Positions 1 through 32,000 of a DNA stretch of 32,000 bases are shown piece by piece. Numbering within the stretch: the stretch's first letter is position 1; each line of letters starts with the position of its first letter. Origin of the DNA: Candidatus Saccharimonadota bacterium (GTDB lineage Bacteria; Patescibacteriota; Gracilibacteria; BD1-5; UBA2023). The notes below the pieces were generated by a model. It saw only the letters and a list, made by a program, of their open reading frames with translations, did no database searches and was not told where the DNA came from. A program made the translations under genes and the position numbers. The stretch covers positions 1,230,001 through 1,262,000 of the forward strand of contig OY970170.1 of assembly GCA_963706795.1 (NCBI GenBank). Reading direction: 5' to 3'.

Positions 1-1651
1 TTCGGAATGTTGTAGTTGTATAGACATTACCTGTGTAGGTGCTTCCTGATACTGGGAGAGCAACGGTATTGCCACTCGCATCAGTTCGTTCACATGATGT
101 GGCATTAGTAGCATTCCAAAGAAGTGTTGTTTGACCTCCAGACTGTACAGTGCTTGGTGAAGCTGCAATAACCACTGTCGGAAGCACTCCTGTTGTTCCT
201 CCGTTGCCAATTACGGTTCCAGATGAGTTATTTACACCAACTGTAACATATGCCTGGCTATAACCACCTGGACCAGTACATCGGATATAAAAACTTGTAG
301 TAGTCGAAAGTGGACCAACAAACGCATTTCCTGAAACTGGTACAGATTCGAATGCACCACTTACATTTGATCGCTCACATGTTGTTGCGTTTACTGCATT
401 CCAGATGAGGACTGCGCTGCTTCCCATTGAGACTGTACTCGATGCTGCAGTCATAGTAACTGTAGGCAGGAGAAGCGTTGTTACTGGCAATACATTTACT
501 GTAATGGACTCTTTAGAGCTTCCGTATGAACCGCTACAATTAAAGTAGAATGTCGTGCTCGCCGTGAGTGGCCCAGTACTTACACTTCCAGAAGTATTGA
601 TATTACCGAAGTAGTTACCCGTCGTACTTGTCTGCTCACATGTATTGGCATTAGAAGCACTCCATGTGAGAGTGACGCTTTCTCCTGAATTAACCGTTGT
701 TTTAGATGCTGCGAGATTGATACTCGGAGTCCATGTCTGTGGAGAAATTGGAGGTACTGCATTAACCGTTACAGCTCCAAAAGCCACTCCACCTGGACCA
801 CTACATCTAATACGGAAAGTTGTATTTTTCCAAATAGGTTCTGAGAATGCCGCACCATATACTGGTGTATTTGCAAATGCTCCAGCAGCATTTGTACGTG
901 TACAGTATGTTGCATTGGTTGATGTCCATGTGAGAGTCGCGCTCTTACCAGAAGCAACACTCGAAGCGTCAGAACTGATACTTACTGTTGGTCGACCATA
1001 ATTTGAAGTAGATGGTGGATTGATAATCGGTGTATCAATAATGGGTGCATCCCCTACTCGCACAAGCACTGAAGCTTCAGCGATCTTGTTTTGACCAGTA
1101 CATCGGATGGTGAAAGTCGTCTCTCTTTGGAGAATCCGTACGAGTGAGCTTCCTGAAGTTTGGATAGATTCTGAGCCACCGTTACTGTCGATTCTCTTAC
1201 AAGAGAGCGCATTGGTTGAACGCCATGAGAGTGTAGCAGTATCTCCAACATAGGCTGGAAGAGTATCTGCCGAAAATGAAACCGTTGGATCAAGATTTGA
1301 TACTACCACGATGCGGATCGAAGCAGTACGAGTACCTCCTGGTCCTACACACTTGAGATTATAGCGAGTCGAGCGTGTAAGGGGTCCGACTACGAAGCTT
1401 CCAACATCGTCACCAAATATGTAATTACCAACATTGCCCGACCAGCGACATGAGTAAGCATTGCTCGCATCCCAGCTAATTGTTGTGCTTCCGCCAACGG
1501 TTACAAACATAGGATCACCCTTGATGCTGATCTCTGGAGCAGGAACAGAAGTATCTACCCCTTCTACGAAGGCTGAAGCTGATGAAGTGACTGATAGAGC
1601 AAAAATAGCTACCAATCAAACCCATCGCGCAACCGAAAGTTTTGAAAACAT
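1..1651 (-). CDS. Secreted/surface protein built from tandem Ig-like (beta-sandwich-type) modules; partial, C-terminus lies beyond the window start
   Basis: ATG at 1651-1649. The minus-strand frame stays open to base 2, with one in-frame TGA (codon 12, 1618-1616). It never closes inside the window, so it is missing from the ORF track. The N-terminus MFSKLSVARWVGLVAIFALSVTSSASA looks like a signal peptide. Six modules share [ST]-L-x-W-x-[AS]-x-N-A-x-x-C ... T-F-x-[IF]-x-C-x-G. Trp sits at residues 60, 143, 242, 330, 417 and 512. A Cys always follows 8 residues later, and a second Cys comes 33-34 residues after the first. Confidence 0.8.
2..1537 (-). repeat. Protein-level tandem repeat: six copies (the last truncated by the window edge) of an 83-99 aa Cys-pair module
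   Basis: The W-x7-C ... C motif recurs periodically in the hand translation of the minus strand. The copies are diverged at DNA level, so this is not a nucleotide satellite. Confidence 0.7.
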
Positions 1652-1833
1652 ATGCGACTAGTTAAATATATAACTTTGATTATCCACAAAAGTCTCAAAA
1701 AGTAAACTGACATATATTTTTCGTGAGATGCAAATCAAAATTTACGTTTTGGAATTTTGAAAATGATCAAAAAACAATAGGATGCACATATCTCTATCCG
1801 ATGCTTTTTCCCACAAAAAGTCACCTCCTTCAC

Positions 1834-3228
1834 ATGAATAAAACAAACGATCCAAAAAACGACCATCCTACCAATCTCAACTTTGAAGAAGTTGAGAAAT
1901 TTATTGAATGAGCAGAGCAAGCACTTCTTTCTAAAAGGAAATACAAGATTAATTCGATCTTTAAGGAACTGATCGGCACAACCAAGTCTCTTGTCAATAA
2001 TGTTTTGCAACTCAAGCATACAGTCAAATTGATACTGCAAACCGTTGACGAACACACTCAGAAGCTCCAAAAATTACATGCCATGAATCGTGAGCTCACA
2101 GGCTTTAAAACGATTATCGAAGCAGCTCTCTTTTTAGAGGAAGCCTTTGCGCGTGACTGTAACGAAATGCGTATTCGCATCATCCTTGCTCCGAATATGA
2201 GCGCAGATGATAAAAAGATGGCGAATCCTATAGCGCAGATGTTTGCTGATGCGATAGAACTTATCGAAAATAATCCAAATCCTACATCAGAAGAAACAGC
2301 AAAACTTAAACGCCTGACAGAACTCATTCCTGTTGTACCCGAAACCCTTGGGATCTCGACAACTTCTCAAAATATCAAGCTCGTTACTCAAGAAAGCTAC
2401 GACAGTATCACTTCTCAAAAAATCGTCGAGGACGTGAGCAGATTAAAAGCTCCAATTTTTTGACGAGATATACACTCAGCATTGATCCATAAACTCGAGA
2501 ATATCGGAGCCATTGCATTTTTGTCACCGTACGAAGGCTATTTTACAGATGCAGATACGACCATTCTCACGATGCATCTTGAGAATATCAGCGACAAGCT
2601 TATGGTTATTAGCGAACTCGAAGAAAACACACTCGATCCCCTTACAAAACTCCCAAACAGACGTCGCATGAGTCAGGAGGCAAACAAGGCATTTGAGGAG
2701 ATCTTGCAGAAACAAACAACTGCGAGCTTTGTGCTCGTCGATCTTGATAAATTCAAGCATGTTAACGATACGTACTGACACGACGCAGGTGACGTGGTAC
2801 TCAAAAAATTTGCAAGCGTTCTCTCAGGCAATCTCAAGGATGCTAAAGATATCAAGGTACGCTGGGGTGGAGAAGAATTTGCTGTCCTTATGAAGGATAC
2901 GACGCCTGAAGAAGCAAACAAAGCTATGCTGCGAGTTTCAAAGGCTTTTTTCGATCTAACGTTTGCGATAGACATCAACGGTAATACGATTGTTGTACAT
3001 CCAAAAACAGACCCTGAAATGATCGCACAAACATTTCGTGTAAGTATGAGTGCAGGTGTGGCAGGTATTACATTAGATTCGATCGAAAATAAGGACTCAG
3101 AAGATACTCTCAAAGAGATAGCAAAAAAAGCGGATTCACGACTTTATGCTGCAAAGGAAGCTTGAAGAAATAGGATAGTTTGGTATGATGCAAGCCAAGA
3201 AGATTCGGCCATTCCAGAAGTTATTTAA
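1834..3228 (+). CDS. Diguanylate cyclase (GGDEF domain) with an uncharacterised N-terminal region
   Basis: Track fragments 1723-1911, 2005-2463, 2482-2778 and 2794-3165 are all in frame 1 and are separated only by TGA (1909, 2461, 2776, 3163). The joined product reads ...LVDLDKFKHVNDTY-[TGA]-HDAGDVVLKKF...RWGGEEFAVL...ADSRLYAAKEA-[TGA]-RNRIVWY. These are canonical GGDEF motifs with an intact GGEEF site. The true stop is TAA 3226-3228. The start is uncertain (ATG 1834, ATG 1801 or GTG 1723). Confidence 0.85.
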
Positions 3229-3263
3229 GTAGGTTTTTACGCTCTATTCCCCTTATTTTTGCC

Positions 3264-3680
3264 ATGCCTCCACTCGACTGATCGACTTCGCGCACACAAG
3301 AAACCTACTCATCGCTGAAGAGTCTGCCGGTTGAGATTGCAACCTGGAATGATGTGGAATCCTGGGCAAAAATCATCAAAGAATGGTATCCACAAGACAG
3401 CGAATCAAGTGCAAATATTGGAGAGTATATGGAGCAATTTGATACCATCTGGAAAACCCATCGCAAGCTCTGGTATAACTATACATATACGCAGCGCGTC
3501 TATGATCTCACCGAAGACGATGCCACAGACGATTGAGTTGAAACCCTCACAGATCTCACTCACAAAGAACGTATCGAAAAAAGGGTTCTCGAGCAAGTTC
3601 AAGCGCGCATCAGTGATATCAAGCTGCTTCCAAAAGCAAAACGGCTCATCGCTGAAGTAAATACTCTCGTGAGTAACTAA
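3264..3680 (+). CDS. Hypothetical protein (138 aa)
   Basis: Frame 3 is open from ATG 3264 to TAA 3678-3680 with two in-frame TGAs (3279, 3534). It includes track ORF 3354-3536. A terminator follows immediately. No motif recognised. Confidence 0.5.
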
Positions 3681-3708
3681 AAAACCTCCCAAATTTGGGA
3701 GGTTTTTT
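3679..3708. terminator. Bidirectional rho-independent terminator between convergent genes
   Basis: aaaaaCCTCCCaaatttGGGAGGtttttt: a GC-rich 6-bp stem (3685-3690 / 3697-3702) extended by A/T pairs, with an A-run upstream and a T-run downstream. Confidence 0.75.
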
Positions 3709-3715
3709 AGTTAGA

Positions 3716-5515
3716 TTAGCTTCCTCGCTTTCCGTGGAGGAGCATTTCGAGAGCATCTTCCATGGAATCCGTTCAGATGAGATCGCCTGCATTTACAAAA
3801 AATATTCGATCGGCATTTTTGATCGTATTAAGACGGTGCGCGATAATCACCTTGGTCGTAGTAGACGGAAGGGTTTCGAGTACTTTTTCGAGGAGTTCTT
3901 CTGTGACGGTGTCGATATTAGCCGTTGCCTCATCGAGGATCAAAAGCTCAGGCTTACGAAGCACGGCGCGCATAAATGCGATAAGCTGTTTTTGACCGAG
4001 ACTGATGGATTCGCCACCGTTGGTTACAGGAGTATCTGGTCCTCATTCAAATCGCTTTAAGAGGTCTGCAAAGCCTGAATTTGCGAGAGCAGTATCGAGC
4101 TCTTCGTGTGACTTTTTAGCGTATTCTTCATTTCCATAAAAAATATTGTCGCGGACAGTTCCTGAGAAAAGAAAAGGTTCTTGGAGAATGAAGCCAATTT
4201 TTTTAGTACGCTCTTCAGTCGAATAGGTGCGAATATCGCGCCCTGAGAGACGAATCTCACCAGACGAAGCATCGTAGAGACGAGCCATAATAGAGGCGGT
4301 TGTAGTCTTCCCTCCTCCGGTTGGTCCAACGAGGGCGTAGGTTTTGCCCTTCTCAAGCACTAAGTCGATCTCATGGAGAATCGTTTTACCATTTGGGTAA
4401 TGAAATGAGACCTTCGAAAACTCAAGTAGATGATCATCATGAATCACCTTTGGCGAAGGCAATTGCGGAAGATCTGACTCCATGGAGAGTACTTCTGAAA
4501 TACGATCGAGTGATGCAAGCGAAAGCTGAAAAGACGACCAAAGTGCGGCAAGCTGCCGCAGTGGACTATAAAAATTCGTCACATAGAGCTGGAATCCGAT
4601 GAGGAGACCGACTGTGAGGTGTCCAGTTGTGATGAGATATATACCAAATGCGAGTGCAACGAGCTGCGCTAGATTGGCGGCGAGTCCATAAATCGGCAAA
4701 AAGACATTGCTCGCATTACCTGAGGCAATGGACGCTTTGTAATTACGTTCACTTGCTTCTTCAAATTTTTGCTTGAAGTAATCAAGACGATTAAATACAA
4801 CGATGACTTTAAAATTTGCGAGACTCTCTTGTATCTCGGAGCTAAGTCATCCAAGTGATCGTAGACTCTCAAGATTTTTTCGCTTCACAAATGGTGAAAT
4901 GAATTGCGTGATTATAAAGACCGCCAGTGCTGGAAGTAGCGTTACAAATCCTAGTCTCAGACTTAAAAAGAGCATAAATATACCCGTTCCAGCCATCAGA
5001 AAGACATTCCCCACAAACTGAATCAGACCCTGTGAAATAAATTGATTGAGCTTATCTGTATCATTATTAATACGCGAGATCAGATCACCCGCCTTATTTT
5101 GATGAAAGAACGAAACCGGAAGCGCTTGAAGCTTGGTAAATATCGCATTACGGAGACCAAATAGCACACGTCGCCCAACGCCACCCATGGACTTTGTCTG
5201 GAGATAACTCGCAAGACTTCCTATTACAAAGATCACAAATAGCAGCGCCGAATACAGCAGAATTCCTTGATAATCCTTGGACGATATCGCTGTATCGATA
5301 GTATGACTGATAATGATCGGTGCAACAAGGGTCGCGAGCGAACTTGTAATAACAGCAACCGTTGTAAATGCGATTACCTTACCTTCTCCAGCCAAAAACG
5401 GAGTAAATCGCTTGAGGGATTGGAGGATTGATTCTTTGGGTTTTTGGGTATCAGGACCACTAAGCTGGTAATTCGTAGGCATGGGTGCTCTGTTGTGAAT
5501 TAAAAATCTGGACAT
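3716..5515 (-). CDS. ABC exporter, fused permease + ATPase (MsbA/ABCB-like half transporter), downstream member of a pair
   Basis: Fragments 4847-5515, 4043-4699 and 3773-3973 share one frame and are joined by TGA. There is a six-helix-type TMD. Walker A is LVGPTGGGKTT. It then reads ...LKRFE-[TGA 4043-4045]-GPDTPVTNGGESISLGQKQLIAFMRAVL..LLILDEATANID..IIAHRL. The true stop is TAA 3716-3718. The alternative start ATG 5482 would shorten the overlap with the upstream gene. Confidence 0.9.
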
Positions 5516-7196
5516 ATTCTGGAGAAGTTTCCATGAGTTGTTTGTGTGTGCCTATTGCGAGTAATTCTCACTCCATTATGAGAATAATCTGTTCGTAGTC
5601 CTCTATCGTAGCAATTTTTTGGGTGATCGAAATGAGTGTGATATCTGGATAATTTTTGCGAACATTCTCAAGAATTTTGGTCTCAGTCGCAGTGTCGAGT
5701 CTGGCGGTAAAGTCATCAAGGAAGAGGATTTTTGGATCCAGAGCGAGCGCTCGCGCGAGCATGATTCGTTGCTTTTGTCCACCAGAGAGACTTGATCCTC
5801 GCTCCGAAACAACCGTGTCGAGTCATTCTGGAAGTCCGTCTATAAAATCTCGAAGTTCAGCTGTATCGATCGCTTTTTTGAGGCTCGCATCGCTCACAGT
5901 ATTACTAAAGGCGATATTTTCTCTCAGTGTCAGACTAAAGACTATACTGTCCTGAAAGACAAACCCAATCTGGTCATAAAATGACTTTTTATCAAAGGAA
6001 GTAATATCCTGACCATCAAAGTGGATCGAGCCCGAAGTTGGCGACAAGAGCCCTGTCATGAGATAGAGCAACAGGGTCTTCCCTGCTGCAGTCGGCCCAA
6101 TGATTGCGGTTTTTGAATGAGGCGCAATAGTAAAAGAAACGTCCTTGAGAGCCTTTTTTTCTCAAAATGCGAGTGTGATATTTTGTACGGCAATTTGTCC
6201 GCTGAGATCACTCACAGTCTTGCCTCGAGTTGGAGGAATTGGTGCATTTAAAACCTCAGAGATACGAGCATACGAAGCCGTTGCTTGAGCAATGACACCA
6301 CTCATAAATCCAATAAGAATGATTGGGAAAATTAAAATCGCGAGATATCCATTGAATGCCGCAAAATCTCCGAGACTCATGCTTCCTGTAATGACGAAGT
6401 GTCCACCGAGCATGAGGATCGCAAGCATCGCGATATTTGCAGTGAATGTGATCACAGGGATGAGCATCGCAAAGAGTCCCAAAATCATGAGTCCAATTTC
6501 CTTCGCTTTGCTATTTGCCGCGAGGAATTTAACGTATTCGAAGCTTTGTGAATTAAGAAGCCTGATAAGTGCAGATCCGAGAATACTCTCATTAATGATT
6601 TTATTAAGCCAGTCAACGGTTTCTTGTGAAGTCTTAAAGAGCTTGCGCACCTTGCCGAGCACGAATGAAAAAGTTACCCCGATGATTGGCACTGAGAGCA
6701 AGACCACAAGCGCTAGCTGCCAATTAATCGCTAGAAGCAAAATGCTCGAACCAATAATCAAAAATACCGAAGAAACAATCGACACAATAGCCTGTGATAC
6801 AAAGGTCTTTACAGCATCGACATCAGATGTGAGATTTGTAAGCAGTTTAGAAGGCGTAGCACGCTCGATATATGCGTAGTCCTGTTCTGCAATTTTTGCG
6901 ACAATCTGACCACGTAAATCACGCGCTACACGCTCCGAAGCAAAAGTCTGCACAAGACTCTGTCCATAGGTAAGCACAAACACAAAGAATGATATCGCAG
7001 CAAACTCTATAAGAAGCTTGTCGCTATCAAATGTACCACTCGTAAAAGCGTCGATTGCAGACGCAATAATCTTAGGAACTGCAAGATTAAGTCCATTCGC
7101 CAAAATGGTCAAAACAATAAGCCCTGCAATAATCATGGCATATGGCTTCAAAAGCCCAAAAATATTCGGACTCGGAGCTGGTACTGGTTTCGTCAT
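5460..7196 (-). CDS. ABC exporter, fused permease + ATPase, upstream member of the pair
   Basis: Fragments 6162-7196, 5823-6071 and 5568-5762 share one frame and are joined by TGA. Walker A is [12 protein letters not shown]. It then reads ...DGLPE-[TGA 5823-5825][26 protein letters not shown]..[12 protein letters not shown]. After TGA 5568 the frame continues [22 protein letters not shown]... to TAG 5460-5462. Confidence 0.9.
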
Positions 7197-7329
7197 AAAA
7201 AGAGGTGCTAACTGATCGGAAAGTATATGACAAAGAGACTAAAAGAAAATCTGGAAATTTTGAGTAAAATAATGGAAATTGGTAGATTCCATCTGTTTTT
7301 CCATACAATACGGTTTTCATGAATCTATA

Positions 7330-7986
7330 ATGACGCGCACTCTCTTGCTCACAAGAATAGGACTCAGCTGTCTTTATGGAATTGTCTTCACAATGCAAAA
7401 GAGCAGTGAATCGAGCAAAATATGAGTGATCAAACAAGGTCTCCCAGCAAAGATTCAAGAAGAATCCAGGGTGCCCACCACAGGCACGGCCGCGCTCATA
7501 ATAGAATCTGTACGCAAACAACTCGGAGTGACACTTTACTACGATGGGGCATACGCTAAGCTTGAATACCCGAATGGAGATGTACCCATGATCACCGGAG
7601 TCTGCGCTGATGTCGTCATCCGAGCTCTCCGAAGTGCACTCAAAATAGATCTCCAAAAAGACGTACATCTTGATATGGCTGCAAATTTTAGTCGCTATCC
7701 ACAGGCGTGGTGACTCAAAAAAACTGACACCAATATTGATCACCGCAGAGTCCGCAATCTCATGACCTACTTTGGTCGTCAAAAATGGAATCTAGCTGAT
7801 ACAGATTTTGCACCAGGCGATATCGTCGCATGGAGGTTGCCGGATGGACAGCGTCATATAGGAATACTCTCAGATACTATCCGCCCCGATGGCAAACCAC
7901 TCGTAATCCATAATATCGGTGGTGGTGCACAAGAGTCTGATATTATTGATTACTACACGAGAATTGGACACTGGAGGATAAAATAA
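7330..7986 (+). CDS. DUF1287 domain-containing protein with an N-terminal hydrophobic anchor
   Basis: Fragments 7426-7713 and 7762-7986 are in one frame. The joined sequence is YPNGDVPMITGVCADVVIRALR..DLQKDVHLDM..FSRYPQAW-[TGA 7711-7713]-LKKTDTNIDHRRVRNLMTYF...PGDIVAW...HIGIL...LVIHNIGGG...GHWRI. This matches the DUF1287 family pattern, including its conserved W-G-L. ATG 7330 gives an N-terminus MTRTLLLTRIGLSCLYGIVF. Confidence 0.8.
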
Positions 7987-8024
7987 AATCTCTAGCACAT
8001 TCCCGTGCTAGAGATTTTATTTTA
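7985..8024. terminator. Bidirectional terminator hairpin shared by convergent genes
   Basis: A perfect 14-bp stem, AAAATCTCTAGCAC (7985-7998) / GTGCTAGAGATTTT (8005-8018), with a 6-nt loop and T-rich flanks. It overlaps both stop codons (TAA 7984-7986 and TAA 8022-8024). Confidence 0.75.
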
Positions 8025-11000
8025 CTTCTGTATATCTTTCCCTTCCTTGATCTTGTCTACTGCAGTTTTGGATGCATCTCAGACAATTGGGGTTCGAGTT
8101 CTGGCTGAGTCTACAAGTTTTTGGTGTGCCTCGAGTTCTTTTGCAGTATTTGCTGCTGCCTTTTCTGAAGCTTTCTGCGCGATTTGCGCTTCGGCTTCTG
8201 CGGCAGTTAAGAGTTGAACTGGATGAAGCTCAGATGGAGCAGCATCAATCACTTGTACTCCATTTCGTACTTCAACGGTACGTTTTACTTTACCATTTCA
8301 ACGTATTTCATCAAATAGGTAGCTTCTGCGACCATTTATAAGTTTACCAGAAGCATCGAATGTTCCGGATTCGACCACCATTCCTGTACCAGTATCATCA
8401 CGTCGTCTTCGGATTCCATCGGTGAGATTGCCATTTACATCAAAATTTCAACGCTCTTGGAGATTGTGATTTACAGTACCGTCGTTATTTTTAGCATACC
8501 GAGTTCCAGCTTTGCCTGTGAGTCCATTTGGATGAAGCTCACCAATAAAGAGCGTGTGATTATTTTCGTAGCGCTGACTCGTTGTTGCCTCATGTGGCGA
8601 GACATTTGTTGGGGCTGGTGGCACAAAAGGGACTCCGAGGAATTCAGCATGATTCTCGGGAGGACGCGGAGAATTTTCTGGCTCGTATCTCACAAATTTT
8701 CCGTCCTTTATTGCATAGTGGGCATGTGTTCAGTTTGCATTTCGCATACTCACAAGACCATCCCAGAGGATCCCATAGTTATAATTTCCAGTTTCAAATC
8801 GTTCAAAGGTGGCGGTTCCTGATCTCGATTCACCTTCTAGGAGATTTCCTTCCTTATCAAAACGCCCCTTCTTGTAGCTCTGAGGGTTGACCGTGCCATC
8901 AGCATGTTTGTCATAGAGCGTTCATTCTTTTGGCATTCCATTTTCGTATGTTTTGCCCTCAAAATGAAATCGATCACCGATTTTTGGCTTAGAAGAAAGT
9001 CCTTCGGATTGACGTGCATATGCGTATGGTTCTGGGCCAGTACGTGCGTTTTCTGGAGTAGTATTTCGAGGTTCAGGACGACTCGCACTTGGTGCTGGTT
9101 CAGAATTTGGACGCATTTCTACAACTGCGATTCCTCCGTCAGGAGTGCGCTTTACGCCCATCATTTTATTAACACCACCGGTCGCTGTACGGAAAGCCGC
9201 CGCCATGATGAATGCTTGGGCGATTTGTTCTGGCGAATATGAGAACTTGTCATCAAAGGCAAGTTTAAACGCAAGTTGACTTCCGATGCCGGCAATATTG
9301 AGCGCGGCTCCGTCGATAATAGCTCACGTACCAAATCGTACGAGTCCATTGCCCATACGACTCACCCGCCCAAGCATGTTATTTCCAGCAAGCACTTTAG
9401 TTACACCACCCAACACTCAAGCAAAGAGGATCGAATCCCCAAGTCCACGCCATGAGTACATATTTGTATCTTCTTGTGCAGATCTTGCAGCACCGTGTCC
9501 AAGCTCAAAAGCAGCTCATTTTCCGATGAATGTATTGCCTGCTTTCATTCCGTAATTTGCGAGCTTTGCAAAACGCGTAGCCTGAAGACCAGTGGAAGCG
9601 ACATTTACAATTGCCGTACCTAGGCCGAGGGTCATCATTCCTGCAGCGAGAGCAACTGATTCAATCCCAGCCATATGCAAGAACTCTCTAAATGAGCGCG
9701 AAGAAGCATTAAATGTACCCGTTCCGAGAATCGAGGACGCCATATCGAGCTCAGAATCTTTTTCGTAGTCTCAATTCCAGTCGACATTTTGATTCAAAAA
9801 GGCTCTCAGATATGCAATGCGGAATGCCTCATCGAGACCCCGCTGCATATGGACTGATTCTGCTTTGTTTAGAAGCTCGCTTTCGGGTTTTGGATCATTT
9901 GTCTGCGCCTTGTATGCACGAACATATGATGCGCCATTCGCCACCCAATCTTGTTGGAGCGCCTTTTTGACGGACTCCATCTCTTGGCGGATTTCTTTTG
10001 AAGCCTTTGCCTGATCTGCGACATTGAGAGGCTTCGCAAAAGGAATCGTCTCGCCGAGTTCGATCTTGGAGATGAGCGACTCTGCATTGGTGATATTCTT
10101 TGTATGACTTCGTGCGATCTGTGAAACTACGAGATCATATTGCCCGATACTGTCTTTGATGAGTTTATAGAGTGTAGCGCGTCGCTGTACGGGATTTTTG
10201 TCATTAGAAAATGCTGACATCCAGTGCCAAACAACTCATTTGTCTGGCTCAAGAATATATGTAATTTTCTTGGCAAATTCGTTGATATCACCTCATTTTA
10301 TAACGTATTCGTCCACGAGTTTCCAGGCCTTAAGCGCTTGGGATTGCTTATTTTGGTACTGTGCGCTGTATGCCTCAAGAAAAATCGCCATATCATCAGC
10401 CCAGCCAATTCGACTTTTTTGCTCTGGAGAAATCTGAGCTTCGGCTCACTGTTTTGCAGCATCTACATAATTTGCATGCCAGATAACTTTTTCGGTACCA
10501 TTCTCACCAATGAGATAATATGCACCATCTCGCACAACCATACCGATTGCAGGAGCACCGAGAACTTTGAGTGCCTCAGACTGTGTAGCTGGCGCGCTCT
10601 TAAGTGGAGCAGCAGGAGCCTTTTTTGGTACTGAAGCCTGAGGTACAGATGGAGTAGCATCTACCTTTGGTGCAGGCTTTGCAAGAACAGCAGGAATAGA
10701 AACAGGTTTTTGCTCAATTTTTTGAGCATCCTGCGAAGCAGGCTTTGCAACCGAAGTTGGTGTAGGAGCAGGAGTTGGAGCTTTAGGAGTAGCAACTACA
10801 TGGGGAGGAACAGAGGCAACTGGCGCACTCTTTTGCGCTTTTGTTTGATCAACATTAGAAGTCTTAGGTTTTTCTCCGGCCTGCTTTTTGAGGACTTCAA
10901 CGAGGCTCCCAAAAGTTTCGGGTCCAGGAATGCCATCTACTCGGATTTCTTCTGCAATCTGAAATTCTTTAATCGCGTGCGTGGTTTCAGTTCCCATCAT

Positions 11001-11252
11001 CCCATCAATTCCATGCTCAGGGAGTTTGTAACCAAGAGTCACCAGCGTCTTTTGGATAATAAGGACCACTGCAGCGCTATCTTTAGGAGAATCTGGACGA
11101 TGAAAAGGCTGATTTTTATACTCAGCGAGCTTTGTAAGCAAAAACTCATTGGTGAAGCCTTGGATAGCTTCTTTTACGTCCTGATCTTTTTCGAGATTGA
11201 GACCGGTTTTTACCTGCTCTTTGACCCAGTTTGGGCTGTGCTCAATAGACAT
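8022..11252 (-). CDS. Large (1076 aa) multidomain envelope protein: N-terminal peptidoglycan-binding domain, Pro/Ala/Lys-rich linker, Gly-rich hydrophobic central region, C-terminal MORN/YwqK-like repeats
   Basis: Track fragments ending at 11252, 10220, 9743, 9206 and 8693 are all in the same frame. They are linked by 12 in-frame TGAs (10446, 10293, 10236, 9771, 9516, 9417, 9324, 8922, 8730, 8448, 8298, 8079), and the stop is TAA 8022-8024. A PG_binding_1-like stretch reads AVVLIIQKTLVTLGYKLPEHGIDGMMGTETTHAIKEFQ..RVDGIPGPETF. The linker reads KPKTSNVDQTKAQKSAPVASVPP...PKKAPAAP. The central segment is GIESVALAAGMMTLGLGTAIVNVASTG...GVLGGVTKVLAG...GAIIDGAALNIAGIGS. The C-terminus has repeated G-x-x-x-x-x-[YF]-x-x-x-G-x-[LV] units, for example GKTYENGMPKEGTLYDKHADGTV and GRFDKEGNLLEG. 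Confidence 0.75.
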
Positions 11253-11320
11253 AATCGTCGCGAGTTAAGTGTGATACCTTAAAATTACCACACTGTGCGC
11301 TTCTCTGTCAAATAGTGAGC

Positions 11321-12184
11321 CTATGCCTCGTCTATGGATGGTGCGAGCATCTTCGTAGTGACTTGATCATAAAATTTTTGGATGCATCTCACATCCGAAA
11401 ATGCTCCAAACTCAGGCATTATAGACCTAATATTTGTCGCGAGCATCGCCTTAAGCATGCGTGCTTCAATGACATATTCTTGGCTAGATATCCCTTCGAT
11501 TTTTTCGAGGATGAGATTGGTGTCGGGATCCTCTAAATTATGCTTCGTCAAAATACTCTTTTGATAGAGATGACATATCAAATGTAAGAGCGGAAGATCT
11601 AGTGGCTCACTAAACTCATCTGGATGAGCCGGAAAATCAAAATTTTGGTCATTATCTGTAATGCGTCCAATAAATAATCACGCTACATGATCTGTCTTGC
11701 CCCATGCCACTTTAAAAGAATTGAGATCAAAAAGATGTATATTTTTTTCATGAAACATGGCTCGCTTACTGGTGATCTGTTCAGATTTAAAAATCTGAGC
11801 ATTTACCTCGAGCGATGCAAGCGCTCTGAGCATGTATGCCTCTTTGTCTTGTTGAGCAATTTTTTGATTGGGGTGAACCGCAGTAAATTCGATAAATTCG
11901 TCTACGAATAGCTCGTCAACATACAGCGTACCAATACCCACCTTGAGTAGAGAATTTCCTCGAATATTCGGCCCCTGATTGATAATCGCTATTTCCTTGC
12001 GATCCGTAAGTCTTTCAAAGAATCGAACAGCCAGGTCATCGTCTTCTTCAAAACGATCATAGAATATTTTTGTGCCAGGAAATTCGAGCACAGCATGCAC
12101 CTCTGATGCTACATCAGTAGAAGGCATAACAGGTGAATCCGTCTGAGTCCGACGAGCTGTCGGGAAAGTGAGAATATTATCCAT
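11321..12184 (-). CDS. Hypothetical protein (287 aa)
   Basis: Fragments 11678-12184 and 11321-11581 are in the same frame, joined by TGA 11678-11680. The stop is TAG 11321-11323. No motif recognised. It sits 68 nt upstream of the large envelope gene on the same strand. Confidence 0.6.
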
Positions 12185-12208
12185 AACAAGGAGGTTTATG
12201 GTGCGATA

Positions 12209-12907
12209 TTATTTTGCGAGCCTAAGTGAACCGAGCGATGACATCGTTCCGATCTCGGCTCAGGTAGATTGTGTATCAAAGTGGATATATTCGTCTCCCC
12301 ATGCCGTGAGCAAGCGGTCCATTTGAAAGTCGTCGTATTCATCGAGTGAAAGCCCTCGCAGCCTCTCTGTGAGCTGAACTGGATCTTTTGTAATCGACAA
12401 TGCCCAATAAAATTGACCATCATCTTCACCAAGTGGTTCATGAGTCCAATACAGGATTTCAGAAGCATTTTCACCATCAAATGACCGACCTAAAAGATTG
12501 AGCAAATGATCTCTTTTTTCGATGCCCGTTCCAGGAATCGCATCAATCAGGATGATCCATGCTTCAGCTGAAACCAAATCCATACTGGGTGGTCGATCAG
12601 CGACAACATATCCGCGTTTAAATACAAGATCCGTGCCATTTATAGCATCCATTTGTTCAAGAGAATGCGCGCTGATATCTGTGAGATCGATACGATATTG
12701 CCCGACAATAATCGCTTGGTTATCAACCTGAATATCAACTTTTCAATATACTTCAGCCCAATTTTGTAAAAGCTGCAATATTCGCTGAGACTGAGTCTCT
12801 GGCATTGCCAGAATATTTTCTGTTTGAGCTCATGCGGCAGGCAGATTCATGGGTATCTGCACTCATTCTGAAGTAGGACGTACCGTCTCAAAAGCAAGAT
12901 TATTCAT
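12209..12907 (-). CDS. Hypothetical protein (232 aa)
   Basis: The frame of track ORF 12260-12652 extends upstream through TGAs at 12743, 12830 and 12863 to ATG 12907-12905. It extends downstream through TGA 12260 to TAA 12209-12211. No motif recognised. Confidence 0.55.
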
Positions 12908-13005
12908 AACAAAAAATGATGAATTCTGATCACTATAGGAATACTAGCAAATAATCAAGAGAAGAGTTTGTCAAATCACCTACTTGCACCACGGACAACT
13001 TTATA

Positions 13006-13032
13006 AAAATCCCCGACTATGTCGGGGATTTT
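13006..13032 (-). terminator. Intrinsic terminator hairpin downstream of gene 13048-13458
   Basis: AAAATCCCCGAC tat GTCGGGGATTTT: a perfect 12-bp stem with a GC-rich core and a 3-nt loop. On the minus strand it is followed by TTTTTATAAAG. Confidence 0.7.
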
Positions 13033-13047
13033 GTGATGACGAATGGA

Positions 13048-13458
13048 TCAGAGAGAGAAAATTTTCTCAAGCCAGTGCGTCTCTTCCTTATCTTTCCCCT
13101 TGCAATAGGGGCCGTGGATTGTCTTGTAACAACCACCTGAATTTACCTTACGGTTCATGGTGGTGAGTATCCAATCTACGAAGACTATGCCAAGTTCGGT
13201 ATCAACAGATTTGACGATCCCAATGGCACGAATACGTATATCAGAACTTCCTTGACCTAGACCCTTTTTGATCGCAATGCAATCATTTTTACGCACTTGT
13301 GCAATGACTGAATCATACTCAGGATGTTCCCCAAGTTTCCAGCCATTTTGCCAGATACCTGCTTGAATAAAACGTTCGAATTGATCGTCTTTGCCCCACA
13401 TTGCGCCAGCTAAAAAGTACTGACGACTTGGTTTGCTATTTGTTTTAGCTAATTCCAT
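13048..13458 (-). CDS. Hypothetical small protein (136 aa as listed); 3' end ambiguous because the only nearby stop is TGA
   Basis: Track ORF with no internal TGA: MELAKTNSKPSRQYFLAGAMWGKDDQFERFIQAGIWQNGW...IRIRAIGIVKSV. The pattern looks like a small beta-rich domain. It ends at TGA 13048-13050, 16 nt before the terminator hairpin. Under strict table 25 the frame runs on to TAA 12721-12723. Confidence 0.55.
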   Translation of the reverse strand: MELAKTNSKPSRQYFLAGAMWGKDDQFERFIQAGIWQNGWKLGEHPEYDSVIAQVRKNDCIAIKKGLGQGSSDIRIRAIGIVKSVDTELGIVFVDWILTTMNRKVNSGGCYKTIHGPYCKGKDKEETHWLEKIFSL

Positions 13459-13561
13459 TTTACTTCCTTAAGTAGACCCTCCGAGGAAACTCATCGGGTA
13501 AAATAATATCTATTGGTATTTCATCCCCACAAAGTTCATAAGGACCAAAAGAGTCTACGAA

Positions 13562-13597
13562 AAATCCCTCCAAAACCAAAGATTTCGAGAGGGATTT
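13562..13597 (-). terminator. Possible terminator hairpin after the P-loop gene
   Basis: AAATCCCTC (13562-13570) pairs with GAGGGATTT (13589-13597) across an 18-nt loop. On the minus strand a short T-run follows. The large loop makes this weak. Confidence 0.3.
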
Positions 13598-14123
13598 AGG
13601 AGAGATTTTTGAGTTTTATTGTGTGGCTAATAAGTTCAAATCCGTTCTCAACAGATGTGATTTCTAAAGTCTTTGATTGAAGGCTAGAAGTAGCTATATT
13701 TTCCAGAATTCTTGGTAATTGTCGCTTCTTCCAAGTCAGTGTGCGTATCAAAAAACCAATATTGATCGAATTTGCTCCGTGGATATTTAGGTCCTGTTTA
13801 TTGCGTTTTTGCTTGAAAAACAAACTCTTCATAGACCTCTTTAAGATGCGGAGAATATTGCCAAGTGGAGATGTATTAATAATCACTATCAAATCCACTC
13901 GATCTTTCATAGATTTAATGATCGAGCAACTTGCTCATTCAATAATCCAGCTTGATTGCTGTATAGCTTCTTTTTGAAGTAATCAATAATTTGGATTCTC
14001 AATCCAACCTTCTTGCCATTGGAGCGAATCAAGATGCACAACAGGAATGTTATATGTTTGACTCAGATCGTGTGCAAGCGTAGATTTCCCTGATCAGGCT
14101 GGGCCAGTAATGTATATGCGCAT
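13596..14123 (-). CDS. P-loop NTPase, adenylate-kinase/topology-modulation-protein-like
   Basis: ATG 14123-14121. The N-terminus is MRIYITGPA-[TGA 14094-14096]-SGKSTLAHDLSQTYNIPVVHLDSLQWQEGW, a Walker A GxxGxGKS whose fourth residue is a TGA codon. Two further in-frame TGAs follow. Stop is TAA 13596-13598. Confidence 0.65.
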
Positions 14124-14140
14124 AAGGAAAAAATGAATAG

Positions 14141-15604
14141 TTAATCCCTACTTTCAGTATTTCAAAAGTAGATCTCGTTTGCCTGATTTACTAATCTCAT
14201 TTCTTCTTCGGCTGAGTCTTTTATAACTTTTTCTGATTCACGTTTTTGCCTGTTTTGTCGATCCTGTTTTTCTTTGTCGGCAAGCTCTTTTGCTCGAGTT
14301 TCTGTAGCAGAAATATCTTTCAATCGAGCCCCAAGCAAGATAAATTCTTGGACCTTGTTAAATTCAGTATCGAATTTTACTAACTCTTCTTCAATTTCAG
14401 TGAAATTGCCTTTTTTGGCATGTAATTCTTTGATGTGAAGCAAGGCTCATTCGAGTGCGAAGAGCGTAGATGGCAAATGAAAGAGTATAAATCTCATATC
14501 CCCCGTTTTTTTGGCGTAGGTGGTTGCATTTTCCGTATACTGAGATTTTATCTGAATTCCTCAGAGATTCCTTTCTCTGTCGGCAATTTGAGACGTCAGG
14601 CTCTTTAGCCAGTCTATTTCTTTTTTGAGCACGTCAGCATGTGCATCCATCTGAGCAAAAAGCACTTTTTCTGCAGTATGGAGAGCTTCAAGAGCATCTA
14701 TATCTCGAAGTCGATATATCGTTCGGAAGTCATAGCTAAGTTTGTGGATTTCACTCTGAAGCCCCGTAAGGTCGAATCGGTTTTCTTTTTTATAAAGTGT
14801 TCTGTGTTTGACACTTATCTTGCTGAGTTCTGATTTTTTTGAGTCAAATGTCGACTGGATGCGTATATTAAATACATCCATCATTTCATAGAATCGTTCG
14901 AATCCTGAAAGACGTATGTGGTGAGCTCGTATATTTGCAACAATGAAATCTAGATCATCCACATCAACTGGAGATTCTGTCACAAAGGCTTGTATTTGTC
15001 TGAATTGAAAGCCAATTCGCTGGAGCGAAGACTCAAGCGTTCGTACTTCTGACATGAGCCTATCGGCCTCGTAGAGTTTTTTCGTACGTTTTTCTTCGTC
15101 TTCCTGCCACTCAGTCGCCATCGTATTCAAGAAGTCAGTTACCTCAGCAATATCTTTCTGAAAAGTCGCTTCCCAGTGAGAAAGAGACAAAATTTTAGCT
15201 AAATCCTCTTCTGCATGACCATTAAGACGTGCCAAATACGACTCGATAAGTGGAAAAAGATATCACTGCGGATATCTTGCCCTCTCTGTTTCATATCTCT
15301 TACCTAGGTCTTTTATCTGATTCTTGAGATCATTTTTTTGCTTGGAGCGAAGGAGTCTTCTTGAGCCTATAAGTCCACCCACAGCAATACCAAAAACCGC
15401 TGTACCAACTGCGATATCTTTAAAGAGTTCACTTGTATCGTTCTCTTTGTTACTCTCTAAGTGCTCCTGGATTTTTTGTTTCGTCTCATCTTGTACAAGA
15501 GACAGGTTATCCGGAAGGACTTCATTTGCTGAAGTTACATTCGATCCAAGGGCCATGGCCGAACCTACAAGCACGGACTTCCATCCCGATTGATTCCTAT
15601 TCAT
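14141..15604 (-). CDS. Membrane-anchored coiled-coil protein (487 aa), function unknown
   Basis: Fragments 15263-15604, 14561-15235 and 14162-14443 share one frame and are joined by TGA. The N-terminus MNRNQSGWKSVLVGSAMALGSNVTSA is signal-like. There is one hydrophobic span, IAVGTAVFGIAVGGLIG. The remainder is a long charged, heptad-like region rich in E/K/L/Q. After TGA 14162 come six more codons, then TAA 14141-14143. Confidence 0.65.
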
Positions 15605-15658
15605 GAGGAGTTTTAAAATATCCCCTGTATATCGATTTTTTATAAAAAGTCACTCTTT

Positions 15659-15704
15659 TTGACAGGCATCACATATGTTGACAAATATAATTATAGTATA
15701 TATT
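15659..15704 (+). promoter_or_regulatory. Candidate sigma70-type promoter elements upstream of gene 15805
   Basis: There are two TTGACA hexamers (15659-15664 and 15678-15683), a perfect TATAAT (15686-15691) and a TATATT (15699-15704). No pairing has ideal 17-nt spacing, so the assignment is tentative. Confidence 0.3.
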
Positions 15705-15804
15705 CAACCTTGTATTTTTCTGTATGGAACGCGAGTTGCATTACAAAAAAAGCGTTCGTTAAAATCTGTAAGTTCGAGGAGTTTTCATTCCTAGGGAGGA
15801 AATT

Positions 15805-16224
15805 ATGAAAAAATTATATACAGGCTTATTGTTCTTTGTGTTGCCATTCTTTGCGTTTGCAGAGACGACGGGTCATATAAGCGACCTCTCAAAGATATAC
15901 GAAAACACAAGCATTACCTTGCTGAGCGCACTTGCAGTCAGTTTTGTGATCATCACTCTACTCATGCCTGCAATTGTTGGCGGTATCGTGGCAGCAATAA
16001 GCACGTATCTTCTTCTAGTACCAACCATGGCCGGTGGAATCGTTGCCGTACTGGTTATACTTGTATTTTTTATGGGCTGGGGAATCGCCTGGTTGATCCG
16101 AAACATGATCAAGCCAAGTAGCTATTCTGGCTCGGATTCTGATGGAAGTATTGACGCTTGCAGTGCTTGGGGATTCAACTCAGGTGACTCTTGGGGAAAC
16201 GACTCCAGCGGAGGTATCGATTGA
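15805..16224 (+). CDS. Small membrane protein (139 aa as listed) with signal peptide, two or three TM helices and a Ser/Gly/Asp-rich tail; 3' end ambiguous (TGA)
   Basis: A strong Shine-Dalgarno GGGAGG (15794-15799) lies 5 nt before ATG 15805. The sequence is MKKLYTGLLFFVLPFFAFA..., with hydrophobic spans LSALAVSFVIITLLMPAIVGGIVAAISTYLLLV and MAGGIVAVLVILVFFMGWGIAWLI. It ends at TGA 16222-16224, 27 nt before the terminator stem. Under strict table 25 the frame runs to TAG 16894-16896. Confidence 0.7.
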   Translation: MKKLYTGLLFFVLPFFAFAETTGHISDLSKIYENTSITLLSALAVSFVIITLLMPAIVGGIVAAISTYLLLVPTMAGGIVAVLVILVFFMGWGIAWLIRNMIKPSSYSGSDSDGSIDACSAWGFNSGDSWGNDSSGGID

Positions 16225-16251
16225 ATGAACTTACAGAAAGGAGAAATCAAA

Positions 16252-16281
16252 AACAGAAGGTGAAAACCTTCTGTTTTTTTG
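16252..16281. terminator. Bidirectional rho-independent terminator
   Basis: AACAGAAGG tgaaaa CCTTCTGTT followed by TTTTTTT on the plus strand. On the minus strand the same stem is followed by TTTTT. It lies between convergent genes. Confidence 0.8.
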
Positions 16282-16295
16282 TGATACGATATTGC

Positions 16296-16874
16296 CTATT
16301 CAGCTTTTTTTCACTGTGCTCGTGCGATAGCATCCATGGCCTGATTATGGCTATTTTGGAGAATGTTTTCGAGTTTTTGATGAGTTTGTTCTTCGCGCTC
16401 TAAAGCAAACTTTTCATACGCTGCATACATATGCGAAATAAAGGCATGTACCACAACACGAGCCTGATCAGGAGCGAGCTTTGCTCGACCAAGGGCATCA
16501 GTATTATTCAAAATCGCGCCCATTACATGTGACATATGAATAGGGAGCGCCAAATTTTGATGCGTGACCATTGCTCGAATAAGACCATTCATATGCTCAT
16601 TCTCAAAGAAACCAAGAACTGTCTCTCTGTCTAAAGCATCTTTTTTACTTCTTCCATTCCCAGGAAGCATTGGGTATCTTGCTCCCGCAATAAATGCCTT
16701 CTTTTCGGCTGCAAATACTGTGGCGATGTTTTCTTTGAGATTGTTTTCAATCTCGGCGAGAGCCATTGCTTCGTTACCATGAAGATCCGGAGTCTGTGAT
16801 GCTGACATATTATCAGGGTTATTGGACGATATCCTCAAGTTTAGCACAAGAGAGATATGGACGCAAAAAAACAC
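16296..16874 (-). CDS. Hypothetical protein, last gene of the zinc-cluster operon
   Basis: Track ORF 16311-16874 continues past TGA 16311 for four codons (KKAE) to TAG 16296-16298. The start is GTG 16874 (9 nt after the COG0523 stop) or ATG 16808 (MSASQTPDLHG...). No motif recognised. Confidence 0.6.
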
Positions 16875-16883
16875 TAATATACC

Positions 16884-18404
16884 CTACGCGAGATAGTTCT
16901 CCCACTTCGCAATTCGGCCATCAGTTTCAAAATATTCAAATTCTGCCCATTTGGACATTACTTCCTTATCCATGGAGAGTTTTACAATGGCTCCGTCAGA
17001 CTGGAGTAATTCATCGATAGTTTTTGTGGCACATGAAGGATCGAAGAGATCAATCCCATGTTTCTCCAAAAGAATTTTTACAAGGAAATCGAGCCGCTTA
17101 TGACAGATATATGTTGGGCTTTTTGAATGCTCTCTGAGCTCGGCTACGGTCTCAACTTTTTTTGGAGTTCTCGCATATGCACGACGCTTGTATTCGAGCC
17201 AGCTGTAGGGATCTGGATATTTCATGGATTCACCGAGCGCTTTTTGTTCCGCCTGGATACGAGCAATTTCGAGCCAAGAAGCATCAGAAGCCCCATCCTG
17301 AAAGCGTGATTGAATCATTGATATTTTTGCGTCCATAGCCATATACGCGTGATACTGACTCACAAGCTTATCTACGCGCTCCTCGGATAATGCCACAAAT
17401 GCCTCAATAGTATCTGGAATCATAGGAGAAGAAATTGATTGGATTGTGTGTGTAATTGAATGGTCACTCACTTGCTCAAAAATGAGTATTTGCGAAGGCG
17501 TCATGGGGCTCACAGTTATAATATTGAGATATGGAGCCACGCTTGTGTGCTTGGAATAGACGAAACTTCCGTGAACAAAATCAAATTCGGTTTGCCCGAT
17601 TACACCTTTTGCACGCATGACATTTGTTCCAAGAGACGCGATGGCCAGATCAAGATCCTGCCGAGAAAAATTCGCATGCAACTCAAAGCTTCTCGTGAAT
17701 ACTGGCGCCTTTTTTGTAGCTGATCTGGTATTCATATGTGAGGTCGGAGCAGATGCACTTCTCAAAAAACTCGGCTTTGATTCGGGCTTTTTAGGGAGAT
17801 GATCGAGTAGTCACAAAAGGGATTCGTAATCCTGCTCATGTGGATGTGATTCGAAGGATTCTTGACTCGATCAATCGATCTTTCTGAGTTGTACGATCGG
17901 AGCAGATGGAGCGAGTCGACCTATCCATTGCAGAACATTGTCCGAATTCCCCTCAGTCCACGTGAGTCCGACGATATCCGCAGTCCTCATCTGAGTATCC
18001 ATCACCACTCTCTCCGCCTCAGAACGAAGTGGAAAATGCTCGACATCCGAGAGCACAATCGTCGTCACACGAAACCCAGTTCGCTTCATAAGAGCAAGAA
18101 TGGCAGGTCATTCGGCAATTCCACTCGGCTCAACAATCAGGAGTTCTGAGGAACCCTTCGCTTGATGCAGGGCATTGGAGAGAGATTCCATGTCTTCGCA
18201 GCAGATACACCCCTCGGTGAGCGCGGTCACGTCAGCATCACTCAAACGAGCCGCATCGATATTAATTGATCCAACGTCATTGACGATAATTTTGGTTTTC
18301 TGCTTAAATCGCGAAAGCATCCATCGGATTAGTGACGTTTTTCATGATCCAAGTGGCCCAAGGACCAATAGGGCTCGCGAAGTATCGGGACTGTGCATTG
18401 TCAT
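16884..18404 (-). CDS. COG0523-family (CobW/ZigA/YeiR-like) G3E GTPase metallochaperone with an approx. 190-aa C-terminal extension
   Basis: Fragments 18108-18320, 17871-18089 and 16884-17765 share one frame. ATG 18404 gives MTMHSPDTSRALLVLGPLGS-[TGA 18342-18344]-KTSLI (Walker A). It continues IIVNDVGSINID, the GCICCE (CxCC) metal motif, LLIVEPSGIAE (Walker B-like), and a CobW_C-like NVMRAKGVIGQTEFDFVHGSF. Stop is TAG 16884-16886. Confidence 0.85.
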
Positions 18405-18409
18405 ATCCA

Positions 18410-19228
18410 CTACAGTGATCAAAGAATACAAGAATTCACAACACCAGACGGTGGATTACAATACATCACTTCTGCGTATCCATCCGGAAGCCACGAAGTT
18501 TGCATCTCCGGATAGAGAAATGTTCTGTAACCGAATGCTGTACGAAACAATACGGTCTGTCCTGACCTACTCGAATCCAAGATAGATTGAGCAATTATTC
18601 GTTTTGTCACTGCATCACATCCCGCAAGTGCAGCAACAAAAATACAGTCGTACTCTCCATAGCCAGAGAATTTTTCGGCTGACCCATGGAGAATTCCAAC
18701 ATTCTCTGCGAGCCCTATTCGGCTGATGAGCAGACGAGAGAGCTCACAGGCATTTTCATTGCTATCAAGACAATCAACCCCTTCTATAAATGCATCCTGC
18801 ATTAATATTGGAGAGAGTGGCAGTGGTCCTGATCCCACAAAAAGCGCCCTACGTGCAGAACCGAGCCCACGTTCTTTTCGGTACTGATGGATCAATGATA
18901 TTTCCCATGTACTGAGCAACCGATAATTTTGCATATACGGAAATATCTCAAGATCTTTGAGACTCAAAGGGTCTTTATTTTTAAGAAGCAAATTTGCCCA
19001 ATGATGCTCGAGAAGGGATTCTCACTCTGAGCACAGAGACTGCATTTTGGAGCGCAATGAGCGAGTCGGGATATCCCAAAAAAGCTCAGAAATATCCCCG
19101 TCATGCCCCATAACCGTCTCTACCAAACGCGAGAATTCACCATTTACCGTCGGCGAAGGATGAAGCGAATCCTCCCGTGAAAGCCGATCATATATCGTCT
19201 GAATTACTTCAATACTACTATGCGTCAT
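18410..19228 (-). CDS. Nicotianamine synthase-like (NAS/CntL family) SAM-dependent aminobutyryl transferase
   Basis: Fragments 19022-19228 and 18419-18991 share one frame. The joined sequence aligns block by block with the NAS family: LCSE-[TGA 19022-19024]-ESLLEHHW, EIFPYMQNYRLL, ALFVGSGPLPLS, YDCIFVAALAG, LFRTAFGYRTFLYPE, GVVNSCIL. After TGA 18419 come two codons, then TAG 18410-18412. Confidence 0.9.
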
Positions 19229-19631
19229 GCCCCGCTTTTGTTACACAAGAAGGACAATTTCCCACATGCGTCTCACGATGGGATTCTAGGATATTTCCTG
19301 CACTATTTTTGAAGTGCTCATCACTAATACTCCCACATCCATGACAGTGAGTGAGTTCAAAATGCCTCGATGGTTCTCGACCATTTCGGATCTCTGCACA
19401 GAGTACAAATGACTCCACGCCATGCTCATAGAGAGCATGGATAAGTCCCGCATCCCGAAAATCAGAAATACCTCGATAGAGCGTCGCAAGATTTGCACCT
19501 GTACGAGATATGTAAGCTTCTTTGAGCGAATCAAAGTCGCACGCATTCTGCTCAGATAAAATCTCAAGCAACGCCACTCGCGACTTCGTTGCACGACATC
19601 AGACAGAATGAATAATTGAGGAATGGTCCAT
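19218..19631 (-). CDS. Fur-family metalloregulator, probably Zur
   Basis: ATG 19631 gives MDHSSIIHSV-[TGA 19599-19601]-CRATKSRVALLEILSEQ...ATLYRGISDFRDAGLI (winged helix). The C-terminus has two CxxC pairs (HCHGCG ... NCPSC) typical of the structural Zn site. Stop is TAG 19218-19220, overlapping the NAS start by 11 nt. The Zur assignment rests on gene context. Confidence 0.75.
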
Positions 19632-19677
19632 GAGACAGCATTAAAAATGATCCTCACTATATGCGGATTTATTTTAT

Positions 19678-19725
19678 TGCAAAAATTTGCATTAAAATCT
19701 CAGTTATTCAATGAATTATGAATAA
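19678..19725. promoter_or_regulatory. Two AT-rich palindromes in the divergent promoter region; candidate Zur/Fur operators
   Basis: TGCAAA-aa-TTTGCA (19678-19691) is a perfect 6-2-6 inverted repeat. TTATTCA-atgaatta-TGAATAA (19704-19725) is a perfect 7-8-7 inverted repeat that contains the nested ATTCA-a-TGAAT. They lie 47-94 nt upstream of the regulator ATG (19631) and 56-103 nt upstream of ATG 19781. Confidence 0.4.
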
Positions 19726-19780
19726 TTCTTGGCTTTACTTGACACTTTACATATATTGCCTACATATACATCTTCTTATC

Positions 19781-20671
19781 ATGAAAGTCTTTCCACTCGC
19801 AACGATTCTATGAGGAAGCCTTCTCACTGGAGTAACGTATTTTGCTAATCCAGACTCAGGAAGTCACGCATTGACCCAAGAGGTAAAAGCAAAGGTAAGC
19901 AATACTTCATCGTGGAGGGATTCGCCATTTGCTCATGGACAAAAATCCTCTAAACAGTGAGAGGTTTTAAGCCCTGAATGAGATGACCCTTTGGTTTGGC
20001 TCGATGCACATCGAACAGTAAAAATGCGCATACAGGGAACTTCTTGGTATCGTGATTACCTCACTTGAAAGCTGGATAAAGAACTATTTAAAAGAAATCT
20101 CGCAGATGCTCATTCGATAGAGCTTTCACTCGAAGCAAACCAATGAATGCTCGAAAAAATACAGCATCAAGAATGGTGGCACAGATACCTCACAGGAAAG
20201 ACCGAACCACATTTTATGCTCGTAAGTGTCATTTGAGCATTCATACAAAATGAACAATTCGAAAAAGGGAATCCTGAGATAGTTGCAAAGATACGAAAAG
20301 ATCCACGCTGGCAAAATACGCTACTCAATCCCACAGATACCAATGTGCTCGCACAAAATATCATCATCTCTGAGCTCATAACAAATGCAATGGATATCAA
20401 CAATAATCCACAATTGCAGGAGAGGCTCTTGAAATATGGTTTTACCCAAGATGACTTTTATACAGCTGGCTGGGAAAAAACTGAATGAGTTTTTAGCGTC
20501 TTCCGTGACATCAGCATTATTGAAGATCTCAATATGTGGTCCGCGCTAGAGAGAAAGACATTCCTAGAAACGGACATATGAAAAGCCTATTTAGAAGGGA
20601 AAATTGAACCAAGCATTGCACTCACGCATATGTCAAAAATCTCGGATACATTGATGCATGGTAGCAAGTAG
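19781..20671 (+). CDS. Hypothetical secreted/membrane-anchored protein (296 aa), invisible in the standard code
   Basis: A 297-codon frame from ATG 19781 to TAG 20669-20671 has no TAA or TAG but eight in-frame TGAs (19811, 19958, 19979, 20066, 20144, 20234, 20486, 20579). The N-terminus is MKVFPLATILGGSLLTGVTYF. A terminator follows directly. The track shows only short antisense ORFs here. Confidence 0.7.
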
Positions 20672-20685
20672 ATGGCATCAAAAAA

Positions 20686-20715
20686 AAAGATCAGTCCGAG
20701 GACTGATCTTTTTTA
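20686..20715. terminator. Bidirectional rho-independent terminator
   Basis: AAAGATCAGTC cgag GACTGATCTTT: an 11-bp perfect stem preceded by an A-run and followed by a T-run, between convergent genes. Confidence 0.8.
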
Positions 20716-22845
20716 CTACGAAACTTCTTCTCATTCTGGTGGAGTATTTTTAGCATTCATGATCTTATGGATCCTATTCCCTACTATCGTTCCGAGGAGT
20801 TCTTTGTAGCGTTTTCTTTCGGGATTTACACGGGTCTTGCGACTTGGGAGAGCAGAATGAATAACAAGATCAAGTTTTTGCTCCTCGGTCATCGTCTTTT
20901 TGTAGTTCACCATATTGCGACTCGCGCGACAAGCAAAGGCGTCAATTCGGCCGTAAAAACCTGACTCTTCAGCTCGGATACGGAGATCATCCAGGGTTTG
21001 TCCACTATTCGTATTGTCATCGAAGATGAGTAGCCAGTTCTGATCTCGCATTTGATGCCTCGTATCATCATCAATAATAGACTTTTGCATGACCTCGGCG
21101 ATGGGATAGTCAGCCAGCTTGAGGAATGAATTGGCATTTTTGACGTCATAGATCGAATAGACGATATTTCAGACATTCGCGAGCACCTGGCCACTATTCA
21201 CTGACTTCGAAAAAACGTATTTTGCATAGAGCCCAGTGAGCGCGCCACCATAGTTTACGCCCATGATATGCAGGACATCCTTTGTAGGCTTATAGCCCTT
21301 TTGGATAATCATATTAAGTGCATTTTGGGCAGTCTTGATCATCACGAGTGGATCGTTTTCTTCTCTATAGAGACGAATGATCTTTTTGAGTGCCTTCTCA
21401 TGGACGATTGTATTTTGAGGCTTCGTCGTTTTTTGTTTCTTTTGAGCTCGCTTCTCGCCGTCAGCCACATAGCTGTCCATGAGCTTAAAATATGACTCGA
21501 GGAGTTGTAAAATATCTACAAATTCAGCACGCATCATATCGGTTTTACCCGTGTTGATCTCAGGGAGTTTATTTGGGATTTCTCAAACAATCTTCACATG
21601 TGCTATGTCGTTGTTTCAGAGCATTATATCCATCGAATACCCCACATGACTATCGAGCATACTCAATAAGGCATAATGTCAGTCTTCGTCTCATCGAAGA
21701 GTTTCCTGAAGCTTTTTAAACTCTGCAAATTCGTGCGGACTAGTACTCTTGATATGACGAACTTCATCGCGCTTAAACACGAGACTTCCCTCGTAGTCAG
21801 GATTAAGGAATTGCTCACTATAGAGAAGCTGAGCAGCATTCTGCATGAATGCCAGCATATTAATCTTCGCATCCAAAAGTCCGAGAAGAATCTTCTTCAT
21901 CGACTTATGCGTGTTAATTTTTATATACTTGTTGAAGATCTTGTCTATATCAAGCGCAAAAGTCACCTTCGCATGCTGTAAAAGCAAACTTTGATTCGAG
22001 AGAAATTTGAGAATATGATGGAATAAATGCGCCGTCGGAGTCTTGGCAAAATCCTGGACCATATTACGAAGCTGCTCAAGACCTTGCAGTGTCTGGATTC
22101 ACTGCGTAGTAAAAAGATTGTCTAATTCTTGGTTTGAAGTTTGATTCTTTTTTTTGAGTTTCCGCTCCAAACGTCTCAGATCACCTGGAGCCAAAAGATT
22201 AAAAATATCCCGCGAGAAATCATCCAGATTATGCGTCAGCCCGTTCCAAAGCATCTCTTCGTAATAGGTGCTAAATAGTCGAATATTCTGATCGATCGAA
22301 TTATAGTGAGCCAGGAAATCATGCTTAAAACCATCCATATTTACATCGAGCACATCATGGTCATTGATCGACGAAAACCGCTCCTTGGTATCTACCAATA
22401 CACTCGGAAACTGGAAATAGTATTTTTGGTTTCGAAATATGAGATTGCTGCCATGTTTATAGACAAAATCATTCTTGAGATTGAGCAAATACGCCTCATG
22501 AAGCCAATGAGATCACTCAATCGGGTTACCGTCCTTGTCTAGACTTACAAACAAACCTGTGAGCTCATTTATGTCCTCTTTGTTTAATTTGATAGCTCCA
22601 TCTACATGGAAATATTCTTTAAGGAGTGAATTAATTTCATCACCTGCGAGAACATCCAATGAGCGCTGTTTTATATAATCAGTTATCCCTGTAAGCTTAT
22701 TTTCAAAAGGAATACTGAGCTTTTTAATGCGCTCAGATTCACTCATTTCATCCTTGGAGAGCTCATCTGAGATTGCAAAGAGTACCTCAGGAGTGAGTTC
22801 TACACTTGGCTCGTCAGGAGATGAGACGATATGGAAATTTTTCAT
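20716..22845 (-). CDS. Large (709 aa) protein with an unknown approx. 500-aa N-terminal region and a C-terminal type I phosphoribosyltransferase-like domain
   Basis: Fragments ending at 22845, 22488, 22062, 21537 and 21090 are all in one frame, joined by eight TGAs. The stop is TAG 20716-20718. The C-terminal region carries VLHIMGVNYGGALTGLYAKYVF and the PRPP-loop-like WLLIFDDNTNSGQTLDDL (four hydrophobic residues, D-D, x-x-x-S-G-x-T). Confidence 0.7.
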
Positions 22846-22974
22846 TGGGATGCTAAAATTTGTATTGGTAGATGAGGAGGTTTGTTATTGTAAGGAGAGA
22901 GTGGAATCTTTTAAATCGGAATTTATTTTTGGAAGGAGGAATTAATGAATTGGTAAGTATTGTAAATGAAGAGA

Positions 22975-23015
22975 AACACGGACCATATTCACTCAGCGTA
23001 AATATGGTCCGTGTT
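22975..23015 (-). terminator. Strong hairpin ending the R-M/defence operon
   Basis: A perfect 15-bp stem, AACACGGACCATATT (22975-22989) / AATATGGTCCGTGTT (23001-23015), with an 11-nt loop, 15 nt downstream of the GNAT stop. The downstream T-tract is poor (TCTCTTCATTT). Confidence 0.5.
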
Positions 23016-23029
23016 AATCGACAACATCA

Positions 23030-23500
23030 CTAGTGATCTCAAAGTTTCTTCCAAAACTCCACCGTCGTTTTCTGCATGCCAGCATCTAAATAAAATCGCT
23101 GTGAAAGCTCATTTTCAAAATCTGTGTGGGTTGTGAGGTGATCACACCCTCTTGTTATTAATTCCTGTTCAAGAGCCTGAAAAAGCTTGCCTGCGAAGCC
23201 CTTACCTCGGAGATCAGATCTCACGAATACTTCATCCACATAACCGAGTTTGCAAAACCTATGGTTCTTGCGTTCATGAACCGATCACTGCACAAATCAA
23301 CCCACTTCATCGTTGTCAGTTATCGCCACAAATATAATCTCGTCATCAAGATCGGATTCCTTTAGTGGCAAATAAGGATTTACTCGCTCATGAAAATCCT
23401 GATTTTCTTTAGAAAAAATCTGGGAGCGATAGAGATTGAGCTCATCCATGAGGAGCTGGATTCACTGGATGTCGAATTTGGTGGCTTTGCGGATGAGCAT
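23030..23500 (-). CDS. GNAT-family N-acetyltransferase (156 aa)
   Basis: ATG 23500 gives MLIRKATKFDIQ-[TGA]-IQLLMDEL...FVAITDNDEVG-[TGA]-FVQ-[TGA]-SVHE...GYVDEVFVRSDLRGKGFAGKLFQALEQELITRG. This is the GNAT motif A, R-x-x-G-x-G/A. After TGA 23039 come two codons, then TAG 23030-23032. Confidence 0.8.
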
Positions 23501-23526
23501 TGGGAGAGGTGAGACTGAGATATAAC

Positions 23527-26500
23527 CTATTTTGAAAGCTCTTGAGCTAATAATTCGCTCTGTTCAATCACACGATCAGCCTCAATCTTTGCGAGGTCTG
23601 GTGGATACCCATAGCGCATGAGCACTTTTTTTACCGTGAGACGAAGTTGAGCGCGAACATCATCACGTTTGTTCCAGTCGACTGTAGCATTCTTTCGAAT
23701 GATATCTACGATCATATGGATCAATTCCTTCATCTTATGATCCTCCAGAAATTCTGTCGATGTGTTCTGCGAAAGTATAGAATAAAATGCATATTCTTCG
23801 GGGGTGAGACCAATCTCCTTTGCTCGCATATCCTCAATCCTCATATCGCGTGCAATCTGTGAAAGTTCCTCGATAATCTGTGCTGTATCGAGTTGATTGT
23901 TATGGTAACGCTTAATCACATTTCCAAGCATTTCAGAGAACTTTTTCCCTTGAGCAACATTCTTTTGTTTGCGAACCTTCACCTCCTCAGTGAGAAGTTT
24001 TTTAAGGAGTTCAAAAGCAAGATTTTTGTGCTCCATGTTTTTCACTTCTAATAGAAATTCCTCTGACAGAATCTCAAGTGAAGGAGCTTTGATTCCTGCT
24101 GCTTCAAAAATATCTACCACTCAATCCGAAGACAAAGCTTCTTCGACAATCTGTCGGATCGCCGTATTTACCTCTGCATCACTTTTTCAACCAGTAGGTG
24201 AGAATTTATTGATTCGTGATTTAATAGCCTGAAAGAAGGCAATATGATCCTTGATTTGTTCCGCCGCAACACTCGGTACAGCCATTACAAAGAGTTTTGA
24301 AAGCGCAGACACTTCAGCGAGGAATCGATTCTGTGTATCTTCACTTCGAAGGATGAAGTTTTGTGCAGCGAGCAACACATGAAGCTTCTTTCAGGTTTCA
24401 GCAGTGAAATACGACTGATAATCGAATCCGTGAAACATCTGAGAAACAATCTCGAATTTTGTTCGCATCCCAGCTATTACCTCCGCAATATCCAATACTG
24501 CTTGCCCCTGTCACCCATTGTCCGTATACGTCGACATCGCATTTCGCAGATCTTGTCCGATACCGATATAATCAACAATCAATCATCCTGGCTTATCTTT
24601 GTAAACGCGGTTCACACGTGCAATTGCCTGCATAAGGTTTGCACCTTCCATTTTCTTGTCGATGTACATCGTATGGAGCGACGGTGCGTCAAATCCTGTC
24701 AGCCACATGGACTGTACGATCACGAGTTGCAGGGAATCATTCGGATCTTTGAGCCTAAGGGCTAATGCCTTGCGCTCATCCTTGGTAGTGTGATGTGGCT
24801 GGAAATCTTCAGGATCATCTGTTGAGCTCGTCATCACGATCTTCAAGAAACCCTTCGTAAGATCCTGATCATGCCATTCAGGTCTGAGTTTCACAATCTC
24901 AGTATATAGGTTCACTGCGATCTGTCGTGTCATACACACGATCATCCCCTTTCCTTCGAAGATAGCCTGACGCGCTTCAAAGTGATCAACGATATCCTTC
25001 GCAATATCCCTCAATCTATCTGGATGCCCCACGATACTATCGATCTGTGCATTGCGTTTTTTTGCTTTCTCTTTCTGCTCAGGTGTTGCATCTTCGATCT
25101 CATCGATCGCTATATCGATCTGAGCAACAGCCGCATCGTTCATCTTGATCTTCACAAGTCGACTCTCATAACTAATCGGCACAGTTGCGCCATCTTGAAC
25201 CGCCTGTGCGATATCGTAGATATCCACATATCCACCAAATACTGCAGGTGTAGACTTATCTTCCTTCTCGATCGGAGTACCCGTGAATCCTATGAAAGAA
25301 GCCTGAGGAAGCGCATCTCTCATATACTTTGCATTCCCGTACTTGATCTCGCCATCAAGATCAACCTTTCCCGTGAAACCATACTGACTTCGATGCGCCT
25401 CATCTGCAACCACTACAACGTTTGAACGATCCGTAAGAACCTCGAAAGAATTCTGCCCATCTTCAGGATAGAATTTCTGAATTGTCGTGAAAATAATCCC
25501 ACCACCTGATACTTTGAGAAGCTCCTTCAAATGCGCACGATTATTCGCCTGGACTGGTTTTTGTCGCAGGAGGGAGACACAGTTCCCAAATGTTTGAAAT
25601 AGCTGTTCATCGAGATCATTACGATCCGTGAGTATCACGATCGTAGGATTCTTCATCGCAGGTTCTACAACGAGTCTTCCAGCATAGAAGACCATGGAGA
25701 GTGACTTCCCAGATCATTGAGTATGCCACACAACCCCAATCTTCTTGTCACCATCTTCTGCAGTGGCACGCAAGGTTTCCTTCACTGCCTTCTCCATCGC
25801 GTAATACTGATGATACGCAGCAACTTTTTTGATCTTGATTACAGAGAGCACTCCCGTTTCTTTATTCTTTACTTCTTCAGCTTCAAATACTGTATTGTAT
25901 CTGATCAATTCGAGCAGAGTTTTCTTCTCGAACATTCGCTCCGCCAAGATCTGAAGCTCAGGCAATACCCCATTTTCCTTCTTCTCAGGTGATTTCCACA
26001 CGAGATAACGTGAGAACGGTGCAGAGACACTCGACACTCGTGCATCGAGCCCGTCAGAGATCACGCAAAGTGCATTGTAATAGAACACAGAAGGAACCGC
26101 CTTCTTGTAGTTCTGAATCTGTGTGAAAGCTCGCTCCAATGTAGCATCCTCATCCATTGTATTCTTGAGCTCAACCACGACAAGTGGGAGTCAATTCACA
26201 AACAACACAACATCCAGTCGCTTTTCATTGTTATTTTCCTTTACTACGAACTGATTCACCACACAGAAGTGGTTATTCTCTGGATTCACAAAATCCACCA
26301 AGTTCACACTCACCCCCTTCGACTGCCCATCCGTGAAATACTCCACCACTACCCCATCCGTTAACATCTGATGAAATACCTCGTTGTTCATCATTAGATC
26401 ATCCGAATCAAAGCGACGAATCTTTGAAAGTGCTTCGATTCGAGCAGATTCTGGGATGTGAGGATTGAGACGGTCGATAGATGTAGTTAGTACCGTATCT

Positions 26501-26640
26501 AAAATAACGCCGTCAAAACTCGAACGCATAGGGGTTGAGCTGTATGGAGAGATATCTGGACCATAGAAATACTCGTAGCCCTGAGATTTGAGGAGATCTA
26601 CGAGGTTTTGTTCGATGGAAGATTCGGTAAGGTGGGGCAT
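23527..26640 (-). CDS. hsdR: Type I restriction enzyme R subunit (1037 aa)
   Basis: Five track fragments (ends 26640, 26178, 25695, 24378, 24120) lie in one frame, joined by seven TGAs (26191, 25714, 24583, 24511, 24391, 24187, 24121). Motifs are VLFVN-[TGA]-LPLVVVELK, VVWHTQ-[TGA][12 protein letters not shown] (helicase motif I), [13 protein letters not shown] (DEAH), [18 protein letters not shown], and KPG-[TGA]-LIVDYIGI. The helical C-terminal region is typical of HsdR. Stop is TAG 23527-23529. Confidence 0.95.
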
Positions 26641-26644
26641 AGAC

Positions 26645-27196
26645 TTATATATGAAGTTCTTGAGGTAAGAATCTATTTATTTCATTATCTGACCAAGTAA
26701 ATTCTTCATCTCTATTCTGTTTTCATAACAAAGATAACTGAGCCTCAGTGTAATCAGTATATGTTGTTTGTGAGGATAGTCAGACAATAATTTGATACTG
26801 TTCCTGATATAAATCTCTTCTTCAAATCGTTTCATCTTCGCTCAAACCACCTATAATATCAACTATAAAGTTTTTATATTTATCTCTCAAGTTTAGAAAT
26901 TGCAGTGCAATTTTTTTAAACTCCTGTGCTCTTTGTTCTATAGAAAATTCTTTCTGGAGGAATAAGAAAATTATCTCAGAAACCGTTAATGCAACAGATA
27001 CACCTCCAAAAATATTACTGTCTGGAAATTTAATCTGTAAAATAAGGAATACTAGAATCAAGAAAACATCAATGATGTTTACCCACTTAATCAATCATTG
27101 AACTTTTTCTAGTCTATCACACGCTTTTTCATAAACCTTGTGATTAAAGACGCATTGAGCAAATTGCTGTCTTACCACTGAAAGATTTCTATTCAT
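26645..27196 (-). CDS. SLATT-like two-transmembrane effector protein (183 aa)
   Basis: ATG 27196 lies 11 nt after the nucleotidyltransferase stop. The N-terminal helix is MNRNLSVVRQQFAQCVFNHKVYEKACDRLEKVQ. Two hydrophobic helices follow (WVNIIDVFLILVFLILQI and IFGGVSVALTVSEIIFLFL), then a helical tail EQRAQEFKKIALQFLNLRDKYKNFIVDI. There are four in-frame TGAs (27095, 26822, 26780, 26723). Stop is TAA 26645-26647, 4 nt before the hsdR ATG. The architecture and the neighbouring gene fit the SLATT family. The family call is an inference. Confidence 0.55.
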
Positions 27197-27207
27197 ATTT
27201 TAGAAGA

Positions 27208-28086
27208 TTATCATGTAAATTTTGATCAAAATATTTCCCTCCATTTTTGATTAGCAGAATATTCCTTTGCCTCCGATTCATACTGCATAGCCTCTATCGC
27301 TAAGTTATATGCCAATTTTGCCTTGTACTCAAACTTTCATCCCCTCCATACGTACTGACCACTTCAAGGTGCAAGCCAGTAAGATTTATCCTCATCCTGT
27401 TCTTTAAGGAATTTAAAGAAATCCCTTACCATCCAATCATAATACAAATAAGATTTATCCTTTTGCGCCCAATTCTTCATAAAATGATAGCATAATGTAT
27501 CAATCAAAAGCCCTCACATTGGTACATTCCAATAATCTTTCCATACCCTAGTAATTCTGCATAGTCTTTTTAAATTAAAATTCCAGTCTTCATTCTTCTC
27601 CCTAATTTCCTTAATCTCAGGTTTTGGATTTGTCTTCTTCCAAGAACCTCAATCGTTTGAATCAGGAAAAGTATAACTATCGTCAGTTTTAATAAAGGCA
27701 GGTACTATTTCAAAACAGATTCAATCATTCCAGTTGATTCAAATAACTTGTCCATCCCCTTTTATATGTGTTGTAGGATATGTTTTCTGTAATGATGATC
27801 TAATTGCTTGCAACAATGCAGACTGTCAGTTTCCAGTATAATTGTTATACGTTTCATACAGTGAATCTGGAAGTTGAAAAATTACATCAATGTCACTTAC
27901 ATGTATGTCTGTATCTCTACCATAAGATCATACGTATAGACTATGGCTATATTCTGATTCTGTGGACCAAAAATCTTTATTTAATCTCTTTGTGATAGAT
28001 CTATAGCGTACTGAAATCGTATCTATATTATCAATATCGATACGAATATTATCGCAGAAATTTTCAAATTTAGTTGTAATAGACAT
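27208..28086 (-). CDS. SMODS / CD-NTase-like nucleotidyltransferase (292 aa), candidate second-messenger synthase
   Basis: There is no ORF in the track. The minus frame from ATG 28086 to TAA 27208-27210 has ten in-frame TGAs and no TAA or TAG. The translation contains HSLYV-[TGA 27928-27930]-SYGRDTDIHVSDIDVIFQLP, the pol-beta-fold G-S ... D-x-D motif. It continues GDGQVIGINWNDGICFEIVPAFIKTDDSYTFPDSNDGGSWKKTNPKPE, which supplies the third acidic residue on the strand ending in VP and the W-x-x-TNP block. This is the pattern of SMODS/CBASS cyclases. Confidence 0.75.
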
Positions 28087-28099
28087 AGATTAACAAGAA

Positions 28100-29332
28100 C
28101 TAAATTAAAGATGGTAAAATTTCTCCGCTCATCAACCTTGGCAATAGCTCATCGCGAGTTCTCGAGAGCAATGCTACTTGAGCTAAGTTATTATAGATTT
28201 TTCGAAAAATTGGCTTAACTTTCTCATCAAATCCCCTTACTCTCTCAATATTTGGAACAAGCACCTCAAGTTCTTTTATCATGGTCGAATTAATCGCTGT
28301 GACTATCGATGAAGTACTTCATAGTGAGTTGAAATCCAGTTTCTGAAGATAGCAATATATAAATTCGGTACTCAATGCAGAGTTGCCCTTGATTTTCAGG
28401 TGAGCAATTGCTTCATTTGAGAGCATCTCTTCGGTGGTAATCGTTAGTTTACCGACAGTCATTTTGAAACTCAATATCGTTGTATTGATAGGAATTACTG
28501 AGATATTGAATTTCTTAATTGCCTCATCTATCAGATATTCTGAAGTTTCAAAAATATATGTTTTACTATTTCCGATATCCTTTATAGAAATCCACTTTTT
28601 CCCTGTTGGAGATTTTGAAAACCACTCCGGTTGAATACGAGGAGGAGTTCTTCAGATTGTAATATCAAACTCCGTCCCTAATTTTCCTACTCTCCAACCC
28701 TCCGGCAACTCATCATCTACGCCATACTTCCCAAATAACTCCTGAAAAATTGTCTGCGCAGTTTTCTCAAGTGTCTCATTTTGCTCTCGAAGAAGTTCGA
28801 TCTTATCATCGAAACTTGAAAGTATTTGAGCGATTGCTTGTTGTTCAGGGAGAGAAGGAAGAAGAATAGGATATTCAGTAATTTGTCTCTGGCTTATATG
28901 CGGGATAGATGTTCCAGTATGAACCTTTGCTACATAGGATTCAAAATTCTTATTTAGAATGAGATGTGCTATGAAATGCTGATCTGAGATTCATGGTTTC
29001 CTTCTTAAACATGCTACTCGCTGAGCCAATATTAGTGGCAGTTCTTTTTCTTGAACCATAGACCTATTTTTTCCAACCTTTGATCCATCCATTCAAATTA
29101 CTATGTCATCTTTTTGTAAGAAACACTTTTCCAATCCATCCGTAGAATGATTCCAATACTTCACAATATCCCATCTAAGAAATCATTCCGAGACATTTTC
29201 TCATCTTACGACTCTCAAATTTCAATTCGAATCATATAAATTTCACTTGAATGATTCTCACGTAAAAATATCCACAACCTTCCCCAAAGTCGTCTCCATC
29301 CACCCTTCAGGAATCATTTTTTCATTTCTCAT
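28100..29332 (-). CDS. hsdS: Type I restriction-modification specificity subunit (410 aa)
   Basis: ATG 29332. There are nine in-frame TGAs. Two target-recognition halves are each introduced by P-E-G-W (MIPEGWMETTLGKVVDIFTG and ELPEGWRVGKLGTEFDITIG). The conserved central helix is LPSLPEQQAIAQILSSFDDKIELLREQNETLEKTAQTIF, and the C-terminal one is LLSRTRDELLPRLMSGEI. Stop is TAG 28100-28102. Confidence 0.9.
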
Positions 29333-29333
29333 A

Positions 29334-29804
29334 CTACTTTTGAGGATTACTCATTTGATTAAGTACGCTATCCACCGCCTTTCATGGTAAGTTTATATCT
29401 CCTGTGTTAGTTCATGGAGTGTTTACTTTCTCAGCAATGTTCTCATAATCTGGCGTAACTTTATAATTTCCTCGATTACTCCTATAAAGCTTCCAATTCT
29501 GTGCCCATTCAATCGCAGTATCTCGGAAACTTTTGTCTATCTTACCGTAATTTACAAGTGTCTCTGAGCCTCAAAATCAGATAGTCATAAATGTTACGAG
29601 ATAGGCCACAGTAATCACCCCGACTTTGTTCTTAAACCATTCAACTTTTGTAGTCAGAAGATATGTCAGAAAAACGAGCAAACAAGCGATTCCGATTGCT
29701 ATAAGCCAGAAGATGATCGTGAATACCGCATAAATAATCACCGCGAGGATTACAATTCCTATCACTCATTGTTCTACGAATCTTTCTTTTCATTTTCGAC
29801 CCAT
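29334..29804 (-). CDS. Small membrane protein (156 aa) with 2-3 TM helices and a soluble C-terminal tail, unknown function
   Basis: The frame of track ORF 29577-29765 extends to ATG 29804 and through TGAs to TAG 29334-29336, which is 1 nt before the hsdS ATG. The hydrophobic core is VIGIVILAVIIYAVFTIIFWLIAIGIACLLVFLTYLL ... VGVITVAYLVTFMTI. Confidence 0.6.
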
Positions 29805-29848
29805 ACTACTTTTGGTTATCAGACAAAGGTTTATGCACTTCAAATAAT

Positions 29849-30985
29849 TTATTTCTCCAGGATATCAAAATAAGACCTAAATACGAAGAGTCGATTTCTT
29901 TTGTTGCCAGTGATTTCCACAAGTATGCCAAGCTTCACAAAATCTTGTATGAGATCGTTTGTCGCTTTTGGGGAGAGATCTGTAATCAATTGCACGTTTC
30001 GCGAAGATACGATGGGCTTCTCGAAAAGTTTCTCAAGCAAGGTATGTGCGCTTTGCATCTTCCTTCCAAGAGTGGGAAGTGAATTTTTGGTATGATAGTC
30101 TTTCAGATCTAGGACTGCCTTGAGCGAAAGCGTTGCTTCATTTGCAGTTTGTTCCACTCACTCAAGGAAGAAAAGCACCCAAGAGAGAAGATCGTTTTTC
30201 TCTCTAACCCAGGTGAGCTTGTCGTAGTAGAGGGATTTGTTCTTTTCGAAGAAATCAGATACATACAAGAGTGGTCTATGGAGTATACCGTTACTTACTA
30301 GATAGAGCGGTATCATGAGTCTCCCAGTTCTGCCGTTCCCATCGAGAAATGGGTGTATAGTCTCGAACTGATAGTGAGCTATGGCAATCTTTATGAGATG
30401 AGGAAGTCACACGGCGTCATTATGGAGGAATTTCTCTAGATCAGACATGAGATCACTTACGTGTTCTTGACTCGGGGGTATAAATTTTGCATCAGACAGA
30501 CCCGCACCGCCAATCCAATTTTGACTCGTTCTGAATTCTCAGGGACTCTTATCCCTTCCTCGCACATGAGAGAGAAGGATCTTGTGGATTGATTTAATCA
30601 AGCGGTTTGAGAGTGGGATATTCTCAAGTTCTTCGATAGCAAAATTGAGAGATTCACGATATTGAATAGTTTCCCTCCAGTCATCCCGTTTTTCTGGTTG
30701 GATATCTCATTCATCAGAAAAAGCCTCTTCAATATTGGTTTTTGTTCCCTCTATTCGGCTTGATGTGACCGCTTCCTTCATGACATATGATTGAAGGAAA
30801 AGTTCGATATTTGGGACAAATTTTGAAAAGGAATTGAGCTCACCAAGCTTAAATGATGCGGATTCAAGTTTCTTCTGAAGAAGAGGATGTGAAAAAGTCC
30901 ATTCATGATTTATGGTTTCAGGAAGGAAGTACTTATACTGATAAGCATTTCTCCAAACTCCAGATGTAAAGGTCTCGATCTGCAT
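29849..30985 (-). CDS. Fic-family protein (AMPylase-type; 378 aa)
   Basis: Fragments 30707-30985 and 29849-30157 are in one frame, with four in-frame TGAs. The N-terminal block is [15 protein letters not shown]. The Fic motif [12 protein letters not shown] lies at 30355-30320. The C-terminal wHTH-like region is [25 protein letters not shown]. Stop is TAA 29849-29851. Confidence 0.9.
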
Positions 30986-31025
30986 AGAAGTAAATTATAT
31001 ATTTCTATAATTTAGTTTATCAGTT

Positions 31026-31059
31026 AAAAGTAAAATTACAATATCCATATTTTACTTTT
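31026..31059. other. AT-rich perfect hairpin in the hsdM-fic spacer
   Basis: AAAAGTAAAAT (31026-31036) pairs with ATTTTACTTTT (31049-31059) across a 12-nt loop. The stem is entirely A/T apart from one G:C pair. Its role is unknown; it could be an attenuator, a processing site or a binding site. Confidence 0.3.
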
Positions 31060-31071
31060 GAACGTTATCCA

Positions 31072-32000
31072 CTAAAGCTCAAATCCTATCTTCGCAAGCT
31101 GTCTTTTGATCTCTTCATCGAGTTCTTTCTCTCGTGCCATCTGCTCACCGAGCTTAGTGGTGAGTTCTTTCATCTTTACTTCAAATGGAATCCCATCGTC
31201 AACTGCGTCTACAATCCCAACATATCGACCTGGAGTAAGTACAAATCCATGTTTCTCGATGTCAGCGAGGCTTGCAGACTTACAATATCCTTTCTGATCT
31301 TCGTAGGTATTCCCTTTTCTCCAGTTGTGATACGTTTCAGCGATCTTATTCATATGATCTTCGGAGAGATCTCTATGAACACGATCCTTCATATATCCCA
31401 TCTCAGAAGCATCGATGAAAAGCGTTTCACCTTTGCGCTCTGTTCTCTCACGTCGGAGAAACCAGATACAGGCTGGGATACCAGTATTGTAGAAAAGTTG
31501 TTTTGGAAGCGCGACGATACAGTCTACGAGGTCTGCAAGGACGAGCTTTTTGCGGATTTCTCCTTCTCCACTTGTATTAGATGAGAGTGAACCGTTAGCA
31601 AGAACGGTCGCCATGACTCCATGAGGCGCAAGGTGGTAAAGCATATGTTGAATCCATCCGAAATTCGCATTCCCTGAGGGTGGAACTCCGTATTTCCAGC
31701 GCGCATCGTCTTGGAGGATATCGACTCCCCACTCTGATTGATTGAAGGGCGGATTTGCGATGATAAAGTCAGCCTTGAGATCAGGATGCTCATCACGAAG
31801 AAAAGAGCCCTCTGTATTCCAACGCACAAACTGCGAGTTGATATTACGGATTGCTAGATTCATCTTTGAGAGTTTCCAGGTTGTTTGGTTACTCTCTTGG
31901 CCGTAGATAGTGATATCTTTGATATTTCCCTGGTGTTCTTTGATGAATTTCTCACTCATTATGAACATACCACCGGAACCACAGGCTGGGTCGTAAACAC
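31072..32000 (-). CDS. hsdM: Type I restriction-modification methyltransferase subunit, partial (N-terminus beyond window end)
   Basis: The track ORF 31072-31968 frame continues to the window edge (..[15 protein letters not shown] = SAM-binding motif I). The catalytic motif is [14 protein letters not shown]. It continues [29 protein letters not shown]. Stop is TAG 31072-31074. Confidence 0.95.

Follow-up and report, generated by a model that had tools for sequence, protein, structure and literature searches.

In bacteria, enzymes of the nicotianamine synthase (NAS) family are known from the Cnt systems for staphylopine, pseudopaline, yersinopine and bacillopaline. In plants and fungi, nicotianamine serves as an intracellular metal chelator. 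The archaeal thermonicotianamine synthase MtNAS (PDB 3FPE) is a short core-NAS enzyme that has no opine dehydrogenase as partner. For AtNAS1, a member of the plant and fungal NAS (classes I–III), residues E73, E77 and Y106 and the insertion 206-VGMD-209 are required for nicotianamine formation (PMC10248798). COG0523 metallochaperones such as ZNG1, ZigA, ZagA/YciC, YeiR and CobW combine a G3E P-loop with a link to Fur-family regulators, and the CxCC motif is their defining metal-binding motif (PMC10642216). Among the Fur-family regulators, Nur has a box of the form tTGCaa-N5-ttGCAA (6-5-6), whereas the Fur, Zur and Per boxes have single-base spacing (PMC2691836).

The locus described here lies in a 32 kb stretch of DNA, the whole of which is referred to as the window in this text. 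It shares features with each of these systems. On balance, we favour its interpretation as a metal-starvation operon that encodes a derepressible system of a nicotianamine-type chelator and a metallochaperone, and as one instance of a module conserved in CPR bacteria and DPANN archaea. A sequence-only reading of the same DNA had seen in it a possible zincophore pathway under a Zur-like regulator.

Layout and genetic code of the operon

When read with translation table 11, the region falls into fragments. With TGA as a sense codon, four intact ORFs appear, all of them on the minus strand and co-directional, in the order Fur-family regulator, NAS, a fusion of a COG0523 GTPase with a domain that we call X (COG0523::X), and an orphan gene. 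Two codons, one in the GTPase and one in NAS, support glycine as the predicted meaning of TGA in this genome (code 25). Codon 21 of the GTPase is a TGA at a position of Walker A where Gly is invariant (GPLGS*KT), and codon 69 of NAS is a TGA for which three out of five homologues have Gly as the aligned residue (LCSEGE).

The tight packing reported earlier agrees with the coordinates for two of the three junctions. The regulator gene (19218–19631) overlaps the NAS gene (18410–19228) by 11 nt, and a gap of 5 nt separates the end of NAS at 18410 from the fusion gene (16884–18404). At the third junction, the 9 nt given before hold for a GTG start at 16874. Codon usage favours an ATG at 16808 (score of +0.35 in frame for 16296–16808, but -0.30 for 16809–16883), and with this start the gap is 75 nt. 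A strong intrinsic terminator with a 13-bp stem, a 4-nt loop and a T run (16249–16278, minus strand) lies directly 3' of the fourth gene; since it is symmetric, it is possibly bidirectional. On the 5' side, a consensus scan returned a promoter-like site (19656–19683, minus strand; -35 TTTGCA, 16-nt spacer, -10 TATAGT), a pattern match only, whose -35 box overlaps an operator-like palindrome of 28 bp at 19671–19698. With their overlaps and close spacing, the promoter-like site and palindrome at the 5' end and the terminator at the 3' end, the minus-strand genes form one operon.

The last gene of the operon (16296–16808, minus strand; 170 aa) is an orphan. Its sole match among 5.8 billion proteins was itself, and scans with Pfam and NCBIfam gave no match. 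A relationship to domain Y, which occurs in long COG0523 forms, was rejected (hhalign probability 0.1%), and codon usage ruled out the plus-strand ORF 15805–16896 as the real gene in its place. The fourth gene had been considered as a member of the pathway; it is instead a lineage-specific addition outside the conserved module.

The Fur-family regulator and its putative operator

The regulator (19218–19631, minus strand) is 137 aa long, contains one in-frame TGA and matches Pfam FUR with 27.1 bits (cut-off 23.1). Both CxxC pairs of the structural zinc site are present (C96/C99 and C126/C129), and they are invariant in alignment A4, which comprises eight module-linked regulators including the window protein. 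The latter is the most divergent of the set and has lost most of its His run. We compared the A4 profile with solved structures and obtained similar scores for Fur (99 bits), FurB/Zur (93), PerR (89.5), Nur (87) and ScZur (86), which gave no resolution of the subfamily. The designation as Zur-like could thus not be retained, since the profile scores alike against Fur, Zur, PerR and Nur and the operator has a 6-4/5-6 rather than an n-1-n architecture.

The palindrome at 19671–19698 reads ATTTTAATGCAAA-TT-TTTGCAATAAAAT, with 13-nt arms that are 92% complementary and the core TGCAA-N4-TTGCA at 19678–19691. The pattern TGCAA-N4-5-TTGCA has a single match in the 32 kb window, where 0.17 would be expected (17 of 100 shuffles contained a match). 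Of 15 related loci, 11 have it immediately in front of the module, as opposed to three matches in 66 other loci; among 51 metagenome loci, it lies close to the start of NAS in 44. The sequence TTGCAACAAATTTGCAA is present in 34 metagenome loci, and two loci (L024 and L067) have perfect copies of TTGCAA-N5-TTGCAA. The form conserved in the relatives is therefore 6-5-6 with TTGCAA half-sites, as in the Nur (nickel) box of Streptomyces, while the window copy is 6-4-6. As with Nur of S. coelicolor, the box precedes genes of metal homeostasis and has a Fur-family gene as its neighbour. The likeness does not extend to the proteins, because the module regulators resemble other Fur-family members at least as closely as they do Nur, nor to the 4-nt spacer in the window. 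A 6-5-6 operator of the Nur type is apparently in use far beyond the Actinobacteria.

Given this operator, it is possible, though in our view doubtful, that nickel (or cobalt) rather than zinc is sensed and handled and that the regulator is functionally Nur-like. Nickel enzymes would be unexpected in most of these reduced genomes. For the regulators, solved Nur (3EYY) gives no higher scores than Fur, Zur and PerR. The nickel site of Nur comprises His70, His72 and His126, and an HxH pair like His70/His72 was not evident by inspection in the window or oral-type regulators. The match of TTGCAA-N5-TTGCAA to the published Nur box (PMC2691836) speaks for nickel, as does the presence of the nickel chaperones HypB and UreG among the G3E GTPases, but for CxCC-type COG0523 proteins whose clients are known, the metal is mostly zinc (PMC10642216).

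For the metal-starvation operon that we prefer, the metal would be zinc by family precedent, with nickel or cobalt as alternatives. When metal is plentiful, the Fur-family repressor would occupy TGCAA-N4-TTGCA over the -35 box and keep its own operon off; when metal is scarce, the operon would be expressed. The divergence of the window regulator, with its His run mostly lost, and the operator spacer of 4 instead of 5 nt count against this explanation.

A conserved module of NAS, COG0523 and domain X

The COG0523 GTPase part corresponds to aa 1–324 of the fusion protein (17433–18404, minus strand). It matches Pfam cobW with 82.7 bits over aa 12–156 and contains Walker A (G16–T23, GPLGSGKT), the CxCC motif (C66-I-C-C69) between switch I and Walker B, and ExSG (E92–G95, VEPSG), so that its earlier assignment to COG0523 holds. 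The NKxD guanine-specificity motif is missing: the window protein has T148-W-T-E151 where relatives have NKTD, TKPD or TKTD, and its nucleotide use is therefore uncertain. CobW_C gave no match in the Pfam scan at E <= 0.1; aa ~245–320 of the fusion align with an RAKG-containing region of the relatives. In long COG0523 forms of relatives, His-rich linkers are present. Apart from the absent NKxD, the window protein differs from described COG0523 metallochaperones by its C-terminal X (relatives have X or domain Y) and by having as fixed genomic partner a chelator synthase, not a known metalloenzyme client.

This C-terminal region had been described as an extension of the GTPase. The additional region is real, but it forms a separate conserved domain that elsewhere is free-standing or fused to other proteins. 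Domain X occupies aa 325–506 of the fusion plus the stop codon (16884–17432, minus strand). It has ~170 aa and is all-helical in an AlphaFold (AF2) model with a pLDDT of 95.6. The A3 profile, which has the window sequence as its first row, matches aa 340–505 with 159 bits, and the window X is 24–34% identical to the 59 other A3 members. The family comprises 244 proteins without a Pfam domain and 192 clusters among 1.84 billion representatives. A Foldseek search with the AF2 model found no structural relatives in the PDB (best E = 2.3) or BFVD (best E = 1.5), and a relationship to domain Y was rejected (hhalign probability 0.1%). Neither domain Y nor a YibE/F homologue was found in the window.

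The conserved residues of X include an invariant His, Cys, Arg and Glu and two invariant Lys, together with several Tyr and Trp. X occurs as a stand-alone gene or fused to NAS, to a class I SAM methyltransferase or to a class I/II aminotransferase. Such residues and the fusions to small-molecule enzymes would fit an enzyme that tailors the NAS product into a new chelator, as a stand-in for CntM or nicotianamine aminotransferase, but we regard this as improbable. Fusions of X to the GTPase outnumber those to enzymes, and X is predicted to be helical, with roughly 120–170 aligned residues and no recognisable nucleotide-binding fold. One of twelve members did match the helical domain of octopine dehydrogenase (CntM) in Pfam, far under the threshold (E = 0.097); we dropped this assignment because Foldseek of the confidently modelled X finds no similarity to CntM or any other solved enzyme.

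NAS, COG0523 and X are conserved together as a module across CPR bacteria and in one DPANN archaeon, and the arrangement is thus not peculiar to this genome. The three are adjacent in 12 GTDB genome loci, which are labelled Saccharibacteria, Paceibacteria, Peribacteria, Woesearchaeota, uncultured bacterium and Gammaproteobacteria MAGs. Metagenome loci found by way of X show COG0523 adjacent or fused in 58 of 59 cases, NAS within 2.5 kb in 50 of 51 and FUR in 38 of 41, counts that are not independent since many of these loci come from near-identical strains. Fusions cover all three pairwise combinations: COG0523::X (window, P0132 and P0170), NAS::X (P0165) and NAS::cobW (L087). One locus combines COG0523 and X with an aminotransferase, a PLP enzyme, and a NAS gene was not detected there. 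This locus and the missing NKxD of the window protein also count against the metal-starvation interpretation.

In relatives, the module is linked to membrane proteins, namely YibE/F with a His-rich tail, TerC, and ArsP_1 with DUF1980. The titles and abstracts retrieved for DUF1980, TIGR03943 and YcgQ do not address function. In the literature that we searched, no report links nicotianamine synthase with COG0523/CobW in one operon, and none links it with CPR, Saccharibacteria or Patescibacteria; a paper on AzeJ concerns a family other than NAS (PMC11794875). The module appears to be undescribed so far.

We think that NAS, COG0523 and X probably act as one complex. In it, the COG0523 GTPase would handle metal at its CxCC site. 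X would be a third obligate partner whose most likely ligand, to judge from co-occurrence, fusions and the conserved Lys, Arg, His, Cys, Glu and aromatic residues only, is the product of NAS or a metal complex of that product. X may thereby link the synthesis of the chelator to the transfer of metal within the cell.

The NAS-family enzyme and its probable product

The NAS gene (18410–19228, minus strand) encodes 272 aa with two in-frame TGA codons. The protein matches Pfam NAS (PF03059) with 146.2 bits (cut-off 27.1) over model positions 9–268 of 276. The motif blocks on which the assignment had first been based (GSGPLPL, FVAALAG, FLYP and VVNS) were all found, and the SAM-binding motif FVGSGPLPL is invariant in alignment A1, which consists of the window NAS and five homologues. 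Both catalytic residues are kept, E74 corresponding to E81 and Y102 to Y107 of MtNAS (E77 and Y106 of AtNAS1). The loss of SAM-binding or catalytic residues, which would have spoken against the family, is thus not observed, and with Pfam score and Rossmann-like fold likewise intact the NAS assignment stands.

By sequence as well as by structure, the window enzyme is nearer to MtNAS than to CntL. The A1 profile reaches 100 bits with MtNAS but 47 bits with CntL, and Foldseek gave a TM of 0.76 to MtNAS as opposed to 0.56–0.59 to CntL for an AF2 model of the TGA-free fragment (aa 70–269, pLDDT 89). MtNAS is the best solved relative, but it has Gly at the position equivalent to E70 and lacks the four-residue xGxD insertion, and it differs from the window enzyme, which is operonic with COG0523 and X. 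The window NAS shows some likeness to the plant and fungal enzymes: it matches the Pfam model over its full length and, on a tentative mapping to the AtNAS1 numbering, has equivalents of E73 (E70), E77 and Y106 as well as a VGMD-like insertion (A202-G-C-D205; AGCD, with G and D kept). Unlike them, it is a bacterial enzyme, is presumably controlled by a Fur-family regulator and has a GTPase and X as its partners. It is ~31% identical to the NAS-family homologue P0005, which we take to be plant-like from its sequence. A neighbour-joining tree of 88 NAS sequences was star-like and unresolved, so that it allows no conclusion on a clade of module-linked NAS.

Neither CntM nor CntK was found among the scanned proteins of the 32 kb window, in agreement with what had been noted before, and Octopine_DH (CntM) was also absent from the examined neighbours in related loci. 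The operon contains no metallophore importer (NikA/Opp-type ABC, CntABCDF-type) or exporter, and transporters in the window are limited to two ABC exporter half-transporters ~10 kb away. The locus shares with the Cnt systems a bacterial aminobutyryl transferase of the NAS family and metal-responsive control. It differs from them in the absence of CntM, CntK and CntABCDF-type importer or exporter and in that CntL is the remoter relative; for lack of these genes it is not a Cnt-type opine system.

The zincophore reading, in which the chelator is secreted and re-imported, finds no linked importer or exporter in the window. A secreted metallophore of the staphylopine or pseudopaline kind, with tailoring and transport genes elsewhere in the genome, seems to us quite unlikely. 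It draws on the precedent of the Cnt systems, on a remoter NAS homologue (P0002, at L001) that clusters with Fur, SBP_bac_5, permeases and an MFS exporter, and on the membrane proteins linked to the module in relatives. Against it, genes for CntM, CntK, a Cnt ABC importer or an MFS/EamA exporter are found neither in the operon or window nor as conserved members of related module loci, the enzyme is nearer to MtNAS than to CntL, and its fixed partners are cytoplasmic proteins. It is most improbable that the enzyme instead modifies a macromolecule with the aminocarboxypropyl group (for instance X, at a Lys or Cys) or uses SAM to make an unrelated product: the pairwise fusions that suggest a tight complex, the invariant Lys and Cys in X and the PLP enzyme in the place of NAS at one COG0523–X locus would agree with it, but the enzyme retains every residue that the small-molecule NAS reaction needs, also those found specifically in nicotianamine formers, and we know of no precedent for protein modification by the NAS family.

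In the metal-starvation operon as we understand it, NAS would join 3-amino-3-carboxypropyl units from SAM to form a nicotianamine-type polyaminocarboxylate chelator. As already suggested in the sequence-only reading, the product is more likely to be of the nicotianamine or thermonicotianamine type than an opine, and a CntM-dependent opine is unlikely. That the chelator acts inside the cell is argued solely from the absent Cnt-type transporters; the membrane proteins of relatives could move the chelator or the metal. More tentatively, NAS, COG0523 and X may constitute a three-protein machine, nearly confined to ultra-small symbionts, in which the GTPase drives metal delivery with the chelator as a cofactor inside the cell, under a Fur-family sensor with a Nur-type operator. 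If true, this would be a small-molecule-assisted metallochaperone mechanism, which has not been described for any COG0523 protein.

The enzyme is a candidate bacterial source of true nicotianamine, the COG0523 subfamily, whose clients are unknown, now has a genomic partner, and X is a confidently modelled protein family without a structural relative. CPR bacteria and DPANN archaea are regarded as producing only a handful of metabolites themselves. That many of them keep a SAM-consuming chelator synthase tied to a metallochaperone and X suggests that metal supply may be a central constraint of episymbiotic life. In the human oral setting, host nutritional immunity restricts zinc and other metals, and the module is also found in Saccharibacteria-type contigs, some of which are labelled human oral metagenome.

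Genetic code and layout of the operon

Under the standard bacterial code, the operon region is a patchwork of short ORFs; with TGA read as sense, it resolves into four intact co-directional genes on the minus strand. As judged from sequence, TGA is a glycine codon here. Codon 21 of the GTPase gene is a TGA at the invariant glycine of Walker A (GPLGS*KT), and codon 69 of the nicotianamine synthase (NAS) gene, also TGA, is aligned with the glycine of LCSEGE in three of five homologues.

The gene for the Fur-like regulator (19218-19631, minus) overlaps the NAS gene (18410-19228, minus) by 11 nt, and the gene for the COG0523 fusion (16884-18404, minus) follows after a gap of 5 nt, just as the sequence-only reading had laid them out. 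That reading had the fourth gene (minus, end at 16296) start at GTG 16874. The gene was upheld, but codon-usage scoring favours ATG 16808 as its start; the score of +0.35 in frame, and negative in every other frame, supports a real gene, coding by composition. It lies within the operon. The fourth gene is its own sole homologue in a collection of 5.8 billion proteins, matches no Pfam or NCBIfam family, shows no relation to the extra domain Y of long COG0523 forms (see below) and lies outside the conserved module. A symmetric terminator with a 13-bp stem (16249-16278) is found 3' of it, and the Fur-like gene is preceded by a promoter-like site (19656-19683), part of which is shared with a 28-bp palindrome (19671-19698).

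We also observed a plus-strand ORF (15805-16224) with a signal-peptide-like start and transmembrane segments, whose TGA end (16222-16224) lies shortly before the symmetric terminator. In code 25, it runs from 15805 without TAA or TAG to 16896, antisense across the whole fourth gene. It is either not a gene or gives a transcript that ends without a stop codon.

NAS and its conserved neighbours

The second gene encodes a bona fide NAS-family protein, which covers the whole Pfam NAS model at 146.2 bits. A profile built from it and five homologues scored 100 bits against MtNAS and 47 bits against CntL of S. aureus. An AlphaFold model of residues 70-269 (pLDDT 89) gave its best superposition with MtNAS (TM 0.76, E = 3.7e-12) and a poorer one with CntL (TM 0.56-0.59). 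In the profile alignment, E81 and Y107 of MtNAS correspond to E74 and Y102; the two matching residues are essential in MtNAS and AtNAS1 (PMC10248798). Four residues upstream of E74, the window protein has a further glutamate, E70, as well as a four-residue insertion, AGCD, whereas MtNAS has a glycine and a gap at these positions. We take E70 and AGCD to correspond to E73 and VGMD of AtNAS1. Both E73 and VGMD are needed for nicotianamine formation by AtNAS1 (PMC10248798). Alignment, profile and superposition thus agree on the NAS assignment, with SAM-binding and catalytic residues kept, and speak against another methyltransferase subfamily.

No opine dehydrogenase, histidine racemase, NikA-type importer or MFS/EamA exporter was found in the operon or among the scanned window proteins, which bears out the initial remark that counterparts of CntM and CntK are missing. 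None of these genes is a conserved neighbour in related loci either; by contrast, a more distant NAS homologue lies within a textbook metallophore cluster.

When one genome per GTDB species was scanned with the NAS profile, the best matches (28-37% identity) came from a Woesearchaeota archaeon, from unclassified small genomes and from MAGs whose labels read Saccharibacteria, Paceibacteria, Peribacteria and, in three cases, Gammaproteobacteria. Twelve of these loci have NAS next to both a COG0523 gene and a homologue (150-200 aa) of X, the C-terminal domain of the window fusion. The order is either divergent Fur, long COG0523, NAS, X or NAS, COG0523, X. The NAS loci of Sorangium, Jiangella, Actinomycetospora, Nocardioides and Paenibacillus contain neither COG0523 nor X. 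A metagenome scan seeded with X yielded 80 loci: COG0523 adjoins or is fused to X in 58 of 59 informative loci, NAS lies within 2.5 kb in 50 of 51 and 38 of 41 have a Fur-family gene, counts that are not independent because many loci come from closely related strains, and that agree with the phylogenetically broad GTDB set. On contigs with the Saccharibacteria-type X, the order is FUR, NAS, cobW, X, TerC, and a further cobW is close by; some of these contigs bear the label human oral metagenome, and one member is named as TM7 oral taxon 353. A literature search found no paper describing this NAS-COG0523-X module. Variable membrane proteins adjoin it in relatives (YibE/F with a His-rich tail, TerC, ArsP_1 with DUF1980); none of these types occurs in the window.

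The COG0523 GTPase and domain X

In the third protein, Walker A, CxCC (C66-C69) and ExSG accompany a cobW domain (82.7 bits). Its guanine-specificity motif NKxD reads TWTE (codons 148-151, window 17950-17961). The same position is likewise degenerate in P0170, another recoded-looking COG0523::X fusion; unfused relatives in the alignment retain a K-x-D-type motif (NKTD, TKPD, TKTD), with SKVS in one paralogue. A shift in nucleotide preference is possible in the fused forms.

No Pfam or NCBIfam model matched the C-terminal 180 residues of the fusion. By tblastn against the loci retrieved with the NAS profile, this part proved to be a separate conserved protein elsewhere; the "GTPase extension" first described is present, but constitutes a domain of its own. 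Of the 244 X-family proteins in the 5.8-billion-protein collection, none has a Pfam domain; only 192 members were recovered when 1.84 billion cluster representatives were searched exhaustively with a profile. Among the invariant residues of the family are Trp, Tyr, Lys, His, Cys, Arg and Glu (W402, Y405, K406, H426, C434, R437, W486, E490, K500 and W501 of the window fusion; fragment numbering + 324). A very confident AlphaFold2 model from a 60-sequence alignment (pLDDT 95.6, pTM 0.89) is all-helical with a short C-terminal hairpin. Foldseek found nothing significant for it in the PDB (best E = 2.3, TM <= 0.32) or BFVD, so that one member's weak Pfam match (E = 0.097) to the helical domain of octopine dehydrogenase is unsupported.

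COG0523::X fusions occur in the window, P0132 and P0170, and probably in about twenty further proteins, judged by length. Since NAS::X (P0165) and NAS::cobW (L087) fusions also exist, all three pairwise combinations are represented, a classic signature that argues for proteins acting together physically. X is further fused to a SAM-methyltransferase (P0133, P0135) and to an aminotransferase (P0230). In locus L088 (6472-9755), a long cobW gene precedes a class I/II aminotransferase fused to X, and no NAS was detected in its 17.7 kb; the COG0523-X pair is apparently able to partner another enzyme. An ORF in L021 (10773-11303) joins an X-typical N-terminus (MKHSQSPQTKGKLNTLLRQYAEYN) to a Fur-family remainder; recombination or a chimeric assembly may account for it.

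Long COG0523 proteins (L002, L011, L017, L018, L021, L060, L067) carry a His-rich linker and a C-terminal domain of ~230 aa, Y, a second conserved unknown domain (ITHPE...SRRP.V.DEWFP) that is unrelated to X and was not found in the window. In L017 (1352-3937) and L018 (8186-10771), one ORF of 861 aa encodes both long COG0523 and NAS, read in code 25 because TGA as sense greatly lengthens the ORFs. Given this apparent recoding, the taxon labels (L017 "Saccharibacteria", L018 "Paceibacteria") may be wrong.

Operator, metal and remaining genes

The palindrome core, TGCAA-N4-TTGCA, is the sole TGCAA-N4-5-TTGCA match in the 32 kb; with 0.17 matches expected by chance and a match in 17 of 100 shuffles, it is weak alone. 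In 11 of 15 GTDB loci, the module is immediately preceded by this motif, against three matches in the other 66 loci (about 1.25 Mb). With up to two mismatches allowed and the GC cores retained, 44 of 51 metagenome loci have the motif close to the NAS start; 34 of these 44 carry a perfect TTGCAACAAATTTGCAA. The operator in relatives has the form of the published Nur box, tTGCaa-N5-ttGCAA; its authors set the 6-5-6 arrangement apart from Fur, Zur and Per boxes, which have single-base spacing (PMC2691836). With a profile of the linked regulators, solved Fur, Zur, PerR and Nur all score in the range of 85-99 bits, with no subfamily standing out; the window regulator is the most divergent (27 bits), with both CxxC pairs kept and most of the His run lost. 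The regulators score alike and the operator is of Nur-box form, so that the original "Zur-like" label is assumed rather than shown.

Our preferred reading of the operon is a derepressible system for metal limitation. The analysis establishes the protein families, the catalytic residues and fold of NAS, the gene linkage, the fusions and the conservation of the operator; the product, the metal, what X does and on which side of the cell envelope the chelator acts are inferred from these. NAS would make a nicotianamine-type chelator that works with the COG0523 metallochaperone and X; the three probably form one complex, and the chelator system probably acts inside the cell. Family precedent for CxCC GTPases (PMC10642216) makes zinc the more likely metal, with nickel or cobalt as less likely candidates.

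A second, perfect box (TTGCAA-CGTTG-TTGCAA) lies directly after the TerC gene in L085 (9689-9703), L086 and L087, about 600 nt ahead of the second cobW gene, which hints at a small regulon.

Elsewhere, the window encodes a large secreted protein with repeated ~90-aa units (2-1651, minus; by inspection only), a GGDEF diguanylate cyclase (1801-3228, plus), a DUF1287 protein (7330-7986, plus) and a 1076-aa protein with a peptidoglycan-binding domain (8022-11252, minus). Two adjacent ABC exporter half-transporters (ABC_membrane + ABC_tran; 3716-7238, minus) are its sole transporters, about 10 kb from the operon and without a link to it. A minus-strand defence island (23527-31998) comprises the type I restriction-modification genes for HsdR (23527-26640), HsdS (28100-29332) and HsdM (31072-31998, cut by the window end). 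Inserted between them are a Fic/DOC protein (29849-30985) and a SLATT_4 effector (26645-27196) together with a SMODS nucleotide-signal synthase (27208-28086), all on the minus strand.

Follow-up and report, generated by a model that had tools for sequence, protein, structure and literature searches.

Introduction

Type I restriction-modification (R-M) operons can harbour toxic or abortive-infection modules between their core genes. In the prr locus, prrC lies at the junction of hsdS and hsdR, and its product is an ABC-ATPase-like anticodon nuclease that is kept latent by the R-M complex. A "guilt-by-embedding" survey found PrrC to lie nearly always within Type I R-M systems (Payne et al. 2024, bioRxiv 10.1101/2024.01.29.577857). 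Two further precedents are functional: DarTG2 of EPEC, which is located between hsdS and hsdR and co-expressed from a single promoter (PMC12255303), and TgvAB of V. cholerae VPI-2, which is embedded in a Type I R-M system (PMC11411939). In the literature that we searched, no paper was found that explicitly reports CBASS within Type I R-M.

The operon described here is a well-made example of this known nested-defence pattern and no new kind of system. As in the guilt-by-embedding systems, co-oriented toxic or abortive modules are nested between hsd core genes, chiefly at the hsdS-hsdR junction, and the cargo is variable. Unlike those precedents, a SoFic protein and a putative Type I CBASS fill both cargo slots simultaneously, and the host is a TGA-recoded bacterium of the candidate phyla. 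With PrrC/EcoprrI the operon shares an abortive-infection module at hsdS-hsdR, but its cyclase has no sequence or domain relationship to PrrC.

Locus organization and genetic code

The window (the whole stretch of DNA that was analysed, 32,000 nucleotides) carries eight co-oriented genes on its minus strand at positions 23030-32000, in the order hsdM-fic-3TM-hsdS-SMODS-SLATT-hsdR-GNAT when read with code 25 (TGA = Gly). Under table 11 this region is fragmented; once TGA is read as sense, eight contiguous minus-strand ORFs result, and long-ORF coverage rises from 31.7 kb to 86 kb. From hsdM to GNAT the junction gaps are 86, 44, 1, 13, 11, 4 and 26 nt. An earlier note on this DNA had listed the same eight same-strand genes and the same gaps; the gaps matched exactly, and every family label was upheld by Pfam and PADLOC.

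Alignments show directly that TGA encodes glycine in this host. When 119 cyclase homologues are aligned, Gly fills 85% of the cells opposite the gene's 10 in-frame TGA codons, and 65 HsdR homologues have Gly in 82% of the cells opposite the 7 TGA codons of hsdR; four of the HsdR columns are invariant, including one in the Walker A sequence QGSGKS. The host is a code-25 bacterium of the Gracilibacteria/Absconditabacteria type. Composition across the operon is mosaic, with a GC content of 30-38% in the 3TM-hsdS-SMODS-SLATT block, where TGA makes up 35-56% of the Gly codons, and of 41-45% in hsdM, fic, hsdR and GNAT. The segment 3TM-hsdS-SMODS-SLATT-hsdR is also present, at 100% protein identity, in a second, independent assembly (Logan ERR12037365).

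The operon appears to end at an intrinsic-terminator-like hairpin with a T-rich tail (22962-23015, minus strand), which starts 14 nt past the GNAT stop codon. The hairpin proper (22975-23015) has an 18-bp stem and a 5-nt loop, with a dG of -33.5 to -35.7 kcal/mol and z = -6.7 to -8.4; none of 200 shuffles folds as well. It is the sole strong terminator-like element on the minus strand and the internal hairpins of the operon are weak, which confirms the claim that the only strong hairpin comes after GNAT.

The longest gap, the AT-rich 86-nt spacer between hsdM and fic (30986-31071, minus strand), includes a weak 11-bp A/U hairpin (z = -1.9; a fold as good arises in 9 of 200 shuffles) and a promoter-like site, CTGATA-18-TATAAT (10/12), at 31023-30994, which ends 9 nt upstream of the fic ATG. 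Since promoter-like matches in the whole region (20, against 26.1 expected) are not above chance, we regard this site as a candidate internal promoter or attenuator. Additional promoter-like sites lie inside the AT-rich SLATT gene, and fic or hsdR could accordingly have promoters of their own. Co-transcription of all eight genes, which we infer from these signals and the gene arrangement, is plausible.

The Type I R-M core and its cargo slots

hsdM (31072-32000, minus strand) encodes a Type I N6-adenine methyltransferase, of which the 3' 308 codons are in the window; its 5' end and the upstream promoter region lie beyond. This part matches Pfam N6_Mtase (5e-89) and PADLOC MTase_I (6.5e-120), includes the AdoMet motif DPACGSGG and NPPF, has no in-frame TGA and a GC content of 44.9%. 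The specificity subunit HsdS (28100-29332, minus strand; 410 aa) has two target-recognition domains, matching Pfam Methylase_S in two stretches (3e-28) and PADLOC Specificity_I over its full length (up to 5e-76). HsdR (23527-26640, minus strand; 1037 aa), the restriction endonuclease/translocase, combines the Pfam domains HSDR_N, SWI2_SNF2/ResIII, T1R_D3-like and T1RH-like_C, which supply a PD-(D/E)xK nuclease at the N-terminus, an SF2 translocase and, at the C-terminus, an assembly domain. It matches PADLOC REase_I with 1177 bits over residues 4-1036 and retains D..ELK (nuclease), GSGKS and DEAH. By its domains and motifs, the operon backbone is predicted to be an intact Type I R-M system in the order hsdM-hsdS-hsdR.

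In the 80 related hsdR loci that we compared (HsdR identity 51-83%), the core genes keep the order hsdM-hsdS-hsdR, and two junctions of this operon family are permissive slots for cargo. Counting a junction as occupied from 600 nt of cargo upwards, we found cargo at hsdS-hsdR in 34 of 48 operons and at hsdM-hsdS in 10 of 28. The nested cargo falls into about 43 families, nearly all co-oriented with the hsd genes and variable across orthologous operons, among them Fic, Abi_C, PIN_12, GmrSD, YhcG/PDC-S02, RhuM/ORF6N/PDC-S05, KilA-N/PDC-S22 and other cyclase plus SLATT pairs. The PADLOC models PDC-S02, S05 and S22 are, we assume, candidates from the guilt-by-embedding approach. In the closest recoded relative (HsdR 82%), RhuM occupies the hsdM-hsdS slot, and a different cyclase with a SLATT_6 partner the hsdS-hsdR slot.

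The same layout as here, hsdM-Fic-x-x-hsdS-SMODS-SLATT-hsdR, was found in GCA_021734125.1 (Patescibacteria). The suggestion that such stacking is unusual does not hold, as related operons usually carry cargo in these two junctions and the cyclase clade is mostly R-M-embedded. The earlier note had also reasoned that unrelated passengers in orthologous operons would speak against a joint unit. The passengers do largely vary, but they are almost all of defence type.

The fic and 3TM genes

The hsdM-hsdS slot holds fic (29849-30985, minus strand), encoding a 378-aa SoFic-type Fic protein AMPylase with Pfam Fic_N and Fic domains. It matches PADLOC SoFic over its full length (3e-118) and the SoFic structures 3EQX/3ZCN of the PDB across residues 32-376 (2e-40). 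A 12-residue catalytic motif and the inhibitory-helix motif SSRIEG were found, so that the protein has in common with SoFic of Shewanella oneidensis the active site HPFxDGNGRxGR and the N-terminal (S/T)xxxE(G/N) inhibitory helix. The NCBIfam SoFic equivalog ProtAdlyltaseSoFic was matched with 182.6 bits and its cut-off of 550 was not reached; since the cyclase likewise stays below its equivalog cut-offs, we consider both to be divergent members of their families. SoFic is reported as a stand-alone protein, whereas the Fic protein here is encoded inside a Type I R-M operon. Millman et al. are said to have described SoFic as an anti-phage system in 2022.

A downstream antitoxin, AS1, of 47 aa has been reported in E. 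coli (PMC12249575). In contrast, the gene downstream of fic here encodes a 156-aa membrane protein with three hydrophobic segments (3TM; 29334-29804, minus strand) and is linked to hsdS, 1 nt upstream of it. The protein has no match in Pfam, PADLOC or NCBIfam, and its family comprises just 9 representatives among 1.84 billion proteins. Five homologues at 57-69% identity share a strongly conserved juxtamembrane block, and purifying selection acts on the family. All three contigs with a homologue that were examined are TGA-recoded and place the gene 1 nt before hsdS, with Fic present or absent. The 3TM gene is a lineage-specific partner of hsdS rather than of Fic, and the pairing of Fic with 3TM that had been implied is not supported, as homologues occur in the arrangement hsdM-3TM-hsdS without Fic.

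The SMODS-SLATT_4 cassette

The hsdS-hsdR slot is filled by two genes. The first (27208-28086, minus strand; GC 32.7%) encodes a 292-aa SMODS-family CD-NTase, a predicted cyclic-oligonucleotide synthase, matching Pfam SMODS (4e-51, 173.8 bits, cut-off 26.5) and, over its full length, PADLOC Cyclase PDLC00786 (7e-139, 460 bits). Its catalytic residues G53-S54, D65xD67 and E126 align with those of the solved nucleotidyltransferase 6P8U. The second gene, 11 nt downstream (26645-27196, minus strand; GC 30.1%), encodes a 183-aa SLATT_4 effector with two hydrophobic segments (residues 32-50 and 61-79), supported by Pfam SLATT_4 (1.6e-24), PADLOC 2TM Effector (1e-31) and NCBIfam SLATT_4 (72.6 bits, above the cut-off of 55). 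None of the ancillary families Cap2, Cap3, HORMA and TRIP13 was found in the operon with Pfam and PADLOC.

The pair is a putative minimal Type I CBASS, resembling Type I CBASS with a 2-TM effector in its SMODS cyclase with GS/DxD/E residues and in the SLATT 2-TM gene directly next to it. It differs from the typical system in that the cyclase is below the NCBIfam equivalog cut-offs (CBASS_cyclase_b, 106.8 vs 200 bits; CBASS_cyclase_a, 48.8 vs 200), in that it is only remotely similar to the nearest solved structure (E 3e-8), and in that its clade is mostly R-M-embedded and not free-standing. In the literature searched, no biochemical characterisation of a SLATT_4 effector, or of a cyclase, from this clade was found.

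In an unbiased set of close cyclase relatives (65-74% identity), six of seven lie inside R-M operons, five of Type I and one of Type II, and the seventh stands alone. The Type I families that host the cassette have HsdR proteins 27-76% identical to that of the window. The cassette is 66-73% identical even where HsdR identity is 27-33%, which indicates that it moves between R-M families. It was further seen in Arcobacter, Aeromonas and Microcystis plasmids, and more distant cyclase homologues are often free-standing. The 10 TGA-Gly codons, at conserved glycines, suggest that the cassette has long been evolving inside recoded hosts, and because of them the cyclase would not be expressible in a standard-code host.

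A probable layered defence operon and its alternatives

We consider it likely that the locus is a composite, layered anti-phage operon in which a Type I R-M system carries SoFic and a minimal CBASS as autonomous cargo modules, the former, an auto-inhibited AMPylase, in the hsdM-hsdS slot and SMODS plus SLATT_4 in the hsdS-hsdR slot. HsdMS would methylate host DNA, and HsdMSR would cleave unmodified incoming DNA. Were a phage to escape restriction, SoFic would AMPylate cellular targets and, independently, the cyclase would make a cyclic (oligo)nucleotide gating the SLATT membrane effector; either response would halt or kill the infected cell. These enzymatic activities and defence phenotypes are those that we infer for modules that would be biochemically autonomous, their embedding serving to share expression and inheritance. 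Transcription would most likely start upstream of hsdM, beyond the window; a second start may lie before fic. It would end at the hairpin past GNAT, so that GNAT would be read through.

On this reading, a TGA-recoded candidate-phyla bacterium has a layered immune operon that is complete and apparently functional, with the embedded cyclase itself rewritten into code 25. A systematic census of the cyclase-SLATT_4 clade, whose hosts include unrelated Type I families, may be worthwhile, given how little is understood of what activates a Type I CBASS that lacks a sensor.

The strongest alternative, though an unlikely one, is that the cyclase-SLATT pair is a PrrC-like guard that monitors the Type I R-M complex, such that an Ocr- or Stp-type inhibitor disabling HsdMSR would trigger abortive infection. 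The cassette sits at the hsdS-hsdR junction, it is a minimal Type I CBASS without a dedicated sensor gene, and R-M suppression has established sensors in PrrC and PARIS (PMC12657230). The embedding of six of the seven unbiased close homologues, across so wide a range of HsdR identity and in one Type II system, could also mean functional coupling rather than autonomy. However, its partners are very different, extending from HsdR proteins of 27-33% identity to a C5-MTase accompanied by a REase remnant and to an N6-MTase paired with a helicase, and the cassette also occurs alone beside an integrase or on Enterococcus and Bacillus plasmids; these varied partners and stand-alone occurrences argue against a specific protein-protein interface. 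Position by itself is weak evidence for a guard, since the slot takes dozens of unrelated cargo families. The broader proposal that a minimal-CBASS clade (~290-aa SMODS plus SLATT_4) has specialised to R-M operons, senses R-M inhibition or overload and answers with membrane-pore suicide seems to us improbable as well. If true, the clade would be a cyclic-nucleotide analogue of PrrC and the long-sought trigger of sensor-less Type I CBASS would be identified.

It is doubtful that the genes are merely adjacent, forming several independent transcription units in which the extra genes play no joint part and are either neutral passengers or insertions in decay. The differences in cargo from one orthologous operon to another, the differing phyletic pattern of GNAT, the internal promoter-like sites and the mosaic composition are in keeping with adjacency. 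Against it, four junctions have gaps of 1-13 nt with no space for promoters or terminators, every cargo ORF is intact and retains its catalytic motifs, and the cargo of relatives is co-oriented and overwhelmingly defence-type. Purifying selection on the 3TM family points the same way, and so does the adaptation of the cyclase to code 25: its TGA-Gly codons fall in conserved Gly columns, implying that selection has acted for a long time in recoded hosts.

An inverted, Panoptes-like arrangement, in which a constitutively made nucleotide keeps SLATT closed until phage sponges or nucleases deplete it and the pore opens, shares the architecture of a small nucleotide synthase with a 2-TM effector and no sensor or regulator genes (PMC12657230, PMC12657218) and would suit the intact catalytic residues, but it is very improbable, as the Panoptes synthase is mCpol (Cas10-palm) and not a SMODS CD-NTase, and PADLOC and Pfam place the cyclase and the effector here among CBASS cyclases and CBASS 2TM effectors.

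The GNAT gene

The last gene of the operon (23030-23500, minus strand) encodes a generic 156-aa GNAT acetyltransferase (Pfam Acetyltransf_1, 2e-13) that is probably on the same transcript. The earlier note had counted three kinds of toxic or abortive function in the operon. The Type I R-M system does contain the Fic AMPylase and the cyclase with its pore-type effector; the GNAT as a third toxic function is not supported, as it has no curated-family match above the cut-off, no antitoxin and no relatives in related R-M loci. It has no PADLOC match, and all its NCBIfam matches are far under the cut-offs, the best being AAC(6')/YpeA/Naa30-like. No antitoxin partner adjoins it, the upstream neighbour being hsdR and the downstream one the terminator. 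A TacT/AtaT-like toxin, of the tRNA-acetylating GNAT kind, is therefore not supported. A relative of the gene is absent from all of about 100 related R-M loci.

From its sequence and context, the GNAT gene is best read as a co-oriented chromosomal neighbour and no conserved part of the defence system. Together with the 3TM gene, it illustrates how easily neighbours are drafted into a "system" during annotation. Among its 17 homologues are Gracilibacteria genes located outside R-M contexts and next to a GNAT paralogue, and the homologues in other Gracilibacteria occupy ordinary chromosomal neighbourhoods.

Genetic code and gene content of the operon

In an ORF scan under the standard bacterial code, the region 22000-32000 is a scatter of short open reading frames. 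Reading TGA as sense raised the long-ORF coverage of the window nearly threefold, from 31.7 kb to 86 kb, and gave eight back-to-back ORFs on the minus strand, from 23030 to the window end. The contiguous eight-gene run claimed in the earlier note was thus recovered, and with first-ATG starts the gaps that it listed (86, 44, 1, 13, 11, 4 and 26 nt) were reproduced exactly. Columns in which the window has TGA are occupied by glycine in 85% of cells for the cyclase (alignment with 119 homologues) and in 82% for HsdR (65 standard-code homologues). Several of these columns show no variation at all, among them those of the HsdR Walker A glycine and of the G in the nucleotidyltransferase 'GS' motif. 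Judged from these alignments, the genetic code of the window is code 25, with TGA read as glycine. A database protein listed as "97% identical" to the cyclase (P0001) is the window gene itself, translated with TGA as tryptophan; its contig (L084), which was assembled independently from an SRA run (ERR12037365), shows 100% identity under code 25. In host genes across the window (1-32000), 2-25% of glycine codons are written as TGA. No tRNA was found in a scan of the window, and an Rfam scan of the whole window returned no family. A Shine-Dalgarno motif is absent before every gene in the window, and is therefore uninformative on start codons.

All genes of the operon (23030-32000) lie on the minus strand. 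The Type I components are hsdM, an N6_Mtase gene cut by the window end; hsdS, with two target-recognition domains; and a full-length hsdR (PADLOC REase_I model, 1177 bits) whose nuclease and helicase motifs are intact. Between hsdM and hsdS lie a fic gene and a gene for a 156-aa protein with three transmembrane helices (3TM), which has no match in Pfam, PADLOC or NCBIfam. The Fic protein is of the SoFic type, aligns over its full length to the SoFic structures 3EQX and 3ZCN (2e-40), and has a 12-residue active-site motif and the N-terminal inhibitory motif SSRIEG. Between hsdS and hsdR lies a cassette of a SMODS CD-NTase (full-length match to the PADLOC cyclase model, 7e-139), with conserved catalytic residues G53-S54, D65xD67 and E126, and a SLATT_4 effector with two predicted transmembrane helices. 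Cyclase and Fic are divergent family members, as both fall below the NCBIfam strict equivalog cut-offs. The last gene encodes a generic GNAT acetyltransferase. PADLOC gave no convincing defence matches for the seven flanking unknown ORFs, hence the window holds no wider defence island.

Cargo of related Type I operons

A scan of metagenome contigs with HsdR identified 80 loci with 51-83% identity to the window HsdR. The order hsdM-hsdS-hsdR is conserved among them and the contents of the junctions vary. The hsdS-hsdR junction is tight (<150 nt) in 11 of 48 operons and at least 600 nt long in 34, while the hsdM-hsdS junction is tight in 16 of 28 and at least 600 nt long in 10. The 74 cargo ORFs found in these junctions group into about 43 families and, with few exceptions, point in the same direction as the hsd genes. 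Recurrent cargo belongs to typical defence or abortive-infection families: Fic (seven ORFs in seven loci, in the hsdS-hsdR slot), Abi_C (seven loci), YhcG/DUF1016 (PADLOC PDC-S02), PIN_12, GmrSD, RhuM/ORF6N (PDC-S05) and KilA-N (PDC-S22). We take the PADLOC PDC models to be candidates from the published "guilt-by-embedding" approach.

Only three of the HsdR-related loci (L004, L005 and L046) are TGA-recoded like the window. The closest long relative, L004 (HsdR 82%, HsdM 86% identity), carries RhuM in the hsdM-hsdS slot and a different cyclase with a SLATT_6 effector in the hsdS-hsdR slot, and L005 has a SMODS (65%)-SLATT (46%) pair immediately ahead of hsdR (76%). A further recoded relative, L098, is arranged as hsdM-3TM-hsdS-[HATPase, TM protein, weak SMODS-like NTase]-hsdR. 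The passengers therefore largely differ among orthologous operons, which the earlier note had regarded as counting against coordinated immunity, yet they are almost all immune genes. No synteny of the window's flanking genes was found in the recoded relatives.

In three loci with HsdR 73-83% identical to that of the window (L045, L046 and L047), the HsdR alignment is split near window-HsdR residues 226-297, with about 125-145 codons between its two pieces. The extra codons are in frame in L046, and in the alignments this looks like an extra domain inserted ahead of the helicase motor.

Contexts and spread of the cyclase-SLATT cassette

At E ≤ 1e-20, 6,627 homologues of the window cyclase were found; a scan of viral contigs with it gave no relatives. 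Seven close homologues (65-74% identity) were chosen by the length of their contigs, blind to gene context, and six of them are embedded in R-M loci. P0003 (Patescibacteria GCA_021734125.1) has the order hsdM-Fic-150aa-238aa-hsdS-SMODS-SLATT_4-hsdR; P0002, hsdM-hsdS-SMODS-SLATT_4-hsdR; P0010, hsdM-RhuM/Fic-hsdS-SMODS-(SMODS+AGS_C)-SLATT_6-..-hsdR; P0035, hsdM-hsdS-HATPase-SMODS-SLATT_4-hsdR; and P0098, hsdM-SMODS-SLATT_4-390aa-hsdR. P0007, from Sulfuricurvum, lies in the order NgoPII-like remnant-SMODS-SLATT_4-C5 methylase, and P0109 adjoins an integrase with no R-M genes. At the P0003 locus, HsdM (76%), the cyclase (74%) and HsdR (73%) have diverged near-equally from their window counterparts, as would be expected if the composite operon had been inherited whole; the genetic code of this locus is ambiguous, with no TGA in frame or as a stop in nine genes. 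At four loci (P0002, P0010, P0035 and P0098), identity to the window is 66-73% for the cyclase but only 27-33% for HsdR, so the cassette has come to occupy slots of one kind in unrelated Type I families. It also spans the code boundary, because three of the loci (L088, L089 and L090) use TGA as a stop.

Contexts are mixed among lower-identity homologues (41-59%). Copies on Arcobacter and Aeromonas plasmids are embedded in Type I loci, a Macrococcoides copy adjoins a Type II REase, and those of Novosphingobium, Leptolyngbya, Aquimarina, Enterococcus and Bacillus are free-standing.

We consider a layered but modular immune operon to be the best-supported reading. Type I restriction would form the first line, backed up by two autonomous abortive-infection modules, the SoFic AMPylase and a minimal CBASS in which the cyclic-nucleotide product of the cyclase would gate the SLATT membrane effector. 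Carriage in two permissive hsd junctions would give the modules shared expression and co-transfer. Comparable arrangements are known: DarTG2 sits between hsdS and hsdR and is driven by a single RptR-controlled promoter (PMC12255303), TgvAB is located within the Type I cluster of V. cholerae (PMC11411939), and PrrC is a further precedent for a functional module embedded as in the window operon. The main rival is that the cassette is itself a PrrC-like guard, firing when a phage disables R-M. The embedding of six of the seven close homologues suggests such a role, but the diversity of the R-M partners and the free-standing copies weaken it, and we regard it as unlikely. A Panoptes-like inverted logic, with the cyclase product keeping the effector closed, seems highly improbable.

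The cassette is AT-rich in every context (25-35% GC), for example within a 44% GC Sulfuricurvum locus. In the window, the 3TM-hsdS-SMODS-SLATT block has 30-38% GC and writes 35-56% of its glycine codons as TGA, whereas hsdM, fic, hsdR and GNAT (41-45% GC) match the rest of the window. This contrast in GC and TGA use indicates that the operon is a mosaic whose central block has long evolved under code 25. No att-like direct or inverted repeats beyond chance-level short matches flank the cassette; the 4-13 nt gaps leave no room for them. Exchange by recombination in the conserved hsd flanks appears more likely.

Several further arrangements were observed. In Sulfuricurvum GCA_049304835.1 (L089, 7788-10500), the cyclase-SLATT_4 cassette (71% identity, 27-30% GC) is flanked on one side by an NgoPII-like restriction-enzyme remnant of 65 aa and on the other by a C5 DNA methylase (45.5% GC). 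Its arrival seems to have replaced or disrupted the gene for the Type II endonuclease. L090 (8001-10752) has tandem cyclase genes in one hsdS-hsdR slot, a 292-aa SMODS (70% identical to that of the window) followed by a 439-aa SMODS+AGS_C and a SLATT_6 effector. On a Microcystis plasmid (L094, NZ_CP025929.1, 2451-12343), an N6-methylase of 1124 aa and a helicase-related protein of 1094 aa flank the cyclase-SLATT pair (59%), and a MotA/TolQ/ExbB-family gene follows the latter protein's gene; here too, a restriction-like system of several genes hosts the cassette.

The embedding phenomenon is already known, a survey of embedded genes having covered Type I R-M, BREX, DISARM and Hma (bioRxiv 10.1101/2024.01.29.577857), and every module is from a known family. 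Three points are new: recognised systems fill both slots in this particular combination; the host uses code 25 and the cassette has been rewritten into it; and, from the comparison of loci, this cyclase-SLATT_4 clade is predominantly R-M-embedded. SMODS and SLATT were reportedly defined by Burroughs et al. in 2015. The searchable literature yielded no paper explicitly describing CBASS within Type I R-M, but a priority claim is weak because the search did not cover the paper defining these domains. The strings 'cbass', 'SoFic' and 'SLATT' do not occur in the supplementary text of Payne et al.

The 3TM and GNAT genes

Five 3TM homologues (57-69% identity) share a near-invariant juxtamembrane block, and their conservation indicates that the gene is real and under purifying selection. 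This is a very small family: it has nine representatives in 1.84 billion proteins. The three homologue contigs examined (L097, L098 and L099) are all TGA-recoded, and 3TM lies 1 nt ahead of hsdS in each, as hsdM-3TM-hsdS or X-3TM-hsdS, without Fic. 3TM is thus to be grouped with hsdS, Fic having been inserted separately between hsdM and 3TM; a toxin-partner pair of Fic and 3TM was rejected on the same grounds. An AlphaFold2 model of the 3TM family (pLDDT 58.8, pTM 0.25) was too poor for a fold search. In E. coli, a 47-aa AS1 antitoxin is reported downstream of SoFic (PMC12249575), whereas the window has no obvious counterpart. In L097 (2289-8634), more defence-type genes are densely stacked downstream of 3TM-hsdS, encoding an ATPase (AAA_21/AAA_15), a Ser/Thr protein kinase, a reverse transcriptase and an HTH-SocA/Panacea protein; no hsdR is reached before this contig ends.

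The toxic or abortive-infection function that the earlier note had proposed for GNAT did not hold up. Its best matches, to AAC(6'), YpeA, Naa30 and RimI-like enzymes, are all far below curated cut-offs; it has no PADLOC match and no antitoxin-like partner, and no relative was found in about 100 R-M loci by tblastn and a family HMM. Of its 17 homologues (48-61% identity), one is named Candidatus Gracilibacteria. In the two long contexts examined, the gene adjoins a GNAT paralogue, the surroundings are housekeeping genes, and R-M genes are absent. A role as a toxin was rejected on this evidence, and GNAT is best read as a chromosomal neighbour sharing the operon's terminator. On an Arcobacter plasmid (L092, CP146529.1, 1951-14846), a GNAT gene unrelated in sequence to that of the window heads a Type I operon, with a 4-nt overlap with a truncated hsdS; RhuM, a longer (431-aa) cyclase homologue, SLATT, a DUF87 ATPase and an RNA-binding protein are also embedded there.

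Probable transcription unit

The strong hairpin described after GNAT (22975-23015) was confirmed: a stem of 18 pairs is followed by a T-rich tail, the fold scores z = -6.7 to -8.4, and no shuffled sequence folds as well. Folding is weak at the three internal junctions of 26-86 nt (z = -1.9, +1.4 and -0.1), and the other four are only 1-13 nt long. A 10/12 sigma-70-like match in the hsdM-fic spacer ends 9 nt ahead of the fic ATG, and further matches lie inside the AT-rich SLATT gene. Since the total of 20 promoter-like matches is below the shuffle expectation (26.1 ± 5.1), these are candidates only; the promoter upstream of hsdM falls outside the window. From this layout we infer co-transcription of the operon, as the most economical reading.

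Other genes in the window

A gene at 1-1657 (minus strand), cut by the window start, encodes a protein of more than 550 aa with no Pfam match and a single TGA codon against 52 glycine codons. Its translation apparently has a signal-peptide-like N-terminus followed by about six repeats of about 90 aa with a 'W..S.NA..C' pattern. The 1077-aa protein encoded at 8022-11252 (minus strand) has an N-terminal peptidoglycan-binding domain as its sole Pfam match, followed in the translation by an apparent Pro/Ala-rich linker, a Gly/Ala-rich hydrophobic block and C-terminal short repeats. At 16884-19240 (minus strand), a CobW/HypB/UreG-type GTPase gene adjoins a nicotianamine-synthase-like gene; the two may form a metallophore or metal-homeostasis pair in a bacterium with a reduced genome.

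What the first reader, a model, noticed from the sequence alone, without database searches (positions are those of the whole stretch)
26645..28086. Hidden two-gene CBASS-like module (SMODS/CD-NTase-like nucleotidyltransferase + SLATT-like 2-TM effector) wedged between hsdS and hsdR
The 879-nt minus-strand frame 28086-27208 has ten TGAs and no TAA or TAG, so no standard-code ORF is reported there. Its translation carries the GS...DxD pol-beta nucleotidyltransferase core and the FEIVPAF / SWKKTNP blocks characteristic of SMODS/CBASS cyclases. Eleven nucleotides later a 183-aa protein begins. It has an N-terminal helix, two TM helices and a helical tail, which is the SLATT effector layout. A cyclase plus a membrane effector is the minimal type I CBASS architecture. 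Here the pair lies inside a type I R-M operon, 13 nt after the hsdS stop and 4 nt before the hsdR start, in a recoded, presumably small-genome episymbiont lineage. I cannot tell whether this exact arrangement has been described.
Basis: partly seen in the sequence, partly recalled or inferred. Interest (0 to 1): 0.85.

Follow-up and report, generated by a model that had tools for sequence, protein, structure and literature searches.

The report
CBASS pair inside restriction-modification operon
A bacterium that reads TGA as glycine carries an ordinary two-gene CBASS anti-phage module (a signal-making enzyme plus a membrane-killing protein) inside a type I restriction-modification operon, and public sequence data hold many copies of this layout.

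Summary
The minus-strand frame 28086-27208 has 10 in-frame TGA and no TAA or TAG (chance about 4e-9). Nine of the ten TGAs fall on columns where 103 or more of 120 homologues have Gly, so TGA codes for Gly (table 25). The 292-aa product matches Pfam SMODS (4e-51) and a PADLOC CBASS cyclase model over its full length (7e-139). It keeps the GS, DxD and third acidic residues. The 183-aa neighbour matches SLATT_4 (2e-24) and has two hydrophobic helices. No Cap2/3 or HORMA/TRIP13 genes are present, so this is a type I CBASS. It lies 13 nt after hsdS and 4 nt before hsdR, in an operon that also carries a SoFic-type Fic gene.

It is not unusual. The family has more than 6,600 database relatives. The same proteins are already in a public collection, read with W at the TGA codons and tagged SMODS and SLATT_4. 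A Patescibacteria MAG has the same gene order. Of 45 related loci with readable flanks, 16 have hsd genes on both sides of the pair. Two of the further contigs fetched by look-up also have in-frame TGA and the pair inside such an operon. Genes embedded in type I R-M operons are a known theme (PrrC, TgvAB).

Verdict: a new member of a known kind, of modest interest. The open question is whether the R-M complex controls this CBASS clade.

The parts
27208..28086 (-). CD-NTase / SMODS cyclase, 292 aa under table 25, with 10 TGA=Gly codons. Predicted catalytic residues are G53 S54, D65, D67 and E126.
   Evidence: Pfam SMODS 4.4e-51. PADLOC Cyclase PDLC00786 7e-139, full length. Best PDB sequence match is Pa CdnD at 3e-8, with the catalytic Asp residues aligned. 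TGA columns are Gly in the homologues. The invariant residues are kept. The fold of a 74%-identical proxy matches CD-NTases.
26645..27196 (-). SLATT_4 two-transmembrane effector, 183 aa, 4 TGA codons. It has a conserved N-terminal helix, TM1 at about 34-56, TM2 at about 62-80, a helical tail and a conserved EEFTWSDxEINRFLP motif near the C-terminus.
   Evidence: Pfam SLATT_4 1.6e-24. PADLOC Effector 2TM 1.1e-31. NCBIfam SLATT_4 72.6 bits, above the cut-off of 55. Hydropathy peaks. Family alignment. AF2 model of a 66%-identical proxy is all-helical with pLDDT 90.7.
28100..29332 (-). hsdS, the type I R-M specificity subunit, 410 aa. Its stop lies 13 nt upstream of the cyclase start.
   Evidence: Pfam Methylase_S 3.2e-28, two stretches. 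Gaps.
23527..26640 (-). hsdR, the type I restriction subunit, 1037 aa. It starts 4 nt after the effector stop.
   Evidence: Pfam HSDR_N, SWI2_SNF2, ResIII, T1R_D3-like and T1RH-like_C. 73% identical to the HsdR of L002.
31072..32000 (-). hsdM, the type I methyltransferase; only the C-terminal part is present because the gene runs off the window end. It carries the [11 protein letters not shown]-binding motif.
   Evidence: 75% identical to the HsdM of L002, which has HsdM_N and N6_Mtase domains. Translation.
29849..30985 (-). Fic-domain protein of SoFic type, 378 aa, with an intact [12 protein letters not shown] motif.
   Evidence: Pfam Fic_N 2.5e-22 and Fic 5.4e-20. PADLOC SoFic 3e-118.
29334..29843 (-). 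Unknown multi-TM ORF of up to 169 aa (first ATG at codon 14), lying between Fic and hsdS.
   Evidence: No family in Pfam or PADLOC. Gaps of 5 and 1 nt to its neighbours.
30994..31023 (-). Best sigma-70-like site of the region. It lies in the only sizeable gap of the gene row (86 nt, hsdM to Fic) and may be the promoter of the Fic-to-hsdR block.
   Evidence: 10 of 12 matches, but the total number of promoter-like sites is below the shuffle expectation, so this is weak evidence. Gap.

Best explanation
This is a minimal type I CBASS anti-phage module in a Gracilibacteria-type bacterium that reads TGA as glycine. It is carried as cargo inside a type I restriction-modification operon ordered hsdM, Fic (SoFic type), orf169, hsdS, CD-NTase, SLATT_4 and hsdR.

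Shown here:
- Both genes are intact, and each belongs to its family by sequence.
- The cyclase keeps the catalytic residues, and the fold of a close proxy is that of a CD-NTase.
- The genes from Fic to hsdR are separated by only 1-13 nt on one strand.
- The pairing of cyclase and SLATT effector is kept in almost all related loci.
- The clade nearest the window's cyclase lies mostly inside type I R-M operons.

Inferred from what is established for CBASS:
- The six genes from Fic to hsdR are transcribed together.
- Phage infection activates the cyclase, which makes a cyclic di- or tri-nucleotide of unknown identity.
- The cytoplasmic N- and C-terminal helical parts of the SLATT protein bind that signal.
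- The two-TM hairpin then oligomerises and makes the inner membrane leaky, which kills or arrests the cell before the phage completes its cycle.
- R-M acts first on unmodified DNA. CBASS, and probably the Fic protein, act as a backup against phages that escape restriction.
For: Family membership.

Catalytic residues aligned to Pa CdnD D62 and D64, with E126 at the third acidic position.

Fold (proxy).

TM hairpin and helical tail.

No ancillary CBASS genes: the direct neighbours are hsdS and hsdR.

Tight spacing and no terminator-like site between the genes.

A SLATT effector follows the cyclase in 76 ORFs across 87 loci.

Same gene order in the Patescibacteria MAG GCA_021734125.1, with identities of 75% (hsdM), 73% (NT), 66% (effector) and 73% (hsdR).

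Embedding statistics: 16 of 45 assessable loci have hsd genes on both sides. Thirteen of the 17 closest relatives have an hsd gene directly next to the pair, against 3 of 25 more distant ones.

Two further TGA-recoded contigs carry the pair inside an R-M operon.

Long residence under code 25: 50-56% of the Gly codons in the two genes are TGA, including conserved Gly positions.

Literature: a lactococcal type I CBASS with a PF18186 SLATT effector is active against phages (PMC11381338).
Against: No function was measured; product, trigger and membrane action are all inferred.

The NCBIfam equivalog CBASS_cyclase_b scores 106.8 bits, below its cut-off of 200, so the cyclase is not in that curated subgroup. 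Its CD-NTase clade is unassigned, and the best solved relative, Pa CdnD, is only about 20% identical.

No solved structure resembles the SLATT model, so pore formation has no structural support.

Co-transcription rests on spacing alone. The promoter and terminator scans are no better than chance.
Confidence: 0.88

Rival explanations
1. The CBASS pair is a guard of the R-M system, working as PrrC does. The cyclase would be held latent by, or would monitor, the HsdMSR complex. It would fire when a phage anti-restriction protein (Ocr, Stp or ArdA type) disables restriction, so its position inside the operon would be functional and not incidental.
For: The clade closest to the window's cyclase is adjacent to hsd genes in 13 of 17 assessable loci, against 3 of 25 for more distant relatives.

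At least four different layouts occur: hsdM|pair|hsdS, hsdS|pair|hsdR, the pair upstream of hsdM, and the pair downstream of hsdR.

In two recoded contigs an AAA_13 ATPase gene follows the pair in the same slot. From my own recollection, not tested here, this is the family type of PrrC and RloC.

PrrC sets the precedent: it is latent with EcoprrI and activated by a T4 inhibitor of EcoprrI (PMC1484252).
Against: The same cyclase-SLATT family occurs without any hsd neighbour in 22 or more loci, so it can work on its own.

The layouts cluster on the rough tree. A few ancestral insertions that then spread with mobile R-M operons would explain the numbers.

Defence genes cluster in general.

No interaction evidence of any kind exists.
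Confidence: 0.08
2. The pair serves mainly as an addiction or stabilising cassette, a toxin-like module that penalises loss or disruption of the operon, and not as phage defence.
For: It encodes a membrane-toxic effector. hsdR lies directly downstream of the pair with a 4-nt gap, so deletions or polar mutations would affect restriction. The whole block is conserved across lineages.
Against: There is no antitoxin-like partner. The cyclase keeps every catalytic and invariant residue expected of a signal-making enzyme. The family is a CBASS family in PADLOC, and experiments elsewhere show CBASS with SLATT_4 effectors to be anti-phage (PMC11381338).
Confidence: 0.03
3. The frame is a decaying pseudogene or a chance open frame in AT-rich DNA, and its in-frame TGAs are true stops.
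For: With table 11 only fragments are found. G+C is low, 0.30-0.33 against 0.42 for the window.
Against: The chance of such an open frame is 4e-9. The TGAs fall on conserved Gly columns. All 58 invariant family columns are kept. Full-length HMM matches. The neighbouring genes of the window use TGA in the same way.
Confidence: 0.01

Closest known systems
Type I CBASS with a 2TM (SLATT) effector. The SMODS-SLATT pairs were described by Burroughs et al. 2015 and classified by Millman et al. 2020 (both from my own knowledge; neither paper is in the library). PADLOC carries the models as 'Cyclase' and 'Effector 2TM'.
   Same: A two-gene unit with the cyclase first and the SLATT_4 effector immediately after, and no Cap2/Cap3, HORMA/TRIP13 or other ancillary genes. 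Full-length matches to the PADLOC CBASS models and to Pfam SMODS and SLATT_4.
   Different: The host uses genetic code 25, so 14 Gly codons are TGA. The unit lies inside a type I R-M operon instead of standing alone. The product nucleotide and the CD-NTase clade are unknown.
Lactococcal plasmid type I CBASS (pUCCL631_167/168), which has experimental anti-phage activity (PMC11381338)
   Same: The effector belongs to the same Pfam family, PF18186 SLATT_4, and is about 190 aa. The system has two genes.
   Different: Its cyclase is a 408-aa NTase with an AGS-C domain (PF18134) and is closest to B. fragilis CdnB (7LJO). It is not a 292-aa SMODS-only enzyme closest to Pa CdnD. It was not reported inside an R-M operon.
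P. aeruginosa CdnD (PDB 6p82, 6p8j, 6p8u), a type III CBASS cyclase
   Same: It is the closest solved structure, by sequence (3e-8) and by fold (TM 0.78-0.79). The catalytic Asp residues align.
   Different: Identity is only about 20%. CdnD works with HORMA and TRIP13 partners, which are absent here.
PrrC anticodon nuclease within the EcoprrI type Ic R-M locus (PMC1484252); also TgvAB embedded in the V. cholerae VPI-2 type I R-M operon (PMC11411939)
   Same: An unrelated abortive-infection or second-line defence gene lies between hsd genes of a type I R-M operon on the same strand.
   Different: The proteins and chemistry are entirely different: a tRNA nuclease and a GmrSD-like type IV restriction enzyme, against a nucleotide-signal cyclase with a membrane effector. 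Coupling to the R-M enzyme has been shown for PrrC but is untested here.

Membership tests
CD-NTase / SMODS (CBASS cyclase) | Significant full-length match to the family profile, above the curated threshold | tested here: met
   Pfam PF18144: 173.8 bits against a cut-off of 26.5, covering profile positions 1-164 of 164. PADLOC PDLC00786: 7e-139, covering 1-291 of 292.
CD-NTase / SMODS (CBASS cyclase) | Pol-beta NTase active site: a GS motif, [DE]x[DE], and a third acidic residue on the next strand | tested here: met
   G53 S54, D65 and D67 align to the DID of Pa CdnD, which is NIN in the D62N/D64N mutant 6p8j. E126 aligns to its third Asp. All are invariant in 41 sequences.
CD-NTase / SMODS (CBASS cyclase) | cGAS/DncV-like fold | tested here: met
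   Tested on the 74%-identical proxy P0003, not on the window protein itself. pLDDT is 92.7. The top 50 Foldseek PDB hits are all CD-NTases, with TM 0.78-0.79 to CdnD.
CD-NTase / SMODS (CBASS cyclase) | Synthesis of a cyclic oligonucleotide | not testable with these tools
   Needs enzyme assays.
NCBIfam NF041117 CBASS_cyclase_b (equivalog) | Score above the curated cut-off of 200 bits | tested here: not met
   106.8 bits. It is related to this curated subgroup but not a member.
SLATT_4 2TM effector | Profile match above the curated threshold | tested here: met
   Pfam PF18186: 86.9 bits against 27. NCBIfam NF033632: 72.6 bits against 55. PADLOC Effector 2TM: 1.1e-31.
SLATT_4 2TM effector | Two transmembrane helices forming a hairpin, flanked by helical cytoplasmic parts | tested here: met
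   Kyte-Doolittle 19-residue windows exceed 1.6 at start positions 32-45 and 61-63. The AF2 proxy model has helices 2-57, 62-84, 87-116, 121-141 and 147-158. This is a prediction only.
SLATT_4 2TM effector | Membrane insertion, and signal-dependent pore formation or cell killing | not testable with these tools
   No solved structure resembles the model. Needs experiments.
Type I CBASS (operon class) | Cyclase and effector only, with no Cap2/Cap3, HORMA/TRIP13 or other signature ancillary genes | tested here: met
   The flanking genes are hsdS and hsdR. The other genes of the row are Fic, an unknown TM ORF and hsdM.
Type I R-M operon | hsdM, hsdS and hsdR present on one strand | tested here: met
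   hsdS Methylase_S. hsdR has five Pfam domains. hsdM is 75% identical to a domain-annotated HsdM and has the DPACGSGG motif. hsdM is cut by the window end.
R-M-embedded guard of PrrC type | Physical or functional coupling of the embedded gene product to the R-M enzyme | not testable with these tools
   Only the position is shared, and that position recurs.

The most novel reading that the evidence does not exclude
The CBASS clade that includes this pair may be specialised cargo of type I R-M operons and functionally wired to them. The cyclase might sense inactivation of the Hsd complex by phage anti-restriction proteins, as PrrC does, or might depend on read-through transcription of the operon. 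That would make it a nucleotide-signalling guard of restriction. Its persistence in code-25 Gracilibacteria would show that such layered immunity is maintained even in lineages generally described as having small genomes (genome size was not measured here).
Probability: 0.1. Interest if true: 0.7.

Novelty: new member of a known kind. Interest (0 to 1): 0.3.

Why it matters
The practical lesson is that table-11 gene calling hides defence systems in code-25 lineages, and table-4 calling writes W where G belongs, including in the catalytic GS motif. Defensome surveys of Gracilibacteria and Absconditabacteria need the correct table.

Biologically, the locus adds a three-layer defence operon (type I R-M, SoFic-type Fic and type I CBASS) to a lineage generally described as having a small genome. 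It also points to a CBASS clade that is found mostly inside type I R-M operons. That recurrence could be tested cheaply for functional coupling. The module itself is a textbook type I CBASS, and specialists would not find it surprising.

Tried and rejected
I used the homologues P0003 (74% identical) and P0124 (66% identical) instead.
- P0001 and P0121, and their contig L001, looked like an independent second copy. L001 is 100% identical to the window in nucleotides, and the proteins differ only by W for G at the TGA codons. They give no independent support.
- The genome-contig scan with the single protein returned only 3 distant loci. The metagenome scan with an alignment was far more useful.
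- I searched for insertion scars (flanking direct or inverted repeats) around 26300-28500 and found only short matches of chance size.
- The promoter and terminator scans found fewer or no more sites than shuffled sequence, so they do not define the transcription units.
- The Foldseek search with the SLATT model found nothing significant in the PDB.
- The effector's TGA columns are uninformative about the genetic code, except position 158.
- Burroughs 2015, Millman 2020 and Richmond-Buccola 2024 are not in the library. What I say about them comes from memory or from citing papers.
- No paper in the library combines CBASS with Gracilibacteria.
- I did not assign a CD-NTase clade, because no reference set was available.

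Full report
OBSERVATION

On the minus strand, an ATG at 28086 opens a frame that ends TGA-TAA at 27208. The frame has ten in-frame TGA codons and no internal TAA or TAG. Eleven nucleotides later a second frame (27196-26645, 183 codons, four TGA) begins. The gaps are 13 nt from the hsdS stop to the first gene and 4 nt from the second gene's stop to the hsdR start. With the standard bacterial code the region gives only fragments of 90 aa or less. From the region's own base composition, the chance of 292 codons free of TAA and TAG is 4.4e-9. The two other frames on that strand carry 10 and 22 such stops.

GENETIC CODE

I aligned the translation, with X at each TGA, to its 120 best database relatives. 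G is the commonest residue in all ten TGA columns, and in nine of them at least 103 of the 120 sequences have G. One of these TGAs supplies the G of the catalytic GS motif. So TGA codes for Gly, which is table 25. Nearly all long genes of the window carry in-frame TGA and end in TAA or TAG. Only one of the effector's four TGAs lies in a conserved column, and that column is also Gly. The best named relative of the neighbouring ABC transporter (3716-5515) is from Candidatus Gracilibacteria, at 73% identity. By established knowledge, Gracilibacteria is one of only two lineages known to use table 25.

WHAT THE TWO PROTEINS ARE

Cyclase (292 aa):
- It matches Pfam SMODS over the entire profile (4.4e-51, 173.8 bits against a cut-off of 26.5).
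- It matches a PADLOC CBASS cyclase model end to end (7e-139).
- It scores 106.8 bits on the NCBIfam equivalog CBASS_cyclase_b, below that model's cut-off of 200, so it is a relative of that curated subgroup and not a member.
- The best solved relative is P. aeruginosa CdnD (3e-8). In that alignment D65 and D67 match the residues mutated in the D62N/D64N entry 6p8j, and E126 matches the third catalytic Asp.
- G53, S54, D65, D67 and E126 are invariant in an alignment of 41 family members, and the window protein keeps all 58 invariant columns.

The model has pLDDT 92.7. Its 50 best PDB fold matches are all CD-NTases (CdnD, CdnC, CdnB, CdnE, DncV and CdnG), with TM up to 0.79.

Effector (183 aa):
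- It matches Pfam SLATT_4 (1.6e-24), NCBIfam SLATT_4 (above its cut-off) and the PADLOC '2TM' CBASS effector (1.1e-31).
- Hydropathy shows two hydrophobic stretches, at about 34-56 and 62-80.
- A model of a 66%-identical homologue (pLDDT 90.7) is all-helical. One long helix runs from the conserved N-terminus into TM1, followed by TM2 and then three or four helices.
- No solved structure resembles the model.
- The most conserved parts are the N-terminal QQFAQCVFNHK stretch and the C-terminal EEFTWSDxEINRFLP stretch.
- Going by the charge distribution I read from the sequence, both stretches would face the cytoplasm. This is inference.

CONTEXT

All genes lie on the minus strand in this order:
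- hsdM, cut by the window end;
- a Fic protein that matches PADLOC SoFic at 3e-118 and has an intact [12 protein letters not shown] motif;
- an unknown multi-TM ORF;
- hsdS;
- the cyclase;
- the SLATT effector;
- hsdR, confirmed by five Pfam domains;
- then an unrelated GNAT gene.

From Fic to hsdR the gaps are 1-13 nt. The only sizeable gap is 86 nt between hsdM and Fic, and it holds the best promoter-like site of the region. The scans as a whole are no better than shuffled sequence, so co-transcription of Fic through hsdR is inferred from spacing only. No Cap2/Cap3 or HORMA/TRIP13 genes are present, which makes this a type I CBASS by operon class.

HOW COMMON IS IT

The cyclase has 6,637 relatives below E = 0.001, and the best 120 are 62-74% identical and 290-305 aa long. 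P0001 and P0121 are the window's own proteins in a public assembly (Logan, ERR12037365). They were translated with W at the TGA codons and already carry precomputed SMODS and SLATT_4 Pfam tags. Their contig is 100% identical to the window.

The MAG GCA_021734125.1 (a Patescibacteria group bacterium with 25% G+C and no in-frame TGA) has the order hsdM, Fic, two unknown ORFs, hsdS, SMODS, SLATT_4, hsdR. Its proteins are 75% (hsdM), 73% (cyclase), 66% (effector) and 73% (hsdR) identical to those of the window, and NCBI names the pair 'nucleotidyltransferase' and 'SLATT domain-containing protein'.

Across 87 fetched loci I searched for hsd genes with iterated profiles. Both neighbours could be assessed in 45 loci. 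In 19 of them an hsd gene lies directly next to the pair, and in 16 on both sides. Two main layouts occur: hsdM|pair|hsdS (9 loci) and hsdS|pair|hsdR (7, one of them with no effector detected). Rarer layouts have the pair upstream of hsdM or downstream of hsdR. Among cyclases at least 62% identical to the window's, 13 of 17 are hsd-adjacent. Among more distant ones, 3 of 25 are. On a rough neighbour-joining tree the layouts form two clades, and the window falls in the hsdS|pair|hsdR clade.

Two further contigs with in-frame TGA also hold the pair inside type I R-M operons. L088 lies next to IF-2, MetK and trigger factor genes. In both L088 and L089 an AAA_13 ATPase gene follows the pair.

COMPOSITION

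The cyclase and effector are AT-rich (G+C 0.33 and 0.30, against 0.44 for hsdM and hsdR and 0.42 for the window). They use TGA for 56% and 50% of their Gly codons, against 0-13% in hsdM and hsdR. hsdS and the unknown ORF are intermediate. L089 shows the same mosaic. The many TGA codons at conserved Gly positions mean that the module has evolved under code 25 for a long time and is not a recent import from a standard-code donor. I could not resolve whether the central block was exchanged between code-25 genomes.

MECHANISM

The identities, catalytic residues, pairing and context described above are shown by the data. The rest is inferred from established CBASS biology. Infection activates the cyclase. 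A cyclic oligonucleotide of unknown identity binds the cytoplasmic parts of the SLATT protein. The TM hairpin oligomerises and breaches the membrane, which aborts the infection. R-M is the first line of defence, and CBASS and Fic are backups. A lactococcal type I CBASS with a PF18186 effector has measured anti-phage activity (PMC11381338).

COMPARISON WITH WHAT IS KNOWN

Defence genes embedded in type I R-M operons are well known. PrrC is held latent by EcoprrI and is activated by a T4 inhibitor of that enzyme (PMC1484252). TgvAB lies inside the V. cholerae VPI-2 type I R-M operon (PMC11411939), and that paper also cites Payne and colleagues on embedded genes. From memory, the abstract of Burroughs et al. 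2015 already says that SMODS-type systems are sometimes combined with R-M systems; the paper is not held, so I could not check this. CPR defensomes have been surveyed (PMC12259885). No paper in the library links CBASS with Gracilibacteria.

VERDICT

The thing itself is an ordinary type I CBASS, a new member of a known kind. It looks hidden only under the wrong genetic code, and public databases already tag it correctly. The one thread worth following is that this particular CBASS clade is found mostly inside type I R-M operons, in several layouts. That pattern could reflect hitch-hiking on mobile R-M cassettes, which I think most likely. It could instead reflect a PrrC-like functional coupling, to which I give about 10%.

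Noticed in passing
window 29849-30985 (-): A Fic-domain gene matches PADLOC SoFic at 3e-118 and has an intact [12 protein letters not shown] motif. It lies between hsdM and hsdS, so the operon holds three defence modules. A Fic gene occupies a comparable place in L002, L022, L035 and L088.
   Followed up: partly
window 29334-29843 (-): An unknown multi-TM ORF of up to 169 aa has no Pfam or PADLOC family and uses TGA for 43% of its Gly codons. It is wedged between Fic and hsdS with gaps of 5 and 1 nt. In L002 the same slot holds two different unknown ORFs (150 and 238 aa), so this looks like a variable cargo slot.
   Followed up: partly
window 23527-32000; L089 5296-14828: The R-M operon is a compositional mosaic. 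hsdM and hsdR have G+C of about 0.44-0.46 and almost no TGA codons. The middle genes (hsdS, cyclase, effector and extra cargo) have G+C of 0.29-0.375 and use TGA for 35-56% of Gly codons. An independent recoded contig shows the same pattern.
   Followed up: partly
L088 10659-11888; L089 9463-11703: In two other TGA-recoded contigs an AAA_13 (PF13166) ATPase gene directly follows the CBASS pair and precedes hsdR. As far as I recall, this is the ATPase family of the PrrC and RloC anticodon nucleases; I did not test that here.
   Followed up: no
window 16884-19631 (-): A cluster of a CobW-family GTPase (515 aa), a nicotianamine synthase-like protein (Pfam NAS 1.6e-42) and a Fur-family regulator, with overlapping gene ends. 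It may be a metallophore or zinc-homeostasis unit, which would be unexpected in a lineage generally described as having a reduced genome.
   Followed up: no
window 1723-3228 (+): A GGDEF diguanylate cyclase (1.8e-38) with a long N-terminal region of unknown function. The genome therefore also has c-di-GMP signalling.
   Followed up: no
window 2-1651 (-) and 8022-11252 (-): Two large proteins, probably of the cell surface. The first is repeat-rich and Ser/Thr-rich, has a signal-peptide-like start and runs off the window. The second is 1076 aa, with an N-terminal PG_binding_1 domain, a Pro/Ala-rich linker and a long unassigned remainder.
   Followed up: no
L008 8001-10700: In this relative about 1.3 kb lies between the cyclase and the SLATT gene, and tblastn finds a second cyclase-like segment there. 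This may be a duplication or an inserted gene.
   Followed up: no
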